NCBI GenBank assembly: GCA_032430995.1
Contig: GCA_032430995.1_3952.1
Strand: one strand, 5' to 3'
From: a phage
DNA length: 64,000 nt
Shown here: in pieces, positions 1 through 64,000 of the stretch
Layout of the letters: each line of letters opens with the position of its first letter
Numbering within the stretch: position 1 is the stretch's first letter
The notes under the pieces: model-generated
Told to the model about the DNA's origin: nothing
The model's input: only the letters and a program-made list of their open reading frames with translations
Database searches by the model: none
Made by a program: the position numbers and the translations under genes

Positions 1-146
1 AAACTATCATGACTCACTCAGCAGGTGAGATGAAAGCCATTGCAGCAGACACTAAGAAGACTCCTGATAACGGTGGTCAGTCTCAGACAGATAACAAACC
101 AACGTTCTCTGCTGTAGCGACTCTTAAAAAATAATTTTAAAAGATG

Positions 147-176
147 TTGACAGACTCTACAAAGTTGCTCTAAAGT
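147..176 (+). promoter_or_regulatory. sigma70-like promoter (TTGACA-N18-TAAAGT) upstream of first CDS
   Basis: TTGACA at 147-152, TAAAGT at 171-176; purine-rich RBS and ATG at 216 follow. Confidence 0.45.
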
Positions 177-215
177 CTGTCACATCAAACAACAAATGAG
201 AGAAGAGAGTAAAAT

Positions 216-1631
216 ATGAGCGAATTATTTAAACATGCGCACCTTCATGCAGGTCGAACTGAAAATGGTGCTGTAAACCATACTTCATCAATGTCTGCTC
301 TTGTAGACTTTTACAAAGCTGCTGGTTCAAGCCGTAGCAACGTAGAAATCTTACCAGACCTGTTCTACAAAGCTTTGCGTGAGGATGTTGATGTTGCAGT
401 TCGTATTTTGCTTCATATGCGAGATGTACGAGAAGGTATGGGTGAGCGTAAAGCCTTCAGAACTGTTTTGCTTCAAGCAATTGAAGATAAAGTTTTAGAG
501 CCTACACAGGTTCTTCGCATTATGGATAAGATTGCAGAACTTGGTCGTTTTGATGACTTCAAAATCTTCGTGGGTACTTGTTTCGAGACAGATGCCTTCA
601 AACATTTAGAAGCAGCATTACTAGACCCTGCAACAGCAGGTTTGGCGGCTAAGTGGTTACCACGAGTCAAACCACGTCATAAGCAGTTTGTAAAACGTTT
701 CTGCAAGTTTGCCAACTTGAGTGAGAAAGAGTACCGCACACTGTTGTCTGCACTATCTGATACAGTTGAGCAAAAAATCTCTGCTAATGAGTTTGGTAAG
801 ATTGACTACAGTAAGATTCCTTCACTTGCTGCTGCACGTTACCAAAAACTGTTTAACCGTAAAGATGGAGAGCGTTACAAAGCTTACATCGAGTCCTTAT
901 CAAAAGGTGAGACTAAGATTAGCGCTGGTGCTGTTTACCCATACGATGTGATTAAATCTGTCAAGCATGGTAATGCAGATGTTGCTAATGAGCAGTGGAA
1001 AGCACTACCAAACTGGATGGCAGAAGGTGAAAACATCTTGTGTATGTCTGATGTATCAAGTTCAATGTCTTGGGTGAATTTTGGCTCCATTACTGCTCTG
1101 GATATTGGTGTATCACTTGCCTTGTATGTAGCAGAACGCAATACAGGTTGCTTTAAGAATGAGTTGATGGTTTATTCAACAAACCCTCACTTCATCGAAC
1201 TGAGTGGTGATTTACGAAACCGTCATCGTCAGGTGATGCGACACGTTGAATATGGCTCAACTAACTTACAAGCAGCTTTTGACCGCATTCTTGAGACAGG
1301 CAAAAGAAACAACTTGACTCAGAAAGATATGCCAAGTAAGCTTATCATCTTCTCCGATATGGAGTTTAATCAGGTTGATGGGGCTAACGGTCGTACAAAC
1401 TTTGAAGCAATTCAGAGTAAGTACAAAAAAGCTGGATATGAGATGCCACAACTGGTATTCTGGTACTTAGCAAACCGTAATGGTACTTGCGAAGTATCTG
1501 TTAAGGATAACGGTGTAGCAATGGTATCAGGGTTCTCTCCAGCCACTTTAAAAGCTCTGCTTGGTGGTGAGAAGTTTGACCCAATCAGTGTAATGCTCAA
1601 AGCAGTAATGATTGACCGTTATATCTGGTAA
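216..1631 (+). CDS. von Willebrand factor A (vWA) domain protein, DUF2828/TROVE-like
   Basis: 471 aa ORF with RBS; MIDAS-like DxSxS motif (DVSSSMS) and a second vWA-like block (LIIFSDMEF) in the C-terminal half; family name recalled from memory, not searched. Confidence 0.5.
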   Translation: MSELFKHAHLHAGRTENGAVNHTSSMSALVDFYKAAGSSRSNVEILPDLFYKALREDVDVAVRILLHMRDVREGMGERKAFRTVLLQAIEDKVLEPTQVLRIMDKIAELGRFDDFKIFVGTCFETDAFKHLEAALLDPATAGLAAKWLPRVKPRHKQFVKRFCKFANLSEKEYRTLLSALSDTVEQKISANEFGKIDYSKIPSLAAARYQKLFNRKDGERYKAYIESLSKGETKISAGAVYPYDVIKSVKHGNADVANEQWKALPNWMAEGENILCMSDVSSSMSWVNFGSITALDIGVSLALYVAERNTGCFKNELMVYSTNPHFIELSGDLRNRHRQVMRHVEYGSTNLQAAFDRILETGKRNNLTQKDMPSKLIIFSDMEFNQVDGANGRTNFEAIQSKYKKAGYEMPQLVFWYLANRNGTCEVSVKDNGVAMVSGFSPATLKALLGGEKFDPISVMLKAVMIDRYIW

Positions 1632-1649
1632 AAAGTTTTAAAAAGGGTA

Positions 1650-1678
1650 TTGACAATGTGTTTAATACCCTTTAATAT
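1650..1678 (+). promoter_or_regulatory. sigma70-like promoter (TTGACA-N17-TAATAT) at head of tRNA array
   Basis: consensus -35 and near-consensus -10 with 17 nt spacer; embedded in inverted repeat AAGGGTAT...ATACCCTT. Confidence 0.5.
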
Positions 1679-1739
1679 GTTCTACATAGAAACGAAATGA
1701 GAGCTTTTCTAAGATACTGAAAAATATTTTAAAAAGTTC

Positions 1740-1769
1740 TTGACAACCACTAAAAAATAATGTTAAAGT
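1740..1769 (+). promoter_or_regulatory. sigma70-like promoter (TTGACA-N18-TAAAGT)
   Basis: same architecture as the promoter at 147-176; immediately upstream of first tRNA. Confidence 0.45.
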
Positions 1770-1795
1770 GGTTACATAGAGTTTGAAAAGTTTAT

Positions 1796-1872
1796 CTCTG
1801 TTTAGCTCAGCTTGGTAGAGCGTTCCGTTTGGGGCGGTAAGGCCGGAGGTTCAAGTCCTCCAACAGAGACCA
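1796..1872 (+). tRNA. tRNA-Pro (anticodon UGG)
   Basis: hand-folded cloverleaf: 7 bp acceptor stem, GGTTCAAGTCC T-arm, anticodon loop TTTGGGG, encoded CCA. Confidence 0.65.
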
Positions 1873-1879
1873 AATTAAT

Positions 1880-1957
1880 GTTCCAGTGGACAAAATGGTA
1901 AAGTCACCACTCTTTCAAAGTGGATATTTGAGGGTTCAAATCCCTTCTGGAACGCCA
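1880..1957 (+). tRNA. tRNA-Glu (anticodon UUC)
   Basis: acceptor GTTCCAG/CTGGAAC, anticodon stem CCACT/AGTGG with loop CTTTCAA, T-arm GGGTTCAAATCCC, CCA. Confidence 0.6.
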
Positions 1958-2047
1958 GTTTTGACAGAAGACCAATTACAGCAAACTTAATCTACTCATC
2001 TGAAAGTTAATCGGACAAAGAAGATATTTGGTCTGGTCATTAAGAAT

Positions 2048-2124
2048 TGCGGGTATAGAGAAAGGGCGTCTCACATGTCTCATTAGCATGGTATCGGCAG
2101 GTTCGACTCCTGCACCCGCCTCCA
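2048..2124 (+). tRNA. tRNA-Met/fMet/Ile2 (anticodon CAU)
   Basis: T-arm GCAGG-TTCGACT-CCTGC, anticodon stem CATGT/GCATG loop CTCATTA, CCA; first acceptor pair mismatched. Confidence 0.5.
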
Positions 2125-2207
2125 AATTTACAGAAGACCGTTTACAGCAATATTTATTAAATTTTTAGCGGAAAAATTGAAAGATACGGTCTGGTAATAC
2201 TAAACAT

Positions 2208-2284
2208 GGTTAGGAAGCACATAAGGTATGTGCGGTCGCCTGTTAAGCGAATGGCACAGGGTTCGAATCCCTGACTAACCGCCA
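2208..2284 (+). tRNA. tRNA-Asn (anticodon GUU)
   Basis: anticodon loop CTGTTAA, T-arm CAGGG-TTCGAAT-CCCTG, CCA. Confidence 0.6.
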
Positions 2285-2353
2285 AATTTAGGAGAGAAGC
2301 GATTGCTCACCGATTTGTAAGGTGCAAGTCCTTAGCCTGAATAGAAATCAAAT

Positions 2354-2441
2354 GTGTCGTTATCCCGTAGATGGTAGCGGTGGGGACTGTAAATCCCTTG
2401 TCATTGAGACTCGGTAGGTTCGACTCCTACACGGCACACCA
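2354..2441 (+). tRNA. tRNA-Tyr (anticodon GUA), long variable arm
   Basis: 88 nt; acceptor GTGTCGT/ACGGCAC, anticodon loop CTGTAAA, long variable arm, T-arm GGTTCGACTCC, CCA. Confidence 0.65.
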
Positions 2442-2447
2442 AATAAA

Positions 2448-2525
2448 GGTTATGTAGTTTAATCTGGTTAAAATACTCCCCTGTCACGGGAGATGATGAG
2501 GGTTCAAATCCCTTCGTAACCGCCA
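2448..2525 (+). tRNA. tRNA-Asp (anticodon GUC)
   Basis: anticodon stem CTCCC/GGGAG loop CTGTCAC, T-arm GGGTTCAAATCCC, CCA. Confidence 0.65.
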
Positions 2526-2708
2526 ATTTTGAGAGGGCTATTTAGCCCCTCCCTTAAAGGGTTCTTACGAGTATTCTTTAAAGGAGCAGAAGACCAAATA
2601 CAGCAAGTTATTTAAAATTTCAAGCCAATTTAATTTTGAAAAATTTAAAACTTGGTCTGGCTCAACAAATTTACAGAAGACCGTTTACAGCAAAACTTAA
2701 ACAATCTA

Positions 2709-2782
2709 TTTCTCCGGTAAAGAAAAGGCGAAGGTTCGATTCCTTCACTCGGCAGATGTCGAGTTGGTGTAATGGTAGCACT
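2709..2782 (+). other. tRNA-like element with permuted half order (3' half upstream of 5' half); possible permuted or pseudo tRNA
   Basis: 2709-2754 folds as anticodon-arm-like hairpin (TTTCT-CCGGTAA-AGAAA), T-arm GAAGG-TTCGATT-CCTTC and 3' acceptor strand ACTCGGC; 3 nt later 2758-2781 gives matching 5' acceptor strand GTCGAGT plus a D-arm; no normal upstream 5' half found. Confidence 0.25.
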
Positions 2783-2807
2783 TAAGATGATAAACAACGG
2801 TCTGGTA

Positions 2808-2950
2808 ATTATCTTTGTAGATAAGTTATTAAGCTTACCTGTGAGTATGCGACCACAAAGGGTGAAAGGGTAAATTCTAGATTTAAACCCAAAAAGGCAC
2901 ATCGCTACAGACCTTAAGCAAGTCTGGGTAGCTTATCTACAAAGATAATT
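2808..2950. repeat. perfect 19 bp inverted repeat (AATTATCTTTGTAGATAAG / CTTATCTACAAAGATAATT) flanking a 105 bp spacer
   Basis: arms at 2808-2826 and 2932-2950 are exact reverse complements; lies between the tRNA-like element and tRNA-Lys. Confidence 0.7.
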
Positions 2951-2954
2951 TAAT

Positions 2955-3030
2955 GGAAGTGTAGCAGAATGGTGATGCGGCAGACTTTTAATCTGACAGG
3001 CGATGGGTTCGAATCCCTCCACTTCTACCA
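2955..3030 (+). tRNA. tRNA-Lys (anticodon UUU, tentative)
   Basis: acceptor GGAAGTG/CACTTCT, T-loop GGGTTCGAATCCC, anticodon loop CTTTTAA, CCA; anticodon and T stems imperfect. Confidence 0.5.
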
Positions 3031-3108
3031 AATTCACCCTTAACTGAGAAACACCTGCGCGGCTGGAAACACCCACTCAACAGTTTCTCTAACTAGGGTA
3101 CTTATTCT

Positions 3109-3185
3109 GGTTCAGTCGCAGATAAGGTAATGCAAGGGTCTCATAAGCCCTATGAATGTGGGTTCGATTCCCATCTGAACCTCCA
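3109..3185 (+). tRNA. tRNA-Met (anticodon CAU)
   Basis: anticodon stem AGGGT/GCCCT loop CTCATAA, T-arm GGGTTCGATTCCC, CCA. Confidence 0.65.
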
Positions 3186-3186
3186 A

Positions 3187-3262
3187 GCTGGTATAGTTAA
3201 GAAGGTTATAACACTCCCCTGATAAGGGAACATCGGTGGTTCGATTCCACCTACCAGTACCA
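3187..3262 (+). tRNA. tRNA-Ile (anticodon GAU)
   Basis: anticodon loop CTGATAA, T-arm GGTGG-TTCGATT-CCACC, CCA. Confidence 0.65.
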
Positions 3263-3277
3263 ATTTCAATAAAGTTG

Positions 3278-3306
3278 TTGACATTGAGATGTGACTACTT
3301 TATAGT
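3278..3306 (+). promoter_or_regulatory. sigma70-like promoter (TTGACA-N17-TATAGT) internal to tRNA array
   Basis: consensus -35, 17 nt spacer, TATAGT -10. Confidence 0.5.
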
Positions 3307-3508
3307 AACCTTAGTTTTCGTTGCGTAGCGTCTATTTTGCAAATTTAAAATAAATGCAAACGACAATGTTTTTCTGGCAGTAGCTTGATAGGCTAAACAC
3401 CAGTGAGGTCTTCCAATCCCTCATCAAAGAATTTGGCGTACTCGCCCACGGTATGATTAATAAGGTGGGCATCTTTAAGGGCTTTCTAAGAGAGTCTTTA
3501 AAGATAAT

Positions 3509-3585
3509 GCACCCTTAGTTCAATTGGATAGAGCAACGGTCTTCTAAATCGTTAGTTACAGGTTCGAATCCTGTAGGGTGTACCA
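3509..3585 (+). tRNA. tRNA-Arg (anticodon UCU)
   Basis: acceptor GCACCCT/AGGGTGT, anticodon stem ACGGT/ATCGT loop CTTCTAA, T-arm CAGG-TTCGAAT-CCTG, CCA. Confidence 0.65.
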
Positions 3586-3727
3586 AATAGTTAGCAGATT
3601 ACTTAGACGGCCTTAGCGGGTCTTCCTGTAGGGAGGTGGTCTGTATCTCATGTTTTCCAGAACATGTAAATAATCTGAGAAGGAGCTTGACAGTGTTGAG
3701 ATAACAGGGTAAGCTTCGAATTATAAT

Positions 3728-3810
3728 ATGGGACGATGTTAAGACTCTAAGGCATGAGCAACGGCCTCCAAAACCGTTTCAAAGGGGTTCAACTCCTCCG
3801 TCCCATGCCA
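3728..3810 (+). tRNA. tRNA, anticodon uncertain (possibly Trp CCA; enlarged anticodon loop)
   Basis: perfect acceptor ATGGGAC/GTCCCAT, T-loop TTCAACT, CCA; anticodon stem AACGG/CCGTT closes a 9 nt loop CCTCCAAAA. Confidence 0.4.
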
Positions 3811-3823
3811 AAGTCTTATTAGG

Positions 3824-3911
3824 GGTAGGTAGCGGCTAATGGTAGCCAAACTGTCTTGAAAACAGTTGCCACTGTAGAGATACGGTGAGGGTTCGACTCC
3901 TTTACTTACCG
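3824..3911 (+). tRNA. tRNA-Ser (anticodon UGA), long variable arm
   Basis: 88 nt; acceptor GGTAGGT/ACTTACC, anticodon stem ACTGT/ACAGT loop CTTGAAA, long variable arm, T-arm GAGGG-TTCGACT-CCTTT. Confidence 0.65.
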
Positions 3912-4061
3912 CCTAATAAGATTTACTCCGTCCATGCTTGTTCGCATTGTCGGTTTATCCCTCGTGTATTGTCGTACACTGTCAAAGCACCTAGTAGGTG
4001 TCACGGAGAAGAGATAATATCAAGCTCTCCAAAGGTTCTAGTCACCGGATTAAACAAGACT

Positions 4062-4086
4062 ATGCAAAGACCTATTTAGGTCTTTT
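4062..4086 (+). terminator. intrinsic-terminator-like hairpin inside tRNA array
   Basis: AAGACC-TATTTA-GGTCTT stem-loop followed by a T run. Confidence 0.4.
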
Positions 4087-4167
4087 TAGAGGGCTTCTAA
4101 GGTTATTAGTCGCTTGTTGTGGAACCTTGTTGCTTAGGTTCTTAGAAGTTCTCTAAAAAGATTTAAT

Positions 4168-4245
4168 GGGAGATTGACGGTAATTGGTAAACCTACCATC
4201 CTTAGAAGTTGGTGTTTGAGGGTTCGAATCCCTTGTCTCCTACCA
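4168..4245 (+). tRNA. tRNA, anticodon apparently UAG (Leu-type) but short variable arm
   Basis: acceptor GGGAGAT/GTCTCCT, T-arm GAGGG-TTCGAAT-CCCTT, CCA; anticodon loop CTTAGAA; class I length. Confidence 0.4.
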
Positions 4246-4252
4246 AATTAAT

Positions 4253-4328
4253 GCAGGTGTAGCAAAATGGTTATGCGGCTGACTCTTAATCAGTAAGACG
4301 ATGGGTTCAATTCCCTCCACCTGTACCA
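4253..4328 (+). tRNA. tRNA-Lys (anticodon CUU)
   Basis: anticodon stem GCTGA/TCAGT loop CTCTTAA, T-loop GGGTTCAATTCCC, CCA. Confidence 0.55.
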
Positions 4329-4334
4329 AACATT

Positions 4335-4410
4335 GGGGATGTAGTTTACATGGTTAAAACATAAGTTTTGCAAACTTAAGTACAGGGTTCAATTCCCTGC
4401 TTCTCCACCA
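4335..4410 (+). tRNA. tRNA-Ala (anticodon UGC)
   Basis: anticodon stem TAAGT/ACTTA loop TTTGCAA, T-arm CAGGG-TTCAATT-CCCTG, CCA. Confidence 0.6.
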
Positions 4411-4416
4411 ATTAGT

Positions 4417-4491
4417 GCATCCATAGTTTAAACGGGAAAATTACAGTCTTCCAAACTGAGGTTGAGGGTTCGATTCCCTCTGGATGCTCCA
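4417..4491 (+). tRNA. tRNA-Gly (anticodon UCC)
   Basis: acceptor GCATCCA/TGGATGC, anticodon loop CTTCCAA, T-arm GAGGG-TTCGATT-CCCTC, CCA. Confidence 0.6.
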
Positions 4492-4497
4492 AACAAT

Positions 4498-4574
4498 GCT
4501 GCTTTCGTATAATTGGCTATTACACATCCCTTGTAAGGATGGAAATGCAGGTTCGAGTCCTGTGAGCAGCACCA
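4498..4574 (+). tRNA. tRNA-Thr (anticodon UGU)
   Basis: anticodon stem CATCC/GGATG loop CTTGTAA, T-arm GCAGG-TTCGAGT-CCTGT, CCA. Confidence 0.65.
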
Positions 4575-4670
4575 ATTCAGAGGTCAAGTGAAAGACCGCT
4601 TTGAGTCAACTGAAGACCGTAACAAATACCACGGAGTTGAGTTAGCGGCACAACTTCAGACCTCTTTCAT

Positions 4671-4745
4671 ACTCGCTTAGTTTATATGGTAAAACATCAC
4701 CCTTACAAGATGAAGAAAAAGGTTCAAGTCCTTTAGTGAGTACCA
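4671..4745 (+). tRNA. tRNA-Val (anticodon UAC)
   Basis: acceptor ACTCGCT/AGTGAGT, D-stem GTTT/AAAC, anticodon loop CTTACAA, T-arm AAAGG-TTCAAGT-CCTTT, CCA. Confidence 0.6.
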
Positions 4746-4746
4746 T

Positions 4747-4824
4747 GTTCCAGTATCCCAATTGGCAGAGGATGCAAGCTCAAACCTTGTATTAGTGACG
4801 GTTCGAATCCGTCTTGGAACACCA
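4747..4824 (+). tRNA. tRNA with Leu-type anticodon CAA, class I length
   Basis: acceptor GTTCCAG/TTGGAAC, anticodon stem GCAAG/CTTGT loop CTCAAAC, T-arm GACGG-TTCGAAT-CCGTC, CCA; no long variable arm. Confidence 0.5.
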
Positions 4825-4829
4825 ATTTT

Positions 4830-4905
4830 GCAGGATTAGTTCAAATGGAAAGAGCAACAGTCTACGAAGCTGTTAATAGGGGTTCGAATCCCTTATCCTG
4901 CGCCA
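4830..4905 (+). tRNA. tRNA-Arg (anticodon ACG)
   Basis: perfect acceptor GCAGGAT/ATCCTGC, anticodon loop CTACGAA, T-arm GGGGTTCGAATCCC, CCA. Confidence 0.7.
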
Positions 4906-4922
4906 GATAAAAAGGTGATACT

Positions 4923-5165
4923 ATGCAAACATTAACAGTAGTTGAACATGAAAACTGTGAGAGTATTGAGTTTGTCAGGGTCATTGGTGTTGAACACCAC
5001 ATTTTCTTAAAAGTGGGATACTTATGCGACCCCGCTAGAGTAGAAAGATTTATACGTGATTGTTTTGGTGGTAGACATCTGAAGAGTGTTATTTTTGAGA
5101 CAGTTTTACCAGAAGGTTTAGAAACGAATAATAACATTTACCTCCTTACGAGGATTAGACAATGA
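4923..5165 (+). CDS. hypothetical small protein inside tRNA array
   Basis: 80 aa ORF with AAGGTGA RBS 6 nt upstream of ATG; sits in a tRNA-free gap. Confidence 0.4.
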   Translation: MQTLTVVEHENCESIEFVRVIGVEHHIFLKVGYLCDPARVERFIRDCFGGRHLKSVIFETVLPEGLETNNNIYLLTRIRQ

Positions 5166-5719
5166 GATACTTAAAGTATGCTTCATGGATTTTCTTAGCT
5201 TTGTTAGAGCCATTTGCAGCAATCTTAGCAGTTATCTTAGCACCTTTTGTAGTTCCATTCTACAGTGAGAAGAAAGGACACTTACCTTTCGGGTTCAGAT
5301 GGATGGAGACATATGACAACCCAATTGATGGTGATGAAGGTCACGTTAAAAGATGGGCTAATATTAGATGGGTTGGTAAACTAGGTGTCTACATGCAAAG
5401 AGTCGGATGGCTCTGGAGAAACAAAGCTTATAACTTCTCTTACCATGTATTAGGAAGAGATGTAAGAGATGTTACTAAGTGGAAAGGTAATATCAACGTA
5501 AGTTCTAACCCTGAAGATAATCAGACTGGTTATCTCCTAATGTGGAACAGTAATGCTTGGGGATTATTCGCTTTTATCCCATCAATTAAAGTCTTCGGTA
5601 AACAGTTTTACTGGAGAATTTATGTTGGATGGAAACTTAAAAGTGTTGTCCCAGAAGAAAGAGCATTCTCAAGGGAAAGAGTTATGTTGGCATTCTTTAT
5701 TCATCCACTGAGAAAGTAA
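5162..5719 (+). CDS. hypothetical membrane protein
   Basis: 185 aa ORF overlapping upstream stop (ATGA); hydrophobic N-terminal segment; Trp/Tyr-rich. Confidence 0.5.
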   Translation: MRYLKYASWIFLALLEPFAAILAVILAPFVVPFYSEKKGHLPFGFRWMETYDNPIDGDEGHVKRWANIRWVGKLGVYMQRVGWLWRNKAYNFSYHVLGRDVRDVTKWKGNINVSSNPEDNQTGYLLMWNSNAWGLFAFIPSIKVFGKQFYWRIYVGWKLKSVVPEERAFSRERVMLAFFIHPLRK

Positions 5720-5727
5720 AGATTTAA

Positions 5728-5803
5728 AGGGGATTAGTTTACAAGGTTAAAACCTCGGTCTTTGAAATCGAAGAAGTTGGTTCAATTCCAACATCCCCCG
5801 CCA
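5728..5803 (+). tRNA. tRNA-Gln (anticodon UUG)
   Basis: D-stem GTTT/AAAC, anticodon stem TCGGT/ATCGA loop CTTTGAA, T-arm GTTGG-TTCAATT-CCAAC, CCA. Confidence 0.6.
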
Positions 5804-5805
5804 AT

Positions 5806-5884
5806 GCTCCATTACTCCAATTGGCAGAGAGGCCAGACTTAAAATCTGTGTTATGTATCGGTTCGAATCCGATATGGAGTACCA
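5806..5884 (+). tRNA. tRNA with Leu-type anticodon UAA, class I length
   Basis: acceptor GCTCCAT/ATGGAGT, anticodon loop CTTAAAA, T-arm ATCGG-TTCGAAT-CCGAT, CCA. Confidence 0.5.
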
Positions 5885-5889
5885 AATTT

Positions 5890-5965
5890 AGCGGTATAGC
5901 ATAACTGGCAATGCAGCAGTCTCTGAAGCTGTCCTATTAAGGTTCAAATCCTTATGCCGCTGCCA
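5890..5965 (+). tRNA. tRNA-Gln (anticodon CUG)
   Basis: D-stem GCAT/ATGC, anticodon stem GCAGT/GCTGT loop CTCTGAA, T-arm TAAGG-TTCAAAT-CCTTA, CCA. Confidence 0.55.
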
Positions 5966-5996
5966 CTTCTAAGGATTCTTACGAGAGTCCTTAAAT

Positions 5997-6072
5997 GTGG
6001 CCTTATCATAAATGGTAATGACCCATGCTGTGAACATGGTCTATACGGGTTCAAATCCCGTAGGTCACCCCA
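5997..6072 (+). tRNA. tRNA-His (anticodon GUG)
   Basis: anticodon stem CCATG/CATGG loop CTGTGAA, T-arm CGGG-TTCAAAT-CCCG, CCA. Confidence 0.65.
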
Positions 6073-6077
6073 ATTTA

Positions 6078-6154
6078 TAGTCCAAGTAGCTTATATGGTT
6101 AAAGCGCGTGTCTGAAAAACATGAGAAGAGGGTTCAAATCCCACTGGACTACCA
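6078..6154 (+). tRNA. tRNA-Phe (anticodon GAA)
   Basis: acceptor TAGTCCA/TGGACTA, anticodon stem CGTGT/ACATG loop CTGAAAA, T-loop GGGTTCAAATCCC. Confidence 0.6.
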
Positions 6155-6170
6155 ATTTCAAAGGTGCTTA

Positions 6171-6905
6171 ATGAAAGAGATGACAGAACAAGGTAAGGAG
6201 ATTTTCAATCTCTTAAAAACCGGTAAAGGGTTTTCTAACCCCCTTATTACTGGTGCAGCAGTTCTCGGTGGAACCGTAGCTGCCTCTACATCACTTGTAA
6301 GCTCTATTAGCTCTGTATCAGACCCTACAGTAAAGGATAAGCTTGTTGCTGCTGGACTTACAACAGTTCTGCTTAACAGCTTTACCACGAGTCTGACAAG
6401 CACTACATCAACCACCAAAACACTAACAGATTACGGTCAAAAGTCCATTGATGAGTTTTCATCACGTATGCAGGTAGCAAAAGGTTACTCTAATGTTATG
6501 GGTGCAGCAGGTGAACAAGTTGGCTGTACACCATTTAGTGGTATTATGGGTGTTGCTACAGAGTATGGTCAAAAAGCTATTGATACGATTAACAGTGCAC
6601 TAGACGGTGTTAATGGTGTGTTAAGTGACTTACAAGACGCTATTGACAAAGGTCTTGATACTATTTCTGATTTAGCTAACCAAGCTGTTAGTAAGATTAA
6701 TGAAGGTATCTCAAAGATTACAGCTTATGCAGATGAAGTTGTGCAGATGATTGAAGAAGAAGCTGCTCTTATTGCAGAGTACCTTAAAACGAATATCAAT
6801 GGGTTCTTAGCAGGTATCTTACCAGACTGGTTTGATGATGCTTGTAAAACTGGTGTAATTGACACTATTGCAACACCAGAAATGAAGAGCGCATTACAGA
6901 AATAA
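6171..6905 (+). CDS. hypothetical protein (Ser/Thr-rich N-terminal half, predicted helical C-terminal half)
   Basis: ORF track frame 6108-6905 trimmed to ATG 6171 because 6078-6154 is tRNA-Phe; RBS AAAGG upstream. Confidence 0.5.
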   Translation: MKEMTEQGKEIFNLLKTGKGFSNPLITGAAVLGGTVAASTSLVSSISSVSDPTVKDKLVAAGLTTVLLNSFTTSLTSTTSTTKTLTDYGQKSIDEFSSRMQVAKGYSNVMGAAGEQVGCTPFSGIMGVATEYGQKAIDTINSALDGVNGVLSDLQDAIDKGLDTISDLANQAVSKINEGISKITAYADEVVQMIEEEAALIAEYLKTNINGFLAGILPDWFDDACKTGVIDTIATPEMKSALQK

Positions 6906-6906
6906 T

Positions 6907-6999
6907 GGAAGATTAACCCTAAAAGGTAAGGGAGCAGTTTGCTAAACTGCCAGTAGCTGAGAAATCGGTGTACCAGTTCAAGTCTGGTATCTTCCTCCA
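6907..6999 (+). tRNA. tRNA-Ser (anticodon GCU), long variable arm
   Basis: 93 nt; perfect acceptor GGAAGAT/ATCTTCC, anticodon stem GCAGT/ACTGC loop TTGCTAA, long variable arm, T-arm ACCAG-TTCAAGT-CTGGT, CCA. Confidence 0.7.
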
Positions 7000-7003
7000 A
7001 TTT

Positions 7004-16252: not shown

Positions 16253-17605
16253 ATGTGGAATCCAATTGTTAATGTAGATATTACATTGAACACCGCAGGA
16301 ACTACAAGAGAAGGTTTTGGGCTACCACTATTTTTAGCTTCAACAGATAACTTTGAAGAAAGAGTCCGTGGTTACACTTCCTTAACTGAAGTTGCTGAAG
16401 ATTTCGATGAAAACTCTGCTGCATATAAGGCTGCTAAACAACTTTGGAGTCAGACTCCTAAAGTAACTCAGCTTTATATTGGTAGACGTGCTATGCAGTA
16501 CACTGTATCAATTCCTGATGAGGTTACTGAGAGCACCGACTATTCTTTAACTGTAGCTGTGAGCGGTGGAGTTTCTCAGCCATTCCAGTACACTTCACAG
16601 TCAGAAGATACTGCTGAGAAGGTGCTACAGCAGCTTAAAACTCAGATTGAAGCAGAGCCTTCTGTAAAAGACCTTGTTACCGTCAATGTAACTGGTGCTG
16701 GTGGTTCAGCAACAATGGTAATCACCAAAGCGGGTGACAATGACTTCGTGAAGGTTACCACTACAGCACAAACAGTGTCAATTGCAAGTACAACTGCTGA
16801 CACAGCATCGACTGCTCTGGCAGCTATTGAGGCTTATTCAACTGACTGGTATTTCATTGCAGCAGAAGATAGAACTCAACAGTTTGTCTTAGCAATGGCT
16901 TCTGAGATTCAAGCTCGTAAGAAGATTTTCTTTACAGCTAACTCTGATGTAACAGCCCTACAAGGCACAGAATTAGCCAGTGCAAATGATGTTCCAGCAC
17001 AGCTTGTTAAGAGTCAGTACACTCGTACCGTTTGCTTGTGGCATCACACAGCAGCAGAAGACTATCCAGAAATGGCATACATTGCTTATGGCGCTCCGTA
17101 TGATGCAGGTTCAATTGCTTGGGGTAACGCACAGTTAACTGGCGTAGCTGCTTCTCTACAGCCATCTAATCAGAGACCTCTGACAAGTATTCAGAAGTCA
17201 GCTTTAGATGCACGTCACTGTAACTTTATTGACCTTGATGGTGGTGTTCCAGTGGTTCGTAGAGGGATTACTTCTGGTGGGGAATGGATTGATATCATCC
17301 GTGGTGTTGACTGGTTAGAATCAGACCTGAAAACTTCTCTGAGAGACTTGCTAATTAACCAGAAGGGTGGTAAGATTACTTATGATGATACTGGTATTAC
17401 CCGTATTCGTCAAGTCATTGAAACCTCTCTGCAAAGAGCAGTCAACAGAAACTTCCTGTCATCTTACACAGTTAATGTTCCTAAAGCCTCTCAAGTTGCT
17501 TTGGCAGACAAGAAAGCTCGTATCCTGAAAGACGTTACCTTCGCAGGTATCTTAGCAGGGGCTATCTTGGATGTTGACTTGAAAGGTACAGTGGCTTACG
17601 AATAA
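16253..17605 (+). CDS. major tail protein, sheath-like (putative tail sheath)
   Basis: 450 aa, followed by a 148 aa tube-sized gene, chaperone pair and tape measure: myovirus-type gene order. Confidence 0.5.
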   Translation: MWNPIVNVDITLNTAGTTREGFGLPLFLASTDNFEERVRGYTSLTEVAEDFDENSAAYKAAKQLWSQTPKVTQLYIGRRAMQYTVSIPDEVTESTDYSLTVAVSGGVSQPFQYTSQSEDTAEKVLQQLKTQIEAEPSVKDLVTVNVTGAGGSATMVITKAGDNDFVKVTTTAQTVSIASTTADTASTALAAIEAYSTDWYFIAAEDRTQQFVLAMASEIQARKKIFFTANSDVTALQGTELASANDVPAQLVKSQYTRTVCLWHHTAAEDYPEMAYIAYGAPYDAGSIAWGNAQLTGVAASLQPSNQRPLTSIQKSALDARHCNFIDLDGGVPVVRRGITSGGEWIDIIRGVDWLESDLKTSLRDLLINQKGGKITYDDTGITRIRQVIETSLQRAVNRNFLSSYTVNVPKASQVALADKKARILKDVTFAGILAGAILDVDLKGTVAYE

Positions 17606-17620
17606 TAGAGGTAAATTGGA

Positions 17621-18067
17621 ATGGCTATGTATCAGCAATATTCCCCTAAAGACGTTGTGTGTAGCTGGAATGGTATTGCTATTGAAGGCTTTGCCCCAGA
17701 CTCATTCTTACGTCTACAGAGAACATCACCACTTGTGACACCAGTTGTAGGTGCAGGTGGTCAAGTTGCTCTGACAAGAAATGCAGACAAGACAGGTACT
17801 ATTGAGATTGAGCTAATGCAGACTTCTCTCTCTAACCAGATGCTTTCTGCAATTCAAGCTAAACAAGACAATATGGAACTTGAAGAAGATATCTCTTCTA
17901 ACTTCGTAATCTACGACCCATCAGGCTCTGTTCTGGCAACTGGTATTAATGCTTGGTTGCAGGAATTACCACAGATTGAACTTGGTCGTGACCAGAACTC
18001 TAAGACTTGGATTTTTGGTTGTGAGAAGCTAGACTACACTTCTACAATTCCAGCGTCAAGTGTTTAA
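17621..18067 (+). CDS. tail tube protein (putative)
   Basis: 148 aa; between sheath-like gene and strong terminator; precedes chaperones. Confidence 0.5.
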   Translation: MAMYQQYSPKDVVCSWNGIAIEGFAPDSFLRLQRTSPLVTPVVGAGGQVALTRNADKTGTIEIELMQTSLSNQMLSAIQAKQDNMELEEDISSNFVIYDPSGSVLATGINAWLQELPQIELGRDQNSKTWIFGCEKLDYTSTIPASSV

Positions 18068-18079
18068 TAAATCCTATAA

Positions 18080-18112
18080 GGGGGAGACTTTAAAAGGTCT
18101 TCCCCTTTTTTG
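18080..18112 (+). terminator. intrinsic terminator after tail tube gene
   Basis: GGGGGAGAC-TTTAAAA-GGTCTTCCCC hairpin followed by TTTTTTGTTTCTTTT. Confidence 0.7.
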
Positions 18113-18140
18113 TTTCTTTTAAAAATATTAAGGAATCACA

Positions 18141-18539
18141 ATGAAAACAGAATCTAGAGTAATTAATGGTAAGAAAGTAAATATCGTTCTGCTTGGGGCA
18201 AGAGATGGTATTAAGATGTCTATGAAGTTGGGTAAAATTGTTGTTCCAACCTTTGCACAGATGCTGTCAAGTCTGACTGATAAAGACAAGAAAGAAGCTC
18301 CAATGGTTCCATTTAAAGAACTTGTTGAAGCTTGTTTTGACAGAATTGAAGAAATTAACCTTGAAGAAATGGCTACCTTACTATTTCAAGGGGCGACTGT
18401 TGATGACTTCCCACTAAATATTGATACCTACTTCCAAGCAAACTACGGTGAATTTATTGATTACTTAGCATTTGCGCTGGAGGCAAACTTCGGAAGTTTT
18501 TTCGAAGCAAGCATTTTCAAAAGCCTAACTTCTCAGTAA
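18141..18539 (+). CDS. tail assembly chaperone (G-like)
   Basis: 132 aa acidic protein directly upstream of tape measure; contains slippery heptamer near 3' end. Confidence 0.6.
   Translation: MKTESRVINGKKVNIVLLGARDGIKMSMKLGKIVVPTFAQMLSSLTDKDKKEAPMVPFKELVEACFDRIEEINLEEMATLLFQGATVDDFPLNIDTYFQANYGEFIDYLAFALEANFGSFFEASIFKSLTSQ
18497..18503 (+). other. programmed -1 ribosomal frameshift slippery site (T TTT TTC)
   Basis: X XXY YYZ heptamer in frame of chaperone ORF; -1 shift enters the frame of ORF 18542-18781 with no intervening stop. Confidence 0.6.
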
Positions 18540-18541
18540 AC

Positions 18542-18780
18542 ATGGGTAACACTCTACAGACACCACTGACTGATGCTGCTGTAGAGGCAACCTATGAAGA
18601 AGCAGACGAGATGAAATTTGTGCTTGCTATTTATGGTATGGAAGGGTGTAAAGAAACACTTGACCAACTCTTTGCTATGACATTCTCTGATTTATTATCA
18701 TTGAGACAATTTCTTGAGATTCAGAGGTCGTATAAAGAGGAAATTGCTTACAACGAACTTAGAAGAGCAGGAAAAATGTA

Positions 18781-18781
<1 letters not shown>
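18542..18781 (+). CDS. tail assembly chaperone frameshift extension (GT-like C-terminal part)
   Basis: 79 aa ORF in -1 frame relative to 18141-18539, ending at tape measure start. Confidence 0.5.
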
Positions 18782-24165
<5,384 letters not shown>

Positions 24166-24166
<1 letters not shown>

Positions 24167-25635
24167 TGGCAGGACTAACTACAACAGGATTACAAACTCT
24201 AAGATATCAGGAGATTTTTGATAATATCAAATCAAGACTTCTTAGAGATATTTCACCAAACCTTGACGTCTCTGAAGACAGTCAATTAGGTCTCTTCCTA
24301 GCTTCAATTGCAAGGTCTTTAGCAGATACTCATGAGATTCTATCAGAAATCTACGATGGGGGTACAATTGATAAGGCTGAAGGCTTTAACCTTGATGATA
24401 TTACAGCTTTAAATGCGGTATACAGATACGTTGCTCAGGCAACAAGAGGTCAAGTTGAGTTTACTGGAACTACTGGTGCTACCATTCCTTCAACAACAAG
24501 ATTAAGAAGTACTGCCGGAAACATCTTTTATCCAGTTAATAACATTACTCTTACTCCATCATATTGTGTTGAAGCTACCCTTGAAGTTAACTCTTTACGA
24601 ACTGATGCAGATTATGTTATTATTATTGATAACGTCATTTTCTCATATAAACCAACCTCATTAGATACAATCACCACGCTGCTAACAAAATTAGCAGAAG
24701 CTATTAATGGTGGTATTGTAGCAAAAGCAGAAGTCATTAATGATGGAGCCGCATTAAGAGTCTATAAAGATGAAGGTGATATCATTGCAAGAACAAACCC
24801 TATGGTTGTCACTGCAACAACGTTTCTGACCTTTACAAAGATTACAACTATCTCAGATGTAGTAGCTGAAGAGGTTGGTGCTATTCCTGCTTTAGCTGGA
24901 ACTCTTATTGAGATTGAGACAACTGTTGATGGTCTTGACAGCATCTATAACAGGTATGACTTAACGACTGGTAGAAACGAAGAAACTGACACAGAACTTA
25001 GACAGAGATATTTAGAATCCTTAGCAGTTACTGGTGTAGGGACTTTGGATGCAATTGTAGCTGCTGTTAAAAGAGTTCAAGGTGTCTCAGATGCTTCAGG
25101 TGTTGAGAATGATACTGAAGAGACAAACTCAGAAGGTCTTCCACCAAAATCTTTTAGGATTGTTGTAGTTGGTGGTCAAAATGATAATGTTGCTCAAGCA
25201 ATCTGGGATACAAAACCTGCTGGTATCAGGGCTTATGGCTCAATTTTTGGTACAGCCTATGATTTAGGTGGTCTGGCACATAATATCTATTTTAGCAGAC
25301 CAACACCAAAATACGCATTTGTTAAGGTGTCTTACTCATTATATGACGAAGAAAGTTTGACAATCCCTGAAGAAGATATCAGAGATAGTATTGTGCAAGG
25401 TATTAACGCCTACGGAAGAACTCTTAAGGTTGGTAATGATGTTATCCCTAACAGAATTTATGGGTACATCTATGACGTAATCAAAGGTATTGAGATTAAT
25501 GAGGTGAAAGTAGCATTATCAAACAGCCAATCAGTTCCACCTAGTGACGGACAATATACTACAGCAAGAATTACTGTTGACGGTGACCAATATACTGTTT
25601 GGGAAAGTAGCCAGTATACCATCACTAAGGAGTAA
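24166..25635 (+). CDS. baseplate J-like protein (putative)
   Basis: 489 aa; gene order W-J-I. Confidence 0.45.
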
Positions 25636-25637
25636 TA

Positions 25638-26492
25638 ATGTTTGAAAAGATTGATAGTGTTTATTATAAAACACTTGATGAAAGGACTGTAACACAGTTT
25701 AAAGATAAATTTATCTATACAAGTATCTTGAAAGCAATCACTGATGAGCTACAAACACTAGAGGATGTTTGCTGGCAGATGCACACAGAGAGAAATATCA
25801 GGACGTCAGTAGGTCAACAACTTGATAATATTGGCTCACTGATTAAAGTTCCTAGACCTTTAGGTGCTGATGATGAAACATACAGAGCTATGCTTTATAT
25901 CCAAATCTTCCTAAGACGTTCTGATACTACTCCAACATTCTTGCAAAAAGCAATTATGACATTGTATGGTGCAACTTTCTCTCAGATTTTTGAGCATATT
26001 ACTCCTAAGACTGGTGGTATCGTTATCCGTATTAATACTAGAAAAAGCGTTCTTGATGCTGCATATACACTGTCAAAGATTTCTGCAACAACCACTGGTT
26101 CCGCTGTTATCTTAAGAGATGTTACTTTAAATGGGACTGCTTGGACACCTGTAGAGGTTGCTGATTCATCACTTGCTATTGTTGATGATAAAGAGAACTG
26201 GTTTGTAACTGATGCTAACAGAGGTCTGGTCACAAATAACACTGGTGGCTCTCTGGAGTCCAACCTAGTAGGGAGTCTTGCAGATGCTGGTGTTATTGAT
26301 GGTTACTTTAAGGTTGACAGAACAGCAAACTCACAGAGCGATGATTATATGACTGTAGATAGGTCTAATAAGAGTGGTTATTTCATCGTTGGTAAAGAAG
26401 CTATTGCAGGTGGTGCATACGGAATCATGGCTGAGGTTGCACAAATTGTCAAAGGCAGAAAAGATAAATCACAACAAGAAGGAAATTCTTAA
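25638..26492 (+). CDS. baseplate/tail fiber attachment protein (gpI-like, putative)
   Basis: 284 aa; precedes tail fiber genes. Confidence 0.4.
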
Positions 26493-26794
26493 TGGCAGTT
26501 CTAAATTGGTCTACAAACGAAGTAGATACTGATGGTAATCAGTTAAAAGTTTTACCACCACCGGAAGTTCAAGAGACAGGTCTTTTAAAGGGTGAGCCTA
26601 TGGGTAGACAGTGGTTCAACTATATTATCAACTACCTGCTGAATAAAGTAAATGGCACTGTTGGTGAAGTTCGTTCATATGCAACTGAGCAACCAGATTT
26701 AGTGGCTAATGGCTGGAACCTCATTAAGTCTGAGACAGGGACTGCATCAACAAGTACAAGAAACCTTTACACATATGAATATGTAGGAGCTTAA
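26492..26794 (+). CDS. hypothetical tail protein
   Basis: 100 aa coupled ORF. Confidence 0.35.
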
Positions 26795-26796
26795 TA

Positions 26797-27972
26797 ATGG
26801 CAGTAGGTGAAATTCAAATTAGTGCCTTGCCACAAGCGGCCTTACCAATTGATTTGAGTGATATCTTCCACCTTAAGCAAGGTGTTGAGGATAAAAGATG
26901 TACGCTTGAGCAGTTGTTAGCACCTCACGCATCTCTGAGGAATAATCCTCATGGTGTAACTAAATCACAAGTGGGTCTTGATAATGTTATTAACTCTCTT
27001 CAATTAGTTGCAACTAATAACTTGTCAGACATTGTGAATGTTGCTGAGGCAAGAGCAAATCTACAAATTATGTCGTCAGAGGAAGTGAATAACTTAATTC
27101 AGCAACATATTGACGACAAAAGTAACCCACACAATACAACGAAAGCACAGGTTGGTTTAAGTAATGTTCAGAACTGGACAACATCTAATCTGTACAATGA
27201 AGATGCTGATAAGTATGCTACAGCGAGAGCAGTGAATAACTTATACAAAGCTATCCAAGCATCATATCCAGTGGGGACTATTCATCTGTCTGTTAACTCT
27301 GCTAACCCATCCACTTACTTGCTTTGTGGTGGCACTTGGGAGTTAGTTTCTAAAGGTAGGGCACTAGTTGGTTATGATACAGATTCTAGACCTGTTGGTT
27401 CAATGTTTGGTTCTCAGACTGTAGCATTAACAAATAATAATTTACCAGCACATACTCACTCTATCTACCTAACAGGTGGTGGTCATACACACTCTGCAAG
27501 TGTATCTATCTCTAGTTTTGATTATGGTTCAAAAAGCACATCAACTTTTGATTACGGTACAAAAACGACTAATAGTGCTGGTGCTCACACTCACACGTTT
27601 AGTGGCACAACAAGTAATGCTGGTAACCACAACCATAGAGTTCCTATGAGGGGTAATGATAGGGGTGGCACAAATGCTATTACTGCATCTGCTGATGCTG
27701 GTGTTGGTAATGCTATGTATACTGATTTAGCTGGTGCTCACACCCATAGCTTCTCAGGTACAACTGCATCATCTGGTGCTCATAGTCATACTGTCGCAAT
27801 TGGTGCTCACAGCCACACTGTTAATATTGGTTCGCACAGTCATACAGGCACTGTTACTGTTTCTAGCTCTGAGCATACACACTCAGGGACAACTGGTTCT
27901 GTTGGTGGTGGTCAAGCATTCAGTGTTGAGCAGCCATCTTTTGTAGTGTATGTGTGGCAGAGAACAGCTTAA
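26797..27972 (+). CDS. tail fiber protein with C-terminal His-x-His repeat tip domain
   Basis: repeated HTHS/HSHT/HNHR motifs and Gly/Ser/Thr-rich repeats resembling the metal-binding tip of T4 gp37-type fibers; C-terminus similar to next gene. Confidence 0.7.
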   Translation: MAVGEIQISALPQAALPIDLSDIFHLKQGVEDKRCTLEQLLAPHASLRNNPHGVTKSQVGLDNVINSLQLVATNNLSDIVNVAEARANLQIMSSEEVNNLIQQHIDDKSNPHNTTKAQVGLSNVQNWTTSNLYNEDADKYATARAVNNLYKAIQASYPVGTIHLSVNSANPSTYLLCGGTWELVSKGRALVGYDTDSRPVGSMFGSQTVALTNNNLPAHTHSIYLTGGGHTHSASVSISSFDYGSKSTSTFDYGTKTTNSAGAHTHTFSGTTSNAGNHNHRVPMRGNDRGGTNAITASADAGVGNAMYTDLAGAHTHSFSGTTASSGAHSHTVAIGAHSHTVNIGSHSHTGTVTVSSSEHTHSGTTGSVGGGQAFSVEQPSFVVYVWQRTA

Positions 27973-27981
27973 TTTCTTTAC

Positions 27982-28003
27982 AGGGGCTTTATAGCCCCTT
28001 TTA
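27982..28003 (+). terminator. terminator-like hairpin between the two fiber genes
   Basis: GGGGC-TTTATA-GCCCC hairpin followed by TTTT. Confidence 0.4.
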
Positions 28004-28018
28004 AGAGGAAAACTTATA

Positions 28019-30559
28019 ATGGCAGATTACAAATTGAGTCAATTAAACTCAATCGACACAATTCGTTCAGAAGACCTATTGCACATCAGAGTTAAGAAAA
28101 GACCTGAAATGTTGGGTGATGAAGACCGTAGAATGACCTATCAAGACTTCTTAGCTTCCTTCAAACTAGAAAGGTTTGTTCAGATTGCTGGAAGCACTAT
28201 GACTGGGGATTTAGGTATTGTCAAGTTACTTTACGGTGGAAAGTCTGTATTTGACCCTACAGGCTCTTCTGAGATTACTATTGGGGATATTTTAAAGACT
28301 TTTAAAATTAACGCAAACGGTCTTAAACTAACTATTGCAGATGCTTCAAGGTCAGCAACTGTTTATCATACTCTGAATAAGCCAAGTCCTAATGAGCTTG
28401 GTATGAGGACTAATGAAGAGAATGATGCAAGATACGCAAGACTTGCTATCACAAACACATTCTCTGGAACTCAAAATATTCAAGGTGATGCTAACTTACT
28501 TCGCCTTAGAAACCAAAATGCAAATAATGCACAATATATTGAAGGTGTAAACCTAGATGGTTCGGCTAGATGGTGGGTTGGTATTGGTAGTAATGGCTCT
28601 GACGAAGTAAAGCTGTACAATAACAAATACAACTCAGCCTTGACTGTTGCAAGTAATGTCTCTGTTAATAAGTCTTTAGCAATCACTGGTCAAGTTCAAC
28701 CTTCAGATTTCTCTAACTTAGATGCTAGATACTTCACTCAGACAGTTGCTAATCAGAGATTTGCACAGTTAGCTGCTAATAATAATTTCACGGGCACTAA
28801 CACGTTTAGTAGAAATCTAACTATCATTAGTGACAGTGCTGCTTTAAGGTTGAAAAATGCAACAGCTAGCTCACTATTCATTCAGGGTGTTGACTCTCAG
28901 AACACTAACAGGTGGTATGTAGGGAACGGGGATAACACAGCCTCTGTGCTGCTACACAACTATGTACACGGTTCAAATATCAGACTTGATAATGGCTATA
29001 TCTCAGTCAACCAGAACTTCAGAATCACTGGTCAAGTTCAACCTTCGGATTGGACTAATATTGATTCTAGATATATTCCGGCAGCCACATTAAGTACAAT
29101 TGCAAGAACCAATGCTGCTAACACATTCTCTGCACAACAGGTTATCAACTCTGATGGTGAAGCTCTTGCGTTAAAAGCAAAAACTGCATCGTCATTATTT
29201 ATTAGAGGGAAGGCTGTTGATGGAACCAGCAAGTGGTATATCGGTAATGGTGATGCCAGTGATATCTTAAACCTGTATAACTACAAGACAGGTAAAGGGC
29301 TTAACATTGGTTCAGTATTTGAAATGAATGCAACTTTAGCAATCACTGGTCAAGTTCAACCTTCAGATTTCTCTAACTTAGATGCTAGATATTTTACTCA
29401 AAGTGCTAGTGATAGCAGATACCTGAGAATCAGAAGCACCAGTTTTAATTTAGGAAACGATGAAAAGTGGGCTAAAATCGCTACTGTTGTAATGCCACAA
29501 TCAACATCTACAGCAGTTATTGAGGTTTTTGGAGGTGCTGGTTTTAATGCGAATAACCCATACCAATCAGGCAAGTGTGAAATTGTTTTACGAACATCAA
29601 ATAATAATCCAAAGGATTTAAATGCTGTAGCTTGGAGAACAGCAGATAATGCCCTCATCACGGATATTGGTTACGTTAACACTTCTGGTGACACTTATGA
29701 TATTTACTGTAAGGTTGGAGGCTACCAAAATTCTACGGTATCTAGGGTTCAATCTTCTAGTAATGCAAGTGTACAGTTGTTTGAAGTCCCACAGACATTT
29801 GATGATGCTCCACAAGGTATTGTGAAGGGTACAATTGCAAAATACTACACAAGTTTGCAAAAACCAACCCCTTCAGATATTGGTGCATACACTAAAGCAG
29901 AAACTGACCAGAAGATTGCAGAAGCAATTAGTGACTCTACAGACCTGAATAAAATCTATCCAGTAGGTATTGTAACGTGGTTTAACAGTAATGTTAACCC
30001 TAATACAGCACTTCCTGGGTTAACTTGGACGTACCTGAATAATGGTGTTGGTAGAACTATTAGAATTGCAGCAGCAAACGGTTCAGATGTTGCTACAACT
30101 GGTGGTTCAGACTCTGTAACGTTATCTGTTGGTAACTTACCTTCACATACACACAGTTTCTCTGCTACCACTTCATCATTTGATTATGGTACTAAGACTT
30201 CTAGCACAACTGGTAACCATAACCACAACAGAGGTACTATGGAGATTACTGGTTCATTTGGTTACTTCAGGAGTGACACTAGCAGCTTCTACACAGCAAG
30301 TGGTGCATTCCACCTCGGTAGTCAGGCAGGTTCTAAAGGGTATACTGGTAATAACTTTACTAATGGTATCCCTGTCAACTTCAACGCATCAAGAAACTGG
30401 TCTGGTGTAACGAATACAACAGGTAACCACAGCCACACTGTTGGTATTGGTGCTCACAGCCACACAGTTAGTGGTAACACTGGTGGTACTGGTTCTGGTT
30501 CAGCATTCAGTGTTACTAACCAGTTCTATAAGTTAATGGCTTGGGTAAGAACTGCTTAA
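28019..30559 (+). CDS. long tail fiber protein with internal shaft repeats and His-x-His tip domain
   Basis: 846 aa; three copies of about 110 aa repeat (LAITGQVQPSDFSNLDARYFTQ); C-terminal HTHSFS/HNHN/HSHTV motifs as in upstream fiber. Confidence 0.75.
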   Translation: MADYKLSQLNSIDTIRSEDLLHIRVKKRPEMLGDEDRRMTYQDFLASFKLERFVQIAGSTMTGDLGIVKLLYGGKSVFDPTGSSEITIGDILKTFKINANGLKLTIADASRSATVYHTLNKPSPNELGMRTNEENDARYARLAITNTFSGTQNIQGDANLLRLRNQNANNAQYIEGVNLDGSARWWVGIGSNGSDEVKLYNNKYNSALTVASNVSVNKSLAITGQVQPSDFSNLDARYFTQTVANQRFAQLAANNNFTGTNTFSRNLTIISDSAALRLKNATASSLFIQGVDSQNTNRWYVGNGDNTASVLLHNYVHGSNIRLDNGYISVNQNFRITGQVQPSDWTNIDSRYIPAATLSTIARTNAANTFSAQQVINSDGEALALKAKTASSLFIRGKAVDGTSKWYIGNGDASDILNLYNYKTGKGLNIGSVFEMNATLAITGQVQPSDFSNLDARYFTQSASDSRYLRIRSTSFNLGNDEKWAKIATVVMPQSTSTAVIEVFGGAGFNANNPYQSGKCEIVLRTSNNNPKDLNAVAWRTADNALITDIGYVNTSGDTYDIYCKVGGYQNSTVSRVQSSSNASVQLFEVPQTFDDAPQGIVKGTIAKYYTSLQKPTPSDIGAYTKAETDQKIAEAISDSTDLNKIYPVGIVTWFNSNVNPNTALPGLTWTYLNNGVGRTIRIAAANGSDVATTGGSDSVTLSVGNLPSHTHSFSATTSSFDYGTKTSSTTGNHNHNRGTMEITGSFGYFRSDTSSFYTASGAFHLGSQAGSKGYTGNNFTNGIPVNFNASRNWSGVTNTTGNHSHTVGIGAHSHTVSGNTGGTGSGSAFSVTNQFYKLMAWVRTA
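28681..28740 (+). repeat. intragenic near-identical repeat, copy 1 (tail fiber shaft)
   Basis: 60-mer at 28681-28740 nearly identical to 29341-29400 (3 mismatches); diverged third copy near 29021-29080. Confidence 0.8.
29341..29400 (+). repeat. intragenic near-identical repeat, copy 2 (tail fiber shaft)
   Basis: see copy 1; 660 bp period corresponds to two protein repeat units. Confidence 0.8.
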
Positions 30560-30638
30560 TCCCTTGTTGACTGATTGTTAAGATGGTGTTAATATTCTTT
30601 ATAGGTATTCTCACCATCTTGGCTGATGAGGTGATTAA

Positions 30639-30833
30639 ATGCCTACAATCCTAGCAATTCTTCTAAAAAATCTAGGTAGCTTCTTCTGGAAACTCATTTT
30701 ATCCCTTCTAAGTGAATACATGATTGAGAAAGTGTTCTTTAAGCTTGCAAGATACCTTGCGAGTAAAACAGATACACCTATTGATGATGAGTTCGTAGAT
30801 AACTTAGAAAAAGCTTTTAAGGGGGAGAAATAA
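30639..30833 (+). CDS. hypothetical small membrane-associated protein (holin-like candidate)
   Basis: 64 aa with hydrophobic N-terminal region, after fiber genes. Confidence 0.3.
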   Translation: MPTILAILLKNLGSFFWKLILSLLSEYMIEKVFFKLARYLASKTDTPIDDEFVDNLEKAFKGEK

Positions 30834-31205
30834 ATGAAGTGGCTAGAGGAAGCTTTTAAAAATAATATTGGTGCAATTGTAGTTGGTATTTTTAGTGTTA
30901 TTGGGATGTATACCACTATGCAAGTCTCAAGTGGTAAGCAGGAAGTGTCTGTCACAACAAAGTTACAGCAGCTAGATAATTATTCCAAAAGTAACTATTC
31001 AGCTATTCGTGATTTACAGTCTGACATGAGATTGATTCAGCTAGGGATGGAGAACCAGAAAGTTCAGTTAGAGAATGTTAAGGGTGAAAACGCAAAACTT
31101 ACCAAAACCCTTGATAAATTCTCTGACAGTGTGAACAATCTGGCTCAATCAGTATCAGCCTTGCAAGCTATTACTGAAAAGAACACAAAGAATACTGAAA
31201 AATAA
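30834..31205 (+). CDS. membrane protein with periplasmic coiled coil (spanin/holin-like candidate)
   Basis: 123 aa; N-terminal TM helix (IGAIVVGIFSVIGMY) followed by coiled-coil-like region. Confidence 0.35.
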   Translation: MKWLEEAFKNNIGAIVVGIFSVIGMYTTMQVSSGKQEVSVTTKLQQLDNYSKSNYSAIRDLQSDMRLIQLGMENQKVQLENVKGENAKLTKTLDKFSDSVNNLAQSVSALQAITEKNTKNTEK

Positions 31206-31211
31206 AATTTA

Positions 31212-31240
31212 AGGCTCCCGTAAAAAGGAGCCTTTTTTGT
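31212..31240. terminator. bidirectional intrinsic terminator between convergent late and early blocks
   Basis: GGCTCC-CGTAAAAA-GGAGCC hairpin with T runs on both sides. Confidence 0.7.
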
Positions 31241-31242
31241 TT

Positions 31243-32142
31243 TTACTTACCTACTGACAGAGGTGCTTCAATCTTTCCTGCATGTTGGTAGTTGTAAATG
31301 CCACCAATAAAATCACTTGCAGTAAGGTGTTTTAGGTCACTTAGTGTGTTAAGTGGTACACCAATCTCAAAAGTAGGTGCATGGAACTCTTCATTGTTCA
31401 TCAGTTCATAAACCTGCTTCATATGGTTCTGATAAATCTGGGTATCCCCAAAGACACCTATCAAGTACCGTGGAGTGTATCCAGTCATCTTACAAAGAAC
31501 TTCTAAGATGAAACCATAAGACGCAATATTAAACGGAAGTCCTAAAAAGGTGTCTACTGAACGTTGATACCACTGTAAGTCAACTTCACCCTCATTAGTG
31601 ATATAAATCTGAAACAGAACATGACAAGGTGCTAAAGCCATTGAGTTTGCTGCAATATCTGCTGCATTCCAAGCATTAACAAGCATGTAACGGTCTGTGA
31701 TATCACCCTTCATCTTCGTTACTAAGGTCTCTAGCTGGTCTACAACACAACCATTATGACCTTCAAAGTTTCTCCACTGAACCCCATAGATTCTCCCACC
31801 TGCATCTTCTAACCAATCTTGTTCAGAAGAATAATTAGAACTTAACCAGCGTTTAAAATCATCTGACCAGATAGTCCAGCGTTCTCCGTCATTTTCATCC
31901 CAAGTACGGTAACGAAGTTCACCCAGCTTATTCTCACCATTCAGGAACCATAAAGCCTCCCCAATAACTTGCCGTGTAAACACCTGTTTAGATGTTAAGA
32001 GCGGGAAACCAGTCCTCATATCAAAACGAAACTGAGGTGGAGCAAAAGCAGAGATAACATCTCCAGTTCGTGTAGTACGCAGTTCACCAACGGATAAAAC
32101 ATGGTTCAGGATATTTTTGTAACTTGTATCTGCTTGTGACAT
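31243..32142 (-). CDS. thyA: thymidylate synthase
   Basis: 299 aa; ThyA signature blocks LPFNIASYGF and LAPCH (catalytic Cys). Confidence 0.85.
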   Translation of the reverse strand: MSQADTSYKNILNHVLSVGELRTTRTGDVISAFAPPQFRFDMRTGFPLLTSKQVFTRQVIGEALWFLNGENKLGELRYRTWDENDGERWTIWSDDFKRWLSSNYSSEQDWLEDAGGRIYGVQWRNFEGHNGCVVDQLETLVTKMKGDITDRYMLVNAWNAADIAANSMALAPCHVLFQIYITNEGEVDLQWYQRSVDTFLGLPFNIASYGFILEVLCKMTGYTPRYLIGVFGDTQIYQNHMKQVYELMNNEEFHAPTFEIGVPLNTLSDLKHLTASDFIGGIYNYQHAGKIEAPLSVGK

Positions 32143-32143
32143 A

Positions 32144-32689
32144 TCAAAAGTGTCCTTTTACTTGTGGAACATAAATTTCAAAAGTTGCTTTACCATCCTC
32201 TGATGGTTTTGACTGTACCTTTGTAAACACACGGTTATCATACAGCTTCTCAAAGAAGTTTTCAAAAGGTAAATGCACAGTGGCCTCTTCAGTAACTTTA
32301 TGGAAAACAGTATGGAACACCACACTAGCATACGGTAAAGCATTGACAAGGATACCTGCACCACCAATTACAAAGACATCTTCATCAATAGAGCTATCAA
32401 GATACTTCAAAAATGCTCCAAATGACTCTTTACTGGCTTTAGCATACATTACATCATCTTTGCCAAAGTCTATACCTAAGTATGGTACAGAATTTGTTAA
32501 GATGAGGTTTGCACGTTCTGGTAAAGGTTTACTACCCAGAGTCTTAAAAGTCTCATTACCCATGACTACTAAGTTATTTTTAGTGAGTCTCTTAAACTCT
32601 TGCATGTCCTGTTTATGTCGAGGCCACGGCATACCAGTCGGTGTACCAAATTCACCGTTTTCACCACTTGCAAATATTAGCTTAATCAT
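32144..32689 (-). CDS. folA: dihydrofolate reductase
   Basis: 181 aa; DHFR hallmarks (IFASGENGEFG; PWPRHKQDMQEFKRLT; VVMGNETF); coupled to thyA. Confidence 0.85.
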   Translation of the reverse strand: MIKLIFASGENGEFGTPTGMPWPRHKQDMQEFKRLTKNNLVVMGNETFKTLGSKPLPERANLILTNSVPYLGIDFGKDDVMYAKASKESFGAFLKYLDSSIDEDVFVIGGAGILVNALPYASVVFHTVFHKVTEEATVHLPFENFFEKLYDNRVFTKVQSKPSEDGKATFEIYVPQVKGHF

Positions 32690-32946
32690 TTTGTAAACCC
32701 TTTCTTAATGAACCAGTTGATAACATTCTTCACAGCTTTATTGCTATGGTAGATTAAGTGTGGTGTAGGTTGGTATGAACCATAAGCCCAGAAAGCAATG
32801 ATTTCATTACACTCTGTACACCTTGTACTCTCTTCAGCGATATGACCGTTGACTATTTCACTTACCTCGCCTTGCAAGTCTGTACACCCACAATGTGGAC
32901 ATCGGATAGGTGTTCCGTCAGGCTCATAGCAGTGTTCAATTTTCAT
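32686..32946 (-). CDS. zinc-ribbon protein (4 Cys)
   Basis: 86 aa with CPHC...C...CTEC arrangement. Confidence 0.45.
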   Translation of the reverse strand: MKIEHCYEPDGTPIRCPHCGCTDLQGEVSEIVNGHIAEESTRCTECNEIIAFWAYGSYQPTPHLIYHSNKAVKNVINWFIKKGFTK

Positions 32947-33462
32947 TTATTTAACCTCAAAAACTGGTTCAAGAACCAATATAAAGTCTACACAGTCATC
33001 TTCTTCATCCAGAATACCATCAAAGTTCTTAGGAACGAAGTCGAAGAGGCTCATCACAAAACAGTCAGAAGTAACCCTGATAGTTCCTCCAATGTTCTCT
33101 ACAGTCAACACTGTACGACTTTCTTTTACCTCCCTCAGAAGATTACTCACAAAGTCATCTAAGAAGTACTTCATCAGTGACTTAAAACCTTTAGGATAAT
33201 CTGTACCAGAGTATGTTTCAATCTGAGGTACAAGCTTAACATTTATACTAGTCTTTGTTAAGAACGTGCTAGAGAACATACTATCAGGTAGCTTACAAAC
33301 AGTCTTTCCAGTACCTTCATGTTCAATCTCAACAAAACCAGCTTCATCGCCACATGTAACTATTTTAAAAGATGCTTCATTATCACCCTGTGAAGCCATA
33401 AACTTTTTAAGCATCACTTTAAGGAAATCTGCATGAGCATCTTGTAAGTATATATCAATCAT
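32947..33462 (-). CDS. hypothetical protein
   Basis: 171 aa ORF in minus-strand early block. Confidence 0.5.
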   Translation of the reverse strand: MIDIYLQDAHADFLKVMLKKFMASQGDNEASFKIVTCGDEAGFVEIEHEGTGKTVCKLPDSMFSSTFLTKTSINVKLVPQIETYSGTDYPKGFKSLMKYFLDDFVSNLLREVKESRTVLTVENIGGTIRVTSDCFVMSLFDFVPKNFDGILDEEDDCVDFILVLEPVFEVK

Positions 33463-33475
33463 AATTCATTACCTA

Positions 33476-33835
33476 TTATGGGAACAGACATTTGATGTCA
33501 TCGTTTTTGAAAACGAAGCTTGTGTAGTTGTGACCGTCAACATCCAGCCAAACAGCCTGAACATCTACACCATCAAGATTGTGGTAAAGCTCTTTGATGA
33601 AGTGGTCTTTCACAATCTGGCTGCTAGTTGTCTCCAGCTTAATGTTAGAGATTGCCGAACCTACAGCCATATAACCCATGACACGTTTCTTCTCAGTATG
33701 CTTAATCTTACCATCTTTGTAAGCCATAATGAGATTGGAGAGAATCTTCACACCATAATACTTTTCAAGGTGAGTAGGTGCACCATAAAAGCCTAATGCA
33801 AAGTTTTCAGAGTGGATAATGTTTTCACGTTTCAT
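33476..33835 (-). CDS. hypothetical protein
   Basis: 119 aa ORF. Confidence 0.5.
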   Translation of the reverse strand: MKRENIIHSENFALGFYGAPTHLEKYYGVKILSNLIMAYKDGKIKHTEKKRVMGYMAVGSAISNIKLETTSSQIVKDHFIKELYHNLDGVDVQAVWLDVDGHNYTSFVFKNDDIKCLFP

Positions 33836-33836
33836 A

Positions 33837-34166
33837 TTAATCTGCCAGCCTTAAATTAAAATTAACACCAAATTTTTCGCATACTTCCAACATATACTCA
33901 AGCGAGACATTTCCAGTGAGGTGGATTATGTTGGATACACGAGCCTGAGAGATACCACAAATTTTAGCAACTTGCTCTTGAGAAAGACCTCTGGATTTAA
34001 TCTCTCTCTTAAAACGATGTGCAACGAAATCTCTCATTTCGTCTACATCCATTGGACAAATATAACTCTCCATTTCAGCCTCTCTGTCAGCCTCCCAATC
34101 ATCTTGTGGAGCATAAGGGTCAAAAACCTCATTCATCTTTCTTCTTCCGTTTGCGTGAAGTGTCAA
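33837..34166 (-). CDS. helix-turn-helix DNA-binding protein (XRE-like, putative)
   Basis: 109 aa; C-terminal segment LSQEQVAKICGISQARVSNI resembles HTH. Confidence 0.5.
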   Translation of the reverse strand: MTLHANGRRKMNEVFDPYAPQDDWEADREAEMESYICPMDVDEMRDFVAHRFKREIKSRGLSQEQVAKICGISQARVSNIIHLTGNVSLEYMLEVCEKFGVNFNLRLAD

Positions 34167-34341
34167 TCAATGAATCTATGTTTGTAGCCCTAACCTTTTC
34201 ACGTTCATCGTTAAGATAATCGTCAAGAATCTTTTCAATCTGTGAATCATCTTGACAGATAACTGTAAAGACTGTAAAGCCGTCTGTATCATCAATTATC
34301 TTACCATAACCGCTTCTGGGATGTAACTTTTTAAGAGCCAT
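34129..34341 (-). CDS. hypothetical small protein
   Basis: 70 aa ORF overlapping neighbours. Confidence 0.35.
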   Translation of the reverse strand: MALKKLHPRSGYGKIIDDTDGFTVFTVICQDDSQIEKILDDYLNDEREKVRATNIDSLIDTSRKRKKKDE

Positions 34342-34342
34342 A

Positions 34343-34726
34343 TCAAATACCTGTGCAGCTTCTGTTTTCTAAGAAATACTCAACACCATACATAGCTTTT
34401 TGCATCAAATCTTCTTTAAACTGAATACGATGATTGAGCATAGCCTGTACATCAATATCATCAGGGTGCTTCTCTTTAATGTTTGCAGATTGCAGGAAAT
34501 ACTCTGCAAGAACGCGATATTGATAGCCAGTCACCTTATCAGTCATCTCTGTTAAAGACTCTTCAGAGATTGGTTTAAGTAGTTCGCCATTAGCTAGAGC
34601 AACACCTTTAACAATCTGACAAGTGTCTTCTGGAACACCTGATAAGTCCACATTTGGAAGTTCTGTTGCATTGACTGGTAAATTCATTGCCATAACCATT
34701 GCAGCAGCTAATAAAATCTTTTTCAT
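34343..34726 (-). CDS. secreted/periplasmic protein with signal peptide
   Basis: 127 aa; N-terminus MKKILLAAAMVMAMNLPVNATE is a classical Sec signal peptide. Confidence 0.55.
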   Translation of the reverse strand: MKKILLAAAMVMAMNLPVNATELPNVDLSGVPEDTCQIVKGVALANGELLKPISEESLTEMTDKVTGYQYRVLAEYFLQSANIKEKHPDDIDVQAMLNHRIQFKEDLMQKAMYGVEYFLENRSCTGI

Positions 34727-34817
34727 AATGACCTCAAAGTTATATTAAATTTTGTATTACATTGAGTATAAAAATAAGCTATAACACCTGACTTGTCAAC
34801 AGATTTTATAGCTTATT

Positions 34818-35092
34818 TGGCAGATTTTTTATAAGGCTACTGCCATCCTTCCATACCTCACCACACAAGACCAGACCATGCCGTACTCCACATCACCGTA
34901 CATCACTTAAAAACCCTTTTCAAAGACTCTTAAGTGATGTAATCGAATTTTTATGTAGCTCCGATTAACTACCCATACCATACAAAGCCATACCCAACCA
35001 AACATTACCGCACCATACAGAACCGTACCTAACCTGACATAGCCGCACCTTACCTTGTTAAAAGACCCTCTTAAAAGACCTTTTAAAAAGGA
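34818..35092. repeat. G-poor composite repeat region, copy 1 (shares modules with 36226-36495)
   Basis: shared blocks: GGCAGATTTTT..GGCTACTGCCATCC..CCATACC; hairpin CATCACTTAAAAACCC...TTAAGTGATG; TGTAGCT..ACTACCCATACC; TTAAAAGACCCTCTTAAAAGACCTTTTAAAAAGG. Confidence 0.75.
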
Positions 35093-35118
35093 GCCTCCGA
35101 AGAGGCTGCCTAGTCAAC

Positions 35119-35559
35119 TTAGAAAGGTTTTCTGCGTTGCTTGTTAATGTTAGCTTTCATAGCAGCTAAGTGGTTTTGCTGTTCAATTAGTCGTGAACGT
35201 TCTTGGTGGCTAAGTGCCATAGTGTTCACATTCTCAATCGCTTGAGTAGCTTGCTTTAAAGCACGACCAATTTTACCAGACATTTTGCGTTTTGCAATAG
35301 TTGCTTGATGCTTAGGTTCAACCACACGATAACCAACACCCATTGAAGCAACCAGATAAATCTTCTCTTCTTTAAGAAGCTTCTCAATAAACTTCTCAAG
35401 TCGGTTTAGGCGTGTAAGTGCATAAGCCTTCATTTCATCTTCGTACTTAACAATGTCACCTTGATAAGTTGGCTTCACAATACCTAAGAAGGTATCCATC
35501 TCAGAATGTGATACAGTGTCACCGTAACTAAACTTTGCTGCTAATGCTTTTGTATTCAT
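35119..35559 (-). CDS. hypothetical basic protein (cassette gene 2)
   Basis: 146 aa, Lys/Arg-rich C-terminus. Confidence 0.5.
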   Translation of the reverse strand: MNTKALAAKFSYGDTVSHSEMDTFLGIVKPTYQGDIVKYEDEMKAYALTRLNRLEKFIEKLLKEEKIYLVASMGVGYRVVEPKHQATIAKRKMSGKIGRALKQATQAIENVNTMALSHQERSRLIEQQNHLAAMKANINKQRRKPF

Positions 35560-35561
35560 AA

Positions 35562-36167
<606 letters not shown>

Positions 36168-36225
36168 TTAGTTGATTGTTAAGTTGTTTGTAAAGAACCC
36201 TCAACAGAGGACTCTTTAGAAACTT

Positions 36226-36495
36226 GGTAGATTTTTAACGTGGCTACTACCATCCACCCATACCGCGACACACCGAACCAGACCTTACACCACCTTACAC
36301 CACCCCACCTCATTAAAAGACCCTCTTAAAAGGCCTTTTAAAAAGGTAAGTCTCATTTTAATGTAGCTGAGACTAACTACCCATACCTCACATCACCGCA
36401 CCATACTACACCTGACACCACCTTACACCACCGCACCATACCTGACCGAGCTACACATCACTTAAAAACCCTCTTAGAAAGACTCTTAAGTGATG
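36226..36495. repeat. G-poor composite repeat region, copy 2
   Basis: same modules as copy 1 but in permuted order; plus strand nearly devoid of G over about 250 bp. Confidence 0.75.
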
Positions 36496-36710
36496 CTGGT
36501 GAGTACCTGTTGGTTTATGCTGCTCAGTATACTCACCAAATTTTCTATGTCAACAGCTTTTTATATAAAAGTCCTGATAGCTATATGTGTCACGAAACAA
36601 AAGATTGTAAACAAGACACCCATTGCAAAAGATGTGTCCAAAAGCTTACTTGCAACGTATGACAATACAAAGACAACCAGTATAAACAGAATGACTGTAC
36701 TGAACATAGT

Positions 36711-37850
36711 TTATTCATAATCCCTAATAACTAGCCCGACAGGAAACTGTAAAGAACCCTTACGAGTCATCTTCTGGAACTGAACCGTTAAAGGCTTCCC
36801 AATAAACTCTTCAGGATGCTCAGCAAGATACTGTTTCTTCTCATGAGTAGTCTTCCATGAGACATCTACAAAGACGTTAGGAAGAGTCTCTACAACGAAC
36901 TTGCCATGACCACGCTTATCAGTCTTTACACCAGTCACTTTAAACTCTTCAGTGTGCATCTTCTTGTGCTTAATCAAGAAGTATGAACGGTGACAGCACT
37001 CATAGAAGGAGTCTTCAGAGATTGAACGGTACATTGCACCTTCAAACTTAGCTTCAACCCACTTATCATGAGCTTCATCAAACTCTTCCCAAGAATTTAC
37101 ACGACGAGACTTAACAGGAACAACTTTACAGCCGTCTCTAAAGTCATTCAATGGTGAAGTCTCAATAATATCTCTACGCTCAGGCCACGTCTTAGTACTG
37201 TCACAGATATCATACCAGTAAAACTTAAGTAGATGACGGTCAGGATTGTCTTCATTTTTAATCATAGAGACAATATCTTCTAAGTCCCACCCATGAGCAT
37301 AAATCTCACCATCAAATTCATCAACATCTTTGTGGAGCCTTAACATTGCCATAATGTCAGGTATTAGCTCAGTGGGGATTTTATAAACAGTATTCTCACG
37401 AGAGTATGCTGTAAATACACTACCAATGCTTAAGTGTCTTGAAATTCTACAACGGACACCATCAAGTTTTGGTTGAGCGTCAGCAGGGAACTTCAGATAC
37501 TTTGCATGACTAACCTTTGCAGCATCATGAGCAAGCTGTACACCTACCTTCTCAGTATTCTGTGCAGACTCTTTTGTGTAAGCATAACCTTTGCGGTCAA
37601 CTTGTTTTTTATACTTAGCAGCAACTTCAAAGAGAGCTTGTTGTTCAGCGTTACGCTCATTCTTTTTACCGATGTTTTTAGGTTCTGCTGTATACTCTTC
37701 AAACATCATCTTGCCATTTTCTTTGCCATACGTGGTAACAACTTTGTCACCTACAGCGACACATGACCAGACGTTAAAAGAGCCATCTTTATTTTGTTTG
37801 TATAGAATTGTCATTTTATTCCTCTGAGTGATACAAAGTATTGCAAGCAT
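36711..37850 (-). CDS. ATP-dependent DNA ligase (putative)
   Basis: 379 aa; nucleotidyltransferase motif I KLDGVR (KxDGxR). Confidence 0.6.
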   Translation of the reverse strand: MLAILCITQRNKMTILYKQNKDGSFNVWSCVAVGDKVVTTYGKENGKMMFEEYTAEPKNIGKKNERNAEQQALFEVAAKYKKQVDRKGYAYTKESAQNTEKVGVQLAHDAAKVSHAKYLKFPADAQPKLDGVRCRISRHLSIGSVFTAYSRENTVYKIPTELIPDIMAMLRLHKDVDEFDGEIYAHGWDLEDIVSMIKNEDNPDRHLLKFYWYDICDSTKTWPERRDIIETSPLNDFRDGCKVVPVKSRRVNSWEEFDEAHDKWVEAKFEGAMYRSISEDSFYECCHRSYFLIKHKKMHTEEFKVTGVKTDKRGHGKFVVETLPNVFVDVSWKTTHEKKQYLAEHPEEFIGKPLTVQFQKMTRKGSLQFPVGLVIRDYE

Positions 37851-38007
37851 TACATGCGTAAAGCTCTAAGTCATTTTTATCTGGTTTATGAAAACAGTTT
37901 GCTCCGCAGTGGCAACGAAATGGCTTTCCACCAACTGTAAGGATGAAGGATTGAACCTTTCCATCAGGAGTTCGTACAGCATTTTTATGTTTATCTTCTT
38001 TGTTCAT
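37816..38007 (-). CDS. small zinc-ribbon protein
   Basis: 63 aa; CHC...C...C..C pattern; paralog of 38377-38547. Confidence 0.45.
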   Translation of the reverse strand: MNKEDKHKNAVRTPDGKVQSFILTVGGKPFRCHCGANCFHKPDKNDLELYACNACNTLYHSEE

Positions 38008-38068
38008 TTTATCTCTTGCCTCACAAGCTATGCAACCTTTTGAGTAGAAGTAGTGCCAAGCACAACCA

Positions 38069-38335
38069 TCAAAGCTCTCTTTCGTGATTAATTGAATTTA
38101 CTAATTCCATGTGTTTTTCGTAGAAACATAAACATTTTTTATCTTGCTCATTTATGTAGCTCTCATAAAATTCTGGTGATTCTGGTCTTTCACCAAATGA
38201 AATAACCTTTAGGTAGTACTTCCCATATGTAGAGCTATCTAACCAAGAGTCAAATAGTAATTTCTTAGTATTAGTCTTTGGAGGGATTACCAGACTTTTC
38301 TCATACAATCCCTTCATTTCTTGAGTTATCTTCAT
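38069..38335 (-). CDS. hypothetical protein
   Basis: 88 aa; AAGGAT RBS within tandem-repeat leader. Confidence 0.45.
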   Translation of the reverse strand: MKITQEMKGLYEKSLVIPPKTNTKKLLFDSWLDSSTYGKYYLKVISFGERPESPEFYESYINEQDKKCLCFYEKHMELVNSINHEREL

Positions 38336-38349
38336 TGCATATCCTTAAT

Positions 38350-38382
38350 CTTACCTAAGAACCTTACCTAAGAACCTTACCC
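38350..38382. repeat. 13 bp tandem repeat (CTTACCTAAGAAC x2.5)
   Basis: direct tandem copies in the leader of gene 38069-38335 (minus). Confidence 0.7.
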
Positions 38383-38547
38383 ACAGTTATTACACTCGTA
38401 TATGTCTAACTTTGTGTTATCAGGTTTGTGAAAACAGTTTGACCCACAACGACACCGGAATAGCTTACCATCAACACGAAGAATGAATGTTTCAAGCTCA
38501 CCATCTTCTGTAAGAACTGCGTTCTTAAATTTATCTTCTACAGTCAT
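38377..38547 (-). CDS. small zinc-ribbon protein (paralog of 37816-38007; below ORF-track length cutoff)
   Basis: own translation of minus strand: MTVEDKFKNAVLTEDGELETFILRVDGKLFRCRCGSNCFHKPDNTKLDIYECNNCG; start overlaps upstream stop (ATGA). Confidence 0.4.
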   Translation of the reverse strand: MTVEDKFKNAVLTEDGELETFILRVDGKLFRCRCGSNCFHKPDNTKLDIYECNNCG

Positions 38548-38750
38548 TTTCTCTTACCACCAATCTCTACGTCAATAACTTGAACATCACCAGCAACATC
38601 AAACTTATGAATGATGCTTTCCACAGTGTAAGTCCAACCATCGATTCTAACCAACTCACCCTCTCGTGGGACGATTGGGTTACGTTGAGCTACCGTTGTA
38701 GTGGAGTGAACAACATCATAACAGTAGATATAGTTTATTAAGACCTGCAT
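38544..38750 (-). CDS. hypothetical protein (start placed at internal Met)
   Basis: track ORF 38544-38849 overlaps upstream ORF; internal ATG at 38750 removes the overlap. Confidence 0.3.
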   Translation of the reverse strand: MQVLINYIYCYDVVHSTTTVAQRNPIVPREGELVRIDGWTYTVESIIHKFDVAGDVQVIDVEIGGKRK

Positions 38751-38760
38751 CGTAAAAACC

Positions 38761-38994
38761 TCACTCAATAACCGTAGTGTGTGATTGGCTATTTTTACCA
38801 TATCTATAAGATGTTGTTGTTTGAGAGTTTGGACATCTGACAACAACAATATCTGTGCTTATTGCATCCCCATTTAACTTATAGACTTTGCAATCTTGCA
38901 TCTCTGGTGGGAGGCTATAAGAAGCGTTTTTGTCCTCGTAAGATGGGTTACAGCCAGACAGAAAGATAACACCAACACAATTACTGCTTTCCAC
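38761..38994 (-). CDS. small Cys-rich protein with possible lipobox (lipoprotein candidate)
   Basis: 77 aa; N-terminal VGVIFLSGC resembles a lipobox but n-region lacks basic residues. Confidence 0.3.
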   Translation of the reverse strand: MESSNCVGVIFLSGCNPSYEDKNASYSLPPEMQDCKVYKLNGDAISTDIVVVRCPNSQTTTSYRYGKNSQSHTTVIE

Positions 38995-39183
38995 ATAATA
39001 CTTCTCCTATTACTGTTCACGATGTTCTACCTCTCTGTACGTTCGTCGATAGTTTATAATAAGCTGTGCTAATTCATTGCTTTTAACATCTGAACGTAGC
39101 AGTTGCCAATCAAAACCTTTACCGACTCTTCCATATAAACTAAATAATTTTACTTTGCGTTTCATTTTGATGTCCCCCAATAC

Positions 39184-39411
39184 TCAGAGGTCAATACTAA
39201 TACGTTCACCCTTAAGGACTCCTGTACGGTCCCTTGCAATCTTACCGTCAACAATAAGGATATGTGCAGACCTTAAAGATTCACTATTAAAACCTTTTAC
39301 GAACTTACTAGGCATAACCACAATAAGCATCTCCTGAATCAACTCTGGAGTATAGCAGTTGTCGTGAAGTTGCTGAATAACGTCTGCAAGTGTCATTTTT
39401 GATGTCTCCAA
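39184..39411 (-). CDS. hypothetical protein
   Basis: 75 aa ORF. Confidence 0.4.
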   Translation of the reverse strand: METSKMTLADVIQQLHDNCYTPELIQEMLIVVMPSKFVKGFNSESLRSAHILIVDGKIARDRTGVLKGERISIDL

Positions 39412-39602
39412 TACTCAATGTCAATAAGTTCTTGTGCAATGCTTTTCAGATTACCTTTCAAGAAAACCTTCTCAGAACCTGAAAGAGATGAATTGTCAAT
39501 CAACCTGTTCATTCTCTCAAACAACTTCTGCTTACGATTCTTGATAGTTTCCTTTGAAGCACCTTTCATCATCGCTGCATGGGTTCTTCCACGGTGGCTC
39601 AT
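39393..39602 (-). CDS. hypothetical basic protein
   Basis: 69 aa ORF. Confidence 0.4.
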   Translation of the reverse strand: MSHRGRTHAAMMKGASKETIKNRKQKLFERMNRLIDNSSLSGSEKVFLKGNLKSIAQELIDIEYWRHQK

Positions 39603-39663
39603 AAGCCCTCCTATATAAGATATTGTATAAGGTACTCTTCCATGAGCACCTTGTCAATACTAA

Positions 39664-42363
39664 TTAGTGTACTTCAAGCCAGCTTTTACCAACCTTACCA
39701 GTACCTGTTACAAGTGTTTCTTTCTTTAGACCTAAGTTCTTAGAAGCTTGTCCATAATACCAGTCGGTAACTGCTTTCACTTCTGCCGTCATACTTTCTG
39801 GACATTCCCAACTTGTTTCATCGTGATATGCACAGAGTAAACGAGCACCAATAGCTGGTTGACGACCATTTAACTTCATCAAACCTTCGTCAATCATACG
39901 ACGACAAGCAAGGTTAATTGCCTCATTTTGAATCTGAGCCTCTGAACCCATCAAAAGATAGTTCAACAGTTTGTGTGGAGATTTACACCACAACCAAGCT
40001 CCAGCAACCTTTACAAATCCCCCTTTAGAGATTGCAGCGGTCTTACCAAACACCTCTTCAAGTGCCTTTTTAGTTGCTTTGTAGTCAGCTTCCAAGTCAT
40101 CCAGCAGCTTCTTAATCTTAGGTAAACGAATAAAGTAAGTCTGTTTAGTCAGTGCACCTTCCTGAGTAGTTGCAGCTTTAATCGTCTTAGCAAACTTCTC
40201 ATCACCTGCACCGAACAGCAGTGCATAGATACCATTCTTAGCTTTCTTACGACCCTTGCTAATCTCATGGAGAAGGTTCTCATCCTGAGTAGCTCGACAA
40301 GTCAAGATATCCTGCTCATCATTCAAGCTAAAGTAAATGCTGTTCAGTGTGTGTGCATCAGTCCCTGAATAGACAACGTACAGGTCATTCTCAGAGTCAT
40401 AGCGGAGGTACTTATCAATCTCTGGGTTGAGGTACTCATCAAAGTGTTTGCAGTAATAGCGTCCATCTTCTTGACGAATAAACTCAATCTCTTCTTTACC
40501 TTGCGTTACCGCTTTGGTGAAGTCTTTGTCACCCATAAAGTTACAAAGAAGAACTAGCTGGGCTGAGTTCATATCTACAGAGACGACGTTAGTACCTTCT
40601 TCACAAATCCACACTGCCCTCATTGGTTCCCCATAGACAGCAGCACCAGACGGTACGTTTACAATACCATATTGTGTCATACGTCCAGTTGAAGTACCAA
40701 ATACCATTGCACCAGCACTAAGGCGACCATCTGGACGAATCTGGTTTAGCCAACCTTTTTCATCATCCTTTGAGTTCTCAATGGTTCTGCGTCGGTGCAT
40801 CAAAGTATAGTATTTAGCAATCTTCTGTCCAAGCTCACCTTCAATCGTATCATAAGAAGATTCAGTAAGTTTTGGTGAAGTACGGATTAAGCAAGGTTCA
40901 AGCAAATCCGTGTACTTCTTCACAGACCAGTTATGTTCGATGTACTGGACACCTTCGTGTTCAACATAACTCAACCCACACCGTTCAACCATCTCCTGCC
41001 ACTTAGGATGCTTTGTAATCATCTTTTTGTTGTCTTTGAAACGACAAACTTTGACAGGGCGACCGTCTGAATCTTTCTTGTAGTTCCAGTCATCTGGAAT
41101 CCAACCAACTGATTTCAAGTAGTCTTTAACAACTGCTACCTGAGTCATACGAGAAACTTCAAACTCAATTGGTGTATATGGTGCATCAATCAATCCTGTG
41201 TAGCGACTTGACTCAAGCTCAAAGTGGTTAACAACATGACTGTTATAGTACTTCACAGTTTTAACTGTTTTTACTGGCTTCCAGTCTTTGCATTTCTTAC
41301 CAATCTTTGCATTCAACTCATTGCAAATTGCACGAGCATCCTTCATTGCTACAAAACCTTCCTTGTACTCTTCACCAGTTACAGAGTTGGTTGGTGTATA
41401 GCAATTTCTCTTTTCAATGTTAAAAATCTTTGTAGTTGGCTTACCAAATGGCTTGATTTCATATGTCTGCATCTCACCGTTACGTACCTGCTGACGATAC
41501 TTTGTCTTAGGGTACTTGGTAATTCTCTTCAGTCCATCTGCGTGACCAAATGCTTCAACATACTCATTCCAAGCTTTTGCAAACTCTTCTCCAGTGACTT
41601 TACCTTTGGTCTTAATAGTTGGAGGAAGATGTGGTTCAACTTCCGAAGCAAGCTCATTAGTCAACTTGTCAAGTTCCTTTACATGGAACTCCATAAGCTC
41701 TTTATCAGCTTTCCAACCATTGATAGCTTGTTGACTCATCCAGAAAGATGTTTCTTTAGCTCGCATGTAGGTTTCATAAGTGTCTATGCCACACTTCTTA
41801 AGCTTGAGATATTCATTATCAAGTGCCCGTTTAGTTTTGGCGTTAATACGGATATCTTCTACAACACGAGTGAAGATTTCTGCATTCCACACACCCCAAT
41901 GTTCAATCTCTGGTTTACGAACACCAACACGAGCACCCCATGCAGCCAAACCATGAGCACCTTTATAACCCTTTGGAGTTGGTCTATCCATCCACTGAAC
42001 ACGAGACTGGATAAGAGAATCCTGAAAGAAATTACTCCACGGCTTACATTTTGGATTATCAAAGTTCCATAAATCCGGTGCAATGTGATTGAAGACCCAC
42101 CAGTCATAACCGAGGCCGTTATGGATACAAAGTCGTTTTGCCTTTAACGCAAACTCAACACCTTCACGTAAACCACCCTTAATGTACTTAGTGTACTTGT
42201 GACCGAGGATAGGCTCATCTGTAAAGACCCATACAGGTGGCTCTTCATCGTCAGATTTATAATCTGCGAAAGCCATTACGTGAACTTTAGTGAACTCAAG
42301 GAGTAAACCATCAGTTTCTGTATCACCAACTAAATGTAAGTTTTTAAAATCTACGTTTTCCAT
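39664..42363 (-). CDS. DNA polymerase, family A, with 3'-5' exonuclease domain
   Basis: Exo I motif DTETDGL; pol motif B-like K..NGIYALLFGAG and motif C-like YHDE; start set to ATG with GAGGGAG RBS (track start 42393). Confidence 0.8.
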   Translation of the reverse strand: MENVDFKNLHLVGDTETDGLLLEFTKVHVMAFADYKSDDEEPPVWVFTDEPILGHKYTKYIKGGLREGVEFALKAKRLCIHNGLGYDWWVFNHIAPDLWNFDNPKCKPWSNFFQDSLIQSRVQWMDRPTPKGYKGAHGLAAWGARVGVRKPEIEHWGVWNAEIFTRVVEDIRINAKTKRALDNEYLKLKKCGIDTYETYMRAKETSFWMSQQAINGWKADKELMEFHVKELDKLTNELASEVEPHLPPTIKTKGKVTGEEFAKAWNEYVEAFGHADGLKRITKYPKTKYRQQVRNGEMQTYEIKPFGKPTTKIFNIEKRNCYTPTNSVTGEEYKEGFVAMKDARAICNELNAKIGKKCKDWKPVKTVKTVKYYNSHVVNHFELESSRYTGLIDAPYTPIEFEVSRMTQVAVVKDYLKSVGWIPDDWNYKKDSDGRPVKVCRFKDNKKMITKHPKWQEMVERCGLSYVEHEGVQYIEHNWSVKKYTDLLEPCLIRTSPKLTESSYDTIEGELGQKIAKYYTLMHRRRTIENSKDDEKGWLNQIRPDGRLSAGAMVFGTSTGRMTQYGIVNVPSGAAVYGEPMRAVWICEEGTNVVSVDMNSAQLVLLCNFMGDKDFTKAVTQGKEEIEFIRQEDGRYYCKHFDEYLNPEIDKYLRYDSENDLYVVYSGTDAHTLNSIYFSLNDEQDILTCRATQDENLLHEISKGRKKAKNGIYALLFGAGDEKFAKTIKAATTQEGALTKQTYFIRLPKIKKLLDDLEADYKATKKALEEVFGKTAAISKGGFVKVAGAWLWCKSPHKLLNYLLMGSEAQIQNEAINLACRRMIDEGLMKLNGRQPAIGARLLCAYHDETSWECPESMTAEVKAVTDWYYGQASKNLGLKKETLVTGTGKVGKSWLEVH

Positions 42364-42423
42364 TTTTACTCCCTCTAAAATCATTAACCTCATACATTAC
42401 TGCAAAAAATTATAAAAAGCAAG

Positions 42424-42452
42424 TTGACAATGTACTTGACAAGGTGTTAATC
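42424..42452 (+). promoter_or_regulatory. sigma70-like promoter (TTGACA-N17-TTAATC) in divergent control region
   Basis: consensus -35; second TTGACA 12 bp downstream; AT-rich leader up to 42620. Confidence 0.4.
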
Positions 42453-42619
42453 TTTGCGAAGTGGGTTTTACTTAAAAGGTTACTTAACAGTTTAACTATA
42501 CAGATACTTTAAAACTCTTAAAAGATTATTTAATAGCTTTTAAAAAGCTTTAAAGTATAACGTATAGAATACGTTAAGATAAAAGATTAAAACTTAATAG
42601 TTACTTAAAAGAGGCTTAC

Positions 42620-43042
42620 ATGCAGAAAATGTTTGTTCACCCAGACATAGCTGACTTTGTTAGAGCTTTGCAGAAGTTGGAAGAACTTGACATTGCTGCT
42701 CAACGGGAATATGCTCACCATCACAGGAGAATGGTTGATATACAACATGAAATAGAGTTATCAGAAGATTATGAAGATGACTTAAAATGCTCTGTGTTCG
42801 AGCATATGAAAGACGTTGCTATAGCTAGACGTAAAGCTAAAGACACAGTTGCTTTACTAGATTCTCTTAAAAAGAGGTTGCAAAGTGGTACAGACCTGTG
42901 TAATCTAGCATCACTGATTAACGATGTTGAAACTTCTTGGGATAGGCACTATTATCCACGTTCTGAAAAGACACTTGACTTTTCTTCATCTGAAAACTTA
43001 AAATGTTCTAGAAAGAAACTTAACCAACTGAGAGAGAAATAA
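42620..43042 (+). CDS. hypothetical protein
   Basis: 140 aa first ORF of plus-strand replication block. Confidence 0.5.
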   Translation: MQKMFVHPDIADFVRALQKLEELDIAAQREYAHHHRRMVDIQHEIELSEDYEDDLKCSVFEHMKDVAIARRKAKDTVALLDSLKKRLQSGTDLCNLASLINDVETSWDRHYYPRSEKTLDFSSSENLKCSRKKLNQLREK

Positions 43043-43043
43043 T

Positions 43044-43856
43044 ATGAATACTACTGTAGACCAGATGCTTGAAGAAAAAGGTATTGACGAAGCTTTCTTA
43101 ATCAATGCTGTAGAAAGCATGGCTATGATTCTTCGTGGAAACAACTACACAGAACAGTTTATGCCTGCAAGCTATAACCTGCCTAAAGACAAGTCTGATA
43201 ACAGTGCTTTTGCAGAACAGGTTAATATGATGCTGTGTGACAAAACACTTGCTTTAGCATCTATTGTTGTAGGTGTTGATGCTCTTGCAGAGTTCATTTT
43301 TTATGAGATGCAGAAAAATGACTATATTGCCATGACCTCTGAAGAAAAAGACTCGCTACTGCTCTTAGATAATAATGAGCTAGTTGACCTGTTAATTTCG
43401 TCAACGAGTGCTGTTATGGCTGCTCTTGAGAAGCGCATGGAAGAGAAGCTGTCACGATATGAAAAACTTGATTGGGGTGTAGAAGAGTTAAACCCACGAA
43501 TCAAAGAGATTATCCAGCAAACTAAAGATTCTTTAGAAGAAGCTGTGAAAGATGATTCTGTAGCTGATGTAGAACCACTACAGGTGAAGGTTGCTCTGAT
43601 GATTCCAGCTATTTCTACAATGATGAATATCGTTGCACTAATCCAACTTTCTCAGATGTTGGGAGTAACCATTGAGTTCGTTGAGGAAATGACTGGCGGT
43701 GTGAGTATGCAAGCAATCAATGATGTTTTGGTGAACATTGGTGCTTCAATCATTGAAGAGAAGCTTCGCATTAACTTTGGTGATGATTTTGTGAAGCAAA
43801 TCTCAGCTATGGCTGAAAAAGAACACTCACAGATTAATACTGAGCAACTGCACTAA
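43044..43856 (+). CDS. hypothetical protein
   Basis: 270 aa acidic protein coupled to upstream ORF. Confidence 0.5.
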   Translation: MNTTVDQMLEEKGIDEAFLINAVESMAMILRGNNYTEQFMPASYNLPKDKSDNSAFAEQVNMMLCDKTLALASIVVGVDALAEFIFYEMQKNDYIAMTSEEKDSLLLLDNNELVDLLISSTSAVMAALEKRMEEKLSRYEKLDWGVEELNPRIKEIIQQTKDSLEEAVKDDSVADVEPLQVKVALMIPAISTMMNIVALIQLSQMLGVTIEFVEEMTGGVSMQAINDVLVNIGASIIEEKLRINFGDDFVKQISAMAEKEHSQINTEQLH

Positions 43857-43917
43857 GTCTTTATAAATCTTACAAGCCTCCTTAGTTGGGGGCTTTTTAG
43901 TAATTAATGGAGATAAA

Positions 43918-44661
43918 ATGAGTAATATTATAGCATTTACTGGAAAGGCGCGTTCTGGAAAAGACACCTCATGTTCTATTGTGAAGAACATCTTAGAGGA
44001 TGAGCACGGCTACAATGTTGCAGTAATGGCCTTTGCAGACAACCTTAAACTATCTGCATCAAAGATATTTGACTTGACTTGGAATGACCTGTACGGTGAA
44101 ACTAAAGAGACTCCGCAGGTATTTGACTTATCATATCATGAACTGATGTTTAAAGTTACGGAAGCTATGGAGTTCACCTTCAGAGATGAACGTTACCATA
44201 TGGACTTCAAGCTTATGTCAGAGTTAACCGGACGATTAATCATGGAGCTTAAGAAGGTTGCTAAACCGACTCTATTGACACGTCTGGGGTTTAGTAAAAA
44301 GTATAAATTCTCATCAAGACAAATTCAACAGATTTGGGGTACTGAAGTTGTCCGTAAAGTAATGGGCGACAAGTTCTGGTCTAAAGACCTTGAAAAAAGA
44401 ATGGTTAGATTCCATGAAATGTGCTCACTTAGAAATCAATATGGTTTTGTCTTAATCAGTGATTTAAGATTTGACTCTGAAGCTGAATGGCTGAGTAGAT
44501 TTGCACACCAAACTATTGAAGTAAAAAGAGACAATGTGGACAAAGTTTCATCACATGTTTCAGAAAATGGGATTTCTACAAAATATGAGCGTGACATTAT
44601 TCATAATAATGGTACTCTTGCAGACCTTGAGAACAAGCTAAGAGCCATCATTAAAGTTTAA
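43918..44661 (+). CDS. deoxynucleoside monophosphate kinase (T4 gp1-like, putative)
   Basis: 247 aa; N-terminal P-loop FTGKARSGKDT. Confidence 0.55.
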   Translation: MSNIIAFTGKARSGKDTSCSIVKNILEDEHGYNVAVMAFADNLKLSASKIFDLTWNDLYGETKETPQVFDLSYHELMFKVTEAMEFTFRDERYHMDFKLMSELTGRLIMELKKVAKPTLLTRLGFSKKYKFSSRQIQQIWGTEVVRKVMGDKFWSKDLEKRMVRFHEMCSLRNQYGFVLISDLRFDSEAEWLSRFAHQTIEVKRDNVDKVSSHVSENGISTKYERDIIHNNGTLADLENKLRAIIKV

Positions 44662-44669
44662 AAGAGAGA

Positions 44670-44870
44670 ATGAAGATGAGAGTAAAAGACAATTTTAAAG
44701 TTATTGACCACCGTTTAGTGGAACTCTCATCTCTTTCCAATGAGGTAATGATTGAACGTCTTAAGAGAGTTGAATCACGAAGGAAAGAGATTGCAGATGA
44801 AATTCATGAACTGGACAAGATTGAAAATGGATTGAAGGCAGAACTACAACGAAGAGGTGCTAATGTCTAA
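44670..44870 (+). CDS. hypothetical small protein
   Basis: 66 aa coiled-coil-like ORF. Confidence 0.4.
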   Translation: MKMRVKDNFKVIDHRLVELSSLSNEVMIERLKRVESRRKEIADEIHELDKIENGLKAELQRRGANV

Positions 44871-46848
44871 AGGTCGTAAATTGAAAGAGGCTGGTCAGTT
44901 TATTGGTCATTGTGCATGTCCACGTTGTGGTTCATCAGATGCTGGTTCAATCTATCATCATGACGATGATTCTTATTCGATGACTTGCTTTAGTTGTAAC
45001 AAAGGTTTCCCAGAGTGGGATTTTGATAAAGGACAAATCGTGAGCACTTATTCTACTGGTTCAGACAATAAAAACCGTACTTTCCGTGGAATGGATTTAG
45101 ACGATGTAAAAGAAAACCTAGAAGCAATGGACTTGAAAGACAGGAAGATTCCTGCAAAAGTCCTTGAACGCTTAGGTATCAAGGTTGACATTGACAGTGA
45201 TGGTGAAATTGACGCACATTTCTATCCAACTTACAAACGTAATGAAGATGGTAAGCTAGAACATGTTGGTTACCGTGTTCGTCACCGTTACCCAGAAGAC
45301 CATCCAAAAGAGCACCTACGTGGTAAGCTAAAAGACTTTTCTGGTGGTGTTGGAGACATTAAAGGTGAACTGGCAATGTTCGGTTCATGGATTGCTCCAG
45401 AAGGTGGTAACCGTCTATTCATCTGGGAAGGTGAGATGGAATGTGCGACAGCAATCTATATGACTTCTCTTGCGATTAAAGATAAGTCTCGTCGTAAGAA
45501 TTACTGTCATGTATCTGTTCCGTCAGGCGCAAACATCAAGTCTATCAAAGATAACTATCAGTACATCACATCATTTGATGAGATTTACTTGTGCTTTGAT
45601 AATGATGAAGCAGGTGCTAAAGCTACCAAAGAGGCTGCTGGTATCTTACCTATTGAGAAGGTTCGTTTATTCCAGTATCCAGAAGGTGTAAAAGACCTTA
45701 ATGAATGGTGGACAAAGTTCTATAAAGAAAAAGACACAGTGCTTGAAGGGTTTAAGCAGCGTATCTACAATGCACCTCGTTATTGCCCTGCTGGTATCAA
45801 GAACTTTGCAGATGGTTTTGAGGCAATGAAGAATCGTGGTCAGATTCCATTGATTCCTTTCCCAGAGTCTTTCGGGGATTTGAACAGACTGACTTATGGT
45901 GGTTATGGTTTAGGTGAGATTACGACTATTGCAGCACCATCTTCAGTAGGTAAGTCAGCTTACACTCGTGAGATGATTTATTCAGCTTGGAAAGAAACTG
46001 ATTATAATATCGGTGTAATTCCTGTAGAAGATACCTATGAAGAGTTGATGGAGATGCTCTGTGCAATCCACCTTAGCAAGCAGATTTCTGAGATTCCTTA
46101 TGATGAACGTGATTGGGATGAATTGAAGGAGGCACACGCAGAACTGTCTAAAGGTCGTCGTATCCACATCGTTGACCATCAAGGGGCAATTGACCAAGAT
46201 AACTTGCTGGAATTTGTTGACTATCTTGTTAATAGTTTAGACTGTAAGATTATTATTCTTGACCCTATTACGTTGGCTCTGTCACGTTCAGATACGGATG
46301 AAGAGGAAGTTTTGTCTGAGCTATTGCGTCGTTGCAAACGCTACCAGTATGCACAGGTAAACGTATGTCACGTTCGTAAGAGTGCAGGTGGTCAGAAAGC
46401 TAACTCTGAAGGTGGAGATATCTCTGAAGAGGATATTAAGGGTTCTGGTGCATACTTTCAGATTTCCATGAACAACATTCTGTTAATGCGTAACAAGGTT
46501 GACCCAGACCCTGTTAAGAAAAACTTGACAAAAATCAAGTTAACTAAGTGTCGTCGTCATGGTAAGTCAACAGGTATTGCTGGTCATACTTGGTATAATC
46601 CAGATACAGGACGCCTTATCAAAGCTTCTGGATGTGGTGTTGACATTGATGGTGCAGCAGAAAATATTCGTCAACAGTTTGGTATTGGTGAAGCTGAAGA
46701 CCATTATGATGACTCTTTGCCTCATTATGAGGATGAAGTGTTTGACCGTGAGACTGGTGAAGTCTATACTGAAGAGCAGCGTCAAAGCTCAACGATTCCA
46801 CCTGTATTAAGTGAGGATGCAGATGACTACCCATTCGAAACTGAGTGA
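44863..46848 (+). CDS. bifunctional DNA primase-helicase (T7 gp4-like)
   Basis: N-terminal zinc ribbon CPRCG...CFSC; TOPRIM acidic motif CFDNDEAG; DnaB-type Walker A APSSVGKS. Confidence 0.8.
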   Translation: MSKGRKLKEAGQFIGHCACPRCGSSDAGSIYHHDDDSYSMTCFSCNKGFPEWDFDKGQIVSTYSTGSDNKNRTFRGMDLDDVKENLEAMDLKDRKIPAKVLERLGIKVDIDSDGEIDAHFYPTYKRNEDGKLEHVGYRVRHRYPEDHPKEHLRGKLKDFSGGVGDIKGELAMFGSWIAPEGGNRLFIWEGEMECATAIYMTSLAIKDKSRRKNYCHVSVPSGANIKSIKDNYQYITSFDEIYLCFDNDEAGAKATKEAAGILPIEKVRLFQYPEGVKDLNEWWTKFYKEKDTVLEGFKQRIYNAPRYCPAGIKNFADGFEAMKNRGQIPLIPFPESFGDLNRLTYGGYGLGEITTIAAPSSVGKSAYTREMIYSAWKETDYNIGVIPVEDTYEELMEMLCAIHLSKQISEIPYDERDWDELKEAHAELSKGRRIHIVDHQGAIDQDNLLEFVDYLVNSLDCKIIILDPITLALSRSDTDEEEVLSELLRRCKRYQYAQVNVCHVRKSAGGQKANSEGGDISEEDIKGSGAYFQISMNNILLMRNKVDPDPVKKNLTKIKLTKCRRHGKSTGIAGHTWYNPDTGRLIKASGCGVDIDGAAENIRQQFGIGEAEDHYDDSLPHYEDEVFDRETGEVYTEEQRQSSTIPPVLSEDADDYPFETE

Positions 46849-47104
46849 TAGTTATAAAAGAGAGGGGTTCACACCCTTCTTTGAAGAAAAAAGTTTAAAT
46901 AAATTTCAGGAAGAGTGTTTGACAAAGATTGATAGGTTCTATAGAATGCTCCTCATGAAATGCGATGGGGATGTTGCTATAAAAGAAGATTCCTACCAAA
47001 GCACGATTACAGTCATCATTACACTGCCTCAGCATAATATTAGTTGGCTGTTTATAATTAAAGAAAATGTGTTTGAATATCAAGTATATCGGAGAATATC
47101 ATGA
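46811..47104 (+). CDS. hypothetical protein
   Basis: 97 aa ORF overlapping primase-helicase end. Confidence 0.3.
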   Translation: MRMQMTTHSKLSDSYKREGFTPFFEEKSLNKFQEECLTKIDRFYRMLLMKCDGDVAIKEDSYQSTITVIITLPQHNISWLFIIKENVFEYQVYRRIS

Positions 47105-47250
47105 AACACTCTAAAGCATTTGAAAAAGTTTTTGGGGATTCCTTAAAAGCCACTGCTGGCAAACCAGCAAAATACTATGAAGAGAAGCGTGTAAGAACTG
47201 GAAAAACTGCACGTAAAGCAGCTTCTAAAGATAAGCACAACTTCCAGTAA
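47101..47250 (+). CDS. hypothetical small basic protein (below ORF-track cutoff)
   Basis: own translation MKHSKAFEKVFGDSLKATAGKPAKYYEEKRVRTGKTARKAASKDKHNFQ. Confidence 0.25.
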   Translation: MKHSKAFEKVFGDSLKATAGKPAKYYEEKRVRTGKTARKAASKDKHNFQ

Positions 47251-47322
47251 TTAATGTTTGACAATAGAGTATCAACAAATTAGAATTGGTACTCTTCATA
47301 AATTGAGATAGAGGTTTAAATA

Positions 47323-48180
47323 ATGTCTAAAGTTGTTAAAATGAAAGCTCCGGTAGAGAAGTACAACGGTACTGAACGTCAAACTCTGCGTTACCTTCTG
47401 AAAGATGTTTGGTTTTATTACCTGAACACTTCACCACGTCCGGGAAAAGGTAAATCCATTGATAAGAAATTTCCAGGCAAAGACTGTAACTACAGTGTTT
47501 CAATTCTGGCAGAAGATGGTAACAAGCTGTTTAAAGAGTTTACTAAGTCTAAGAAAAACCCAGAAGGTTGGGATAAAGTTACTACTGAAGCGGTTGATGC
47601 AGATGACTTCGAAGAGAAGTTTGGTTGCAAACCACCATTTGAAGCAGACACTTACTACATCTTGAAAGTAAGTCGTGCAGCAGCTTATAAAGATGGTGCT
47701 GTGTGGACAGCTAAACAGTCATTCCCTGTAATGCTGATTGAAGAAGTAAATGGTAAGCGTGTAGCTGTTAAACAGCCGATGAAGAAAATCAAAGCTCAAG
47801 CATCTGACAAACATGAAGATGACAAGAACTATGATGTAATTCATCCAGATATTGCAGTTGGTAACGGTTCTTTTGGTAGCGTGATTCTTTCTACTCACTT
47901 CTACACTTTTGAGAACAATGTTTTGACAAAACCTATTCAGGAACAGTTTATCATTGACACCCTTGTGCCTTACACTGGTGGTAACGGTGCTAACGGTGAA
48001 CCTGAACTGGATGAAGACGAACTGGCTATGCTTGGTCTTGACGGTGTTGAAGATAACGGTGAAATCACTGAAGAAGACGCAAAAGACCACAAACCTTCGA
48101 ATGATTCTGATGATGGTGACGATGAAGACTTGCCAGACCCAGATGACGAAGGAGATGAAGACTTCGATACAGAAGATTAA
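47323..48180 (+). CDS. single-stranded DNA-binding protein (putative, acidic C-terminal tail)
   Basis: 285 aa; C-terminus DDGDDEDLPDPDDEGDEDFDTED typical of phage SSBs; position among replication genes. Confidence 0.45.
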   Translation: MSKVVKMKAPVEKYNGTERQTLRYLLKDVWFYYLNTSPRPGKGKSIDKKFPGKDCNYSVSILAEDGNKLFKEFTKSKKNPEGWDKVTTEAVDADDFEEKFGCKPPFEADTYYILKVSRAAAYKDGAVWTAKQSFPVMLIEEVNGKRVAVKQPMKKIKAQASDKHEDDKNYDVIHPDIAVGNGSFGSVILSTHFYTFENNVLTKPIQEQFIIDTLVPYTGGNGANGEPELDEDELAMLGLDGVEDNGEITEEDAKDHKPSNDSDDGDDEDLPDPDDEGDEDFDTED

Positions 48181-48242
48181 TCTCTAAAAGTCACTTTAAA
48201 GCCCTGTACTTAGTATGGGGCTTTTTCATATGGAGAGTCATA

Positions 48243-49283
48243 ATGGAGAAGTACACATTAACAAAGCTTCCCGATTCAGTTACACATGTCTTTATTGACT
48301 CTGATAGTATTGCCTATAAAGGTGCTTGTGTAGTTGAGAAATCAAAATATAGATACGTCAATAAACTCACAGCAGAAGAATCTGAGCCATTTGATAATGC
48401 GAAAGATGCTGCAAGATGGTTAGCAGACCAGAGAATCCTTGTGGAAGAACTTGGCCTGACATTTGATGAAGATGAATGGGAAAGACAGACTTGGAAAGAA
48501 GCTAAGAGTGAAAAAGAAGCTATCATGGCTACTCAACAGGTGCTTCAGGAATGGCTTAAGGTTGTTGGTAAAGAGAGAACTTGGGTAGGCTATTTAACAG
48601 AGAAAGGTGTGCATAAACATAAAGACATTAAAGGTCTTGAGCACCAATATCAAGGTAACCGTAAAGATGCTGTCACACCAACACACTTAGTTGCTTGTCG
48701 TGAGTATCTTCTGTCAAGACCAGAGTTCAAGCTCTTAAAGGGTGGCTTCGAAGCCGATTCCATCGTAATTGCTAAAGCTGAAAAGATGGGTAAGAAGGCT
48801 GCTCTTATGAGTATTGACAAAGACCTTCGACAAGCTGAAGGGACTTATTGTATTGATATGACTTATGAAAAGTCACCACTAATTTTTATTGCTGATAATA
48901 ATGTTGGTGATATCTGGGATTGCCCTATCAAATCAAAACCAAAAGCTGCAAAAACAGTTGGTGTAGGTTTTAAATTTTTGTGTTATCAGGCTGTTGCTGG
49001 AGATAATGCAGACAACTACTTCGGCCTTAAAGGTGCTGGCAAAGTAGCTGTGATGAATGCTTTAGATGGTAAAGAGACCTATAAAGAGTGTCTTGACGCT
49101 ATCTATGAACTCTATGCTAAAAAAGAGTCTTACACCTATGTGTCATGGGATGGACAGACTGTTACCAAAACACCATTAGAGTTAATGGAGCAACATTTCT
49201 GGATAGCATATCAAGAGAGAAATCCAAAAGATAATTTCTCTTTTAAGAAATATAATTGGGAGCCGTGTATGAATGAAGATTAA
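48243..49283 (+). CDS. 5'-3' exonuclease / flap endonuclease (RNase H-like)
   Basis: 346 aa; motifs SIDKDLRQ and AGDNADNYFGLKGAGKV. Confidence 0.55.
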   Translation: MEKYTLTKLPDSVTHVFIDSDSIAYKGACVVEKSKYRYVNKLTAEESEPFDNAKDAARWLADQRILVEELGLTFDEDEWERQTWKEAKSEKEAIMATQQVLQEWLKVVGKERTWVGYLTEKGVHKHKDIKGLEHQYQGNRKDAVTPTHLVACREYLLSRPEFKLLKGGFEADSIVIAKAEKMGKKAALMSIDKDLRQAEGTYCIDMTYEKSPLIFIADNNVGDIWDCPIKSKPKAAKTVGVGFKFLCYQAVAGDNADNYFGLKGAGKVAVMNALDGKETYKECLDAIYELYAKKESYTYVSWDGQTVTKTPLELMEQHFWIAYQERNPKDNFSFKKYNWEPCMNED

Positions 49284-49770
49284 AGGATTTGGCAATTGCC
49301 CCACCTACGGTCATTGGGTATCTTTGTGTGGGGAAGTTGACCCCACTAAACATTTTGGCTTTGTCTATTTAGTATACTGTAAGAAAACCGGACAATACTA
49401 TATCGGAAAGAAACAGCTTAATAGTGTGACCAAAAGAAAAGTTGCTGGCAAGACTCGGAAGAAGGTAGTCACTAAGGAAAGTGATTGGATGACTTATGAG
49501 ACTTCTTCTGAGTATATTAAAAAAGATATTGAGAGCTTTGGAAAAGAATTTTTTGACTTTTACATTATTCAAACCTACCACACAAAAGGTGGTCTAGTTT
49601 ATGGTGAAGCAAACCTTCAACATAAATTCGATGTAATGACAAAAAGGATTGACTCTAAGCTCAGACTCTTCTACAATGCCAACATTGCAGCAATTAAGTT
49701 TATCACTAAAGAAACTTATGAAGATGCTGAAAAAAGAATCCATAAGGTAATGAAAGCAAACTGTGCTTGA
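49273..49770 (+). CDS. GIY-YIG family endonuclease (putative homing endonuclease)
   Basis: 165 aa; N-terminal FVYLVYCKKTGQYYIGKK matches GIY-(x10)-YIG spacing. Confidence 0.45.
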   Translation: MKIKGFGNCPTYGHWVSLCGEVDPTKHFGFVYLVYCKKTGQYYIGKKQLNSVTKRKVAGKTRKKVVTKESDWMTYETSSEYIKKDIESFGKEFFDFYIIQTYHTKGGLVYGEANLQHKFDVMTKRIDSKLRLFYNANIAAIKFITKETYEDAEKRIHKVMKANCA

Positions 49771-49776
49771 TAACTA

Positions 49777-50040
49777 TTGAGAGAGAATAAAATGTTTAAC
49801 AAAAGTAAAGCTGTGAGTCATGTAGCAAAAGTTGACAGCAAGATTGAAGAACTTGAGCGCATTCTTGCAAATGCCAGAGAGTCAATAATTAAAGAGGTTG
49901 AAGCTGTTGAATCTCAAATGCAGCACCTAATGCTTAAACGTCAAGAGCTACGTGAGCATCTGGAATATATTGAAACACGAGAGCTAAAGGTTAACAGATA
50001 TTTTAAGGAGTCCAAATGTTTAACTCAAGAGAATCAGTAA
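49777..50040 (+). CDS. hypothetical coiled-coil protein
   Basis: 87 aa. Confidence 0.4.
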   Translation: MRENKMFNKSKAVSHVAKVDSKIEELERILANARESIIKEVEAVESQMQHLMLKRQELREHLEYIETRELKVNRYFKESKCLTQENQ

Positions 50041-50771
50041 AAAACTGGAATCTTCGTTGTGGAAACACTCAAAAGCAACCTTACAGTGATGAGTATTGGG
50101 AGTCTTTGAAATCTCAATCTCTATGTATGCTTGAAGAAGCAAAAGAGCTTGTAAAAGCAATTGAAGAGAAAGACCCCATTGAGACACTGGATGCTCAGGC
50201 AGATTTGCAATATGTTCTTGACGGTCTGATTTATCTGTCACAACATGACCATAACGGTGCTATGAAAGCTGTTTGCCATAATAATGACCTGAAGTACACA
50301 GATGACTATGAAGAAGCTTTAAAACGTCTTGCAGATATTGAGAAGCGTACTGGTCAAGAGTGTATCATCAGAATGTCAGTAGTTGATGGTAAAGAATGGT
50401 ATGCAATTGTTCGTGCAGCCGATGGGAAGATTATGAAGCAATCTAATCTCCCTAAAGTTCAGCTTGGTGAATACATTGTAGAACTTGAAAGCCAAGAACT
50501 TTTTGTGGTAGTATCTGACACATGCGTTATCTGCAAAGGTATTGTATGTAGCTTAAAGGATTTGGGTGTAGATGGTTTTGTAGAAGTTAATCCAATTACC
50601 TCTAAAGCAGATAAAGATTTCTGTAAAGAGAATGGACTATGGATTGCAGATATTGTCTACTATGATGGTGAGCAGTTCCATGTAACCTCATACCCGAAAC
50701 TGAATTATGATGCTAATAACCTGAAGTGCTGGTTAAAAGGGGTTGGTTATAATGGATTCACAGAACATTAA
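50016..50771 (+). CDS. MazG-like nucleotide pyrophosphohydrolase domain protein (putative)
   Basis: 251 aa; N-terminal LEEAKELVKAIEEKD...DLQYVLDGLIYL resembles MazG EExxE...D motif. Confidence 0.4.
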   Translation: MFNSRESVKNWNLRCGNTQKQPYSDEYWESLKSQSLCMLEEAKELVKAIEEKDPIETLDAQADLQYVLDGLIYLSQHDHNGAMKAVCHNNDLKYTDDYEEALKRLADIEKRTGQECIIRMSVVDGKEWYAIVRAADGKIMKQSNLPKVQLGEYIVELESQELFVVVSDTCVICKGIVCSLKDLGVDGFVEVNPITSKADKDFCKENGLWIADIVYYDGEQFHVTSYPKLNYDANNLKCWLKGVGYNGFTEH

Positions 50772-51075
50772 TAAAGAAGGTGTGGCTCAGAAGAGCCACT
50801 TCTCAAACTACAATATTTCTATGACGGTGTTTATGAATGACCCGTTACTTGAGAAGTATGGTGAGACTCCAGATACACTTCTGGATAATGAACAAGTTTT
50901 AAAAGCAGTTCTGTACAAATACGGGATTGATATTGAGAAAGAGTATTCTTTTGAAATCTGTCAACACAGGAATACTTTTGGTAAAGTTGTAATGGCTCCA
51001 CTCTTCATGGGTGTAGAAAGGACTGACTATGGTTGGTTATATCTAAAAAGAAACTTGGAGAAATACCGTGTCTAA
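50743..51075 (+). CDS. hypothetical protein
   Basis: 110 aa ORF. Confidence 0.4.
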   Translation: MVIMDSQNINKEGVAQKSHFSNYNISMTVFMNDPLLEKYGETPDTLLDNEQVLKAVLYKYGIDIEKEYSFEICQHRNTFGKVVMAPLFMGVERTDYGWLYLKRNLEKYRV

Positions 51076-51400
51076 AGCAAAAAAGCTATCTTATGATGAC
51101 ATTATCTCAGGTGCTAAATTAGGTGTTGATAGTATCGGACAAGATGTTAAGCACGGGGACACAGTTATGTACTGTGATGACCGAAGAGGCAGAAGTGCAA
51201 TCTTGTTTGGAAGAGTTGTTTGCAAGATGCGGGGTAATTATGTTGTTGAAGACATGAATGTGGATGTCACAAAACAGCTTGAAATAATTATGAATAGCAA
51301 TATATCATGGTTCGTAAATTGTATGCACACTTCGTCAGTCACAAAAGTAAGTGATAAGTTTTACGATATGTGGCAGAATGAGCAAATTTTCAAGATTTAA
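51068..51400 (+). CDS. hypothetical protein
   Basis: 110 aa ORF. Confidence 0.4.
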   Translation: MSKAKKLSYDDIISGAKLGVDSIGQDVKHGDTVMYCDDRRGRSAILFGRVVCKMRGNYVVEDMNVDVTKQLEIIMNSNISWFVNCMHTSSVTKVSDKFYDMWQNEQIFKI

Positions 51401-51404
51401 ACTA

Positions 51405-51430
51405 GGGAGCCTCTTCGGAGGCTCTTCTCA
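51405..51430 (+). terminator. terminator-like hairpin upstream of nrdA
   Basis: GGGAGCCTC-TTCG-GAGGCTC hairpin, weak T tract. Confidence 0.4.
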
Positions 51431-51446
51431 TCTGTAGGATTCAAAA

Positions 51447-53681
51447 ATGATTAAGACAATTAAAAAATCAAACGGTACAGTGGTAAGTTTTGACCCAGAA
51501 AGACTGAATAAGTGGGCATCATGGGCAGATAAGCGTGGAATCATCTGGTCAGAAGTCACTATGGAAGCTATGAAACGTGTCTATGAGGGTTGCACTACAA
51601 AAGAGATGCACCAAGCCATGATTGATGTTTGTGTTGATAAACAAACTCAAGAGTACTCAGATATGGCTGGACGGCTACTTCTGGGGATTATCTACAAAGA
51701 AGCCTTTGGAGGCTTTACTAAGGTTCCTACGCTGGTTACCTTCGTTAAAAATATGGAGAGAGCAGGACTTTGGGAGAAGATGGACTATTCTCAGGAAGAG
51801 CTTGAATATCTGCAAGGGTACATTGTGCACTCAAAAGATATCTCTTACGGTTATGCAGTCCTGAAACAGTTCAGAGACAAGTATGGTATCCGTGATATTA
51901 AAACGGGAAGACTTTTTGAGTCACCACAATTTATGTTTATGGGTATGGCTATGAAAGCCTTTGAGAAGCAACCAAAGCACCGTAGACTGCAAGATGTTAT
52001 CAAGCTGTACACTTACCTATCTGACCTGAAGATTAATGCTCCTACGCCTTATCTGAATGGTTTAAGAGCTACTAAATCAGGTTATGCGTCATGCTGTTTG
52101 ATTAAGGCGAATGACACTGCCGAATCTCTCGGTATTGCTGCAAAGGTTGCTTATGATATGACTACAAAGCAAGCTGGTATTGGGATGCTGATGGAGACTC
52201 GCACTATTGGTGATGGTATCCGTCAAAACACGATTGAACACATGGGTAAGCTACCTTATTACAAGCTTGTACGTTCATCTGTAGAGGCAAACAAACAGAA
52301 GAGTCGTGGTGGTTCAGCTAATAACTTCTACACTGCTCTAGACCCGCAGATTGAAGATTTACTGCGTTTGAAGCACCCTACAACGGTTCCTTCTAAACGT
52401 ATTAATGAGATGGACTACTCATTCGGCACAAACGATTATTTCTGGCAGTGTGTTCAGTATGATACAGATTGGTTGCTATTCTCTTACAAAGATGCACCAA
52501 AACTCTATGACATGTTCTACACAGCATCTGCTGATGAGTTTGCTATGGCAGTTGGTCATGCAGTACATTCAGGTGTTAAGCACAGACGGGTGAAGGCTCG
52601 TGAAATTGCTAAGCTGTTTATCCAACAGCGTTATGCTACAGGTCGTGTGTATCCATTCTTCACTAACAATGCAAACACACATACACCATTTAAAGAACCA
52701 TTGAAGATGTCAAATCTTTGTATGGAAATTGTGTTGCCAGTGTATGGTTTTGAGAAAGAGACAGACCTTTACAGAGACGATGCTGTGAAAGAGGATGGTG
52801 AGGTGGCTCTTTGCTTCCTAGCTAGTTTGGTTGCAGGGAGAATTTCAGAAGATGAATACGCTGACGTTGCTTATTATGCTCTTGCAATGGTTGATTCCGT
52901 TATTGACCTTATGGATTATCCGTATCCGTCAATGCGTAACCATGTTCAGAAGCGTCGTTCTGTTGGGATTGGCCTTACAAATGTGGCTCATTACCTTGCG
53001 AAGAACTACGTGAACTACTCTTCACGAGCAGGTAAAACGAAACTTCATGAACTTGCAGAGATGCACTCTTACTATCTGCATGAAGCCTCTCTGAGACTTG
53101 CTAAAGAGCGTGGCGTTCCAGAGTACATGAAGTTCACTAAGTATCCTGAAGGCTGGGTTCCTCCAAAGACAGCTAACAAGAAGATTGATGAAAAGCATGA
53201 TGCAAAACTACGATATGATTGGGATGACTTAGCACAGCGTATCAAAGAAAATGGTGGAATCCGAAACTCTGTATTAGAAGCTTACATGCCTAATGAGAGT
53301 TCTTCACTAGCAACTAATACGACAAATGGCTTGTACCCAATTCGTGACTTTATTTTAACTAAAAAGTCTGCAACTGGTAACGTACTGTTTATTGTTCCAG
53401 ATTATGAAGAGTTGAAGTATGTTTATGAAATTGCTTGGGATATTGACACCTTTGATATGATTGATTGTTATGCAATTGTTCAAAAGTTCACTGGTCAAGC
53501 CATCTCTTCAGACTTCTATGTTGACTATGCAAAGTCTAAGAAGGTATCATTGGCTCAAGCTCTGAAGTACATGATTTATGCCAACTCTGTAGGTATGAAA
53601 ACCATGTACTACCTTAACAGTCGCATTGGTGTAGGTAAATCTGCACTGCAAGATGCTTATTGCGAGGGTTGTGGTGTTTAG
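51447..53681 (+). CDS. nrdA: ribonucleoside-diphosphate reductase class Ia, alpha subunit
   Basis: 744 aa; N-terminal ATP-cone; active-site block KMSNLCMEIVLP. Confidence 0.9.
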   Translation: MIKTIKKSNGTVVSFDPERLNKWASWADKRGIIWSEVTMEAMKRVYEGCTTKEMHQAMIDVCVDKQTQEYSDMAGRLLLGIIYKEAFGGFTKVPTLVTFVKNMERAGLWEKMDYSQEELEYLQGYIVHSKDISYGYAVLKQFRDKYGIRDIKTGRLFESPQFMFMGMAMKAFEKQPKHRRLQDVIKLYTYLSDLKINAPTPYLNGLRATKSGYASCCLIKANDTAESLGIAAKVAYDMTTKQAGIGMLMETRTIGDGIRQNTIEHMGKLPYYKLVRSSVEANKQKSRGGSANNFYTALDPQIEDLLRLKHPTTVPSKRINEMDYSFGTNDYFWQCVQYDTDWLLFSYKDAPKLYDMFYTASADEFAMAVGHAVHSGVKHRRVKAREIAKLFIQQRYATGRVYPFFTNNANTHTPFKEPLKMSNLCMEIVLPVYGFEKETDLYRDDAVKEDGEVALCFLASLVAGRISEDEYADVAYYALAMVDSVIDLMDYPYPSMRNHVQKRRSVGIGLTNVAHYLAKNYVNYSSRAGKTKLHELAEMHSYYLHEASLRLAKERGVPEYMKFTKYPEGWVPPKTANKKIDEKHDAKLRYDWDDLAQRIKENGGIRNSVLEAYMPNESSSLATNTTNGLYPIRDFILTKKSATGNVLFIVPDYEELKYVYEIAWDIDTFDMIDCYAIVQKFTGQAISSDFYVDYAKSKKVSLAQALKYMIYANSVGMKTMYYLNSRIGVGKSALQDAYCEGCGV

Positions 53682-53736
53682 TTTTAACAACTATGAGGGT
53701 CGTAAAAGACCCTCTAAAAATAACTTTGGAGAGACC

Positions 53737-53994
53737 ATGAAAGATTTAATAGAAAAACATGAGCGACCAATATACTTGCTCTACAAACCCCGCAAAGCAT
53801 TATACTATGTGAGCAGCACAGGTATCATGATAAAGCAGAATAATGACTTATGGGTCACTGGAGCCTCTTACATCTCTACAGCAGATGGTAAAATCTATGC
53901 AAGACCTTATGAGATGTTTAACAAAGAAAATTGGGAAGTTTTAGACAGAAAACAAGCCTTAGAAATGATAAAGAAAGGAGAAATCACGCTATGA
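53737..53994 (+). CDS. hypothetical protein between nrdA and nrdB
   Basis: 85 aa from ATG 53737 with GGAGAG RBS; track frame extends back to 53653. Confidence 0.35.
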   Translation: MKDLIEKHERPIYLLYKPRKALYYVSSTGIMIKQNNDLWVTGASYISTADGKIYARPYEMFNKENWEVLDRKQALEMIKKGEITL

Positions 53995-55064
53995 TTAACC
54001 AGCACCCAATCTTTTTAGGTGGTGAGAGAAAAACTTTTGACTCACTTAATAAGCACTACCCAAAAATCTTTGAGCTTTATAAACAACAAAAAGCACAAGA
54101 TTGGTCAGAAGATGAGTTCCCTTTTGAACAATCACGTCTTGATTTTGAGAGTGTCCCAGCATCAATGTCAGGTGTAATGCTTGAGATTCTTAAGTGGCAA
54201 TGGGAAGCAGACACTCAAGTTGCTAAGAGCTTGGCATTTGCCTTTGCACCTTTTATTTCTGATGACATCTATGCAACTGCAATTATGAAGCAGTCTGAGA
54301 TTGAAAACCTACATGCTCTTACTTACTCAGAGATTGTAAGGCAATGTATTAAAAACCCTGAAACAATCTTAGATGAGATTAACCAGAATGTTGCTGTGCA
54401 AGACCGATTAAAAACTGTGAATCGTGTTCTTGAAGAATTACTGGATGAAGGTATAAACTATCGGCTGAGTTATGTCCGTGATTCACTTCTGGACAAAGAC
54501 CCTTTACACTTCCATAAAGTGATTCTGAAAGGGCTGTTTGCAGTGACTGCACTTGAAGGTATATCTTTTATGGCATCCTTTGCATGTACTTTTGCACTTG
54601 ATGCTCAAGATAAATTTCAGGGTATTGCTCAAGCTGTCCAGAAAATTATGCTTGACGAAATCCTTCACACTAAAATTGATATTGAAGTTTTAAAAGAAAC
54701 TTTAAGAGATGATGAGTGGCAGAAAGCTTTTCAACAAATTCTTCCAGAGATTAAAGTAATCTTAGATGAAGTAGTTGAAAGTGAAGAGAAATGGTCGTAT
54801 TATATCTTCTCCGAAGGACGTGCTGTAGTTGGCTTAAATACAAAGCTTCTTCATGAGTGGGTTTACTATAATGCTGCCCCACTGTATGATATGTTTGGCA
54901 TTCCCAGATATTTTGTAGCTCCTAAAGAACCACCTTTGAAGTATATGATTAAGAAGATGGAAATTGATAAAGAGCAGAATGCTAATCAGGAGCAACAGAA
55001 CGGTGCGTACCTGTTGAATACTGTTGTAGATGATTTGAATAGTGGATTTTTAGAGGTTCCTTAA
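53991..55064 (+). CDS. nrdB: ribonucleoside-diphosphate reductase class Ia, beta subunit
   Basis: diiron/tyrosyl radical blocks (EIENLHALTYSEI; ALEGISFMASFA; LDEILH); start set to ATG 53991 with AAGGAG RBS. Confidence 0.85.
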   Translation: MINQHPIFLGGERKTFDSLNKHYPKIFELYKQQKAQDWSEDEFPFEQSRLDFESVPASMSGVMLEILKWQWEADTQVAKSLAFAFAPFISDDIYATAIMKQSEIENLHALTYSEIVRQCIKNPETILDEINQNVAVQDRLKTVNRVLEELLDEGINYRLSYVRDSLLDKDPLHFHKVILKGLFAVTALEGISFMASFACTFALDAQDKFQGIAQAVQKIMLDEILHTKIDIEVLKETLRDDEWQKAFQQILPEIKVILDEVVESEEKWSYYIFSEGRAVVGLNTKLLHEWVYYNAAPLYDMFGIPRYFVAPKEPPLKYMIKKMEIDKEQNANQEQQNGAYLLNTVVDDLNSGFLEVP

Positions 55065-55306
55065 TGACTTATGTGATTTACTCCAAAACTGGATGCCCTC
55101 AGTGTGAGACTGCAAAGAATTTTGCAAAAGCTCGTGGTATTGACCATGTTGTGAGAATGTTAGGGCAGGATTATGAACTGTCAGACCTGATGGATATTGC
55201 ACAGATGCCAGTTCGTCAGATGCCGTTCATCATGAAAACTGATGGACAAAACCTAAAACCTGTTGGAACGCTACAGAATTTTATGGCAGAGGTGAATAAT
55301 GCTTAA
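55064..55306 (+). CDS. nrdH: glutaredoxin-like protein (NrdH-like)
   Basis: 80 aa with CPQC redox motif, coupled to nrdB. Confidence 0.6.
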   Translation: MTYVIYSKTGCPQCETAKNFAKARGIDHVVRMLGQDYELSDLMDIAQMPVRQMPFIMKTDGQNLKPVGTLQNFMAEVNNA

Positions 55307-55505
55307 ACGCCTTTGGGAAGGTTTGGTTGTTGATGCACCAGCTATTGTGATTGGTATGCTTGTTGTTAACCTATTTACTGATTTTGAACAAGGTTCATTG
55401 TTTGGGGCCATGTTACTATGGGTTATCTTTGAAATATTAGAGATACAGCTAGGCATCACTGAAAAACTGAGAAAACTCGTTTCTAAGTTTTCTAAAAAGA
55501 TTTAA
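55299..55505 (+). CDS. hypothetical small membrane protein
   Basis: 68 aa hydrophobic ORF. Confidence 0.35.
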   Translation: MLKRLWEGLVVDAPAIVIGMLVVNLFTDFEQGSLFGAMLLWVIFEILEIQLGITEKLRKLVSKFSKKI

Positions 55506-55511
55506 AATGAA

Positions 55512-55535
55512 AGGGTCTCTTCGGAGACCTTTTTA
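55512..55535 (+). terminator. intrinsic terminator
   Basis: GGTCTC-TTCG-GAGACC hairpin followed by TTTTT. Confidence 0.6.
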
Positions 55536-55553
55536 GCATGTAAAGGGGCAATA

Positions 55554-57698
55554 ATGAACAAAGTACAGATTATTAAAAAGAATGGCTCACTTGAAGAACC
55601 TGATATCAAAAAAGTTTTAGCGGCAGTAACAAAGTCAGCTAACAGGGTTGGATATAAAGAACTGCCACCAGATGTTACCCAAGCTCTTGAGTCAGCATTC
55701 ATGAGGATTTTGGTAAAGTCCACTAAGCAGAATAATTTGCTTATCTCGGTAAATGATATTCACAGTATTGTTGAAGGTGCTTTGGCAGAGGTCAACCACG
55801 AGATTTATGAGTCTTACTCAACATACAGAAATTACCGTAAAGAGGTTGCTCAAAATTGGGATGCACTCTACCAGAAGACTAAAGATACACTCTTCTTAGG
55901 TGACCGTGAAAATGCTAACTTTGACAGCAGTTTAATTTCTACGAAAGGTTCAATTATCCGTGGTTACCTGACTAAAGAAATCTTTAAACAGTATCATCTA
56001 ACACCAGAGGAACTTGAAGCCATTGAGAAAGGCTTTATCTATATCCACGATTTGAGAGACCTGATTTTTGGTGGTATTAACTGTTGCCTGTTTGACATTG
56101 GTAAAGTACTAAAAGGTGGCTTTGAAATGTCCGGCATTGAGTACTGTGAACCTAAATCTGTACTGTCAGCATTGCAGGTTATTGGTGACGTAGTACTTTC
56201 AGCAACTGCACAGCAATTTGGTGGTTTTACTTTAGCAGAGATTGATAAGGTACTTGTACCGTATGCTAAGAAGTCTCTACGCTATCATGCTGAGAAAGCA
56301 TCATCTTATGGTATTCCTAAAGAGCATTACCACAATTATGTAATGGAGCAGTTACAAATTGAACTGACTCAGGGTTTTCAGTCACTTGAGATGAAACTAA
56401 ATACCGTACCTTGTAGCCGTGGTGATTTTGCATTCACAACTTTAACATTTGGTTTACTTGACTCAGATATGTCTAATGAGGATAATCGACTCCAATACAT
56501 GATTGCAAGTACTCTCCTAGATGTTCGTATGAATGGACAAGGCAAGAGCAAAAAACCTGTTGTATTCCCTAAACTGGTTTATATTTATGACCAGAAGAGA
56601 CATGATGAAAATATCTGTCAAGGCCACCTGTACAGTAAAGCTATAGAGTGTTGCTCTAAAGCGATGTATCCAGATTTCTTAAGTGTATCTGGTCATGGTG
56701 CTGTAGCAGAAGCTTTTGAGCGTTCTGGCAAGGTAATCTCGCCGATGGGTTGTAGAGCCTTCTTATCTCCATATCTTAACGAGGATGGGGAAGAGTTCTA
56801 CGTTGGTCGTGCTAACATTGGTGCTGTATCTTTGAACTTACCAATGATTTACCAGTATTCTAAAGAGAATGGTTTAGATTTCTGGAAAGAGCTTGATAAG
56901 TACCTAGAGATGATTCGCAGCTTCCACAAGAAACGCTACGAAATGATTGCTAATATGCCAGCAAGTTCTAACCCTCTTGCGTTCACACAAGGTGGTCTGT
57001 ACAAAGGAACTAAGAAACCTACTGACAAGGTTGGTTGGGATATTGTGAAGTCCTTCACAGCTTCTTTTGGTGTTACTGCGCTTGATGAGTTGTCTGTTCT
57101 TGCTGAAGGTAAACGACTTCATGAAGTTGGAAGCTATAGTTTTGCATATGATGTTCTGGCATACATCAACATGAAAACCGAAGAGTTTAAAAATGAAGAT
57201 GGCTTCTTATATGCCGTCTATGGTACTCCAGCAGAATCACTATGTGGGACTCAGCTAAAACAGTTCAGAGATATGTTTGGGGTTATCAAAGGTGTTTCCG
57301 ATAAGGAATACTTTACAAACAGTTTCCATATGAATGTTGCAGCAGACATCTCACCATTTGAGAAGCAGGACTTAGAAGAGCCATTCTTCCATATCTGTAG
57401 AGGCGGTAGAATCCAGTATGTAAGAGTAGCTAACCCAGAAAACTTATCAGCACTTAAAAGTTGTATTACAAGAGGGATGTTGAAAGGTTTCTATCAGGGA
57501 CTTAACTTTGACTTAGCAATCTGTGAGCATTGTGGTAACAGACCAAAGGCTGATGTTGAAGAGTGTGAGGTTTGCCATTCACATGATATCTCTGTGATTA
57601 ACAGGGTGTGTGGTTATCTTGGATGGACTAAGATTAAAGGTGAATCACGAATGAATGATGCAAAAATCGCTGAGATTCGTGACAGAGTTTCTATGTAA
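55554..57698 (+). CDS. nrdD: anaerobic ribonucleoside-triphosphate reductase
   Basis: 714 aa; C-terminal zinc ribbon CEHCG...CEVC and glycyl-radical motif RVCGYLG. Confidence 0.85.
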   Translation: MNKVQIIKKNGSLEEPDIKKVLAAVTKSANRVGYKELPPDVTQALESAFMRILVKSTKQNNLLISVNDIHSIVEGALAEVNHEIYESYSTYRNYRKEVAQNWDALYQKTKDTLFLGDRENANFDSSLISTKGSIIRGYLTKEIFKQYHLTPEELEAIEKGFIYIHDLRDLIFGGINCCLFDIGKVLKGGFEMSGIEYCEPKSVLSALQVIGDVVLSATAQQFGGFTLAEIDKVLVPYAKKSLRYHAEKASSYGIPKEHYHNYVMEQLQIELTQGFQSLEMKLNTVPCSRGDFAFTTLTFGLLDSDMSNEDNRLQYMIASTLLDVRMNGQGKSKKPVVFPKLVYIYDQKRHDENICQGHLYSKAIECCSKAMYPDFLSVSGHGAVAEAFERSGKVISPMGCRAFLSPYLNEDGEEFYVGRANIGAVSLNLPMIYQYSKENGLDFWKELDKYLEMIRSFHKKRYEMIANMPASSNPLAFTQGGLYKGTKKPTDKVGWDIVKSFTASFGVTALDELSVLAEGKRLHEVGSYSFAYDVLAYINMKTEEFKNEDGFLYAVYGTPAESLCGTQLKQFRDMFGVIKGVSDKEYFTNSFHMNVAADISPFEKQDLEEPFFHICRGGRIQYVRVANPENLSALKSCITRGMLKGFYQGLNFDLAICEHCGNRPKADVEECEVCHSHDISVINRVCGYLGWTKIKGESRMNDAKIAEIRDRVSM

Positions 57699-57721
57699 AA
57701 CTTGACATGGTGGTGTGAGTC

Positions 57722-58105
57722 TTGATAGGCTTACATCACCTTTTTTATTGGAGTTGTATCATGGACTTGTGGCTTTATGTAGCAGTTTGTAGCCTTGCAT
57801 GTCTCATCATATTAATCATTATCGGTGTCATGCGTTTTAAAGACATTATTTGCTCAGATTTTTGGCCTGAGTTTATCTTTAAAGCTATGGTAGTGGGATT
57901 CCTTATATTTTGTGCTTTTGTTGTATATGATTCGTATAAGGTAATGGCATGGATGGATGCAAACAATTGTGTAAAAACCTCTCAAAACCGTGAGGTCACT
58001 TATTTTGTGAGCGTGCTTAGTGGGAGTACCACTATACTTGTTCCACAAACTTCTATAGAATATCTTTACACATGTGATAATGGGAAAACTATATGGTGGA
58101 ATTAA
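57722..58105 (+). CDS. hypothetical membrane protein
   Basis: 127 aa with two predicted TM helices. Confidence 0.4.
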   Translation: MIGLHHLFYWSCIMDLWLYVAVCSLACLIILIIIGVMRFKDIICSDFWPEFIFKAMVVGFLIFCAFVVYDSYKVMAWMDANNCVKTSQNREVTYFVSVLSGSTTILVPQTSIEYLYTCDNGKTIWWN

Positions 58106-58308
58106 TTATGTCTAAGCTTTTAAAGGTGTCGACACCCATACTGCATATAGCGGTATTCTTTATTGGGGTTAGTGTCACAGTATGGGGTTTCTCAGACCCA
58201 CAATGGGAGTTTTCATATCAGGGTCAGATGGATTTGTGGTCATGCTTCAAACCATTTTTAGGGTTAACTATTGCATTTTCTGCAATACCAACTAAGGTCA
58301 AATTATGA
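58093..58308 (+). CDS. hypothetical small membrane protein
   Basis: 71 aa hydrophobic ORF. Confidence 0.35.
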   Translation: MVELIMSKLLKVSTPILHIAVFFIGVSVTVWGFSDPQWEFSYQGQMDLWSCFKPFLGLTIAFSAIPTKVKL

Positions 58309-58700
58309 TTAAGTTAAGCCAAAAACAATTAGAGTGGATTAAAGATTACGCCTCAGAGTGTGGCTCTTGCGAAAAGAATCACGTAAAATACTCAACATTT
58401 CATACGACCTTCACATTGTATGTTGGTGACAACGTTCTAAGTGATTCTGTAGAAGATGGTGTAGCATTGCCTAATGAATTGCTTGACAAATTAGCTGTAG
58501 TCACTGGAACTTGGTCTGAAGAAGACGGTCATGAATTATCTGACGATGTTGTCTTCTACAGTCTTGAAAATATTATGAATCCAGAGTACATTATGCTAAT
58601 GACTTGTGCACAAGATTGTGTGCCATTACAAAACTTCATTAAAGAGCACTGTGAAGAGTTTATTACTAAACAGGTTCCCTGTCAGGTGGTGTTTGAATGA
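58305..58700 (+). CDS. hypothetical protein
   Basis: 131 aa Cys-containing acidic protein. Confidence 0.45.
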   Translation: MIKLSQKQLEWIKDYASECGSCEKNHVKYSTFHTTFTLYVGDNVLSDSVEDGVALPNELLDKLAVVTGTWSEEDGHELSDDVVFYSLENIMNPEYIMLMTCAQDCVPLQNFIKEHCEEFITKQVPCQVVFE

Positions 58701-58996
58701 GTAAAACAATTCGAAGAAAAGGTTTAAAGAACGTTCACGGACTCTATGAGTGGAGGAATGAGGTGCGTAACAGAGAAAATGCCTCAGATGTCTACTTCCA
58801 TTCTGATATGATGTCCAGAAAAGGTGGCTCTTATGACTTTACAAGTCAACCTTGTAGGGAGATTAAGAAGGCTACTAAACGTCTTACAAGAACACAAATC
58901 AGGCAGCTTTCTAAGACATCCTTCTTAGATGAAGATTTTGATATTGATAGCAAGTCTCCAAAGAAAGCCGCTAAGAACACTTATATGTATTGGTGA
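58697..58996 (+). CDS. hypothetical basic protein
   Basis: 99 aa ORF. Confidence 0.4.
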   Translation: MSKTIRRKGLKNVHGLYEWRNEVRNRENASDVYFHSDMMSRKGGSYDFTSQPCREIKKATKRLTRTQIRQLSKTSFLDEDFDIDSKSPKKAAKNTYMYW

Positions 58997-59005
58997 GGTA
59001 ACTAG

Positions 59006-59491
59006 ATGAATTACATGGAGATTCGACCATTTGACACAGCTAATGGTGAAGGGGTTCGTGTAAGCCTCTTCGTAGCTGGTTGTAAGCATCACTGTGAAGG
59101 TTGCTTTAATAAGGAATCTTGGAAGTTTAATGCTGGTAAAGAGTTCACTTATGCAAACCTTTATGGCGTCATTAAGTTAATGGATGATAATGCCATCAGT
59201 GGGCTGTCAATACTTGGTGGAGAACCTCTGGATGATAGAAACATTCAAGAGGTTACCAACATATGCAAACGTATTAAAACCGTTTACCCAGAAAAATCTA
59301 TCTGGCTCTGGACAGGTTTTCAGTTACATGAAAAAATTCACCTTGATGTGATGAAATATGTTGACGTGGTGATTGATGGTAAGTATGATTCATCTAAACC
59401 AACAGTTAAACCATATCGTGGTTCTGATAACCAAAACCTCTGGAGAAAAGAGTATGGGTGGCAAGGTGATTGTCAGTGGAGAGCAGAGTGA
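59006..59491 (+). CDS. nrdG: anaerobic ribonucleotide reductase activating protein (radical SAM)
   Basis: 161 aa; CxxxCxxC cluster (GCKHHCEGC) near N-terminus. Confidence 0.7.
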   Translation: MNYMEIRPFDTANGEGVRVSLFVAGCKHHCEGCFNKESWKFNAGKEFTYANLYGVIKLMDDNAISGLSILGGEPLDDRNIQEVTNICKRIKTVYPEKSIWLWTGFQLHEKIHLDVMKYVDVVIDGKYDSSKPTVKPYRGSDNQNLWRKEYGWQGDCQWRAE

Positions 59492-59573
59492 TTATTCTGG
59501 CAAATGGACTAAGGTATAACTCCAATTGGTATCACTGAAGAAGAACTTCATAAGTTCTGTATTAAACTTTAAT

Positions 59574-59589
59574 GAGAGAGAGAGAGAGA
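59574..59589. repeat. (GA)8 dinucleotide microsatellite
   Basis: GAGAGAGAGAGAGAGA overlapping the first possible start codon/leader of the next gene. Confidence 0.9.
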
Positions 59590-59595
59590 CTAAAA

Positions 59596-59862
59596 ATGGG
59601 AATTTTAGGTAATATGAAAGCTGGATTCTTGAAGGCACTGGCAAAAGCAGCAGCAATTGTTTCTATGACTGGAAAGCAAGTCGGTGTAGATGCTTCAGCG
59701 GTTGCACAGGTTCTTACAAGCCAAATTGAACAGCAGCCTTACATCTATGTAGGCCGTGGCAAAGGTGGTAAGAAACAAGCCCACCGTCCGTCTGGTGCAG
59801 CAGCTATTAAACGAGCAGCTAAGAAAGCTCGTAACCGTAAACGTAATAAGAAGGCTAAATAA
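59596..59862 (+). CDS. hypothetical highly basic protein
   Basis: Lys/Arg-rich C-terminus; start placed at ATG 59596 after the GA tract (upstream in-frame ATG at 59572 also possible). Confidence 0.4.
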   Translation: MGILGNMKAGFLKALAKAAAIVSMTGKQVGVDASAVAQVLTSQIEQQPYIYVGRGKGGKKQAHRPSGAAAIKRAAKKARNRKRNKKAK

Positions 59863-59864
59863 TC

Positions 59865-60185
59865 ATGAGCAAAGTTTATAACACTCGTAAATTACAGATT
59901 TTCTTACTGTGCCAGTTTATGGCTAGAGAGCATAACTCCTACTATTGTGGTACAGGATTCATTAGTGATAATGATGGCTCATATCTCCCATTCAAAGAGG
60001 CTGTAAAACTCTTCAATGAAGAGAAAAGCTCTGAGAAAGATATTGAAAAGGTTAAATTAACATATAGTAAGAAAGATAAGAAGATTATCTGCCTAGATAA
60101 CTTTGTGAAAGTTACCAAAGAAACTAAAGAGTTAATGGAAGAAAGTGAAATTCCATTCACAAGAATCTTGAAAGTAGCTCAGTAA
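59865..60185 (+). CDS. hypothetical protein
   Basis: 106 aa ORF. Confidence 0.4.
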   Translation: MSKVYNTRKLQIFLLCQFMAREHNSYYCGTGFISDNDGSYLPFKEAVKLFNEEKSSEKDIEKVKLTYSKKDKKIICLDNFVKVTKETKELMEESEIPFTRILKVAQ

Positions 60186-60196
60186 GCAGATACTAT

Positions 60197-60222
60197 AAGG
60201 GAACTGTAAAGGTTCCCTTTTT
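60197..60222 (+). terminator. intrinsic terminator
   Basis: GGGAAC-TGTAAAG-GTTCCC hairpin followed by TTTTTATTTT. Confidence 0.65.
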
Positions 60223-60236
60223 ATTTTGGAGATAAT

Positions 60237-60752
60237 ATGTATCTGTCAAATCTGAAACGTTCTGCTGCAATGTCAGTGTTAAGACTCAGTTTTGAGGAAC
60301 GTCAAGAGTTCATTGACTCCCACCAATACGACCCTTCCAACTCCAATCACATGATTCTCTGGAATCGTGAGAGTACTCGTGAAAGAGCATTATTTCGATA
60401 TTACCCACACTACACCATAGACAACCTGTATGAATGTTTTGTTGTGAAGAACACCATTACAGTACTCAATAAACTTTGCAGATACACAGGCAGTCAATCC
60501 TTCACATTAGGCCACCACAAGCCTGTGACAAAAGGTGGTGAACATCACTGTGCAAACTGGTTTATTCAGACTAAAGCTGATAACCAGAAGCAAGGAGATA
60601 GCCTTTTAAGTACCCCTAAGATGACCTATGAAGAGCAAGAGAGATATATCAAAAATAATATGCCAGATGTGCTTGACAACAACTATACAGATTTGGCAAT
60701 ATCTCTCCTGTTGAAGTTCGAGATAGTTTATAGGGCAACTTACAATGGCTAA
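60237..60752 (+). CDS. HNH endonuclease (putative homing endonuclease)
   Basis: 171 aa; His-Me finger block LGHHKPVTKGGEHHCANWFIQTKADNQKQGD. Confidence 0.55.
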   Translation: MYLSNLKRSAAMSVLRLSFEERQEFIDSHQYDPSNSNHMILWNRESTRERALFRYYPHYTIDNLYECFVVKNTITVLNKLCRYTGSQSFTLGHHKPVTKGGEHHCANWFIQTKADNQKQGDSLLSTPKMTYEEQERYIKNNMPDVLDNNYTDLAISLLLKFEIVYRATYNG

Positions 60753-61023
60753 AGAAAAGTGGGAGATTTTACCATTAGTCAGTGAAGGAGGTAATGGTTG
60801 TGAAATGTACATGATACGTGGTCATGTTCCAGAGCCAATTGCACTTGAGATGGTAAACAACTTTACAGATGGTTCTTACAAAGACTTAGGCGAACCAACT
60901 GTCAAGCAACAATGGGTTAAACCTGTACCAGACAGCACAGGTAACTGTAGTGTACTTTATCACGTTGTAGACCCTGCAAAATGCAAATCTGCAATGGCAG
61001 TAACAAACATAACCTTTGATTGA
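60745..61023 (+). CDS. hypothetical protein
   Basis: 92 aa ORF. Confidence 0.4.
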   Translation: MAKEKWEILPLVSEGGNGCEMYMIRGHVPEPIALEMVNNFTDGSYKDLGEPTVKQQWVKPVPDSTGNCSVLYHVVDPAKCKSAMAVTNITFD

Positions 61024-61034
61024 GAGAGAAAACT

Positions 61035-61916
61035 ATGAAAACATCTATCCGTGTTACAGTTCATTCACCAACTAAAGGAACTCATGAAGAAGAGTTTAAC
61101 ATCATCCAATTTCCTTCTGGTGAGATTGGTGGACACTTTTCGCCAGAGTTTGTTGATTTCACTGCTTATGCAGCATCATCCATCAACAATGTGATTATGA
61201 TTGTAAAAGGTTATGATAAGGATACATTGTTTGCTGTGGCACTTGCTAAAGAAGCAATTGATGATTTAATTCCTCATGATTATGCTTTAAAGACTGTCAT
61301 CTTTTACTACTTACCAAATGCACGTTATGACCGTCACATGTTTAAAGGCGACGCAGCAGCTTTAAAGGTTTTTGCTAAACAGGTAAATGCAATGGGATTT
61401 GGTGCAGTCTGTGCAGTTGACCCTCACAGCTATGTACCAGATAACCTGTTTAACTGCTTCCAGAGTATTCCTCAAAAGGAAATTGCAGTCCACTATGCAA
61501 ATGACCCACTGATTGATTACTTAGTAGCCCCAGATGCAGGTGCTGCTAAGAAGATTGCAGAGACTGCTAAAGAGGTGGATAAACCATATATCACAATGTC
61601 TAAAGTACGCAACCTTAAGACTGGTGAAATTACTGGTATGCGAATCCTTGATGATGTTGATTTGACAGATAAAACCGTCATGATTCTGGATGATATCTGT
61701 GATGGTGGTCGAACCTTCATAGAAGCAGCTAAACATCTTCGTGAAGCAGGTGCAAAACGTGTGGAACTCTATGTAACACACGGTATCTTCTCTAAAGATG
61801 TTGAAAACCTTCTTGGCAATGGCATTGACCACATCTACACTACAAACTCTTTAGGGGAAGCTAAAGACCGTGGCTTAACACATTATGGTCAAGTTACTGT
61901 AGCAAACCTTGATTGA
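61035..61916 (+). CDS. ribose-phosphate pyrophosphokinase family protein (PRPP synthetase-like; candidate ADP-ribose pyrophosphokinase of an NAD+ salvage pair)
   Basis: PRPP-binding loop VMILDDICDGGRTF; adjacent to NAMPT-like gene; ATG 61035 with GAGAGAGAA RBS. Confidence 0.6.
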   Translation: MKTSIRVTVHSPTKGTHEEEFNIIQFPSGEIGGHFSPEFVDFTAYAASSINNVIMIVKGYDKDTLFAVALAKEAIDDLIPHDYALKTVIFYYLPNARYDRHMFKGDAAALKVFAKQVNAMGFGAVCAVDPHSYVPDNLFNCFQSIPQKEIAVHYANDPLIDYLVAPDAGAAKKIAETAKEVDKPYITMSKVRNLKTGEITGMRILDDVDLTDKTVMILDDICDGGRTFIEAAKHLREAGAKRVELYVTHGIFSKDVENLLGNGIDHIYTTNSLGEAKDRGLTHYGQVTVANLD

Positions 61917-61924
61917 AACTTTAT

Positions 61925-61946
61925 AGGGGCTTAAAAGCCCCATTTT
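61925..61946 (+). terminator. terminator-like hairpin between the PRPP-synthetase-like and NAMPT-like genes
   Basis: GGGGC-TTAAAA-GCCCC followed by ATTTT. Confidence 0.45.
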
Positions 61947-61961
61947 GAGAGAGATTAAAAG

Positions 61962-63743
61962 ATGACTAAATCACTTTATGCAGTACCAGCAGGTTTAAAC
62001 GCAGATGCTTACAAATCTGGTCATGTTTACCAGTACCCTAGTGCAACAGAGTACTTGATGTTCAACCTGACACCACGTAGTGACAAATGGTTTAACAGCC
62101 CCTTAGCAATTGATGGTGTAGTAGCTTTTGGTATTCAACGTTTCGTTAAAGATTACTTGATAGACCACTGGAACGCCACTTTCTTTGAACGTGATAAAAA
62201 AGAAGCCATTGATGAAATCTTAGAAGTCATGAATGGTGTTCTGGGTAAAGATGCTATCGGTCGAGAGCATTGGGAAGCACTTCACGACTTAGGTTATCTA
62301 CCAGTTGAAGTATACGCTGTAGAAGAAGGTACAGTTGTTCCTATGCGTGTACCAATGATTGTCTTCCAGAACACTGTTTCAGGTTTCCATTGGATAGCGG
62401 GATATCTGGAAGATGCTTTCTCTGCTGAGATTTGGAAGGCTTGTACCATTGCAACTATTGCATTGCATTATAAACGCATCTGTAAGAAGTGGGCTGACCT
62501 TACTTGCGACAATGACTTACATTTACCTTATCAGTGCCATGACTTTGCTATGCGTGGTATGTCCGGCTTTACTGATGACGCATTTAACGCTGTAGGCCAC
62601 TTAACCAGCTTTAAAGGGACTGATAGCTTCCCTGCTGTATATACAGCTAAACGCATCTACGGACAGTCTTACCTAGTCTCTGATATTGGTGGTTCTGTAC
62701 CAGCCACTGAACACTCTGTAATGTGTGCAAACATTGCTTGGGAAGGTGGTAATGAGTTGGTTGAAGAAGAAAGACGCTTTAAAGGTGAGTTGCAAACCTT
62801 CCGTCGCTTCTTAACAGAAACTTATCCAACTGGTATTGCAAGTGTTGTTTCAGACACTTATAACTTCTGGAGAACTGTGTCAGAAATCTTACCAGCACTC
62901 CGTAAAGAAATTATGGAACGTGATGGCAAACTGGTAATTCGTCCTGACTCTGGAGACCCTGTACACATTGTCACAGGTTATAAAGCAATCCACTTAGAGT
63001 GTGCTAAAAAGGCTTATTATGAGCACCTAAGCAATCTGGAAGCCAGTGACACAATGCTGAATGCTGTTCTGAACATGAAGCTTGAAAACATCAGCTATGG
63101 TATTGCTGGATGGCTACTGTCAGAAGGCTACGAAATGGTTGTTGACAGAGAAGACTTTGAAGTTGCTGATACAGTGATGTTGAAGAACGCTTATATGGTT
63201 GGTTCTGCAAACGTTGTAACACGCCCTGTAGCAGAGATTGATGGAGCTATTAAGACCTTGTATAACATCTTTGGAGGAACTATTAACTCTAAAGGTTTTA
63301 AGGTACTGGATGAGCACATTGGCCTTATCTATGGCGACTCTATCACGTTGGAACGTGCAAACGAAATCCTGAAGCGTCTGTATGAAATGGGGTTTGCAAG
63401 CTCTAACGTGGTGTTTGGTGTAGGCTCTTACACTTACCAGTACATGACTCGTGACACCTTTGCATTTGCTGTCAAAGCAACTCTTGCAAGCATTGGTGGC
63501 AAAGAGATTATGCTTGCAAAAGACCCTAAAACAGATAGTGGTGTTAAGAAATCTGCCTTTGGTGGTGTAGCACCTATGTGGGATGGTGAGAATTTGAAAG
63601 CTGTAGATGGCTATGGATTCCAGAGCTTTGCAGATGCACTTGAACATCCAGCTTGTGCTTTACGTTTAGTCTTTAGCGACTCTGAGCAGTACGGTTACAC
63701 AACTCTTGGTGATATTCGAAATAATATTGACAAGCAGCTTTAA
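61962..63743 (+). CDS. nicotinamide phosphoribosyltransferase family protein (NadV/NAMPT-like)
   Basis: 593 aa; N-terminal DAYKSGHVYQYPSATEYLMFNLTPR matches the NAMPT-family D-x-YK-x-x-H-x-x-QYP block. Confidence 0.7.
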   Translation: MTKSLYAVPAGLNADAYKSGHVYQYPSATEYLMFNLTPRSDKWFNSPLAIDGVVAFGIQRFVKDYLIDHWNATFFERDKKEAIDEILEVMNGVLGKDAIGREHWEALHDLGYLPVEVYAVEEGTVVPMRVPMIVFQNTVSGFHWIAGYLEDAFSAEIWKACTIATIALHYKRICKKWADLTCDNDLHLPYQCHDFAMRGMSGFTDDAFNAVGHLTSFKGTDSFPAVYTAKRIYGQSYLVSDIGGSVPATEHSVMCANIAWEGGNELVEEERRFKGELQTFRRFLTETYPTGIASVVSDTYNFWRTVSEILPALRKEIMERDGKLVIRPDSGDPVHIVTGYKAIHLECAKKAYYEHLSNLEASDTMLNAVLNMKLENISYGIAGWLLSEGYEMVVDREDFEVADTVMLKNAYMVGSANVVTRPVAEIDGAIKTLYNIFGGTINSKGFKVLDEHIGLIYGDSITLERANEILKRLYEMGFASSNVVFGVGSYTYQYMTRDTFAFAVKATLASIGGKEIMLAKDPKTDSGVKKSAFGGVAPMWDGENLKAVDGYGFQSFADALEHPACALRLVFSDSEQYGYTTLGDIRNNIDKQL

Positions 63744-63756
63744 AAGTATATGATAA

Positions 63757-63780
63757 AAGGCTCCTACGGGAGCCTTTTTA
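63757..63780 (+). terminator. intrinsic terminator
   Basis: GGCTCC-TACG-GGAGCC hairpin followed by TTTTT. Confidence 0.65.
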
Positions 63781-63796
63781 ATTTCTGGAGAAGATT

Positions 63797-64000
63797 ATGA
63801 AAATCAAAGAGATGAACATCAACATTATCTTAGAAGAACGTTGGGAGAACATTAAGAAACCTGAAGATGGTAAAAAGTTCCTTAACAAAATTTTAGTAGC
63901 AGCTAAAGAAGAACTGACTGGCAAGATTGCAGCAGCAGTCACAATAAAAGTTTGTGTAAAAGGTCTTCCAGACAACCACCAATTTGCGCTTGACGAGTTT
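63797..64000 (+). CDS. hypothetical protein, 5' partial (runs off window end)
   Basis: ATG with GGAGAAG RBS; open frame to end of window. Confidence 0.35.
   Translation, partial: MKIKEMNINIILEERWENIKKPEDGKKFLNKILVAAKEELTGKIAAAVTIKVCVKGLPDNHQFALDEF

What the first reader, a model, noticed from the sequence alone, without database searches (positions are those of the whole stretch)
216..1631. vWA-domain protein encoded immediately upstream of the tRNA array
The 471 aa protein has a C-terminal vWA-like domain with a DVSSSMS MIDAS-like motif and a conserved-looking N-terminal domain of unknown function. Ro60/TROVE-type vWA proteins bind tRNA-like non-coding RNAs, so its position next to an array full of tRNA-like and structured RNA elements may be functionally meaningful (RNA chaperoning or quality control) rather than coincidental.
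Basis: inference. Interest (0 to 1): 0.4.

Follow-up and report, generated by a model that had tools for sequence, protein, structure and literature searches.

The report
Phage Ro60-like protein and partner RNAs
The gene encodes a ring-shaped Ro60-like protein already reported to defeat a bacterial defence, and beside it, hidden between the tRNA genes, are four small RNAs of a type conserved next to this gene in very different phages and closely resembling the unexplained 'Class I' RNAs of social amoebae.

Summary
The ORF at 216..1631 is real: 471 aa, with a complete and invariant MIDAS motif. It belongs to Pfam DUF2828 + DUF7788. Its AlphaFold model matches only Ro60 proteins along its full length, so the Ro60-like reading holds at fold level. 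The Pfam TROVE model does not match.

The window is a Felixounavirus. The 97.7%-identical orthologue, Bas63 gp130, is already published as Ro60-like, sited next to the tRNAs, and a counter to the 'ppl' defence.

tRNA linkage is real but partial: 38 of 75 diverse homologous loci carry tRNA/tmRNA genes, against 4 of 118 control loci. All 355 genes lie on the same strand as the gene.

A conserved RNA module is linked to the gene more often than tRNAs are. It has a 6-7 bp terminal stem (5' G ... C-U-G 3') followed by single-stranded N-U-ACAGCAA.
- Within 1.2 kb of the gene there are 94 hits on the gene strand and 3 on the other.
- 55 of 75 loci have one, as do Vibrio, Listeria, Staphylococcus, Enterococcus, Campylobacter and Mycobacterium phages.
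- The window has four, all in tRNA spacers. One carries a permuted tRNA-like domain like YrlA Y RNAs.
- The module matches the Rfam consensus of Dictyostelium Class I RNA, below threshold.

Protein-RNA binding is inferred, not shown.

The parts
147..176 (+). sigma-70-like promoter (TTGACA-18-TAAAGT) in front of the gene
   Evidence: Consensus scan, 10 of 12 matches. It is overlapped by the inverted repeat GACAGACT/AGTCTGTC. Its function was not tested.
216..1631 (+). Gene for the 471-aa DUF2828/DUF7788 Ro60-like protein, the orthologue of Bas63 gp130
   Evidence: ORF. Pfam. PHROG 850 'RNA-binding protein', E 1.8e-182. AF2 model pLDDT 86.7, pTM 0.86. Foldseek top 12 hits are all Ro60. 460/471 residues identical to bas63_0130.
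216..1007 (+). N-terminal all-helical domain (residues 1-264; Pfam DUF2828), structurally equivalent to the HEAT-repeat TROVE ring of Ro60
   Evidence: DSSP on the model shows 16 helices. Full-length structural alignments to Ro60. Invariant or near-invariant basic and acidic residues R69, D70, R72, G74, G76, R78, R111, D113, D114, K146, W147. No sequence-level match to TROVE.
1035..1580 (+). C-terminal vWA domain (residues 274-455; Pfam DUF7788)
   Evidence: Pfam E 1.8e-43. hhalign to the Ro60 vWA aligns DVSSSM with DVSGSM and VSGFSP with VSGFDS. vWA-only Foldseek hits from rank 13.
1050..1064 (+). MIDAS DxSxS (D279-V-S281-S-S283). The remaining MIDAS residues are T349 (1260-1262) and D381 (1356-1358).
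   Evidence: All five residues are invariant in alignments A1 and A4.
1650..1769 (+). Two sigma-70-like promoters (1650-1678 and 1740-1769) between the gene and the first tRNA
   Evidence: Consensus scan, 10 of 12 matches each. They suggest the array can be transcribed on its own. Not tested.
1796..7079 (+). Array of 26 tRNA genes
   Evidence: ARAGORN and Rfam tRNA hits. Bas63 and wV8 have the same gene order.
1969..2035 (+). RNA module 1, in the spacer between tRNA-Glu and tRNA-Met: AGACCAA / UU-ACAGCAA / ... / UUGGUCU-G
   Evidence: Repeat family D8. Motif found 4 times in the window against 0.03 expected. Descriptor hit. Rfam RF01414 hit at 1970-2035, 17.8 bits.
2135..2193 (+). RNA module 2, in the spacer between tRNA-Met and tRNA-Asn: AGACCGU / UU-ACAGCAA / ... 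/ ACGGUCU-G
   Evidence: Its stem differs from module 1 by compensatory changes. Rfam RF01414 full-length alignment, 20.1 bits, E 0.056 in an 81-nt search. Present in Bas63.
2591..2659 (+). RNA module 3, after tRNA-Asp
   Evidence: Rfam RF01414 hit at 2592-2659, 16.6 bits.
2678..2804 (+). RNA module 4. The same closing stem and UU-ACAGCAA enclose a permuted tRNA-like domain: T-arm 2730-2746, acceptor-like stem-loop 2747-2764, D-arm-like 2765-2782.
   Evidence: Sequence. MFE fold -31.7 kcal/mol with these three hairpins. T-arm regex. Weak Rfam tRNA hit at 2697-2747. The T / acceptor-like / D order is that of YrlA. Present in Bas63.

Best explanation
**What it is (shown)**
- The protein is a divergent member of the Ro60 structural class. 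A helical ring domain (DUF2828) is closed by a vWA domain with an intact MIDAS site.
- Its gene travels, in phages of Proteobacteria, Firmicutes and Actinobacteria, with a small structured RNA module.
- The module has a 6-7 bp stem that joins the two ends (conserved 5' G, 3' C-U-G). Directly after the 5' strand lies a single-stranded N-U-ACAGCAA. The interior is variable.

**What I infer**
- The protein binds this module as Ro60 binds the stem of Y RNAs, with the helix on the ring surface and the single strand beside or in the cavity.
- In this Felixounavirus the four modules lie in spacers of the tRNA array. They would be set free as 60-130-nt RNAs when RNase P and the 3' processing enzymes cut out the flanking tRNAs.
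- The fourth module adds a permuted tRNA-like domain, as in bacterial YrlA Y RNAs. That domain could recruit tRNA-handling or RNA-repair/decay enzymes.
- In other phages a minimal copy of the module overlaps the Shine-Dalgarno sequence or start codon of the gene itself. This suggests the protein represses its own translation, and that free module RNAs titrate it.

**Biological output**
- The output is counter-defence in an RNA-centred conflict. The 97.7%-identical Bas63 gp130 is reported to neutralise the ppl defence.
- In other phages the gene sits beside RtcB, Rnl1-type RNA ligases and phosphoesterases.
For: **Fold**
- The AF2 model (pLDDT 86.7) has Ro60 from Xenopus, human, Deinococcus and Thermus phage as its 12 best PDB matches, each full length.
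- The profile-profile match to Ro60 vWA aligns the MIDAS motif and the C-terminal VSGF motif.

**RNA module: enrichment**
- TACAGCAA occurs 104 times on the gene strand and 29 times on the other strand in 1.31 Mb.
- Its density within 1 kb of the gene is 10.7x that farther away.

**RNA module: pairing**
- 61 of 83 nearby motifs have a perfect 6-bp stem in register. The rate is 4.8% at random positions and 2.5% for opposite-strand motifs.
- A stricter descriptor gives 94 hits on the gene strand against 3 on the other, in 55 of 75 loci.
- Module density is 47 in 0.29 Mb near the gene and 7 in 2.03 Mb of control sequence.
- All 7 stem pairs covary: 68 doubly changed cells against 19.8 +/- 3.6 in shuffles.
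- The 3' G is present in 62 of 64 instances when it is not imposed.

**Reverse test**
- Of 120 sequence-only matches in IMG/VR, 3 have the stem. Two of those 3 lie 40 and 281 nt from a DUF2828 gene. None of the other 117 does.

**Cultured phages**
- Modules flank the gene in KVP40, Rumpelstiltskin, Listeria LMLPA3, Enterococcus A2, Staphylococcus S-CoN_Ph12 and Campylobacter F358.
- There are none around the true TROVE Ro60 of Bxz1.

**Other lines**
- Operator-like copies abut the SD or ATG of the gene.
- Ten modules contain a T-arm. Rfam YrlA touches the tRNA-like domain of the Rumpelstiltskin module at 21.4 bits.
- RNA-repair neighbours: Rnl1 plus Metallophos; HD phosphohydrolase, RtcB and RNA ligase.
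- Published phenotype of the orthologue.
Against: **No direct evidence**
- No binding experiment exists. The protein-RNA link rests on co-occurrence.

**Published result that points the other way**
- gp130 alone, from a plasmid or inserted into T7, rescues T7 on ppl hosts. That activity therefore needs neither the modules nor phage tRNAs.

**Gaps in the association**
- 20 of 75 loci, and Acinetobacter phage ME3, show no module within 1.2-5 kb.
- The Felix-type gene has no operator-like copy upstream.

**Limits of the homology evidence**
- The Pfam TROVE model gives no hit at E<=1.
- The N-terminal domain has no sequence-level link to TROVE.
- Rfam scores for Class I RNA and YrlA are all below the gathering thresholds, and L073 gave no Class I hit.

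**Limits of the statistics**
- The loci are phylogenetically related, so the p-values overstate independence.
- The module instances used for covariation were picked with a pairing rule.
Confidence: 0.6

Rival explanations
1. The protein is a direct protein-level inhibitor of a host defence nuclease such as ppl. It would use its vWA/MIDAS face. The neighbouring RNA modules would only regulate its synthesis or titrate it, or would be irrelevant to its activity.
For: - gp130 alone counters ppl in Bas63 complementation, and also in T7, which has neither modules nor tRNAs.
- The MIDAS motif, a protein-ligand site in many vWA proteins, is invariant.
- The operator-like copies fit a purely regulatory role.
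Against: - A Ro60-like ring with many invariant arginines, kept across 8,699 clusters, is hard to explain by one defence system of E. coli.
- Tandem arrays of 2-4 modules with their own promoter and terminator, some with tRNA-like domains, are more than an operator needs.
- Neighbouring RNA ligases point to RNA substrates.
- The two explanations are not exclusive.
Confidence: 0.2
2. The stem-ACAGCAA modules are signals read by something else, such as a host RNase, another phage protein, or a processing or attenuation mechanism for tRNA-array transcripts. They would sit near the gene only because both belong to the same 'RNA toolkit' region of phage genomes.
For: - In the window the modules lie in tRNA spacers, not directly at the gene.
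- 16 further modules lie more than 1.3 kb from the gene in other loci, several of them in tRNA arrays.
Against: - Modules flank the gene in loci without any tRNA: the L010 family, Rumpelstiltskin and the Staphylococcus phage.
- Most tRNA spacers in the window lack them.
- The Bxz1 stretch examined, which holds tRNA genes and a true TROVE Ro60, has none.
- In the reverse test, stem-bearing matches were next to a DUF2828 gene in 2 of 3 cases, against 0 of 117.
- Copies overlapping the gene's own SD or ATG tie them to this gene.
Confidence: 0.12
3. The gene's position next to the tRNA array is an accident of Felixounavirus genome order and has no functional meaning.
For: - Protein-coding neighbours differ between lineages: ClpP, DnaJ, Mom-like, RNase HII and others.
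- Half of the loci have no tRNA within 10 kb.
Against: - 38 of 75 loci have tRNA/tmRNA against 4 of 118 control loci (odds ratio 29). 19 of the 75 have one within 1 kb, and all 355 are on the same strand.
- Adjacency recurs in unrelated phages, including T4-like, Listeria, Enterococcus and Campylobacter phages.
Confidence: 0.03

Closest known systems
Ro60/Rsr with Y RNAs (bacterial YrlA/YrlB; Salmonella rsr-yrlBA-rtcBA operon; Deinococcus Rsr-Yrn1-PNPase)
   Same: - Same two-domain architecture, a helical ring plus a MIDAS vWA domain.
- Partner RNAs are encoded within a few kb on the same strand (for Ro60; here).
- The RNA has a terminal stem with a conserved single-stranded or bulged motif on the 5' side, plus in some copies a permuted tRNA-like T / acceptor-like / D domain.
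- Genomic association with RtcB.
   Different: - No match to the Pfam TROVE or vWA_Ro60 models, whereas Bxz1 gp220 matches both.
- BLASTP finds nothing between the two proteins.
- The conserved RNA motif is N-U-ACAGCAA, not GNCGAAN0-1G.
- The Rfam YrlA model reaches only 21 bits on one module.
- Modules come in tandem sets and as spacers of tRNA arrays.
Thermus phage phiLo phiRo60 with Yrl1/Yrl2 (PMC12135203; PDB 9KOP, 9L5Y)
   Same: A phage-encoded Ro60-fold protein with adjacent small RNAs. It is among the top structural matches (ranks 6 and 9). It is proposed to co-opt host RNA enzymes.
   Different: phiRo60 is a TROVE-family member with CGAA-motif Y-like RNAs upstream of the gene. The protein here belongs to DUF2828/DUF7788 and has a different RNA signature.
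Bas63 (Escherichia phage JohannRWettstein) gp130, PhageMaP preprint PMC11482910
   Same: It is the orthologue: 460 of 471 residues identical, with the same tRNA order downstream. The authors noted Ro60-like structure and the position upstream of the tRNAs, and showed that it counters the ppl defence.
   Different: They guessed that some annotated tRNA genes might be Y RNAs. Here the candidates are unannotated spacer RNAs, partly covered by doubtful minus-strand ORFs (bas63_0137/0138; wV8 gp048). The module is shown to be conserved across phage families.
Dictyostelid Class I RNAs (Rfam RF01414; Kjellin et al. 2021, PMC7919456)
   Same: - About 60 nt long, with a 6-bp stem joining the ends and compensatory changes in that stem.
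- Invariant 5' G paired to the C of a 3' CUG(U).
- An unstructured conserved motif directly after the 5' strand; the Rfam consensus reads CUUACAGCAA.
- The motif positions most often varied in the phage modules (5 and 7) are not among the five (3, 6, 9, 10, 11) reported as nearly invariant in dictyostelids.
- The Rfam model aligns full length on modules of four phage lineages at 15-23 bits.
   Different: - All scores are below the gathering threshold of 41.5, and one phage locus gave no hit.
- Class I RNAs are eukaryotic, and the authors believe they are Pol III transcripts. They are reported as unique to Dictyostelia.
- Their known direct binder is the RRM protein Rnp1A.
- Some phage modules have interiors up to 250 nt long.
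Eukaryotic DUF2828 proteins (for example wheat TraesCS5D02G325700)
   Same: Same Pfam family, which the phage protein matches at E 2.1e-30.
   Different: No function is known for them. I could reach no eukaryotic sequence with these tools, so domain-by-domain comparison and any link to small RNAs remain untested.

Membership tests
Pfam DUF2828 + DUF7788 (PHROG 850) | Scores above the curated thresholds of PF11443 and PF25043 | tested here: met
   106.4 bits against a cut-off of 29, and 148.8 bits against 27.1. PHROG 850 E 1.8e-182 over the full length.
Ro60/TROVE family | Match to Pfam TROVE (PF05731) and vWA_Ro60 (PF25045) | tested here: not met
   No hit at E<=1. The positive control Bxz1 gp220 hits both at about 1e-50. 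BLASTP between the two proteins gives E>=1.1.
Ro60/TROVE family | Fold: HEAT-like helical ring closed by a vWA domain | tested here: met
   Foldseek ranks 1-12 are all Ro60, E 2.7e-8 to 1.3e-5, TM 0.47-0.64 (0.37 for 9nen), about 520-550 aligned columns. This rests on a predicted model with pLDDT 86.7.
Ro60/TROVE family | Sequence-profile homology over the whole protein | tested here: inconclusive
   hhalign gives 79.6% and then 88.5% (E 2.7e-6), but only for residues 235-442. In the PDB profile search Ro60 chains rank at the top with E 0.08-0.43.
Ro60/TROVE family | Intact MIDAS motif in the vWA domain | tested here: met
   D279, S281, S283, T349 and D381 are invariant and align with the Ro60 DVSGSM / T-D / D-N-E positions.
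Ro60/TROVE family | Binds Y RNA and misfolded RNA | not testable with these tools
   Only co-occurrence with candidate RNAs is available.
YrlA-type Y RNA (Rfam RF02553), tested on module 4 | GNCGAAN0-1G near the 5' end, then T-arm, acceptor-like stem-loop and D-arm, within 4 kb of the protein gene on the same strand | tested here: inconclusive
   The T / acceptor-like / D order and same-strand proximity are present. The 5' motif is UU-ACAGCAA instead. A GGCGAAG lies at 2727-2733 but abuts the T-arm. There is no RF02553 hit in the window at E<=10, and only a 21.4-bit hit on the Rumpelstiltskin module.
Dictyostelium Class I RNA (Rfam RF01414), tested on modules 1-3 | Score at or above the gathering threshold of 41.5 bits | tested here: not met
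   20.1, 17.8 and 16.6 bits in the window. 15-23 bits in three other phages. No hit in L073.
Dictyostelium Class I RNA (Rfam RF01414), tested on modules 1-3 | Descriptive hallmarks: 6-bp terminal stem with covariation, 5' G, 3' CUG, unstructured UUACAGCAA after the 5' strand, about 60 nt | tested here: met
   compared with the published description and the Rfam consensus.
tRNA | Cloverleaf recognised by ARAGORN or by Rfam at threshold | tested here: not met
   None of the four modules is called as a tRNA. Module 4 gives only a partial 22-bit tRNA hit.

The most novel reading that the evidence does not exclude
The phage stem-UUACAGCAA modules and the Class I RNAs of dictyostelid social amoebae would be one RNA family. 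That family would be the cognate ligand of DUF2828-type Ro60-like proteins in both phages and eukaryotes.

If so:
- Class I RNAs are not unique to Dictyostelia. They would be the 'Y RNAs' of a second, very large Ro60-like lineage.
- A dictyostelid DUF2828 protein should bind them. One possible candidate is DDB_G0281243, the protein of unknown function pulled down with DdR-21.
- Plant DUF2828 proteins should have similar partners.
Probability: 0.4. Interest if true: 0.88.

Novelty: new variant of a known kind. Interest (0 to 1): 0.7.

Why it matters
**What is already known.** The protein-level idea is in databases and in one preprint: Ro60-like, next to tRNAs, anti-defence.

**What appears new.** A concrete, conserved RNA partner candidate for this very large phage protein family. 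It is absent from Rfam 15 as a phage family, and none of my searches of the held literature turned it up.

**Why that is useful**
- It turns the question 'which RNAs does gp130 use?' into a direct experiment on four defined spacers.
- It explains unannotated spacers, and probably spurious ORFs, inside phage tRNA arrays.
- It suggests an autoregulatory operator in several phages.
- It adds a second Ro60/Y-RNA-like system with a different recognition motif.
- It offers a testable protein partner for Dictyostelium Class I RNAs, whose mechanism is still unknown and which were reported as unique to dictyostelids.

Tried and rejected
**Sequence searches against PDB.** The single sequence and two profiles gave no significant Ro60 hit. 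Only fold comparison and hhalign showed the relationship.

**Rfam.** Rfam at gathering thresholds found nothing in seven tRNA-less loci.

**Shared protein neighbours.** Clustering ORFs within 6 kb across 76 loci gave only lineage-specific neighbours (ClpP, DnaJ, Mom-like, RNase HII), not a universal partner. Rnl1 and Metallophos neighbours recur in only 2-4 lineages.

**First stem statistic.** A loose test (any 6 bp, G-U allowed, four offsets) did not discriminate: 68% of random positions passed. I replaced it with stricter descriptors.

**Covariance model.** I decided against building one. MAFFT splits the 3' strand, and the variable 14-250-nt interiors would be penalised. I used descriptor scans with controls instead.

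**Large-domain structure.** RNAalifold on the about 240-nt domain of the L010 family resolved only the closing stem and one hairpin.

**Literature I could not reach.** Burroughs & Aravind 2016, the Sim et al. 2020 review and Avesson et al. 2011 are not in the held library. The PhageMaP supplements are not held.

**Eukaryotic DUF2828 sequences.** The last homologue search returned only phage-like proteins. I therefore could not check whether Dictyostelium DDB_G0281243 is a DUF2828 protein.

**Ideas considered and dropped**
- Hammerhead-like reading of the 3' CUGAU: Rfam gives no such hit.
- Anticodon-loop mimicry of N-U-ACA: the variants give no consistent anticodon.
Full report
**1. Observation**

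The window is a Felixounavirus (wV8 / Felix O1 type). Its first 8 kb are 95-97% identical to many E. coli and Salmonella phages.

The ORF at 216..1631 (+) encodes 471 aa. ARAGORN finds 26 tRNA genes on the same strand from 1796 to 7079.

The motif DVSSS (D279-x-S281-x-S283), together with T349 and D381, forms a complete MIDAS site. All five residues are invariant in two 33-sequence alignments that reach 30% identity.

**2. What the protein is**

Database assignments:
- Pfam gives DUF2828 (E 2.1e-30) and DUF7788 (residues 274-455, E 1.8e-43). It gives no TROVE hit at E<=1.
- PHROG 850, labelled 'RNA-binding protein', matches end to end.
- RefSeq uses that same name for wV8 gp047.
- NCBIfam has no model for it.

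Structure:
- Sequence and profile searches of PDB find nothing significant.
- An AlphaFold2 model is confident (pLDDT 86.7, pTM 0.86). It has a helical N-terminal domain and an alpha/beta C-terminal domain.
- Foldseek against PDB returns Ro60 as ranks 1-12: Xenopus, human, Deinococcus Rsr and Thermus phage phiLo. Alignments cover about 520-550 columns with E 2.7e-8 to 1.3e-5.
- Isolated vWA domains follow only from rank 13.

Control with a true phage Ro60:
- Bxz1 gp220 matches Pfam TROVE and vWA_Ro60 at about 1e-50.
- It shows no BLASTP similarity to the query.
- Profile-profile comparison links the two families at 79.6% and then 88.5% probability (E 2.7e-6). The link covers only the last ring helix plus the vWA domain, with MIDAS and the C-terminal VSGF motif in register.

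So the protein works like, and is folded like, Ro60. It is not a member of the TROVE sequence family.

The family is very large. It has 8,699 clusters at 50% identity and occurs in 710 phage GenBank records. These span Escherichia, Salmonella, Vibrio, Campylobacter, Listeria, Staphylococcus, Enterococcus, Bacillus and Mycobacterium phages. Some records already call it 'Ro-like RNA binding protein'.

**3. What is already published**

The PhageMaP preprint (PMC11482910) studied Bas63, a Felixounavirus.
- Deleting g130 gives tiny plaques on hosts carrying the ppl defence (ATPase + PHP). Complementation restores them.
- gp130 alone, from a plasmid or inserted into T7, rescues T7 on ppl.
- The authors note Ro60-like structure and the position directly upstream of the tRNA genes. 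They speculate that some annotated tRNA genes are Y RNAs.

I located Bas63 (MZ501086). bas63_0130 is 471 aa, 460/471 identical to the window protein, and is followed by the same tRNA order.

**4. Is the tRNA neighbourhood meaningful?**

I fetched 80 IMG/VR loci encoding homologues. In the 75 that are not Felix-like (38-47% identity):
- 38 carry tRNA or tmRNA genes within the flanks.
- 19 have one within 1 kb.
- All 355 such genes are on the strand of the gene.

A control set of 118 arbitrary IMG/VR loci has tRNAs in only 4 (odds ratio 29).

Adjacency recurs in unrelated cultured phages: KVP40, Listeria LMLPA3, Enterococcus A2 and Campylobacter F358.

The link is real but not universal, and the loci are not phylogenetically independent.

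Protein neighbours are lineage-specific. RNA-repair genes recur:
- A T4 Rnl1-type ligase plus a metallophosphoesterase in L082 and L027.
- An HD phosphohydrolase, RtcB and another RNA ligase in the Listeria phage.
- Bas63 encodes a polynucleotide kinase elsewhere in its genome.

**5. The RNA module**

*Discovery in the window.* Reading the spacers of the array showed a repeat, CAGAAGACC(NN)UACAGCAA. It occurs four times against 0.03 expected. Each copy is followed 40-110 nt later by the complement of AGACCNN and then GG. Copies differ by compensatory changes: AGACCGU/ACGGUCU against AGACCAA/UUGGUCU.

*The same design elsewhere.* It appeared in the ORF-free gap just downstream of the gene in tRNA-less loci, as GGUUCC-UU-ACAGCAA...GGAACC-AG.

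*Quantification across loci.*
- TACAGCAA occurs 104 times on the gene strand and 29 on the other in 1.31 Mb. Its density within 1 kb of the gene is 10.7x that farther away.
- Of 83 ACAGCAA within 1.5 kb of the gene, 61 have a perfect 6-bp Watson-Crick stem whose 5' strand ends 1-3 nt before the motif. The rate is 4.8% at random positions and 2.5% for opposite-strand motifs.
- A stricter descriptor (7 bp, at most one G-U, 2-nt spacer, G after the stem, at most one motif mismatch) gives 94 hits on the gene strand and 3 on the other. 55 of 75 loci have at least one.
- With the exact motif there are 47 modules in 0.29 Mb near genes, 0 on the opposite strand in 1.29 Mb, and 7 in 2.03 Mb of control sequence.

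*Consensus from unique instances.* The form is A-[G R N U N N]-N-U-ACAGCAA ... [N' N' A N' Y C]-U-G.
- The 5' G is present in 57 of 64 instances.
- The 3' G is present in 62 of 64 when it is not imposed.

*Covariation.* On a MAFFT alignment of 31 small modules from 21 sources:
- All 7 pairs show double changes.
- 68 cells are doubly changed, against 19.8 +/- 3.6 in shuffles (0 of 500 reach the observed value).
- 92.9% of cells are paired, against 27-45% when partners are slid.
- Caveat: the instances were picked with a pairing rule.

*Reverse test.* Of 120 IMG/VR matches to AAAGGN6TACAGCAAA, only 3 have the stem. Two of those 3 lie 40 and 281 nt from a DUF2828 gene on the same strand. None of the other 117 has such a gene.

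*Cultured phages.*

| Phage | Modules | Position |
|---|---|---|
| Mycobacterium Rumpelstiltskin | 3, tandem | between two terminators, just downstream of gp54 |
| Listeria LMLPA3 | 3 | upstream, with their own promoter and terminator |
| Staphylococcus S-CoN_Ph12 | 3 | downstream |
| Enterococcus A2 | 2 | upstream |
| Campylobacter F358 | 2 | upstream |
| Vibrio KVP40 | 2 | one overlaps the SD and ATG of the gene; one follows tRNA-Ser |
| Acinetobacter ME3 | 0 | - |
| Mycobacterium Bxz1 (true TROVE Ro60; 50 kb examined) | 0 | - |

*In the window.* The descriptor finds exactly four exact-motif modules: 1969-2035, 2135-2193, 2591-2659 and 2678-2804. Mononucleotide shuffles of the window gave about 2.5 hits per strand, one-mismatch motifs included; the five other hits in the real window all carry one motif mismatch.

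**6. Sub-types of the module**

- *Minimal hairpins.* The loop is about 14-22 nt and the 3' strand abuts the Shine-Dalgarno sequence of the gene itself. Examples are L008, L011, L012, L018, L028, L035, L063 and L068. In KVP40 the stem contains the ATG. This looks like a translational operator. That is an inference.
- *Modules of about 60 nt.* They have A-rich, largely unstructured loops.
- *Modules of 90-250 nt.* Ten of these contain a canonical T-arm.

In the window, and in L031, L046, L081 and Rumpelstiltskin, the interior order is T-arm, acceptor-like stem-loop, then a D-arm with GG. This is the permuted tRNA-like layout described for bacterial YrlA Y RNAs. Those RNAs lie within 4 kb of Ro60 on the same strand.

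Rfam's YrlA model touches the Rumpelstiltskin domain at 21.4 bits, below threshold.

**7. Unexpected resemblance to Dictyostelium Class I RNA**

A permissive Rfam scan put RF01414, 'Dicty_Class_I_RNA', full length on three window modules at 20.1, 17.8 and 16.6 bits. It also hit modules of the Listeria, Staphylococcus and L010-type phages at 15-23 bits. All scores are below the gathering threshold of 41.5, and L073 gave none.

The Rfam consensus is a 6-bp terminal stem, then CUUACAGCAAU, an A/U-rich loop, the 3' strand, then UG.

Kjellin et al. 2021 describe Class I RNAs as follows:
- 42-65 nt long.
- A 6-bp end-joining stem with compensatory changes.
- An invariant 5' G paired to the C of a 3' CUGU.
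- An unstructured 11-nt motif in which positions 3, 6, 9, 10 and 11 (T, C, C, A, A) are nearly invariant.
- Reported as unique to Dictyostelia.

The phage modules vary mostly at motif positions 5 and 7. Neither is among the five positions that the dictyostelid study reports as nearly invariant.

Other points bearing on the link:
- DUF2828 is also a eukaryotic family; wheat has an annotated member, for example.
- The DdR-21 pull-down recovered Rnp1A, GuaB, NdkC and DDB_G0281243, a protein of unknown function.
- I could not obtain any eukaryotic DUF2828 sequence.

The link is therefore a prediction, not a result.

**8. Mechanism and its limits**

*Best-supported reading.* The protein is a Ro60-like ring protein whose cognate RNAs are these modules.
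- In this phage they would be produced by tRNA processing of the array transcript. Promoter-like sites lie at 1650 and 1740.
- One module carries a tRNA mimic.
- The resulting RNP, or the free protein, acts in RNA-centred counter-defence.

*What is shown.* The fold, the family, MIDAS conservation, the tRNA and RNA-module associations, covariation, and the published ppl phenotype of the orthologue.

*What is inferred.* Protein-RNA binding, release of the spacer RNAs, autoregulation, and any repair or quality-control role.

*The main counter-evidence.* gp130 alone suffices against ppl in T7. At least that activity needs no phage RNA.

**9. Verdict**

At the protein level it is already known. The conserved RNA partner candidate, and its likeness to Class I RNAs, make it a new variant of the Ro60/Y-RNA kind and give direct experiments to run.

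Noticed in passing
window 2645-2902 (- strand): An 85-aa minus-strand ORF lies over RNA modules 3 and 4. wV8 annotates it as hypothetical protein gp048, and Bas63 annotates two short CDS (bas63_0137/0138) at the same place. These are probably not genes.
   Followed up: partly
window 3730-3810 (+): A tRNA-like sequence (GGGACGA...TCGTCCC acceptor pairing, T-arm GGGGTTCAACTCCTC) that ARAGORN does not call. Rfam gives only a 23-bit tRNA-Sec-type hit. The loop CUCCAAA would give anticodon CCA (Trp).
   Followed up: no
window 5162-5719 (+): A 185-aa ORF sits inside the tRNA array between tRNA-Arg and tRNA-Gln. It is conserved in wV8 (gp53) and Bas63 (bas63_0153), and its function is unknown.
   Followed up: no
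window 3263-3508, 3586-3729, 3914-4167, 4575-4670: Further long spacers in the array carry no tRNA and no ACAGCAA module. One has a strong promoter-like site at 3278-3306 (11 of 12 matches). Weak tmRNA-like and hairpin Rfam hits fall at 3204-3508 and 4072-4172.
   Followed up: no
window 30000-42000: GC skew turns negative between about 30 and 42 kb, which suggests a block of minus-strand genes.
   Followed up: no
L207 3428-3979 (Listeria phage LMLPA3): A ROOL RNA (Rfam RF03087, 89 bits, E 1.1e-16, just under the gathering score of 99.1) lies inside the tRNA array, about 1 kb upstream of the three modules and the DUF2828 gene.
   Followed up: no
L207 7073-11455; L082 6279-10555; L027 1954-3752: RNA-repair genes lie beside DUF2828 genes. 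The Listeria phage has an HD phosphohydrolase, RtcB, 'tRNA amidotransferase' and an RNA ligase. Two metagenomic lineages have a T4 Rnl1-type ligase plus a metallophosphoesterase.
   Followed up: partly
L033, L038, L044, L048, L066, L078; L032; L208: One lineage of DUF2828 loci carries a phage tmRNA gene 4-7 kb downstream, together with ClpP (18 loci) and DnaJ (13 loci). L032 and the Enterococcus phage A2 (L208) have a tmRNA upstream of the gene, in A2 within its tRNA array.
   Followed up: no
L010 11470-11726 and relatives (L013, L014, L016, L019-L021, L023-L025, L067): The second module of this family encloses a conserved domain of about 240 nt. It contains GUCGAAG and GCCGAAG about 32 nt apart, which is the GNCGAAG motif of YrlA, and it ends in an intrinsic terminator. 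Only the closing stem and one hairpin could be supported by covariation.
   Followed up: partly
L215 555-1250 and 3279-4064 (Bas63 60554-61249, 63278-64063): Felixounavirus Bas63 encodes a polynucleotide kinase and a putative phosphatase about 20 kb from gp130. Neither has a homologue inside this 64-kb window.
   Followed up: partly
L206 6400-6790 (Mycobacterium phage Rumpelstiltskin): The 370-nt 'empty' gap after gp54 is a compact unit. It has a terminator hairpin, three tandem modules (the middle one with a tRNA-like domain) and a second terminator. The record annotates none of it.
   Followed up: yes

What the first reader, a model, noticed from the sequence alone, without database searches (positions are those of the whole stretch)
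1965..2805. Repeated intergenic unit CAGAAGACC-N3-4-TACAGCAA ... GGTCTGG between tRNA genes
At least four copies of a roughly 65-130 bp unit follow tRNA genes: 1965-2036, 2131-2194, 2587-2660 and 2674-2805, with a degenerate copy near 4608-4660. Each starts with CAGAAGACC, then TACAGCAA, and ends with GGTCTGG, which can pair with the initial AGACC to close a stem around an AT-rich interior. The fourth copy encloses the permuted tRNA-like element. These could be processing signals, small stable RNAs like those in the T4 tRNA region, or remnants of a mobile spacer.
Basis: seen in the sequence. Interest (0 to 1): 0.5.

Follow-up and report, generated by a model that had tools for sequence, protein, structure and literature searches.

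The report
Y-RNA-like genes in phage tRNA array
The four repeated units between the tRNA genes of this Felix O1-like phage are most likely small non-coding RNAs, one of them a scrambled tRNA look-alike, that partner with the Ro60-like ring protein encoded just upstream; the same RNA "handle" sits beside that protein's relatives in many unrelated phages.

Summary
Exactly four units carry CAGAAGACC-N3-TACAGCAA ... GGTCTGG, at 1965, 2131, 2587 and 2674, all on the + strand (0.27 expected by chance). The claimed fifth copy near 4608 is not supported.

Each unit has a 7-bp closing helix (AGACCNN/NNGGUCU) followed by single-stranded UUACAGCAA. Unit 4 encloses a circularly permuted tRNA-like core (hairpin, T arm, closed acceptor stem, D arm). 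This is the layout of bacterial YrlA Y RNAs.

A covariance model of unit 4 finds the same RNA beside homologues of the protein (29-47% identity) in about 80 loci chosen only by the protein. Of 68 hits, 67 lie on the gene's strand. Covariation is strong: 95.9% of cells pair, against 58.5% after shuffling.

The handle consensus is AG-helix-CUG plus UUWCAGCAA. It also occurs where no tRNA genes are nearby.

Best reading: a new variant of the Ro60/Y RNA ribonucleoprotein, with a different recognition motif. Expression and binding are untested.

The parts
216..1631 (+). Gene for a 471-aa Ro60-like protein (helical ring plus vWA domain with a complete MIDAS motif). It is the orthologue of Bas63 gp130 and the proposed protein partner of the RNAs.
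1650..1678 (+). Sigma-70-like promoter match (TTGACA-17-TAATAT) upstream of the tRNA/Y-like RNA array
   Evidence: 10 of 12 consensus positions. This is a consensus match only. The number of promoter-like sites in the region does not exceed that in shuffles.
1740..1769 (+). Second sigma-70-like promoter match (TTGACA-18-TAAAGT, with TG) just before tRNA-Pro
   Evidence: 10 of 12 consensus positions. No terminator-like site lies on the + strand between here and about 3278, so units 1-4 are probably co-transcribed with tRNA-Pro through tRNA-Ile. This is an inference.
1965..2036 (+). Unit 1: short Y-like RNA, 72 nt. 5' arm 1969-1975 (AGACCAA), motif UUACAGCAA 1976-1984, interior hairpin, 3' arm 2028-2034 (UUGGUCU), then GG.
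   Evidence: R1 covariance model score 33.4 bits, E 4.6e-07. Conserved in related phages.
2131..2194 (+). Unit 2: short Y-like RNA, 64 nt. 5' arm 2135-2141 (AGACCGU), motif 2142-2150, A/U hairpin with a GCGG loop, 3' arm 2186-2192 (ACGGUCU), then GG.
   Evidence: R1 score 41.6 bits, E 3.8e-09. Variants in relatives keep the interior U-run/A-run hairpin.
2587..2660 (+). Unit 3: short Y-like RNA, 74 nt. 5' arm 2591-2597 (AGACCAA), motif AUACAGCAA 2598-2606, A/U hairpin, 3' arm 2652-2658 (UUGGUCU), then GG.
   Evidence: R1 score 33.3 bits, E 4.8e-07 with filters off.
2674..2805 (+). Unit 4: long Y-like RNA, 132 nt, with a YrlA-type permuted tRNA-like core. 5' arm 2678-2684, motif 2685-2693, 3' arm 2797-2803, then GG.
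   Evidence: One search gives the fold and the consensus structure of 11 variants. R1 scores 155 bits. Homologues lie beside the protein's relatives, with E values down to 1.7e-12. Covariation is shown.
2709..2725 (+). Unit 4 hairpin in the anticodon-arm/variable-arm position (UUUCU-CCGGUAA-AGAAA)
   Evidence: The Rfam tRNA model aligns it as an anticodon arm (partial hit 2697-2747, 22 bits). It is the least conserved helix: 83% of cells paired, and absent in some homologues.
2730..2746 (+). Unit 4 T arm (GAAGG-UUCGAUU-CCUUC)
   Evidence: Invariant in 11 Felix-type variants. 100% of cells paired, with compensatory changes at 4 of 5 pairs across homologues. The GGUUCGAWUCC loop consensus is seen.
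2747..2764 (+). Unit 4 acceptor-like 7-bp stem closed by a tetraloop (ACUCGGC-AGAU-GUCGAGU)
   Evidence: Three variant stems with compensatory changes occur among close relatives. All 7 pairs show changes on both sides and 100% of cells are paired across homologues.
2767..2781 (+). Unit 4 D arm (GUGU-AAUGGUA-GCAC), preceded by U-G in the positions of tRNA nucleotides 8 and 9
   Evidence: The homologues in L040, L119 and L117 have the canonical UAGCUCAGUGGUAGAGC.

Best explanation
The four units are genes for Y-RNA-like non-coding RNAs that partner with the Ro60-like protein encoded at 216-1631.

Proposed steps:
1. The units are transcribed together with the tRNA array (inferred from promoter-like sites and the absence of terminators).
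2. The enzymes that mature the neighbouring tRNAs cut them out, and they are trimmed back to the closing helix (inferred).
3. The constant 'handle' is the 7-bp helix that starts A-U, G-C and ends with an unpaired G, together with the adjoining single-stranded UUACAGCAA. It is the binding site of the Ro60-like ring protein. This is inferred from base-identity conservation across proteins only 29-47% identical, and by analogy with Ro60 recognising a conserved helix in Y RNAs.
4. The variable interior presents a second surface: simple A/U hairpins in units 1-3 and a permuted tRNA mimic in unit 4. By analogy with YrlA and Yrn1, the tRNA mimic would engage a host tRNA- or RNA-handling factor such as PNPase or tRNA-modifying enzymes. 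This would tether or gate the ring protein (speculative).
5. The resulting RNP alters RNA decay or quality control, or blunts a host defence. In the sister phage Bas63 the protein is needed to counter the Ppl defence system (from the literature).
For: The units are real and non-random.

Protein evidence:
- The MIDAS residues are invariant.
- The PhageMaP preprint reports independently that Bas63 gp130, 98% identical to this ORF, resembles Ro60 and counters Ppl. Its authors only guessed that some downstream 'tRNA genes' might be Y RNAs.

RNA evidence:
- Unit 4 has the order closing stem, hairpin, T arm, closed acceptor stem, D arm, closing stem. This is the YrlA layout described by Chen et al. 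2014. I saw the same layout directly in the Bxz1 YrlA next to a canonical Ro60 gene.
- Model R1, built only from Felix-type unit 4, finds 68 hits in 78 loci selected only by protein homology. Of these, 67 are on the gene's strand and E values reach 1.7e-12. Many start 10-40 nt after the stop codon or just before the start codon.
- Covariation on 17 hits: 95.9% of cells paired against 58.5% shuffled and 36-44% slid; 26 of 28 pairs changed on both sides; score 0.704 against at most 0.113.
- An independent strict pattern search gives 85 units on the gene strand, 4 on the other strand, and about 3 in shuffles.
- The handle consensus from 46 divergent units is A35/46, G42/46, R, N, Y46/46, N, N, U, U43/46, W, C, A40/46, G, C, A, A42/46 on the 5' side. 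On the 3' side it is C45/46, U35/46, G39/46. The window units fit it exactly.
- The same handle lies next to the gene in Listeria, Staphylococcus, Enterococcus, Campylobacter and mycobacteriophage genomes.
- It is also present in loci without any tRNA gene within 4 kb.
Against: - There are no expression, end-mapping or binding data.
- The canonical Ro-binding motifs (GGUCCGA in animals, GNCGAAN0-1G in bacteria) are absent.
- The protein is not a TROVE family member by sequence: Pfam gives no hit, BLASTP against Bxz1 Ro gives E 1.1, and hhalign aligns only the MIDAS segment.
- Single-sequence folding z-scores are modest, from -1.1 to -2.1.
- Units 1-3 (64-74 nt) are shorter than typical Y RNAs.
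- The covariation alignment was fitted to the model, and the model's E-values are rough.
- The window's own 15/48-equivalent pair is A.C rather than a Levitt pair.
Confidence: 0.8

Rival explanations
1. The units are cis-acting processing signals or spacers that guide maturation of the polycistronic tRNA precursor, for example as RNase III or RNase E entry sites. On this reading they have no life of their own as RNAs.
For: They lie between tRNA genes in one apparent transcription unit. Each is a hairpin-like structure.
Against: The same handle flanks the protein's homologues in loci with no tRNA gene within 4 kb: L052, L062, L082, L092 and L106. It follows the gene rather than the tRNAs, lying immediately upstream in the Listeria, Campylobacter and Aeromonas phages and immediately downstream in the Staphylococcus phage and Felix-type phages. 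A processing hairpin would not need an invariant single-stranded CAGCAA or a tRNA-like core with conserved T and D loops. Most tRNA junctions in the same array lack such units.
Confidence: 0.07
2. The handle is a binding site for the Ro60-like protein, but it acts in cis on the long transcript. It would work through autoregulation of the gene's mRNA or protection of the tRNA precursor, not as free small RNAs.
For: In KVP40 a handle-like element overlaps the gene's ribosome-binding site and start codon (L038 4961-5008). In several phages the units sit in the 5' leader of the gene.
Against: Position relative to the gene varies: before it, after it, or more than 300 nt to 3 kb away among tRNAs. 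Copy number ranges from 1 to 8. The interiors are elaborate modules such as tRNA mimics. All of this is what is expected of independent RNAs. Known Ro60 partners are free small RNAs.
Confidence: 0.08
3. The units are remnants of a small mobile or recombinogenic repeat (MITE/REP-like, or cassette junctions of tRNA gene shuffling).
For: They are multicopy, with short inverted termini (AGACC/GGTCT) and A/T-rich interiors. Copy number varies from 1 to 4 exact-motif matches per held locus among Felix-type phages.
Against: Strand bias is absolute in the window and 85:4 across loci. The only whole-window strict-pattern matches outside the array (1274, 16617 and two on the minus strand near 28.2 kb) lie in or near coding sequence and lack CAGCAA where inspected. 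Compensatory changes maintain the helices. Linkage to one protein family holds across phages of Gram-negative, Gram-positive and actinobacterial hosts. No target-site duplications or transposase genes were seen.
Confidence: 0.03
4. Unit 4 is a permuted or decayed tRNA gene (functional after rearrangement, or a pseudogene), and the other units are unrelated hairpins that share short words.
For: A partial tRNA model hit at 2697-2747, 22 bits. Canonical T and D arms.
Against: The acceptor stem is closed by a 4-nt loop with no CCA. The putative anticodon loop has C where U33 should be, and that hairpin is absent or different in relatives. Bacteria lack the splicing and circularisation route used for permuted tRNA genes (established knowledge). 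All four units share the 17-nt handle and score with one model. Conservation with covariation across distant phages argues against a pseudogene.
Confidence: 0.02

Closest known systems
YrlA/YrlB, the bacterial and mycobacteriophage Y RNAs bound by Rsr (Ro60) (Chen et al. 2014, PMC4201824)
   Same: - Encoded within a few kb of a Ro60-type gene and on the same strand.
- The 5' and 3' ends pair to form a stem.
- One RNA per locus carries a tRNA-like core in the order variable hairpin, T arm, closed acceptor stem, D arm. Shorter companions (YrlB-like) lack this core.
- R1 matches the core of the Bxz1 YrlA, model positions 37-109.
   Different: - The conserved 5' motif is UUWCAGCAA next to an AG...CUG helix, not GNCGAAN0-1G.
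- The partner protein belongs to DUF2828/DUF7788, not TROVE/vWA_Ro60. It has no detectable sequence similarity to TROVE Ro60 beyond the MIDAS loop.
- R1 does not align the stem or motif parts of the Bxz1 YrlA.
- Here the RNAs are interleaved with a tRNA array.
Thermus phage phiLo Ro60 with Yrl1/Yrl2 (PMC12135203)
   Different: The phiLo RNAs were defined by a CGAA motif and lie upstream of a TROVE-family gene. Binding and PNPase recruitment were shown experimentally there. Nothing has been tested here.
Deinococcus radiodurans Yrn1 and the RYPER complex (Ro60/Y RNA/PNPase)
   Same: A Y RNA with a T-arm-like element and an anticodon-arm-like hairpin that tethers a Ro60 ring to another RNA enzyme. 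This is the mechanistic template for step 4 of the proposed mechanism.
   Different: Yrn1 has no full D arm and a different motif. PNPase involvement here is only an analogy.
Metazoan Y RNAs (Rfam RF00019)
   Same: Small RNAs whose terminal stem carries conserved base identities recognised by Ro60, with a variable internal region.
   Different: There is no Rfam hit even at E <= 10. The motif and the polymerase differ, and metazoan Y RNAs have no tRNA-like core.
T4 tRNA-region stable RNAs (species 1 and 2, rnaC/rnaD)
   Same: Small non-tRNA RNAs co-encoded with a phage tRNA cluster.
   Different: The comparison rests on recall only. T4-like hits cover only tRNA-Tyr, not the units. T4 itself is not among the phages listed with the DUF2828 protein, although the T4-like phage KVP40 is. 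Not tested further.

Membership tests
Y RNA (Ro60-associated ncRNA, YrlA/YrlB type) | Encoded close to (within about 4 kb of) a Ro60 orthologue and on the same strand | tested here: met
   The units start 334-1043 nt after the stop codon of the Ro60-fold ORF, on the same strand. In 78 homologous loci, 67 of 68 model hits are on the gene's strand, mostly within 600 nt of the gene. Caveat: the protein is Ro60-like by fold only.
Y RNA (Ro60-associated ncRNA, YrlA/YrlB type) | The 5' and 3' ends pair to form a terminal stem around an internal loop or module | tested here: met
   A 7-bp closing helix is present in all four units. All 7 pairs show changes on both sides and 99.2% of cells are paired across homologues.
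Y RNA (Ro60-associated ncRNA, YrlA/YrlB type) | Conserved Ro60-binding motif (GNCGAAN0-1G in bacteria, GGUCCGA in animals) in the 5' strand | tested here: not met
   The units carry (CAGA)AGACCNN-UUACAGCAA, and the family consensus is AGRNYNN-UUWCAGCAA. The Bxz1 YrlA shows GGCCGAGAG instead.
Y RNA (Ro60-associated ncRNA, YrlA/YrlB type) | At least one RNA per locus has a tRNA-like domain (T arm, closed acceptor stem-loop, D arm) | tested here: met
   Unit 4, 2730-2781. T- and D-loop consensus appears in homologues. Covariation is shown.
Y RNA (Ro60-associated ncRNA, YrlA/YrlB type) | Physically bound by the Ro60 protein and accumulates as a discrete small RNA | not testable with these tools
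The held literature only speculates.
Ro60 / TROVE protein family (for ORF 216-1631) | Sequence membership: Pfam TROVE (PF05731) and vWA_Ro60 (PF25045) | tested here: not met
   Only DUF2828 and DUF7788 match, even at E <= 10. No PDB sequence hit was found. hhalign against Bxz1 Ro aligns 40 columns around MIDAS with probability 53%.
Ro60 / TROVE protein family (for ORF 216-1631) | Fold: alpha-helical (HEAT-like) ring closed by a vWA domain with a MIDAS motif | tested here: met
Any Rfam 15 family | Score at or near the family's gathering threshold | tested here: not met
   The only hit is a partial tRNA match of 22 bits (gathering score 29) inside unit 4, plus chance-level hits. Rfam also gave no gathering-level hit on the Bxz1 YrlA, so it appears to hold no bacterial Y RNA model. 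The miss therefore says little.
Permuted tRNA gene (functional tRNA after processing) | Halves that can be rejoined into a tRNA with free acceptor ends, a CCA or discriminator, and a canonical anticodon loop | tested here: not met
   The acceptor stem is closed by AGAU with no CCA. The loop CCGGUAA lacks U33. The hairpin is variable or absent in relatives. ARAGORN calls nothing here.

The most novel reading that the evidence does not exclude
DUF2828-type Ro60-like ring proteins are present in at least 710 sequenced phage genomes, infecting Gram-negative, Gram-positive and actinobacterial hosts. On this reading they use one universal RNA 'handle' (an AG-helix-CUG plus UUWCAGCAA) to load interchangeable RNA modules. 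The modules seen are simple hairpins, a permuted tRNA mimic, an acceptor-less tRNA mimic in normal order, and at least one further conserved module.

The phage would thereby programme the ring with a small library of adaptors, up to about 8 per genome. These adaptors would capture or decoy host tRNA-directed enzymes or defence nucleases. That would explain why Bas63 gp130 counters the Ppl defence system.
Probability: 0.35. Interest if true: 0.85.

Novelty: new variant of a known kind. Interest (0 to 1): 0.68.

Why it matters
Ro60/Y RNA particles are conserved from bacteria to humans, where Ro60 is a lupus and Sjogren autoantigen. Their function in microbes remains unclear.

The PhageMaP preprint showed that the Felix-type Ro60-like protein (Bas63 gp130) counters a bacterial defence system. 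It could only guess that some downstream 'tRNA genes' might be its RNAs.

This analysis adds three things:
- It names concrete candidate RNAs in a genetically tractable E. coli phage.
- It shows they belong to a widespread, previously unannotated RNA family with a recognition motif different from that of all described Y RNAs.
- It suggests a modular handle-plus-module design.

This makes direct experiments possible, such as pull-downs, handle mutations and unit deletions tested on Ppl hosts.

It would also correct the annotation of many phage genomes. These RNAs are currently unmarked or covered by spurious short ORFs such as bas63_0137.

Tried and rejected
- **Rfam** at E <= 1 and E <= 10 gave no Y RNA or other family for the units. 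I later found that Rfam also gives no gathering-level hit on a bona fide YrlA in Bxz1, so I did not count this against the Y RNA reading.
- **Sequence searches** of the ORF and of a 36-sequence profile against PDB gave nothing. Only fold comparison revealed Ro60.
- **The fifth copy** at 4608-4660 was rejected.
- **The exact Felix motif** in IMG/VR also hit six non-Felix contigs (L008, L010, L016, L018, L031, L037). These lack the 3' arm and sit in GC-rich or coding sequence, so I rejected them as chance matches.
- **A relaxed search** (motif plus any 7-bp stem) was too noisy to use: 297 hits on + against 200 on -. The stricter AG/CUG-anchored search was used instead.
- **An alternative register** pairing CAG...CUG with an AAG bulge was considered, because it would be reminiscent of the bulged Y RNA helix. 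I dropped it because the CAGA leader is not conserved outside Felix-type phages.
- **A possible 'anticodon stem'** between the two linkers of unit 4 (AUCU/AGAU, or CUUAA/UUAAG) is not maintained in the variants.
- **Literature searches** for DUF2828, Ro60-like, Felixounavirus plus Ro60, and Felix O1 small RNAs found no description of these RNAs. One literature query failed and one review was not held.
- **Strict-pattern hits** in the window at 1274-1434 and 16617-16664 lie inside coding sequence, lack CAGCAA, and were rejected.
Full report
**Setting.** The window is a Felix O1-like myovirus (Felixounavirus). Region 1600-3100 matches 299 phage records, among them Salmonella phage FelixO1 at 98.0% and Escherichia phage JohannRWettstein (Bas63) at 98.2%. 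ARAGORN finds 26 tRNA genes, all on the + strand, between 1796 and 7079. The finding lies in the first kilobase of this array.

**Checking the observation.**
- CAGAAGACC-N3-TACAGCAA occurs exactly four times in 64 kb, at 1965, 2131, 2587 and 2674. All are on the + strand with no mismatch, and allowing three mismatches adds none. The expectation is 0.27, and no shuffle reached four.
- The paired ends AGACC...GGTCTGG give three hits at 30-60 nt spacing against 0.07 expected. The fourth unit is simply longer.
- Each unit folds into a 7-bp closing helix AGACCNN/NNGGUCU. The NN pairs covary within the window: AA/UU in units 1 and 3, GU/AC in units 2 and 4.
- A scan of IMG/VR with the exact motif returned 36 loci. 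Thirty of these are stretches of Felix-type contigs. Six others are chance matches that lack the 3' arm.
- In the held loci I extracted 114 units, 62 of them distinct. The variable pairs are AA/TT 55 times, GT/AC 54 times and something else 5 times.
- The fifth, 'degenerate' copy near 4608-4660 is not a member. It has neither the CAGCAA motif nor the 3' arm, and no search recovers it. It is part of a different 94-nt hairpin.

**Anatomy of unit 4.** Inside the closing helix lie four elements:
- a hairpin at 2709-2725;
- a perfect T arm at 2730-2746 (GAAGG-UUCGAUU-CCUUC);
- a 7-bp acceptor-like stem closed by a tetraloop at 2747-2764;
- a D arm at 2767-2781 (GUGU-AAUGGUA-GCAC), preceded by U-G.

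The Rfam tRNA model aligns 2697-2747 as an anticodon arm plus T arm (22 bits). Close relatives carry three different acceptor-like stems with compensatory changes: ACUCGGC/GUCGAGU, ACACG/CGUGU and ACCCUUC/GAAGGGU. The element is therefore a circular permutation of a tRNA, opened between the D arm and the anticodon arm and closed at the acceptor end.

**The neighbouring gene.** ORF 216-1631 (471 aa) matches only Pfam DUF2828 and DUF7788 and PHROG 850, 'RNA-binding protein'.
- Sequence searches against PDB find nothing.
- An AlphaFold2 model built on 36 homologues has pLDDT 88 and pTM 0.87.
- The ten best Foldseek hits are all Ro60 proteins: Xenopus, human, Deinococcus Rsr and Thermus phage phiLo.
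- The MIDAS residues D279, S281, S283, T349 and D381 are invariant.
- Mycobacteriophage homologues are annotated 'Ro-like RNA binding protein'.

The ORF is 98% identical to bas63_0130. The PhageMaP preprint reports that this gp130 resembles Ro60 and counters the Ppl defence system. It speculates, without identifying any RNA, that some downstream tRNA genes might be Y RNAs.

**Comparison with Y RNAs.** Chen et al. 2014 describe bacterial and mycobacteriophage YrlA RNAs. They are encoded within 4 kb of Ro60 on the same strand. Their order is 5' motif, V hairpin, T arm, closed acceptor stem-loop, D arm, 3' end. They have shorter YrlB companions. Unit 4 has this layout, and units 1-3 look like the companions.

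I checked a canonical case directly. Bxz1 gp220 is TROVE plus vWA_Ro60 by Pfam. Its upstream YrlA (L121, about 29937-30090) shows the same order of elements. My model R1 matches only its tRNA-like core, model positions 37-109. The Bxz1 RNA has GGCCGAGAG where the Felix units have UUACAGCAA. The two proteins show no BLASTP similarity (E 1.1), and only the MIDAS segment aligns by hhalign. Rfam gives no gathering-level hit on the Bxz1 YrlA either, so the lack of an Rfam hit for the units is uninformative.

**Is the RNA tied to the protein?** I built covariance model R1 from 11 Felix-type variants of unit 4. I then fetched 80 loci that encode relatives of the protein, selected by peptide patterns alone. 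Five of these are near-identical Felix-type loci and 75 are at 38-47% identity; the 75 were searched together with KVP40, LAh_6 and Krypton555.
- R1 finds 68 hits at E <= 5 in the 78 loci searched, 67 on the gene's strand. Full-length matches reach E 1.7e-12 (L065, L117, L059, L087, L068, L119, L051, L071 and others).
- One hit lies in the 374-bp gap right after the Ro-like gene of mycobacteriophage Krypton555.
- Many short hits (55-70 nt) begin 10-40 nt after the stop codon.
- On 17 aligned hits, 95.9% of cells pair, against 58.5% after shuffling and 36-44% when partners are slid. Twenty-six of 28 pairs show changes on both sides. The covariation score is 0.704 against at most 0.113. The alignment is fitted to the model, which inflates these numbers somewhat, but the margin is large.
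- An independent strict pattern was also tried: AG plus 5 nt, a 2-4 nt spacer, C[ACU]GCA, and a perfect 7-bp partner ending CU and then G. It gives 85 units on the gene strand, 4 on the other strand, and 0-6 in shuffles. Forty-four of 79 loci have at least one.
- Loci L052, L062, L082, L092 and L106 have a unit next to the gene but no tRNA gene within 4 kb.
- The handle is also found next to the gene in Listeria phage LMSP-25 (three units upstream), Staphylococcus phage S-CoN_Ph2 (three units downstream), Campylobacter phage F341 and Enterococcus phage VRE9_1. In these the proteins are only 29-36% identical.

**The handle.** Forty-six divergent units give the following consensus:
- 5' side: W-W-W-A(35/46)-G(42)-R-N-Y(46)-N-N-U(35)-U(43)-W-C-A(40)-G-C-A-A(42).
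- 3' side: N-N-R-N-Y-C(45)-U(35)-G(39)-N.

The window units fit this exactly. Conserved base identities inside a helix, next to an invariant single-stranded word and kept across very divergent proteins, are the signature of a protein-binding site.

**Mechanism.**
- Shown here: four units, a shared handle, a tRNA-like core in one unit, a Ro60-fold gene upstream, and family-wide linkage with covariation.
- Inferred: co-transcription from the promoter-like sites at 1650-1678 and 1740-1769, with no terminator-like site before about 3278; excision by tRNA-processing enzymes; and binding of the handle by the ring protein.
- Speculative: the interior modules recruit host factors, such as PNPase in RYPER and in phiLo, or act as decoys, contributing to the anti-Ppl activity of gp130.
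- Context elsewhere fits RNA repair or quality control. An RtcB ligase and a phosphohydrolase follow the gene in LMSP-25, and an RNA ligase 2 lies nearby in LAh_6.

**Rivals.**
- tRNA-processing signals are contradicted by the tRNA-free loci.
- Cis-acting protein sites remain possible for some members, such as the KVP40 leader. They do not explain the variable placement, copy number and elaborate modules.
- Mobile repeats are contradicted by strand bias, gene linkage and covariation.
- A functional permuted tRNA is excluded by the closed acceptor stem, the non-canonical and non-conserved anticodon-like hairpin, and the lack of the required splicing pathway in bacteria.

**Verdict.** The repeat is real and is best read as a set of Y-RNA-like genes. 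These form a new variant of the Ro60/Y RNA system, with a different recognition motif and a protein partner that sequence methods do not recognise as Ro60. I found no description of these RNAs in the searchable literature, and the records I inspected do not annotate them. Expression and binding remain to be shown.

Noticed in passing
window 2806-2952: A 147-nt element directly after unit 4 folds into a 24-bp closing helix around three small hairpins (-48.3 kcal/mol, z -6.75, 0 of 200 shuffles as stable). It has no Rfam hit. Bas63 annotates a minus-strand 'hypothetical protein' (bas63_0138) over it. It may be another structured RNA of the tRNA region.
   Followed up: partly
window 4575-4668: A 94-nt hairpin lies between tRNA-Thr and tRNA-Val (z -3.27). 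It lacks the handle motif and is not a member of the unit family.
   Followed up: partly
window 3031-3108: A 78-nt spacer between tRNA-Lys and tRNA-Met folds into a long imperfect hairpin (CCCUU...GAGAAAC/GUUUCUC...AGGG, z -4.31). In Bas63 this spacer appears to be absent: the tRNA-Lys and tRNA-Met genes are only 4 nt apart.
   Followed up: no
window 3263-3508: This region holds the best promoter match of the area (3278-3306, TTGACA-17-TATAGT, 11 of 12). It is followed by about 200 nt with weak sub-threshold hits to tmRNA_permuted (29 bits, gathering score 47) and tmRNA. The content is unknown.
   Followed up: no
window 3730-3804 and 2285-2353: Two tRNA-like remnants are not called by ARAGORN. 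At 3730-3804 there is a weak tRNA-Sec model hit (23 bits) downstream of a promoter-like site. In the Asn-Tyr spacer there is a T-arm-like AAGGTGCAAGTCCTT at 2319-2333.
   Followed up: no
window 2645-2902 (minus strand): An 85-aa ORF lies antisense to unit 4. A shorter version is annotated as the hypothetical protein bas63_0137 in Bas63. Near-identical phages differ by a 1-nt indel inside it (131-nt versus 132-nt unit 4 variants), which would shift its frame. The ORF call is probably spurious.
   Followed up: partly
L087 3754-3857; L081 3730-3837 and 3845-3939: In some distant relatives the same handle encloses a non-permuted, acceptor-less tRNA-like cloverleaf (D arm, anticodon arm, T arm). 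ARAGORN even calls one of them tRNA-Asn(att). The family thus uses both permuted and normal-order tRNA mimics.
   Followed up: partly
L047 3272-3374; L048 3129-3236; L065 3730-3832: Three loci share a further interior module (CCUUUCNGGAGGGGAAAGCAAAAACUCGCCAAAA) inside the same handle. This suggests a modular design: a constant handle with exchangeable modules.
   Followed up: no
L039 (Aeromonas phage LAh_6) 3986-4959: An array of at least seven short units (51-66 nt) lies head to tail directly upstream of the Ro60-like gene, and one more is at 529-587. This is the largest copy number seen.
   Followed up: partly
L038 (Vibrio phage KVP40) 4961-5008: A weak handle-like element (GACAUU-UUACAGCAA...AAUGUC-AG; R1 E about 1) overlaps the ribosome-binding site and start codon of the KVP40 homologue. 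It may be an autoregulatory site.
   Followed up: no
L123 (Listeria phage LMSP-25) 5075-7019; L039 10070-10993: RNA-repair genes lie near the Ro60-like gene in other phages: a phosphohydrolase and an RtcB 'tRNA splicing ligase' in LMSP-25, and RNA ligase 2 in LAh_6. This echoes the rsr-yrlBA-rtcBA operon of Salmonella.
   Followed up: no
literature search: Four of the five held papers that mention DUF2828 concern plants (potato, wheat, poplar, Casuarina); the fifth concerns a tardigrade genome. The protein family therefore appears to extend to eukaryotes, where an RNA partner has apparently not been considered.
   Followed up: no

Follow-up and report, generated by a model that had tools for sequence, protein, structure and literature searches.

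A repeated RNA stem-loop family in tRNA and non-coding RNA transcripts of a Felixounavirus

Virulent phages often carry large tRNA clusters, which are now viewed as counter-measures to host defences that target tRNAs. To our knowledge, the processing and stability of multi-kilobase, untranslated, multi-RNA phage transcripts are largely unstudied outside T4. The window analysed here, a 64,000-nt stretch of phage DNA, is the tRNA region of a Felixounavirus (97% identity to Escherichia phage Ro111lw), a member of the Felix O1 group, which is widely used in Salmonella and E. coli typing and biocontrol. Short hairpins recur among its tRNA genes: what are they, and what might they do? A preliminary description had placed three copies near 2553-2584, 3473-3503 and 5966-5996, and hairpins are indeed present there. 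The exact 10-mer TTCTTACGAG occurs three times in the window against 0.07 expected, a count that none of 100 shuffles reached. Its third match (16914-16923, minus strand) folds no better than shuffles (z -0.5) and is probably unrelated to the hairpins. We conclude that the repeated motif is a genuine RNA stem-loop family within phage tRNA and non-coding RNA transcripts. It is an element of a fairly ordinary kind, although we found no description of it in databases or the literature.

Copy 1 (2549-2586, plus strand; CUCCCUUAAAGGGUUCUUACGAGUAUUCUUUAAAGGAG) forms 15 pairs, four of them in the lower stem CUCC/GGAG, under a UACG loop (fold z -2.2). It is a seed member of R2, our covariance model of the family, and scores 44.5 bits. 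Directly 5' of it, the fold of 2526-2590 contains a small G+C-rich hairpin (2535-2548, plus strand; GGGCUAUUUAGCCC) that is also kept in relatives. Copy 2 (3471-3505, plus strand; AUCUUUAAGGGCUUUCUAAGAGAGUCUUUAAAGAU) forms 16 continuous pairs, three of them G·U, below a UAA loop. Its fold reaches -17.6 kcal/mol (z -4.48), against just -6.3 for the antisense strand, and R2 detects it at E 1.4e-3 despite its being outside the seed. Copy 3 (5970-5993, plus strand; 52 bits with R2) has a 10-bp stem and a UACG loop (fold z -3.4); in one variant, L031, the stem is lengthened to 18 bp. Helix length ranges from 10 continuous pairs in copy 3 to 15-16 pairs in copies 1 and 2 and 16-21 in the minus-strand members described below. 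With a G+C content of 33-42%, the stems are built predominantly of A-U and G·U pairs.

TTCTTACGAG had been taken for the loop. In the MFE fold it is instead the top 3-4 bp of a single 10-16 bp stem together with a UACG tetraloop: TTCT and AGAG pair (U-A, C-G, U-A, U·G) around the tetraloop, and the corresponding apex of copy 2 is CUUUC/GAGAG around a UAA triloop. Nor did the proposed degenerate copy at 4090-4160 hold up. What lies there is a separate 91-nt hairpin (4076-4166, plus strand; -38.4 kcal/mol, z -5.05) that R2 does not detect. Its lower stem has 26 bp, six of them G·U, and it ends 1 nt before tRNA-Leu(tag). It occurs as two alleles in relatives, with the basal arms kept, and an Rfam MIR473 match spans it (4072-4172, E 0.0036).

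Several lines of evidence place the family at the RNA level. Across nine hairpins the sense strand contains 33 G·U pairs and the antisense strand three, and the sense fold is the more stable in all nine, by more than 5 kcal/mol in five. When 12 sequences were aligned, 93% of cells paired and two-sided changes were seen at 7 of the 12 pairs; none of 500 shuffles equalled these values, and slid controls paired at no more than 62%. Every stem substitution observed among orthologues preserves pairing. One pair of copy 1 alternates between G·U, G-C and A-U; the changes in copy 2 are C-G to U·G and G·U to G-C, and those in copy 3 are A-U to G·U and U·G to U-A. Identity to Mooglevirus and Suspvirus is 95.6% in the hairpins, 91-94% in tRNAs, 85-88% in other spacers and 79-86% in coding sequence.

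R2 also found up to five further members on the minus strand between 34.9 and 36.5 kb. The best (35053-35091, E 3.2e-3) has 17 pairs, four of them G·U, and folds at -11.2 kcal/mol in the sense orientation versus -6.0 in the antisense; the minus strand is the coding strand here, and a canonical UUCG terminator (35107-35092) immediately precedes this hairpin. The next (36304-36350, E 0.011) has 21 pairs with six G·U and shows a larger difference between strands (-23.3 versus -10.5 kcal/mol). The member at 36455-36496 (E 0.076) follows a sigma-70-like promoter (36553-36526) at a distance of about 30 nt, and Ro111lw has its orthologue behind the same promoter; a second sigma-70-like promoter of this region is found at 34799-34771. 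The two remaining matches lie at 34899-34941 (E 0.078; 20 pairs, four G·U) and, as a weaker, possible member, at 36185-36224 (E 0.17; -16.3 kcal/mol). A two-gene cassette at 35119-36164 is bordered by four repeat units of about 150 nt, each containing a hairpin of the family. In many Felixounaviruses the match covers no more than about a fifth of this region, and in Ro111lw, the one relative checked, the cassette is absent and a single repeat unit stands in its place.

The hairpins had been described as lying 3' of tRNA genes. This is true of copy 1, which begins 23 nt past tRNA-Asp, with the 2535-2548 hairpin between them, and abuts a structured RNA starting at 2585. Copies 2 and 3, on the other hand, lie 3 nt 5' of a tRNA. 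Copy 2 closes the 3' end of a tmRNA-like RNA upstream of tRNA-Arg(tct), and copy 3, upstream of tRNA-His, fills the 31-nt spacer between tRNA-Gln(ctg) and tRNA-His (5966-5996). Among the Ounavirinae loci examined, those with a Gln(ctg)-His junction have a spacer of 31 nt; the table of relatives lists 34. Each cluster copy is flush with the 5' end of the next RNA, be it tRNA-Arg, tRNA-His or a Y-RNA-like element. The distance from hairpin base to tRNA 5' end is 1-3 nt for copies 2 and 3, for the 4076-4166 hairpin and for the copy in Erwinia phages, which is flush against tRNA-Leu. Copy 2 is also the break-point of two spacer alleles: in relatives with the other Ile-Arg allele, its site holds a different hairpin with similar arms.

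Absence from related phages had been named as grounds for discarding the motif, and the family proved to be present throughout Felixounavirus, Mooglevirus, Suspvirus and Kolesnikvirus, the last infecting Erwinia, as well as in other phage families. Members also occur in Kuravirus, Grimontviridae, T5-like Epseptimavirus and two unassigned viral contigs, and a search with the lower stem only found a variant with the apex UUCU-GUU-AGAA in the N4-like Gamaleyavirus. Most cross-family copies came from an exact 14-mer scan and from BLAST seeded on the apex, and this ascertainment bias explains much of the seeming invariance of the apex between families. In Kuravirus NJ01, Gamaleyavirus ECBP1 and Grimontviridae PKM.Hi.22.6 the hairpin begins just past a stop codon. 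In Gamaleyavirus no such hairpin is present at the 3' end of the tmRNA-like RNA, and the hairpin is therefore not obligatory for this RNA.

How might these hairpins act? The reading we prefer, with a probability of roughly 0.45, is that they are punctuation stem-loops that define and stabilise RNA ends and also serve as PeSL-like recombination linkers. The family comprises sense-strand stem-loops of 10-20 bp, rich in A/U and G·U, capped by UACG or UAA and not followed by a U-tract, and these would punctuate phage transcripts that are long and for the most part untranslated. The short single-stranded linkers flanking a hairpin would be cut by RNase P and RNase E, so that the upstream product would end in a stable helix with just 1-3 nt beyond it. 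Such an end could not be engaged by PNPase, RNase II or RNase R, and the neighbouring RNA would therefore be protected; at copy 2 this would be the tmRNA-like RNA, itself without a terminator. Structure, strand, conservation, positions and distribution of the hairpins are observed, whereas we infer both the enzymes and the stabilising effect. RNase E cutting next to tRNAs requires an adjacent structured unit, for which a simple stem-loop suffices (PMC9841416), and the helix may double as this element. Because the copies are alike in sequence, they could in their second role provide homologous linkers where gene and RNA modules are swapped, much as PeSL cassettes of T4-type phages do. Besides the missing hairpin of the Gamaleyavirus tmRNA-like RNA, two considerations weigh against end protection: at copy 3, a stable hairpin in the tRNA-Gln 3' trailer should hinder rather than help exonucleolytic 3' maturation, and pure end protection needs no strong conservation of the apex sequence.

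It is improbable that the hairpins are intrinsic terminators or attenuators that lower read-through between modules, although the orthologue of copy 3 is annotated as a terminator in the Citrobacter phage Michonne record (KT001916.1), PeSL stem-loops terminate efficiently (PMC2839356), and in Yersinia phage P778 a related hairpin, AGAAUCCUUUUACGAGGGUUCU, is followed by UUUUUU directly after tRNA-Asp. In the window, all three copies lack a U-tract 3' of the stem (the flanks are AGCAGAAG, AAUGCACC and AAUGUGGC), terminator scans do not list the hairpins, and their stems are A/U- and G·U-rich rather than G+C-rich. The tRNAs continue on the same strand past the hairpins, which thus do not end the transcription unit. 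Promoters of the cluster lie at 1650, 1740 and 3278, and its one clear terminator at 7242-7259; no strong (at least 10/12) plus-strand promoter-like site was found between 3278 and 7161, so that the tRNAs beyond copy 3 have none before 7161. The earlier view that these are not plain terminators is borne out by the missing U-tracts and by downstream tRNAs without a promoter of their own. At 35053-35091, directly after a canonical terminator, a second one would be redundant. We consider it just as improbable that the element works only as DNA, as a palindromic protein-binding site or a recombination linker such as a selfish repeat. Arms of the CTTTAAAG type are both near-palindromes and direct repeats, copies sit at the edges of variable segments, and the minus-strand copies lie inside ACC-rich repeat units that could be iterons. 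However, the 33 sense-strand G·U pairs are A×C mismatches on the other strand, the substitutions observed are exactly those that preserve RNA pairing on the transcribed strand, and all copies lie on the same strand as the surrounding genes. An Rfam scan of 1-8000 (E ≤ 1) returned no meaningful match at the three copies, only a miRNA-model match over copy 3 on the opposite strand (E 0.17), and no hairpin comes within two mismatches of the boxA consensus GCUCUUUAACAA, to which the window has 17 similar matches versus 10.9 ± 3.3 expected.

Host RNase III might instead cut the helix and free the flanking RNAs, as at T7 early-mRNA sites and rRNA precursor stems, and RNase III does take part in processing the T4 tRNA cluster. 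Pair counts are high (15-16 for copies 1 and 2, 17-21 for four of the five minus-strand members and 26 for the long hairpin), and the helices are regular, contain G·U pairs and lie between cistrons or at ncRNA boundaries. In several copies one mismatch interrupts the helix about 10-11 bp from the loop, a layout that recalls the lower stem, internal loop and 10-bp upper stem of T7 sites. On the other hand, R1, a covariance model that we trained on seven RNase III sites of T7, fails to pick up the hairpins (best, copy 2, at 11.2 bits and E about 8; other copies unlisted), and the 10 continuous pairs of copy 3 fall below typical substrate length. As RNase III has no strong consensus, neither point is decisive, and we regard this explanation as unlikely. 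Recognition of the apex by a host or phage protein or RNase, reading the UUCU/AGAG helix with its U·G pair and the UACG loop, seems doubtful to us; the hairpin would in that case be an operator, a processing signal or a decoy. In its favour, the same 12-14 nt apex tops differing lower stems and flanks with compensatory changes, the pairs directly beneath it vary (GGA/UCC, GGG/CCC or GAG/UUC), and it recurs, U·G included, in Ounavirinae, Kolesnikvirus, Kuravirus, Grimontviridae, Epseptimavirus and the two unassigned contigs. The sole loop change seen, UACG to UGCG in L102, is still UNCG, and the hairpins are more strongly conserved than the tRNAs. Against it stand the bias of apex-based searching, the different apex of the Gamaleyavirus hairpin found by its lower stem, and deviating apices in copy 1 (AGUA), copy 2 (CUUUC-UAA-GAGAG) and the minus-strand members. 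We found no protein common to all carrier phages, the DUF2828 gene adjacent to the cluster has no counterpart beside the phiEa21-4 tRNA cluster, and searches of E. coli genomes and of 185,579 species genomes gave no bacterial counterpart of the hairpin. The preliminary description was right about a strand-specific, conserved RNA stem-loop; its argument from a conserved loop on a variable stem to recognition does not carry over, as the decamer is mostly helix and the apex varies. With an apex that partly varies and an apparent invariance that owes much to the search, a sequence-specific reader is thus possible at best. That the hairpin is a sequence-specific, horizontally mobile RNA module of at least five virulent phage families, with an apex that engages one common host factor, is quite unlikely. 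If it were, the carriers would be phages of Enterobacteriaceae and Erwinia sharing the UUCU/AGAG helix, U·G pair and UACG loop, the hairpin might, as a decoy or sponge, titrate a host ribonuclease or RNA-sensing defence protein, and the 31-nt Gln-His spacer would be set free as a mini-RNA.

The family offers concrete, testable candidate processing sites for phages of the Felix O1 group. That several unrelated coliphage families share it, and that it lies at the borders of swapped modules, is also relevant to the movement of non-coding modules between phages.

Among the closest known systems are the promoter-early stem-loops (PeSLs) of T4-type phages (PMC2839356, PMC4122927). Both are short, repeated, intergenic stem-loops of virulent coliphages, the minus-strand copies adjoin sigma-70-like promoters, and the arrangement at 34.7-36.7 kb, with repeat units around variable genes and a lone unit in the relative without the cassette, is the pattern reported for PeSLs (PMC2839356). 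However, PeSL stems carry polyG/polyC tracts and terminate, whereas the hairpins here are A/U- and G·U-rich without a U-tract. The three tRNA-cluster copies have no attached promoter (copies 1 and 3 lack one, and the 3278-3306 promoter is about 165 nt upstream of copy 2) and are flush against tRNAs, and the present family is common to unrelated phage families. The T7 RNase III signals (R0.3 to R18.5) are likewise intercistronic hairpins of phage transcripts without a U-tract, with an upper stem of about 10 bp that starts AAGG...CCUU and a small loop. Unlike most copies here, they carry a 4x5 internal loop and a 9-bp lower stem, and the model built from them does not recognise our hairpins. The intercistronic C(UUCG)G hairpins of phage T4, stable structures reportedly described by Tuerk et al. 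in 1988, probably affect RNA stability or processing, as we propose for the present family. They share with it a UNCG-type tetraloop repeated between genes of a virulent coliphage, but here the loop is closed by U-A rather than C-G, some members have UAA or GUU triloops, and the stems are much longer. Finally, the elements that assist RNase E (PMC9841416) also combine a stem-loop with a short single-stranded linker beside a tRNA, the arrangement that activates the enzyme; that study, however, concerned host tRNA operons and a terminator hairpin.

The stretch from 1700 to 7200 is 97% identical to Escherichia phage vB_EcoM-Ro111lw and has matches in 350 phage records, mainly from Felixounavirus and other Ounavirinae. 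ARAGORN places 26 tRNA genes at 1796-7079, every one on the plus strand. Sigma-70-like promoters are present at 1650, 1740 and 3278; together with a clear intrinsic terminator at 7242-7259, they place the hairpins considered here within a single long, mostly untranslated transcription unit. Three plus-strand hairpins are indeed present where the preliminary description had placed them. In copy 1 (2549-2586), 15 pairs are interrupted by two single mismatches, and copy 2 (3471-3505) has 16 continuous pairs (-17.6 kcal/mol, z -4.5) under a UAA triloop. The stem of copy 3 (5970-5993, in the Gln-His spacer 5966-5996), UAAGGAUUCU/AGAGUCCUUA, is 10 bp long without a mismatch and carries a UACG tetraloop. 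From these minimum-energy folds, what had been taken for a conserved loop is the top of a helix plus a four-base loop. The window contains three exact copies of TTCTTACGAG, where 0.07 would be expected; the third match (16914, minus strand) folds no better than shuffles, and we regard it as unrelated to the hairpins. What had been described as a degenerate copy is a hairpin of its own, 91 nt long (4076-4166, z -5.05), which R2, our covariance model of the family, does not detect. A position 3' of tRNA genes holds for copy 1, which follows a tRNA with a small G+C-rich hairpin in between, but copies 2 and 3 end 3 nt before tRNA-Arg(tct) and tRNA-His, respectively.

On the tRNA strand, the hairpins form RNA structures that are under selection. 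Across nine hairpins, 33 G·U pairs fall on the strand of the surrounding genes versus 3 on the opposite strand, and the sense fold is the stabler one in all nine, by more than 5 kcal/mol in five. In about 35 Ounavirinae loci, every stem substitution preserves pairing: one pair of copy 1 is G·U, G-C or A-U depending on the locus, copy 2 varies from C-G to U·G and from G·U to G-C, and copy 3 from A-U to G·U and from U·G to U-A; in one genome copy 3 is lengthened to a perfect 18-bp stem. In a cross-family alignment of 12 sequences, several of them picked because they fold, 93% of cells are paired and both sides have changed in 7 of the 12 pairs, values reached by none of 500 shuffles; slid controls gave at most 62% paired. 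Identity to Mooglevirus and Suspvirus is 95.6% for the hairpins, 91-94% for the tRNAs and 85-88% for other spacers.

With copy 2 and all minus-strand sequences left out of its seed, R2 recovered copy 2 (E 1.4e-3) and five minus-strand hairpins at 34.9-36.5 kb (E 3e-3 to 0.17), in each case on the coding strand; it had no match in T7. Beyond the Ounavirinae (Felixounavirus, Mooglevirus, Suspvirus), apex-based searches found the apex UUCUUACGAGAG on differing lower stems. In Erwinia Kolesnikvirus the stem closes 1 nt, and its core helix 9 nt, upstream of tRNA-Leu, in Kuravirus NJ01 and relatives the hairpin is directly 3' of a stop codon, in Grimontviridae phage PKM.Hi.22.6 two genes flank it and GGG/CCC replaces GGA/UCC, and in the T5-like Epseptimavirus S126 it is in the tRNA region; two unassigned viral contigs also carry it. 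The motif is matched in none of 5,426 E. coli genomes and twice among 185,579 species genomes of bacteria and archaea, roughly the estimated chance level, and on these searches a host counterpart or prophage origin is rejected. Hitch-hiking with homing endonucleases is likewise rejected, as the ORFs flanking the hairpin in S126, PKM.Hi.22.6, NJ01 and ECBP1 do not encode them.

TCCTTACGAG (5143-5152, +) lies in a small hairpin where ORFs 4923-5165 and 5162-5719 overlap, immediately 5' of the second start codon; it and a hairpin of Yersinia phage P778 share UUACGAG in a different pairing register and were excluded as members. AAAAGGCTCCTACGGGAGCCTTTT (63755-63778) is a symmetric, terminator-like hairpin, likewise with a UACG loop (R2 E 0.03). 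Past the hairpin, Kuravirus (NJ01, locus L148, 2845-3090) and N4-like Gamaleyavirus (ECBP1, locus L167, 2524-2950) have non-coding stretches in common, among them GGCTTCAGATC..TATCAAACTAAC and TTAGRTCTTACATGCAA...GGGAGGAYTCGTCCCCTCCC. The hairpin's 3' arm, GAUAGG, can in either phage alternatively pair with a downstream CCUAUC, which could make a two-state structure.

The hairpins match no Rfam family, and no boxA (NusB-NusE antitermination) site was found. A sarcin-ricin-loop mimic, suggested by the common 8-mer UACGAGAG, is rejected on sequence and fold: a GAGA-loop fold implies a 6-nt bulge, the bulged-G motif is missing, and copies 1 and 2 diverge precisely at these bases. By inspection, mismatches in the alternative registers dispose of an anticodon-arm or T-arm mimic. 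Structure, strand, positions and distribution are observed; which enzymes act on the hairpins, and the effect on RNA stability, we infer. The best-supported reading, to which we give a probability of about 0.45, is a punctuation stem-loop. Cuts by RNase P at the 5' end of the tRNA and by RNase E in the short A/U linkers would leave the upstream RNA with a stable helix at its end and a tail of 1-3 nt. PNPase, RNase II and RNase R are not known to engage a helix with so short a tail. Beside tRNAs, RNase E depends on a structured element next to its site (PMC9841416), which the helix might also provide, and the repeated sequence would in addition act as a recombination linker. Copy 3 is awkward for the punctuation model, because a hairpin in the tRNA-Gln trailer should hinder 3' trimming.

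Alternatively, a sequence-specific factor might read the apex, which recurs on differing lower stems; a search with the NJ01 lower stem alone returned the same hairpin in N4-like Gamaleyavirus phages with the apex UUCU-GUU-AGAA, so the apex is not invariant, and we consider this reading unlikely. Cleavage by RNase III is another reading, and one that we consider somewhat more doubtful still. R1, a model built from seven T7 RNase III sites, gave no significant match at any hairpin in the window, so by that model they are not T7-type sites. CUAAGAGAGGACUUUAAG is absent from the T7 R1.1 sequence. One GenBank record annotates the hairpin as a terminator. The preliminary description had argued against a plain terminator, and rightly: the A/U-rich stems are not followed by a U-tract, and tRNAs lacking a promoter lie downstream. 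Attenuation of transcription is improbable, and we rate equally low a role at the DNA level only, against which the strand bias of the G·U pairs speaks.

Each long spacer of the tRNA cluster is a self-contained folded module with a closing terminal stem, and the hairpins are the smallest of these closed modules. Spacers 2812-2954, 3031-3108 and 4575-4670 (+) form strongly stable folds with long closing stems (z -5.0, -4.3 and -4.0), match nothing in Rfam and are near-identical in related phages, the 3031-3108 type also in Yersinia phage P778; they are candidate novel ncRNAs. In Citrobacter phage Maleficent (locus L005, 2890-3365) an HNH endonuclease gene is inserted directly 3' of the long hairpin (compare 4160-4180 in the window), and TTTAAT has been duplicated along with the initial 11 nt of tRNA-Leu(tag) (GGGAGATTGAC), a duplication that resembles a homing footprint. 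Further relatives have insertions in different spacers, for example Gly-Thr in Ro111lw.

Copy 2 and its Erwinia ortholog each close the 3' end of a conserved, tmRNA-like RNA of about 160 nt (3278-3470, +; also related loci L007 5860-6020 and L167 3125-3295); where relatives carry the alternative Ile-Arg spacer allele, its place is taken by another hairpin whose arms are similar. This RNA has a near-consensus promoter (TTGACA-17-TATAGT, 3278-3306). Its tag frame, GCA AAC GAC ..., reads ANDNVFLAVA and two stop codons; with synonymous and conservative changes, the frame persists in Erwinia Kolesnikvirus (ANDAQFLAVA) and in N4-like Gamaleyavirus (ANDDVVLMAA or ANEEAYLMVA). The stops lie inside a hairpin; this hairpin, the pseudoknot-like stem that comes next and a 3' hairpin all covary. 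ARAGORN calls no tmRNA, Rfam tmRNA matches are sub-threshold only, and no tRNA-like acceptor domain was identified.

Directly upstream of the cluster, gene 216-1631 (+) encodes a 471-aa DUF2828 and DUF7788 protein, annotated 'RNA-binding protein' in Sf13 and Moogle, with a von Willebrand factor type A domain added in the Mordin record. Four plus-strand spacer elements (about 1962-2039, 2128-2197, 2585-2662 and 2671-2808) have a common closing stem, 5' (U)ACA-GAA-GACCNNU ... ANNGGUC-U-GGUA 3', and within the fourth lie a T-arm, an acceptor-like stem and a D-arm-like hairpin. YrlA-type bacterial Y RNAs are similar; these reportedly bind Ro60-like proteins. There is no match to an Rfam Y RNA, nor by sequence to a solved structure.

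The minus-strand hairpins are parts of four repeat units of about 150 nt (34854-36495), in each of which a family hairpin accompanies an ACC-rich stretch (GGU-rich on the coding strand). The units flank a two-gene cassette of unknown function (35119-36164) beside the DNA ligase gene, and some GenBank records mark a 'repeat_region' there. In many Felixounaviruses, no more than about a fifth of this region is matched; Ro111lw, the sole relative checked, lacks the cassette and has one unit behind the same promoter. Promoter-early stem-loop (PeSL) cassettes of T4-type phages are described as having this pattern (PMC2839356), and the units could be a PeSL-like cassette, a small RNA set or iterons.

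The family is in neither Rfam nor the searchable literature, and its motif sequence is in no paper; the Felix O1 genome paper mentions no hairpins or stem-loops, and our literature search found no Felixounavirus transcriptome. As a kind of element, intercistronic stem-loops are known from phage transcripts, and what is modestly interesting here is the cross-family spread and the placement flush against tRNAs. Compared with the hairpin itself, two features nearby look more unusual: the RNA with the tmRNA-like tag and, beside the DUF2828 gene, the Y-RNA-like repeats.

What the first reader, a model, noticed from the sequence alone, without database searches (positions are those of the whole stretch)
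2709..2782. tRNA-like element with circularly permuted half order inside the tRNA array
2709-2754 encodes an anticodon-arm-like hairpin (TTTCT/AGAAA, loop CCGGTAA, anticodon position GGU), a canonical T-arm (GAAGG-TTCGATT-CCTTC) and a 3' acceptor strand ACTCGGC plus discriminator. Three nucleotides later, 2758-2781 encodes the complementary 5' acceptor strand GTCGAGT followed by a D-arm (GTGT-AATGGTA-GCAC). No 5' half lies upstream of the 3' half. So all four cloverleaf parts are present but the 3' half precedes the 5' half, as in permuted tRNA genes, or this is a rearranged pseudo-tRNA or tRNA-like regulatory structure. Position 33 of the putative anticodon loop is C rather than U, which argues for caution.
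Basis: partly seen in the sequence, partly recalled or inferred. Interest (0 to 1): 0.6.

Follow-up and report, generated by a model that had tools for sequence, protein, structure and literature searches.

The report
tRNA-mimic Y RNA of phage Ro60-like protein
The "scrambled tRNA" is real, but it is the tRNA-shaped middle of a roughly 130-base non-coding RNA that probably partners a Ro60-like protein encoded just upstream; this RNA family has its own conserved motif and occurs in many unrelated phages.

Summary
At 2709-2781 a hairpin, a canonical T arm, a 7-bp "acceptor" hairpin and a D arm lie in the order V-T-AS-D. The acceptor pairing is kept by compensatory changes in related phage genera.

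It is not a permuted tRNA gene. The "anticodon" loop is not conserved, and neither ARAGORN nor Rfam calls a tRNA or tmRNA there.

The element is the interior of a larger RNA, M4 (2675-2806). M4 is closed by an 8-bp stem (2678-2685 / 2796-2803) that is followed directly by the invariant motif UACAGCAA.

Three shorter copies of the same stem-plus-motif module lie between neighbouring tRNAs.

The gene 1 kb upstream (216-1631, DUF2828 plus vWA) has the Ro60 fold.

The same RNA architecture sits next to homologues of this gene, on the gene's strand, in phages of many bacterial phyla.

The layout matches YrlA, the bacterial Y RNA described as a circularly permuted tRNA mimic. M4 lacks YrlA's conserved 5' motif and does not match Rfam's YrlA model.

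Verdict: a new variant of a known kind.

Binding to the protein and the function of the RNA are inferred, not shown.

The parts
216..1631 (+). Ro60-like protein (Pfam DUF2828 + DUF7788/vWA), the presumed protein partner
   Evidence: Pfam hits. AlphaFold model with pLDDT 87. The top 10 Foldseek PDB hits are all Ro60/TROVE proteins aligned over the full length. The equivalently placed Bas63 gp130 is described as Ro60-like in PMC11482910.
1650..1769 (+). Two sigma-70-like promoter matches upstream of the tRNA/ncRNA array (1650-1678 and 1740-1769)
   Evidence: Consensus scan. These are pattern matches only. No promoter-like or terminator-like site was found immediately next to M4 on the + strand.
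1966..2037 (+). M1: short stem + UACAGCAA module (stem AGACCAA/TTGGTCT)
   Evidence: Model R1 scores it 31.3 bits.
2132..2195 (+). M2: short stem + UACAGCAA module (stem AGACCGT/ACGGTCT)
   Evidence: Model R1 scores it 31.8 bits.
2588..2660 (+). M3: short stem + UACAGCAA module (stem AGACCAA/TTGGTCT)
   Evidence: Weak Rfam Dicty_Class_I_RNA hit at 2592-2659 (16.6 bits).
2675..2806 (+). M4: the whole tRNA-mimic Y-like RNA that contains the finding
   Evidence: Model R1 scores it 88.5 bits over the full length, but M4 is one of the sequences the model was built from. The minimum-free-energy fold recovers all helices.
2678..2685 (+). Closing stem, 5' strand, AGACCGTT
   Evidence: Pairs with 2796-2803. 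The equivalent stems covary across relatives.
2686..2693 (+). Invariant single-stranded motif UACAGCAA
   Evidence: Enriched on the strand of the Ro-like gene in loci chosen by protein homology alone.
2709..2725 (+).
   Evidence: The loop is not conserved among relatives.
2730..2746 (+). T arm, GAAGG-UUCGAUU-CCUUC
   Evidence: The stem covaries across relatives.
2747..2764 (+). AS (acceptor-like) hairpin: 7 bp, loop AGAU, no CCA
   Evidence: compensatory changes; across the family the commonest stem length is 7-8 bp.
2765..2781 (+). U8-G9 followed by the D arm GUGU-AAUGGUA-GCAC
   Evidence: The D stem was not used to select sequences and still covaries.
2796..2803 (+). Closing stem, 3' strand, AACGGTCT, followed by GG

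Best explanation
The element is the tRNA-like domain of a non-coding RNA of about 130 nt (M4, 2675-2806). M4 is probably transcribed with the tRNA array and released by tRNA-processing nucleases.

M4 has two modules:
1. A terminal stem of 8 bp (7-10 bp in relatives) followed directly by single-stranded UACAGCAA. M1-M3 share this module. I infer that it is the binding site for the phage's Ro60-like protein (ORF 216-1631).
2. An interior that folds like a tRNA whose acceptor stem is closed by a loop and whose anticodon arm is replaced by the connection to the terminal stem (order V-T-AS-D). I infer that it presents a tRNA-shaped surface to a tRNA-recognising partner.

By analogy with YrlA and other Y RNAs, the RNA would tether or gate the Ro-like ring. 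The complex would then act on RNA, in quality control, repair or decay, during infection.

Shown here: the structure, its conservation and covariation, its genomic linkage to the protein on the same strand, and the protein's Ro60 fold.

Inferred: expression, the RNA ends, protein binding, and biological role.
For: Structure:
- All helices appear in the minimum-free-energy fold.
- RNAalifold on 36 diverse sequences finds the same four helices, and 19 of 21 pairs show changes on both sides.
- The Levitt pair covaries: all 10 elements with G15 have C48, and 21 of 31 with A15 have U48.
- U8, A14, G18-G19 and the T-loop UUCRANY are conserved.
- AS stems are mostly 7-8 bp, the length of a tRNA acceptor stem.

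Partner protein:
- ORF 216-1631 matches DUF2828 plus DUF7788.
- Its model (pLDDT 87) matches only Ro60/TROVE structures over the full length: the top 10 hits have probability 1.0 and TM-scores of 0.50-0.63.

Linkage, tested without selecting on the RNA:
- In 80 bacterial-genome and MAG loci fetched by protein homology alone, TACAGCAA occurs 75 times on the gene's strand and 11 times on the other. About 8 per strand are expected by chance.
- Modules with a 7-bp stem next to the motif number 56 on the gene's strand and 4 on the other.
- All 29 hits of covariance model R1 at E <= 0.001 are on the gene's strand.

Linkage, tested from the RNA side:
- Of 120 viral contigs found by the RNA pattern alone, 49 hold a homologue of the protein within the stretch held.

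Model R1 also finds copies it was not trained on, next to the gene:
- Mycobacterium phage Krypton555, 72 bits;
- Cronobacter phage S13, 62 bits;
- Sinorhizobium phage phiM19, 59 bits.

Literature:
- YrlA RNAs have the order V-T-AS-D next to Ro60 genes (PMC4201824). They are described as resembling circularly permuted tRNAs with closed acceptor stems (bioRxiv 10.1101/312249).
- Bas63 (a Felixounavirus) gp130 is Ro60-like, lies directly upstream of the tRNA genes and counters the Ppl defence system. The authors only guessed that Y RNAs hide among the annotated tRNAs (PMC11482910).
Against: - No expression or binding data exist for this RNA.
- Rfam's YrlA model does not match the window at E <= 10.
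- The YrlA 5' motif GNCGAAN0-1G is absent from the 5' region. The only literal match, GGCGAAG at 2727-2733, lies across the junction into the T stem and is not conserved in Mordin or phiSUSP1.
- The protein belongs to DUF2828, not Pfam TROVE, and phmmer finds no Ro60 in the PDB.
- In the window copy the 15:48 pair is A-C, which is not a canonical Levitt pair.
- gp130 alone, expressed from a plasmid or from T7, counters Ppl. That activity therefore does not need these RNAs.
- Folding energy is not significantly below that of shuffled sequence (z = -1.4).
- The closing stem and the AS hairpin were required to pair perfectly when I selected the sequences for alignment A3. Their covariation counts are inflated for that reason. 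The T stem was also filtered (at least 4 of 5 pairs). The D arm and the 15:48 pair were not used for selection.
Confidence: 0.75

Rival explanations
1. A true permuted tRNA gene. The transcript would be circularised or ligated and then opened at the acceptor loop, giving a decoding tRNA (Thr, anticodon GGU), as in Cyanidioschyzon merolae.
For: The 3' half precedes the 5' half and the acceptor strands are complementary. One GenBank record, REP5, annotates a 131-nt tRNA-Thr(GGT) over this element.
Against: - The loop has C at position 33, and its sequence differs among close relatives: GGU, GGU, UAU and AUA at the anticodon positions. Mordin has a different sequence there.
- Nine bases separate the hairpin from any anticodon-stem-like pairing.
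- ARAGORN calls nothing here.
- The array already has tRNA-Thr(UGU).
- The upstream 5' strand implied by the REP5 annotation pairs at only 5 of 7 positions (read from the sequence).
- No bulge-helix-bulge splicing endonuclease pathway is known in bacteria (established knowledge).
- The same scaffold in other phages has quite different V regions.
Confidence: 0.02
2. A non-functional remnant of two adjacent tRNA genes: the T arm and 3' acceptor strand of one, and the 5' acceptor strand and D arm of the next.
For: The element lies inside a tRNA array. Dimeric tRNAs can mimic this pattern, and Chen et al. screened for that false positive. Model R1 gives weak hits on tRNA pairs in the window (E 0.002-0.07).
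Against: - Compensatory changes keep the AS hairpin intact across genera.
- Nearly all Ounavirinae records retain the element: 58 of 60 rows sampled evenly across the ranking of hits.
- The same architecture, with the same motif and closing stem, occurs in unrelated phages.
- The 15:48 pair covaries.
Confidence: 0.03
3. The functional form is a two-piece (nicked) tRNA-like RNA. RNase P would cut 5' of G2758 and the upstream piece would be trimmed and given CCA, as shown for Mycobacterium smegmatis YrlA. The RNA could then engage CCA-dependent factors or even be aminoacylated. This is a refinement of the best explanation, not an alternative to it.
For: - The AS stem is 7 bp, the feature that Chen et al. 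link to RNase P cleavage.
- Mordin and Michonne encode G-CCA directly after the 3' acceptor strand.
- Across the family, 12 of 72 AS loops begin with (N)CCA where about 2 are expected, and those loops are longer.
- An Aeromonas phage carries a non-permuted version with a free ...ACCA end.
Against: - The window copy has a 4-nt loop (AGAU) and no CCA.
- Suspvirus and Sf14 have a 6-bp stem capped by a UACG tetraloop, and 22 of 72 family members have tetraloops. These favour a closed hairpin.
- Pair 3:70 is C-G, so the alanine identity element of tmRNA is absent.
Confidence: 0.15
4. A cis-acting processing or stability element of the tRNA operon, or a tRNA decoy, that works without the Ro-like protein.
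For: M1-M4 are embedded between tRNAs with no promoter or terminator of their own. gp130 counters Ppl without these RNAs.
Against: - The modules follow the protein gene rather than tRNA arrays. Staphylococcus phage 6ec has three modules directly after the gene and only one tRNA, about 1.4 kb further downstream.
- An Aeromonas phage has at least eight modules directly upstream of the gene and only one tRNA called in the stretch.
- There is a strong strand and proximity bias in loci selected by the protein alone.
Confidence: 0.08

Closest known systems
YrlA (bacterial and phage Y RNA-like A; Rfam RF02553; Chen et al. 2014; crystal structure 6CU1)
   Same: - The order is V, T, AS, D.
- The T and D arms resemble those of tRNA, and the acceptor stem is closed by a loop.
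- The 5' and 3' ends pair to form the stem that carries the protein-binding module.
- It is encoded within 4 kb of a Ro60-fold protein (HEAT ring plus vWA) on the same strand.
- The 15:48 pair covaries.
- A shorter companion RNA lacks the full tRNA-like domain (YrlB there, M1-M3 here).
   Different: - The protein-binding module is a stem of 7-10 bp followed by UACAGCAA, instead of GNCGAAN0-1G in a bulged helix.
- The partner protein is DUF2828, not Pfam TROVE.
- The Rfam YrlA model does not match the window. A mycobacteriophage relative scores 38 bits, below the gathering score of 69.
- There are four modules, interleaved with tRNA genes.
Thermus phage phiLo Ro60 with Yrl1 and Yrl2 (PMC12135203; PDB 9KOP)
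   Same: A phage-encoded Ro60-fold protein with phage-encoded Y-like RNAs nearby. 9KOP is the best structural match to ORF 216-1631.
   Different: The phiLo Yrl RNAs were identified by a CGAA motif, and the passages read describe a stem-bulge-stem structure and do not mention a tRNA-like domain. Sequence identity between the proteins in the structural alignment is 16%.
Circularly permuted tRNA genes (Cyanidioschyzon merolae and others; Soma et al. 2007)
   Same: In the gene the 3' half precedes the 5' half, and the acceptor stem starts as a closed loop.
   Different: Those genes have real anticodon arms and mature into decoding tRNAs through a circular intermediate made by eukaryotic or archaeal splicing enzymes. 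Here the anticodon loop is not conserved and no such pathway is known in the host.
Two-piece (permuted) tmRNA
   Same: A permuted tRNA-like domain in which the T arm and 3' acceptor strand lie upstream of the 5' acceptor strand.
   Different: There is no G3-U70 pair, no CCA in the window copy and a full D arm. No tag reading frame or pseudoknots were identified. Neither ARAGORN nor Rfam's tmRNA_permuted model matches here.
Dictyostelium Class I RNAs (Rfam RF01414; PMC7919456)
   Same: A terminal stem of about 6-8 bp that starts with a G-C pair, then the motif (CC)UUACAGCAA directly after the 5' strand, a variable interior, and a 3' end reading ...C-UG. The short phage modules are 55-75 nt. The Rfam model gives repeated hits below threshold (16.6 bits here; 25.7-29.6 bits in an Aeromonas phage).
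   Different: They are eukaryotic, with their own DUSE promoter. The one protein shown to bind them directly is an RRM protein (Rnp1A). They have no tRNA-like domain. All scores are below the gathering score of 41.5. I could not test whether the two groups are homologous.

Membership tests
YrlA / tRNA-mimic Y RNA | Encoded within about 4 kb of a Ro60 orthologue, on the same strand | tested here: met
   M4 starts 1,044 nt after the stop codon of ORF 216-1631, on the same strand. The ORF has the Ro60 fold. Caveat: Pfam assigns it to DUF2828/DUF7788, not TROVE.
YrlA / tRNA-mimic Y RNA | T and D stem-loops carrying the invariant tRNA nucleotides, an AS hairpin between them and a V hairpin upstream of the T arm | tested here: met
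YrlA / tRNA-mimic Y RNA | Covariation of the Levitt pair (G15:C48 or A15:U48) | tested here: met
   Across the family, all 10 elements with G15 have C48 and 21 of 31 with A15 have U48. The window copy itself has A15-C48.
YrlA / tRNA-mimic Y RNA | GNCGAAN0-1G motif near the 5' end (the presumed Rsr-binding site) | tested here: not met
   The motif is absent from 2660-2708. The only literal match, GGCGAAG at 2727-2733, lies across the junction into the T stem and is not conserved in Mordin or phiSUSP1. UACAGCAA occupies the equivalent position.
YrlA / tRNA-mimic Y RNA | Reaches the gathering score of Rfam RF02553 (69 bits) | tested here: not met
   No match at E <= 10 in 2560-2960. The related Krypton555 element scores 38.3 bits.
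YrlA / tRNA-mimic Y RNA | Bound by Ro60/Rsr and modified by TruB and DusA | not testable with these tools
   This needs immunoprecipitation and mapping of RNA modifications.
Permuted tRNA gene | The 3' half lies upstream of the 5' half, with complementary acceptor strands | tested here: met
Permuted tRNA gene | A canonical anticodon loop (U33, purine 37) that is conserved among orthologues | tested here: not met
   Position 33 is C. The loop varies among relatives (CCGGUAA, CUGGUAA, CUUAUAA, CUAUAAA) and Mordin has a different sequence there.
Permuted tRNA gene | Bulge-helix-bulge junction and maturation through a circular intermediate | not tested
   No tool here searches for bulge-helix-bulge motifs. 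No bacterial enzyme for this pathway is known (established knowledge).
Two-piece tmRNA | Recognised by ARAGORN or by Rfam's tmRNA_permuted model | tested here: not met
Two-piece tmRNA | G3-U70 alanine identity pair and an encoded or added CCA end | tested here: not met
   Pair 3:70 is C-G, and the loop is AGAU with no CCA.
Dictyostelium Class I RNA | Terminal stem with the 11-nt motif CCUUACAGCAA next to its 5' strand | tested here: inconclusive
   The stem is present. The window reads GUUUACAGCAA, matching 9 of the 11 motif positions.
Dictyostelium Class I RNA | Length of 42-65 nt and the Rfam RF01414 gathering score (41.5 bits) | tested here: not met
   M4 is 132 nt. M3 scores 16.6 bits. The best phage module scores 29.6 bits.

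The most novel reading that the evidence does not exclude
The stem + UACAGCAA RNAs may be the cognate small RNAs of the whole DUF2828 branch of Ro60-like proteins. Dictyostelium Class I RNAs share the same G-C-started terminal stem, the motif (CC)UUACAGCAA, and the 3' ...C-UG end. They have so far been reported only in dictyostelids. They could be eukaryotic members or descendants of the same RNA-protein system, bound by an amoebal DUF2828 protein. From memory, Pfam describes DUF2828 as also occurring in eukaryotes; I did not check this here.
Probability: 0.15. Interest if true: 0.85.

Novelty: new variant of a known kind. Interest (0 to 1): 0.6.

Why it matters
- It gives the Ro60-like anti-defence protein of Felix O1-type phages (Bas63 gp130) concrete candidate RNA partners. 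The earlier study could only guess that they were hidden among the tRNA genes.
- It defines a widespread, unannotated family of phage small RNAs with a simple signature: a stem, UACAGCAA, and in some members a tRNA-like domain. This signature can be searched for and mutated.
- It extends tRNA mimicry by Y RNAs to a second branch of Ro-like proteins that uses a different recognition motif. Comparing the two branches should show how the protein ring reads its RNA.
- It explains recurrent mis-annotations, such as the 131-nt "tRNA-Thr" in phage REP5 and the over-long "tRNA-Ser" and "tRNA-OTHER" in phage S13.

Tried and rejected
- Two-piece tmRNA. ARAGORN and Rfam (tmRNA, tmRNA_permuted) give nothing at the locus, and there is no G3-U70 pair or CCA.
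- A natural permuted intron-exon arrangement, with group I intron halves flanking the two tRNA halves. Rfam finds no intron in 2560-2960, and no G precedes the would-be 3' splice site. I dropped this idea.
- Protein-coding explanations. ORFs 2636-2785 (+) and 2645-2902 (-) have no Pfam match (for the minus-strand ORF). Relatives differ by indels of 4, 6 and 8 nt inside them.
- Sequence search of the Ro-like ORF against the PDB. phmmer found nothing relevant; the relationship needed a comparison of folds.
- PADLOC gave no hit for the ORF.
- The afdb50 fold library was unavailable, so I could not look for eukaryotic, including Dictyostelium, homologues of the protein.
- Supplementary tables of Chen et al. 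2014 are not held, so I could not read their list of 22 phages. Avesson et al. 2011, which names the four proteins that bind Class I RNA, is not held either.
- Literature searches for the motif string returned only unrelated primer sequences.
- The inner CUUA/UAAG helix predicted by the minimum-free-energy fold is not supported by the alignment.

Full report
**Where we are.** The window is a Felixounavirus (Felix O1-like) genome. Region 2526-2955 is 100% identical to E. coli O157 typing phage 15, and 252 phage records match it. ARAGORN finds 26 tRNA genes between 1796 and 7079 and none between tRNA-Asp (ends 2525) and tRNA-Lys (starts 2955).

**The observation.**
- a hairpin, UUUCU-CCGGUAA-AGAAA, at 2709-2725;
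- a canonical T arm at 2730-2746;
- ACUCGGC at 2747-2753, a 4-nt loop AGAU, and the complementary GUCGAGU at 2758-2764;
- U-G, then a D arm GUGU-AAUGGUA-GCAC at 2767-2781.

Rfam's tRNA model sees only the 3' part (22 bits, below threshold).

The arrangement is under selection. In an alignment with Citrobacter phage Mordin and Escherichia phage phiSUSP1, which belong to different genera, the two acceptor strands change together: ACTCGGC/GTCGAGT, ACCCTTC/GAAGGGT and ACACGT/GCGTGT. The T and D arms stay almost invariant.

- The four hairpins are enclosed by an 8-bp helix, AGACCGUU (2678-2685) pairing with AACGGUCU (2796-2803). The minimum-free-energy fold recovers it together with all four hairpins.
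- Directly after the 5' strand comes UACAGCAA (2686-2693).
- The unit ACAGAAGACC-NNN-UACAGCAA ... NNN'-GGUCUGG occurs four times in the array: M1 1966-2037, M2 2132-2195, M3 2588-2660 and M4 2675-2806. The variable stem positions covary, AA/UU in two copies and GU/AC in the other two.
- M1-M3 have only a small AU-rich interior. M4 carries the tRNA-like domain.
- No promoter-like or terminator-like site flanks M4 on the + strand. Promoter-like sites lie upstream of the whole array. The RNAs are therefore probably cut out of the tRNA precursor; this is an inference.

**The neighbouring gene.**
- ORF 216-1631 (471 aa) matches Pfam DUF2828 and DUF7788.
- A sequence search of the PDB finds nothing relevant.
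- An AlphaFold model built from 34 homologues (pLDDT 87) has Ro60/TROVE proteins as its ten best PDB matches. They are aligned over the full length with probability 1.0, E-values from 3e-8 to 1e-5 and TM-scores of 0.50-0.63. They include Xenopus Ro60, Deinococcus Rsr and the Ro60 of Thermus phage phiLo.
- Homologues occur in 710 phage records, on hosts ranging from Enterobacteria, Vibrio and Campylobacter to Listeria, Staphylococcus, Bacillus and Mycobacterium. Several are annotated "Ro-like RNA binding protein".
- A 2024 preprint reports that the gene directly upstream of the tRNA genes in Bas63, also a Felixounavirus, encodes a protein (gp130) structurally similar to Ro60, and that it counters the Ppl defence system. 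By position and phage type I take it to be the same gene as ORF 216-1631; I did not compare the sequences. The authors only speculate that some annotated tRNAs might be Y RNAs (PMC11482910).

**The link between RNA and protein.** I tested it in both directions.

In ten unrelated phage loci fetched through the protein, TACAGCAA occurs on the gene's strand in every locus and never on the other strand. In almost every case a stem strand of 7-10 bp lies 0-1 nt upstream of the motif, with its complement 40-130 nt downstream, and the stems all differ in sequence.

In 80 bacterial-genome and MAG loci chosen by protein homology alone (514,678 nt), the gene's strand compares with the opposite strand as follows:

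| Measure | Gene's strand | Opposite strand |
|---|---|---|
| TACAGCAA occurrences (about 8 expected per strand) | 75, in 51 loci | 11, in 9 loci |
| Modules with a 7-bp stem next to the motif | 56 | 4 |
| Hits of covariance model R1 at E <= 0.001 | 29 | 0 |

Most of the modules lie within a few hundred bases of the gene.

From the other direction, I scanned IMG/VR for the RNA pattern alone (TACAGCAA, then 20-50 nt, then GGTTCGANTCC). Of these, 49 hold a homologue of the protein within the stretch held, whose median length is 7.3 kb.

**The tRNA-like domain as a family.**
- Of 127 pattern hits, 65 have a T stem, a perfect hairpin starting directly after it, and a closing stem.
- Such a hairpin follows 63 of 125 T arms that are preceded by the motif, against 96 of 574 other T arms in the same loci.
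- A 7-bp closing stem is found in 75 of 120 hits. With the 5' strand shuffled, the rate is 22%.
- RNAalifold on 36 diverse members predicts the closing stem, T arm, AS hairpin and D arm, and 19 of 21 pairs change on both sides.
- Caveat: I selected those members for perfect pairing in the closing stem and the AS hairpin, and for at least 4 of 5 pairs in the T stem. Only the D stem and the tertiary pair are unbiased. The D stem covaries (for example C-G 20, U-A 15 at one pair). The Levitt pair covaries too: all 10 elements with G15 have C48, and 21 of 31 with A15 have U48.
- AS stems are mostly 7-8 bp (44 of 72), and 22 of 72 are capped by a tetraloop. In 12 of 72 the loop begins with (N)CCA, where about 2 are expected, and those loops are longer.

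Covariance model R1, built from this alignment, scores M4 at 88.5 bits; M4 was among the sequences it was built from. It also finds copies it was not trained on, next to the gene:

| Phage | R1 score (bits) | Note |
|---|---|---|
| Mycobacterium phage Krypton555 | 72 | motif variant CACAGCAA |
| Cronobacter phage S13 | 62 and 42 | two copies |
| Sinorhizobium phage phiM19 | 59 and 48 | two copies |

**Comparison with what is known.** The order V-T-AS-D, the closed acceptor hairpin, the pairing of the RNA's two ends and the position next to a Ro60-fold gene are the published description of YrlA (PMC4201824). [quoted passage not shown]

The element nevertheless fails two membership tests for YrlA as currently defined:
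- The 5' motif GNCGAAN0-1G is missing. The one literal match, at 2727-2733, lies across the junction into the T stem and is not conserved.
- Rfam's YrlA model does not match the window. It does match the T-AS-D core of the Krypton555 element at 38 bits, below the 69-bit threshold, which ties the two groups together.

Chen et al. searched only genomes annotated with a TROVE protein. [quoted passage not shown] I found no description of the UACAGCAA family or of Y RNAs in Felix O1-like phages, within the limits of the library searched.

**Why it is not a permuted tRNA gene, a tmRNA or a remnant.**
- The V-hairpin loop has C33 and differs among close relatives (CCGGUAA, CUGGUAA, CUUAUAA, CUAUAAA). 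Mordin has a different sequence there.
- There is no CCA, no G3-U70 pair and no match to any tmRNA model.
- The stems covary, so the element is not decaying.
- The 131-nt "tRNA-Thr(GGT)" annotated in phage REP5 uses an upstream strand that pairs at only 5 of 7 positions.

**Mechanism proposed.** This part is inferred. The terminal stem plus UACAGCAA binds the Ro-like ring. The tRNA-shaped domain recruits or mimics a substrate for a tRNA-recognising factor. The complex then acts in RNA surveillance, repair or decay during infection.
- The gene neighbourhoods fit this. The protein sits beside tRNA arrays in Felixounavirus, Bacillus, Listeria, Campylobacter and Cronobacter phages. It lies near genes annotated as a tRNA splicing ligase (RtcB-type, by my reading) in a Listeria phage and as RNA ligase 2 in an Aeromonas phage.
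- The window's 7-bp AS stem, and the encoded G-CCA in Mordin, leave open cleavage by RNase P into a two-piece form, as shown for M. smegmatis YrlA. The 4-nt loop here, and the UACG tetraloop in Suspvirus, favour a closed hairpin.
- Against a strict dependence on the RNA: gp130 alone rescues T7 on Ppl-carrying hosts.

**Side observation with the largest upside.** The short modules have the same layout as Dictyostelium Class I RNAs. Both have a terminal stem starting with G-C, the motif (CC)UUACAGCAA directly after the 5' strand, a variable interior and a 3' end reading ...C-UG. Rfam's Class I model hits M3 (16.6 bits) and three modules in Aeromonas phage 4_4572 (25.7-29.6 bits; the threshold is 41.5). 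Class I RNAs are reported as unique to dictyostelids, and only one of their four associated proteins has been shown to bind them directly. I could not test whether Dictyostelium has a DUF2828 protein, because the fold library needed was unavailable.

**Verdict.** The finding is real and its anatomy is now explained. It is a tRNA-mimicking domain of a Y-RNA-like ncRNA, belonging to a previously undescribed, widespread subfamily tied to DUF2828-type Ro60-like proteins. It is a new variant of a known kind, and of moderate to high interest.

Noticed in passing
window 1966-2037, 2132-2195, 2588-2660: Three short RNAs (M1-M3) share M4's terminal stem and UACAGCAA motif but lack the tRNA-like domain. 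They sit in tRNA spacers and are likely smaller Y-like RNAs, analogous to YrlB.
   Followed up: yes
window 2592-2659; L005 3140-3193, 3598-3660, 3844-3898: The short modules repeatedly give hits below threshold to Rfam's Dictyostelium Class I RNA model. They share its layout: a stem starting with G-C, UUACAGCAA, a variable interior, and a 3' ...C-UG. This could reflect deep homology or convergence.
   Followed up: partly
L005 (Aeromonas phage 4_4572) 1494-1610: A tRNA-like RNA in the normal, non-permuted order. It has an acceptor stem, D arm, T arm and a 3' ACCA end, and its enlarged anticodon arm contains UUACAGCAA. Rfam's tRNA model scores it 49 bits over 117 nt. It combines the same two modules in the opposite order.
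   Followed up: partly
L005 2990-3960: An array of at least eight short modules of stem plus (Y)NCAGCAA lies directly upstream of the Ro-like gene. The motif variants include UUCAGCAA, UGCAGCAA and UCCAGCAA, so the conserved core may be CAGCAA.
   Followed up: partly
window 2804-2954: A hairpin of about 150 nt lies directly 3' of M4. Its basal stem of about 22 bp is kept by several compensatory changes in Mooglevirus and Suspvirus. It has no Rfam match, and some Felixounavirus records lack or replace it. An inner hairpin loop reads CUUAAGCAA, which resembles the motif.
   Followed up: partly
window 3730-3804: A probable non-canonical tRNA-Trp that ARAGORN misses (Rfam tRNA-Sec model, 23 bits). 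It has the anticodon loop CUCCAAA closed by a C-A mismatch, an odd D region and a 3' CCA. Its anticodon stem covaries in relatives (AACGG/CCGTT versus GTAAG/CTTAC). Trp is the only amino acid without a called tRNA in the array.
   Followed up: partly
L002 and L014 (Mordin, Michonne) AS loop; IMG/VR loci such as L023, L028, L077, L093, L112: A subset of family members encode (N)CCA directly after the 3' acceptor strand and have longer AS loops. This suggests that these members are opened to expose a tRNA-like CCA end.
   Followed up: partly
L001 701-831 (phage REP5); L007 5896-6138 (Cronobacter phage S13): Public annotations call over-long "tRNAs" at or near these elements: tRNA-Thr of 131 nt, tRNA-Ser of 121 nt and tRNA-OTHER of 113 nt. 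They overlap hits of model R1 and are probably mis-annotations of Y-like RNAs.
   Followed up: partly
window 3204-3388 and 3320-3508; L004 7009-7149: Weak Rfam hits to tmRNA_permuted (29 bits) and tmRNA (16-18 bits) fall in another gap of the array that has no called tRNA. I did not examine them.
   Followed up: no
L013 6808-8019; L005 9071-9353: Genes annotated as a tRNA splicing ligase and as RNA ligase 2 lie a few kb from the Ro-like gene in a Listeria phage and an Aeromonas phage. This is consistent with a role in RNA repair.
   Followed up: no
L004 (Yersinia phage P778) 6785-6938: The counterpart here keeps the stem, a UUCAGCAA motif, the V hairpin and the T arm, but appears to lack a clear AS hairpin and D arm. 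The tRNA-like domain can evidently be reduced to a T arm.
   Followed up: no
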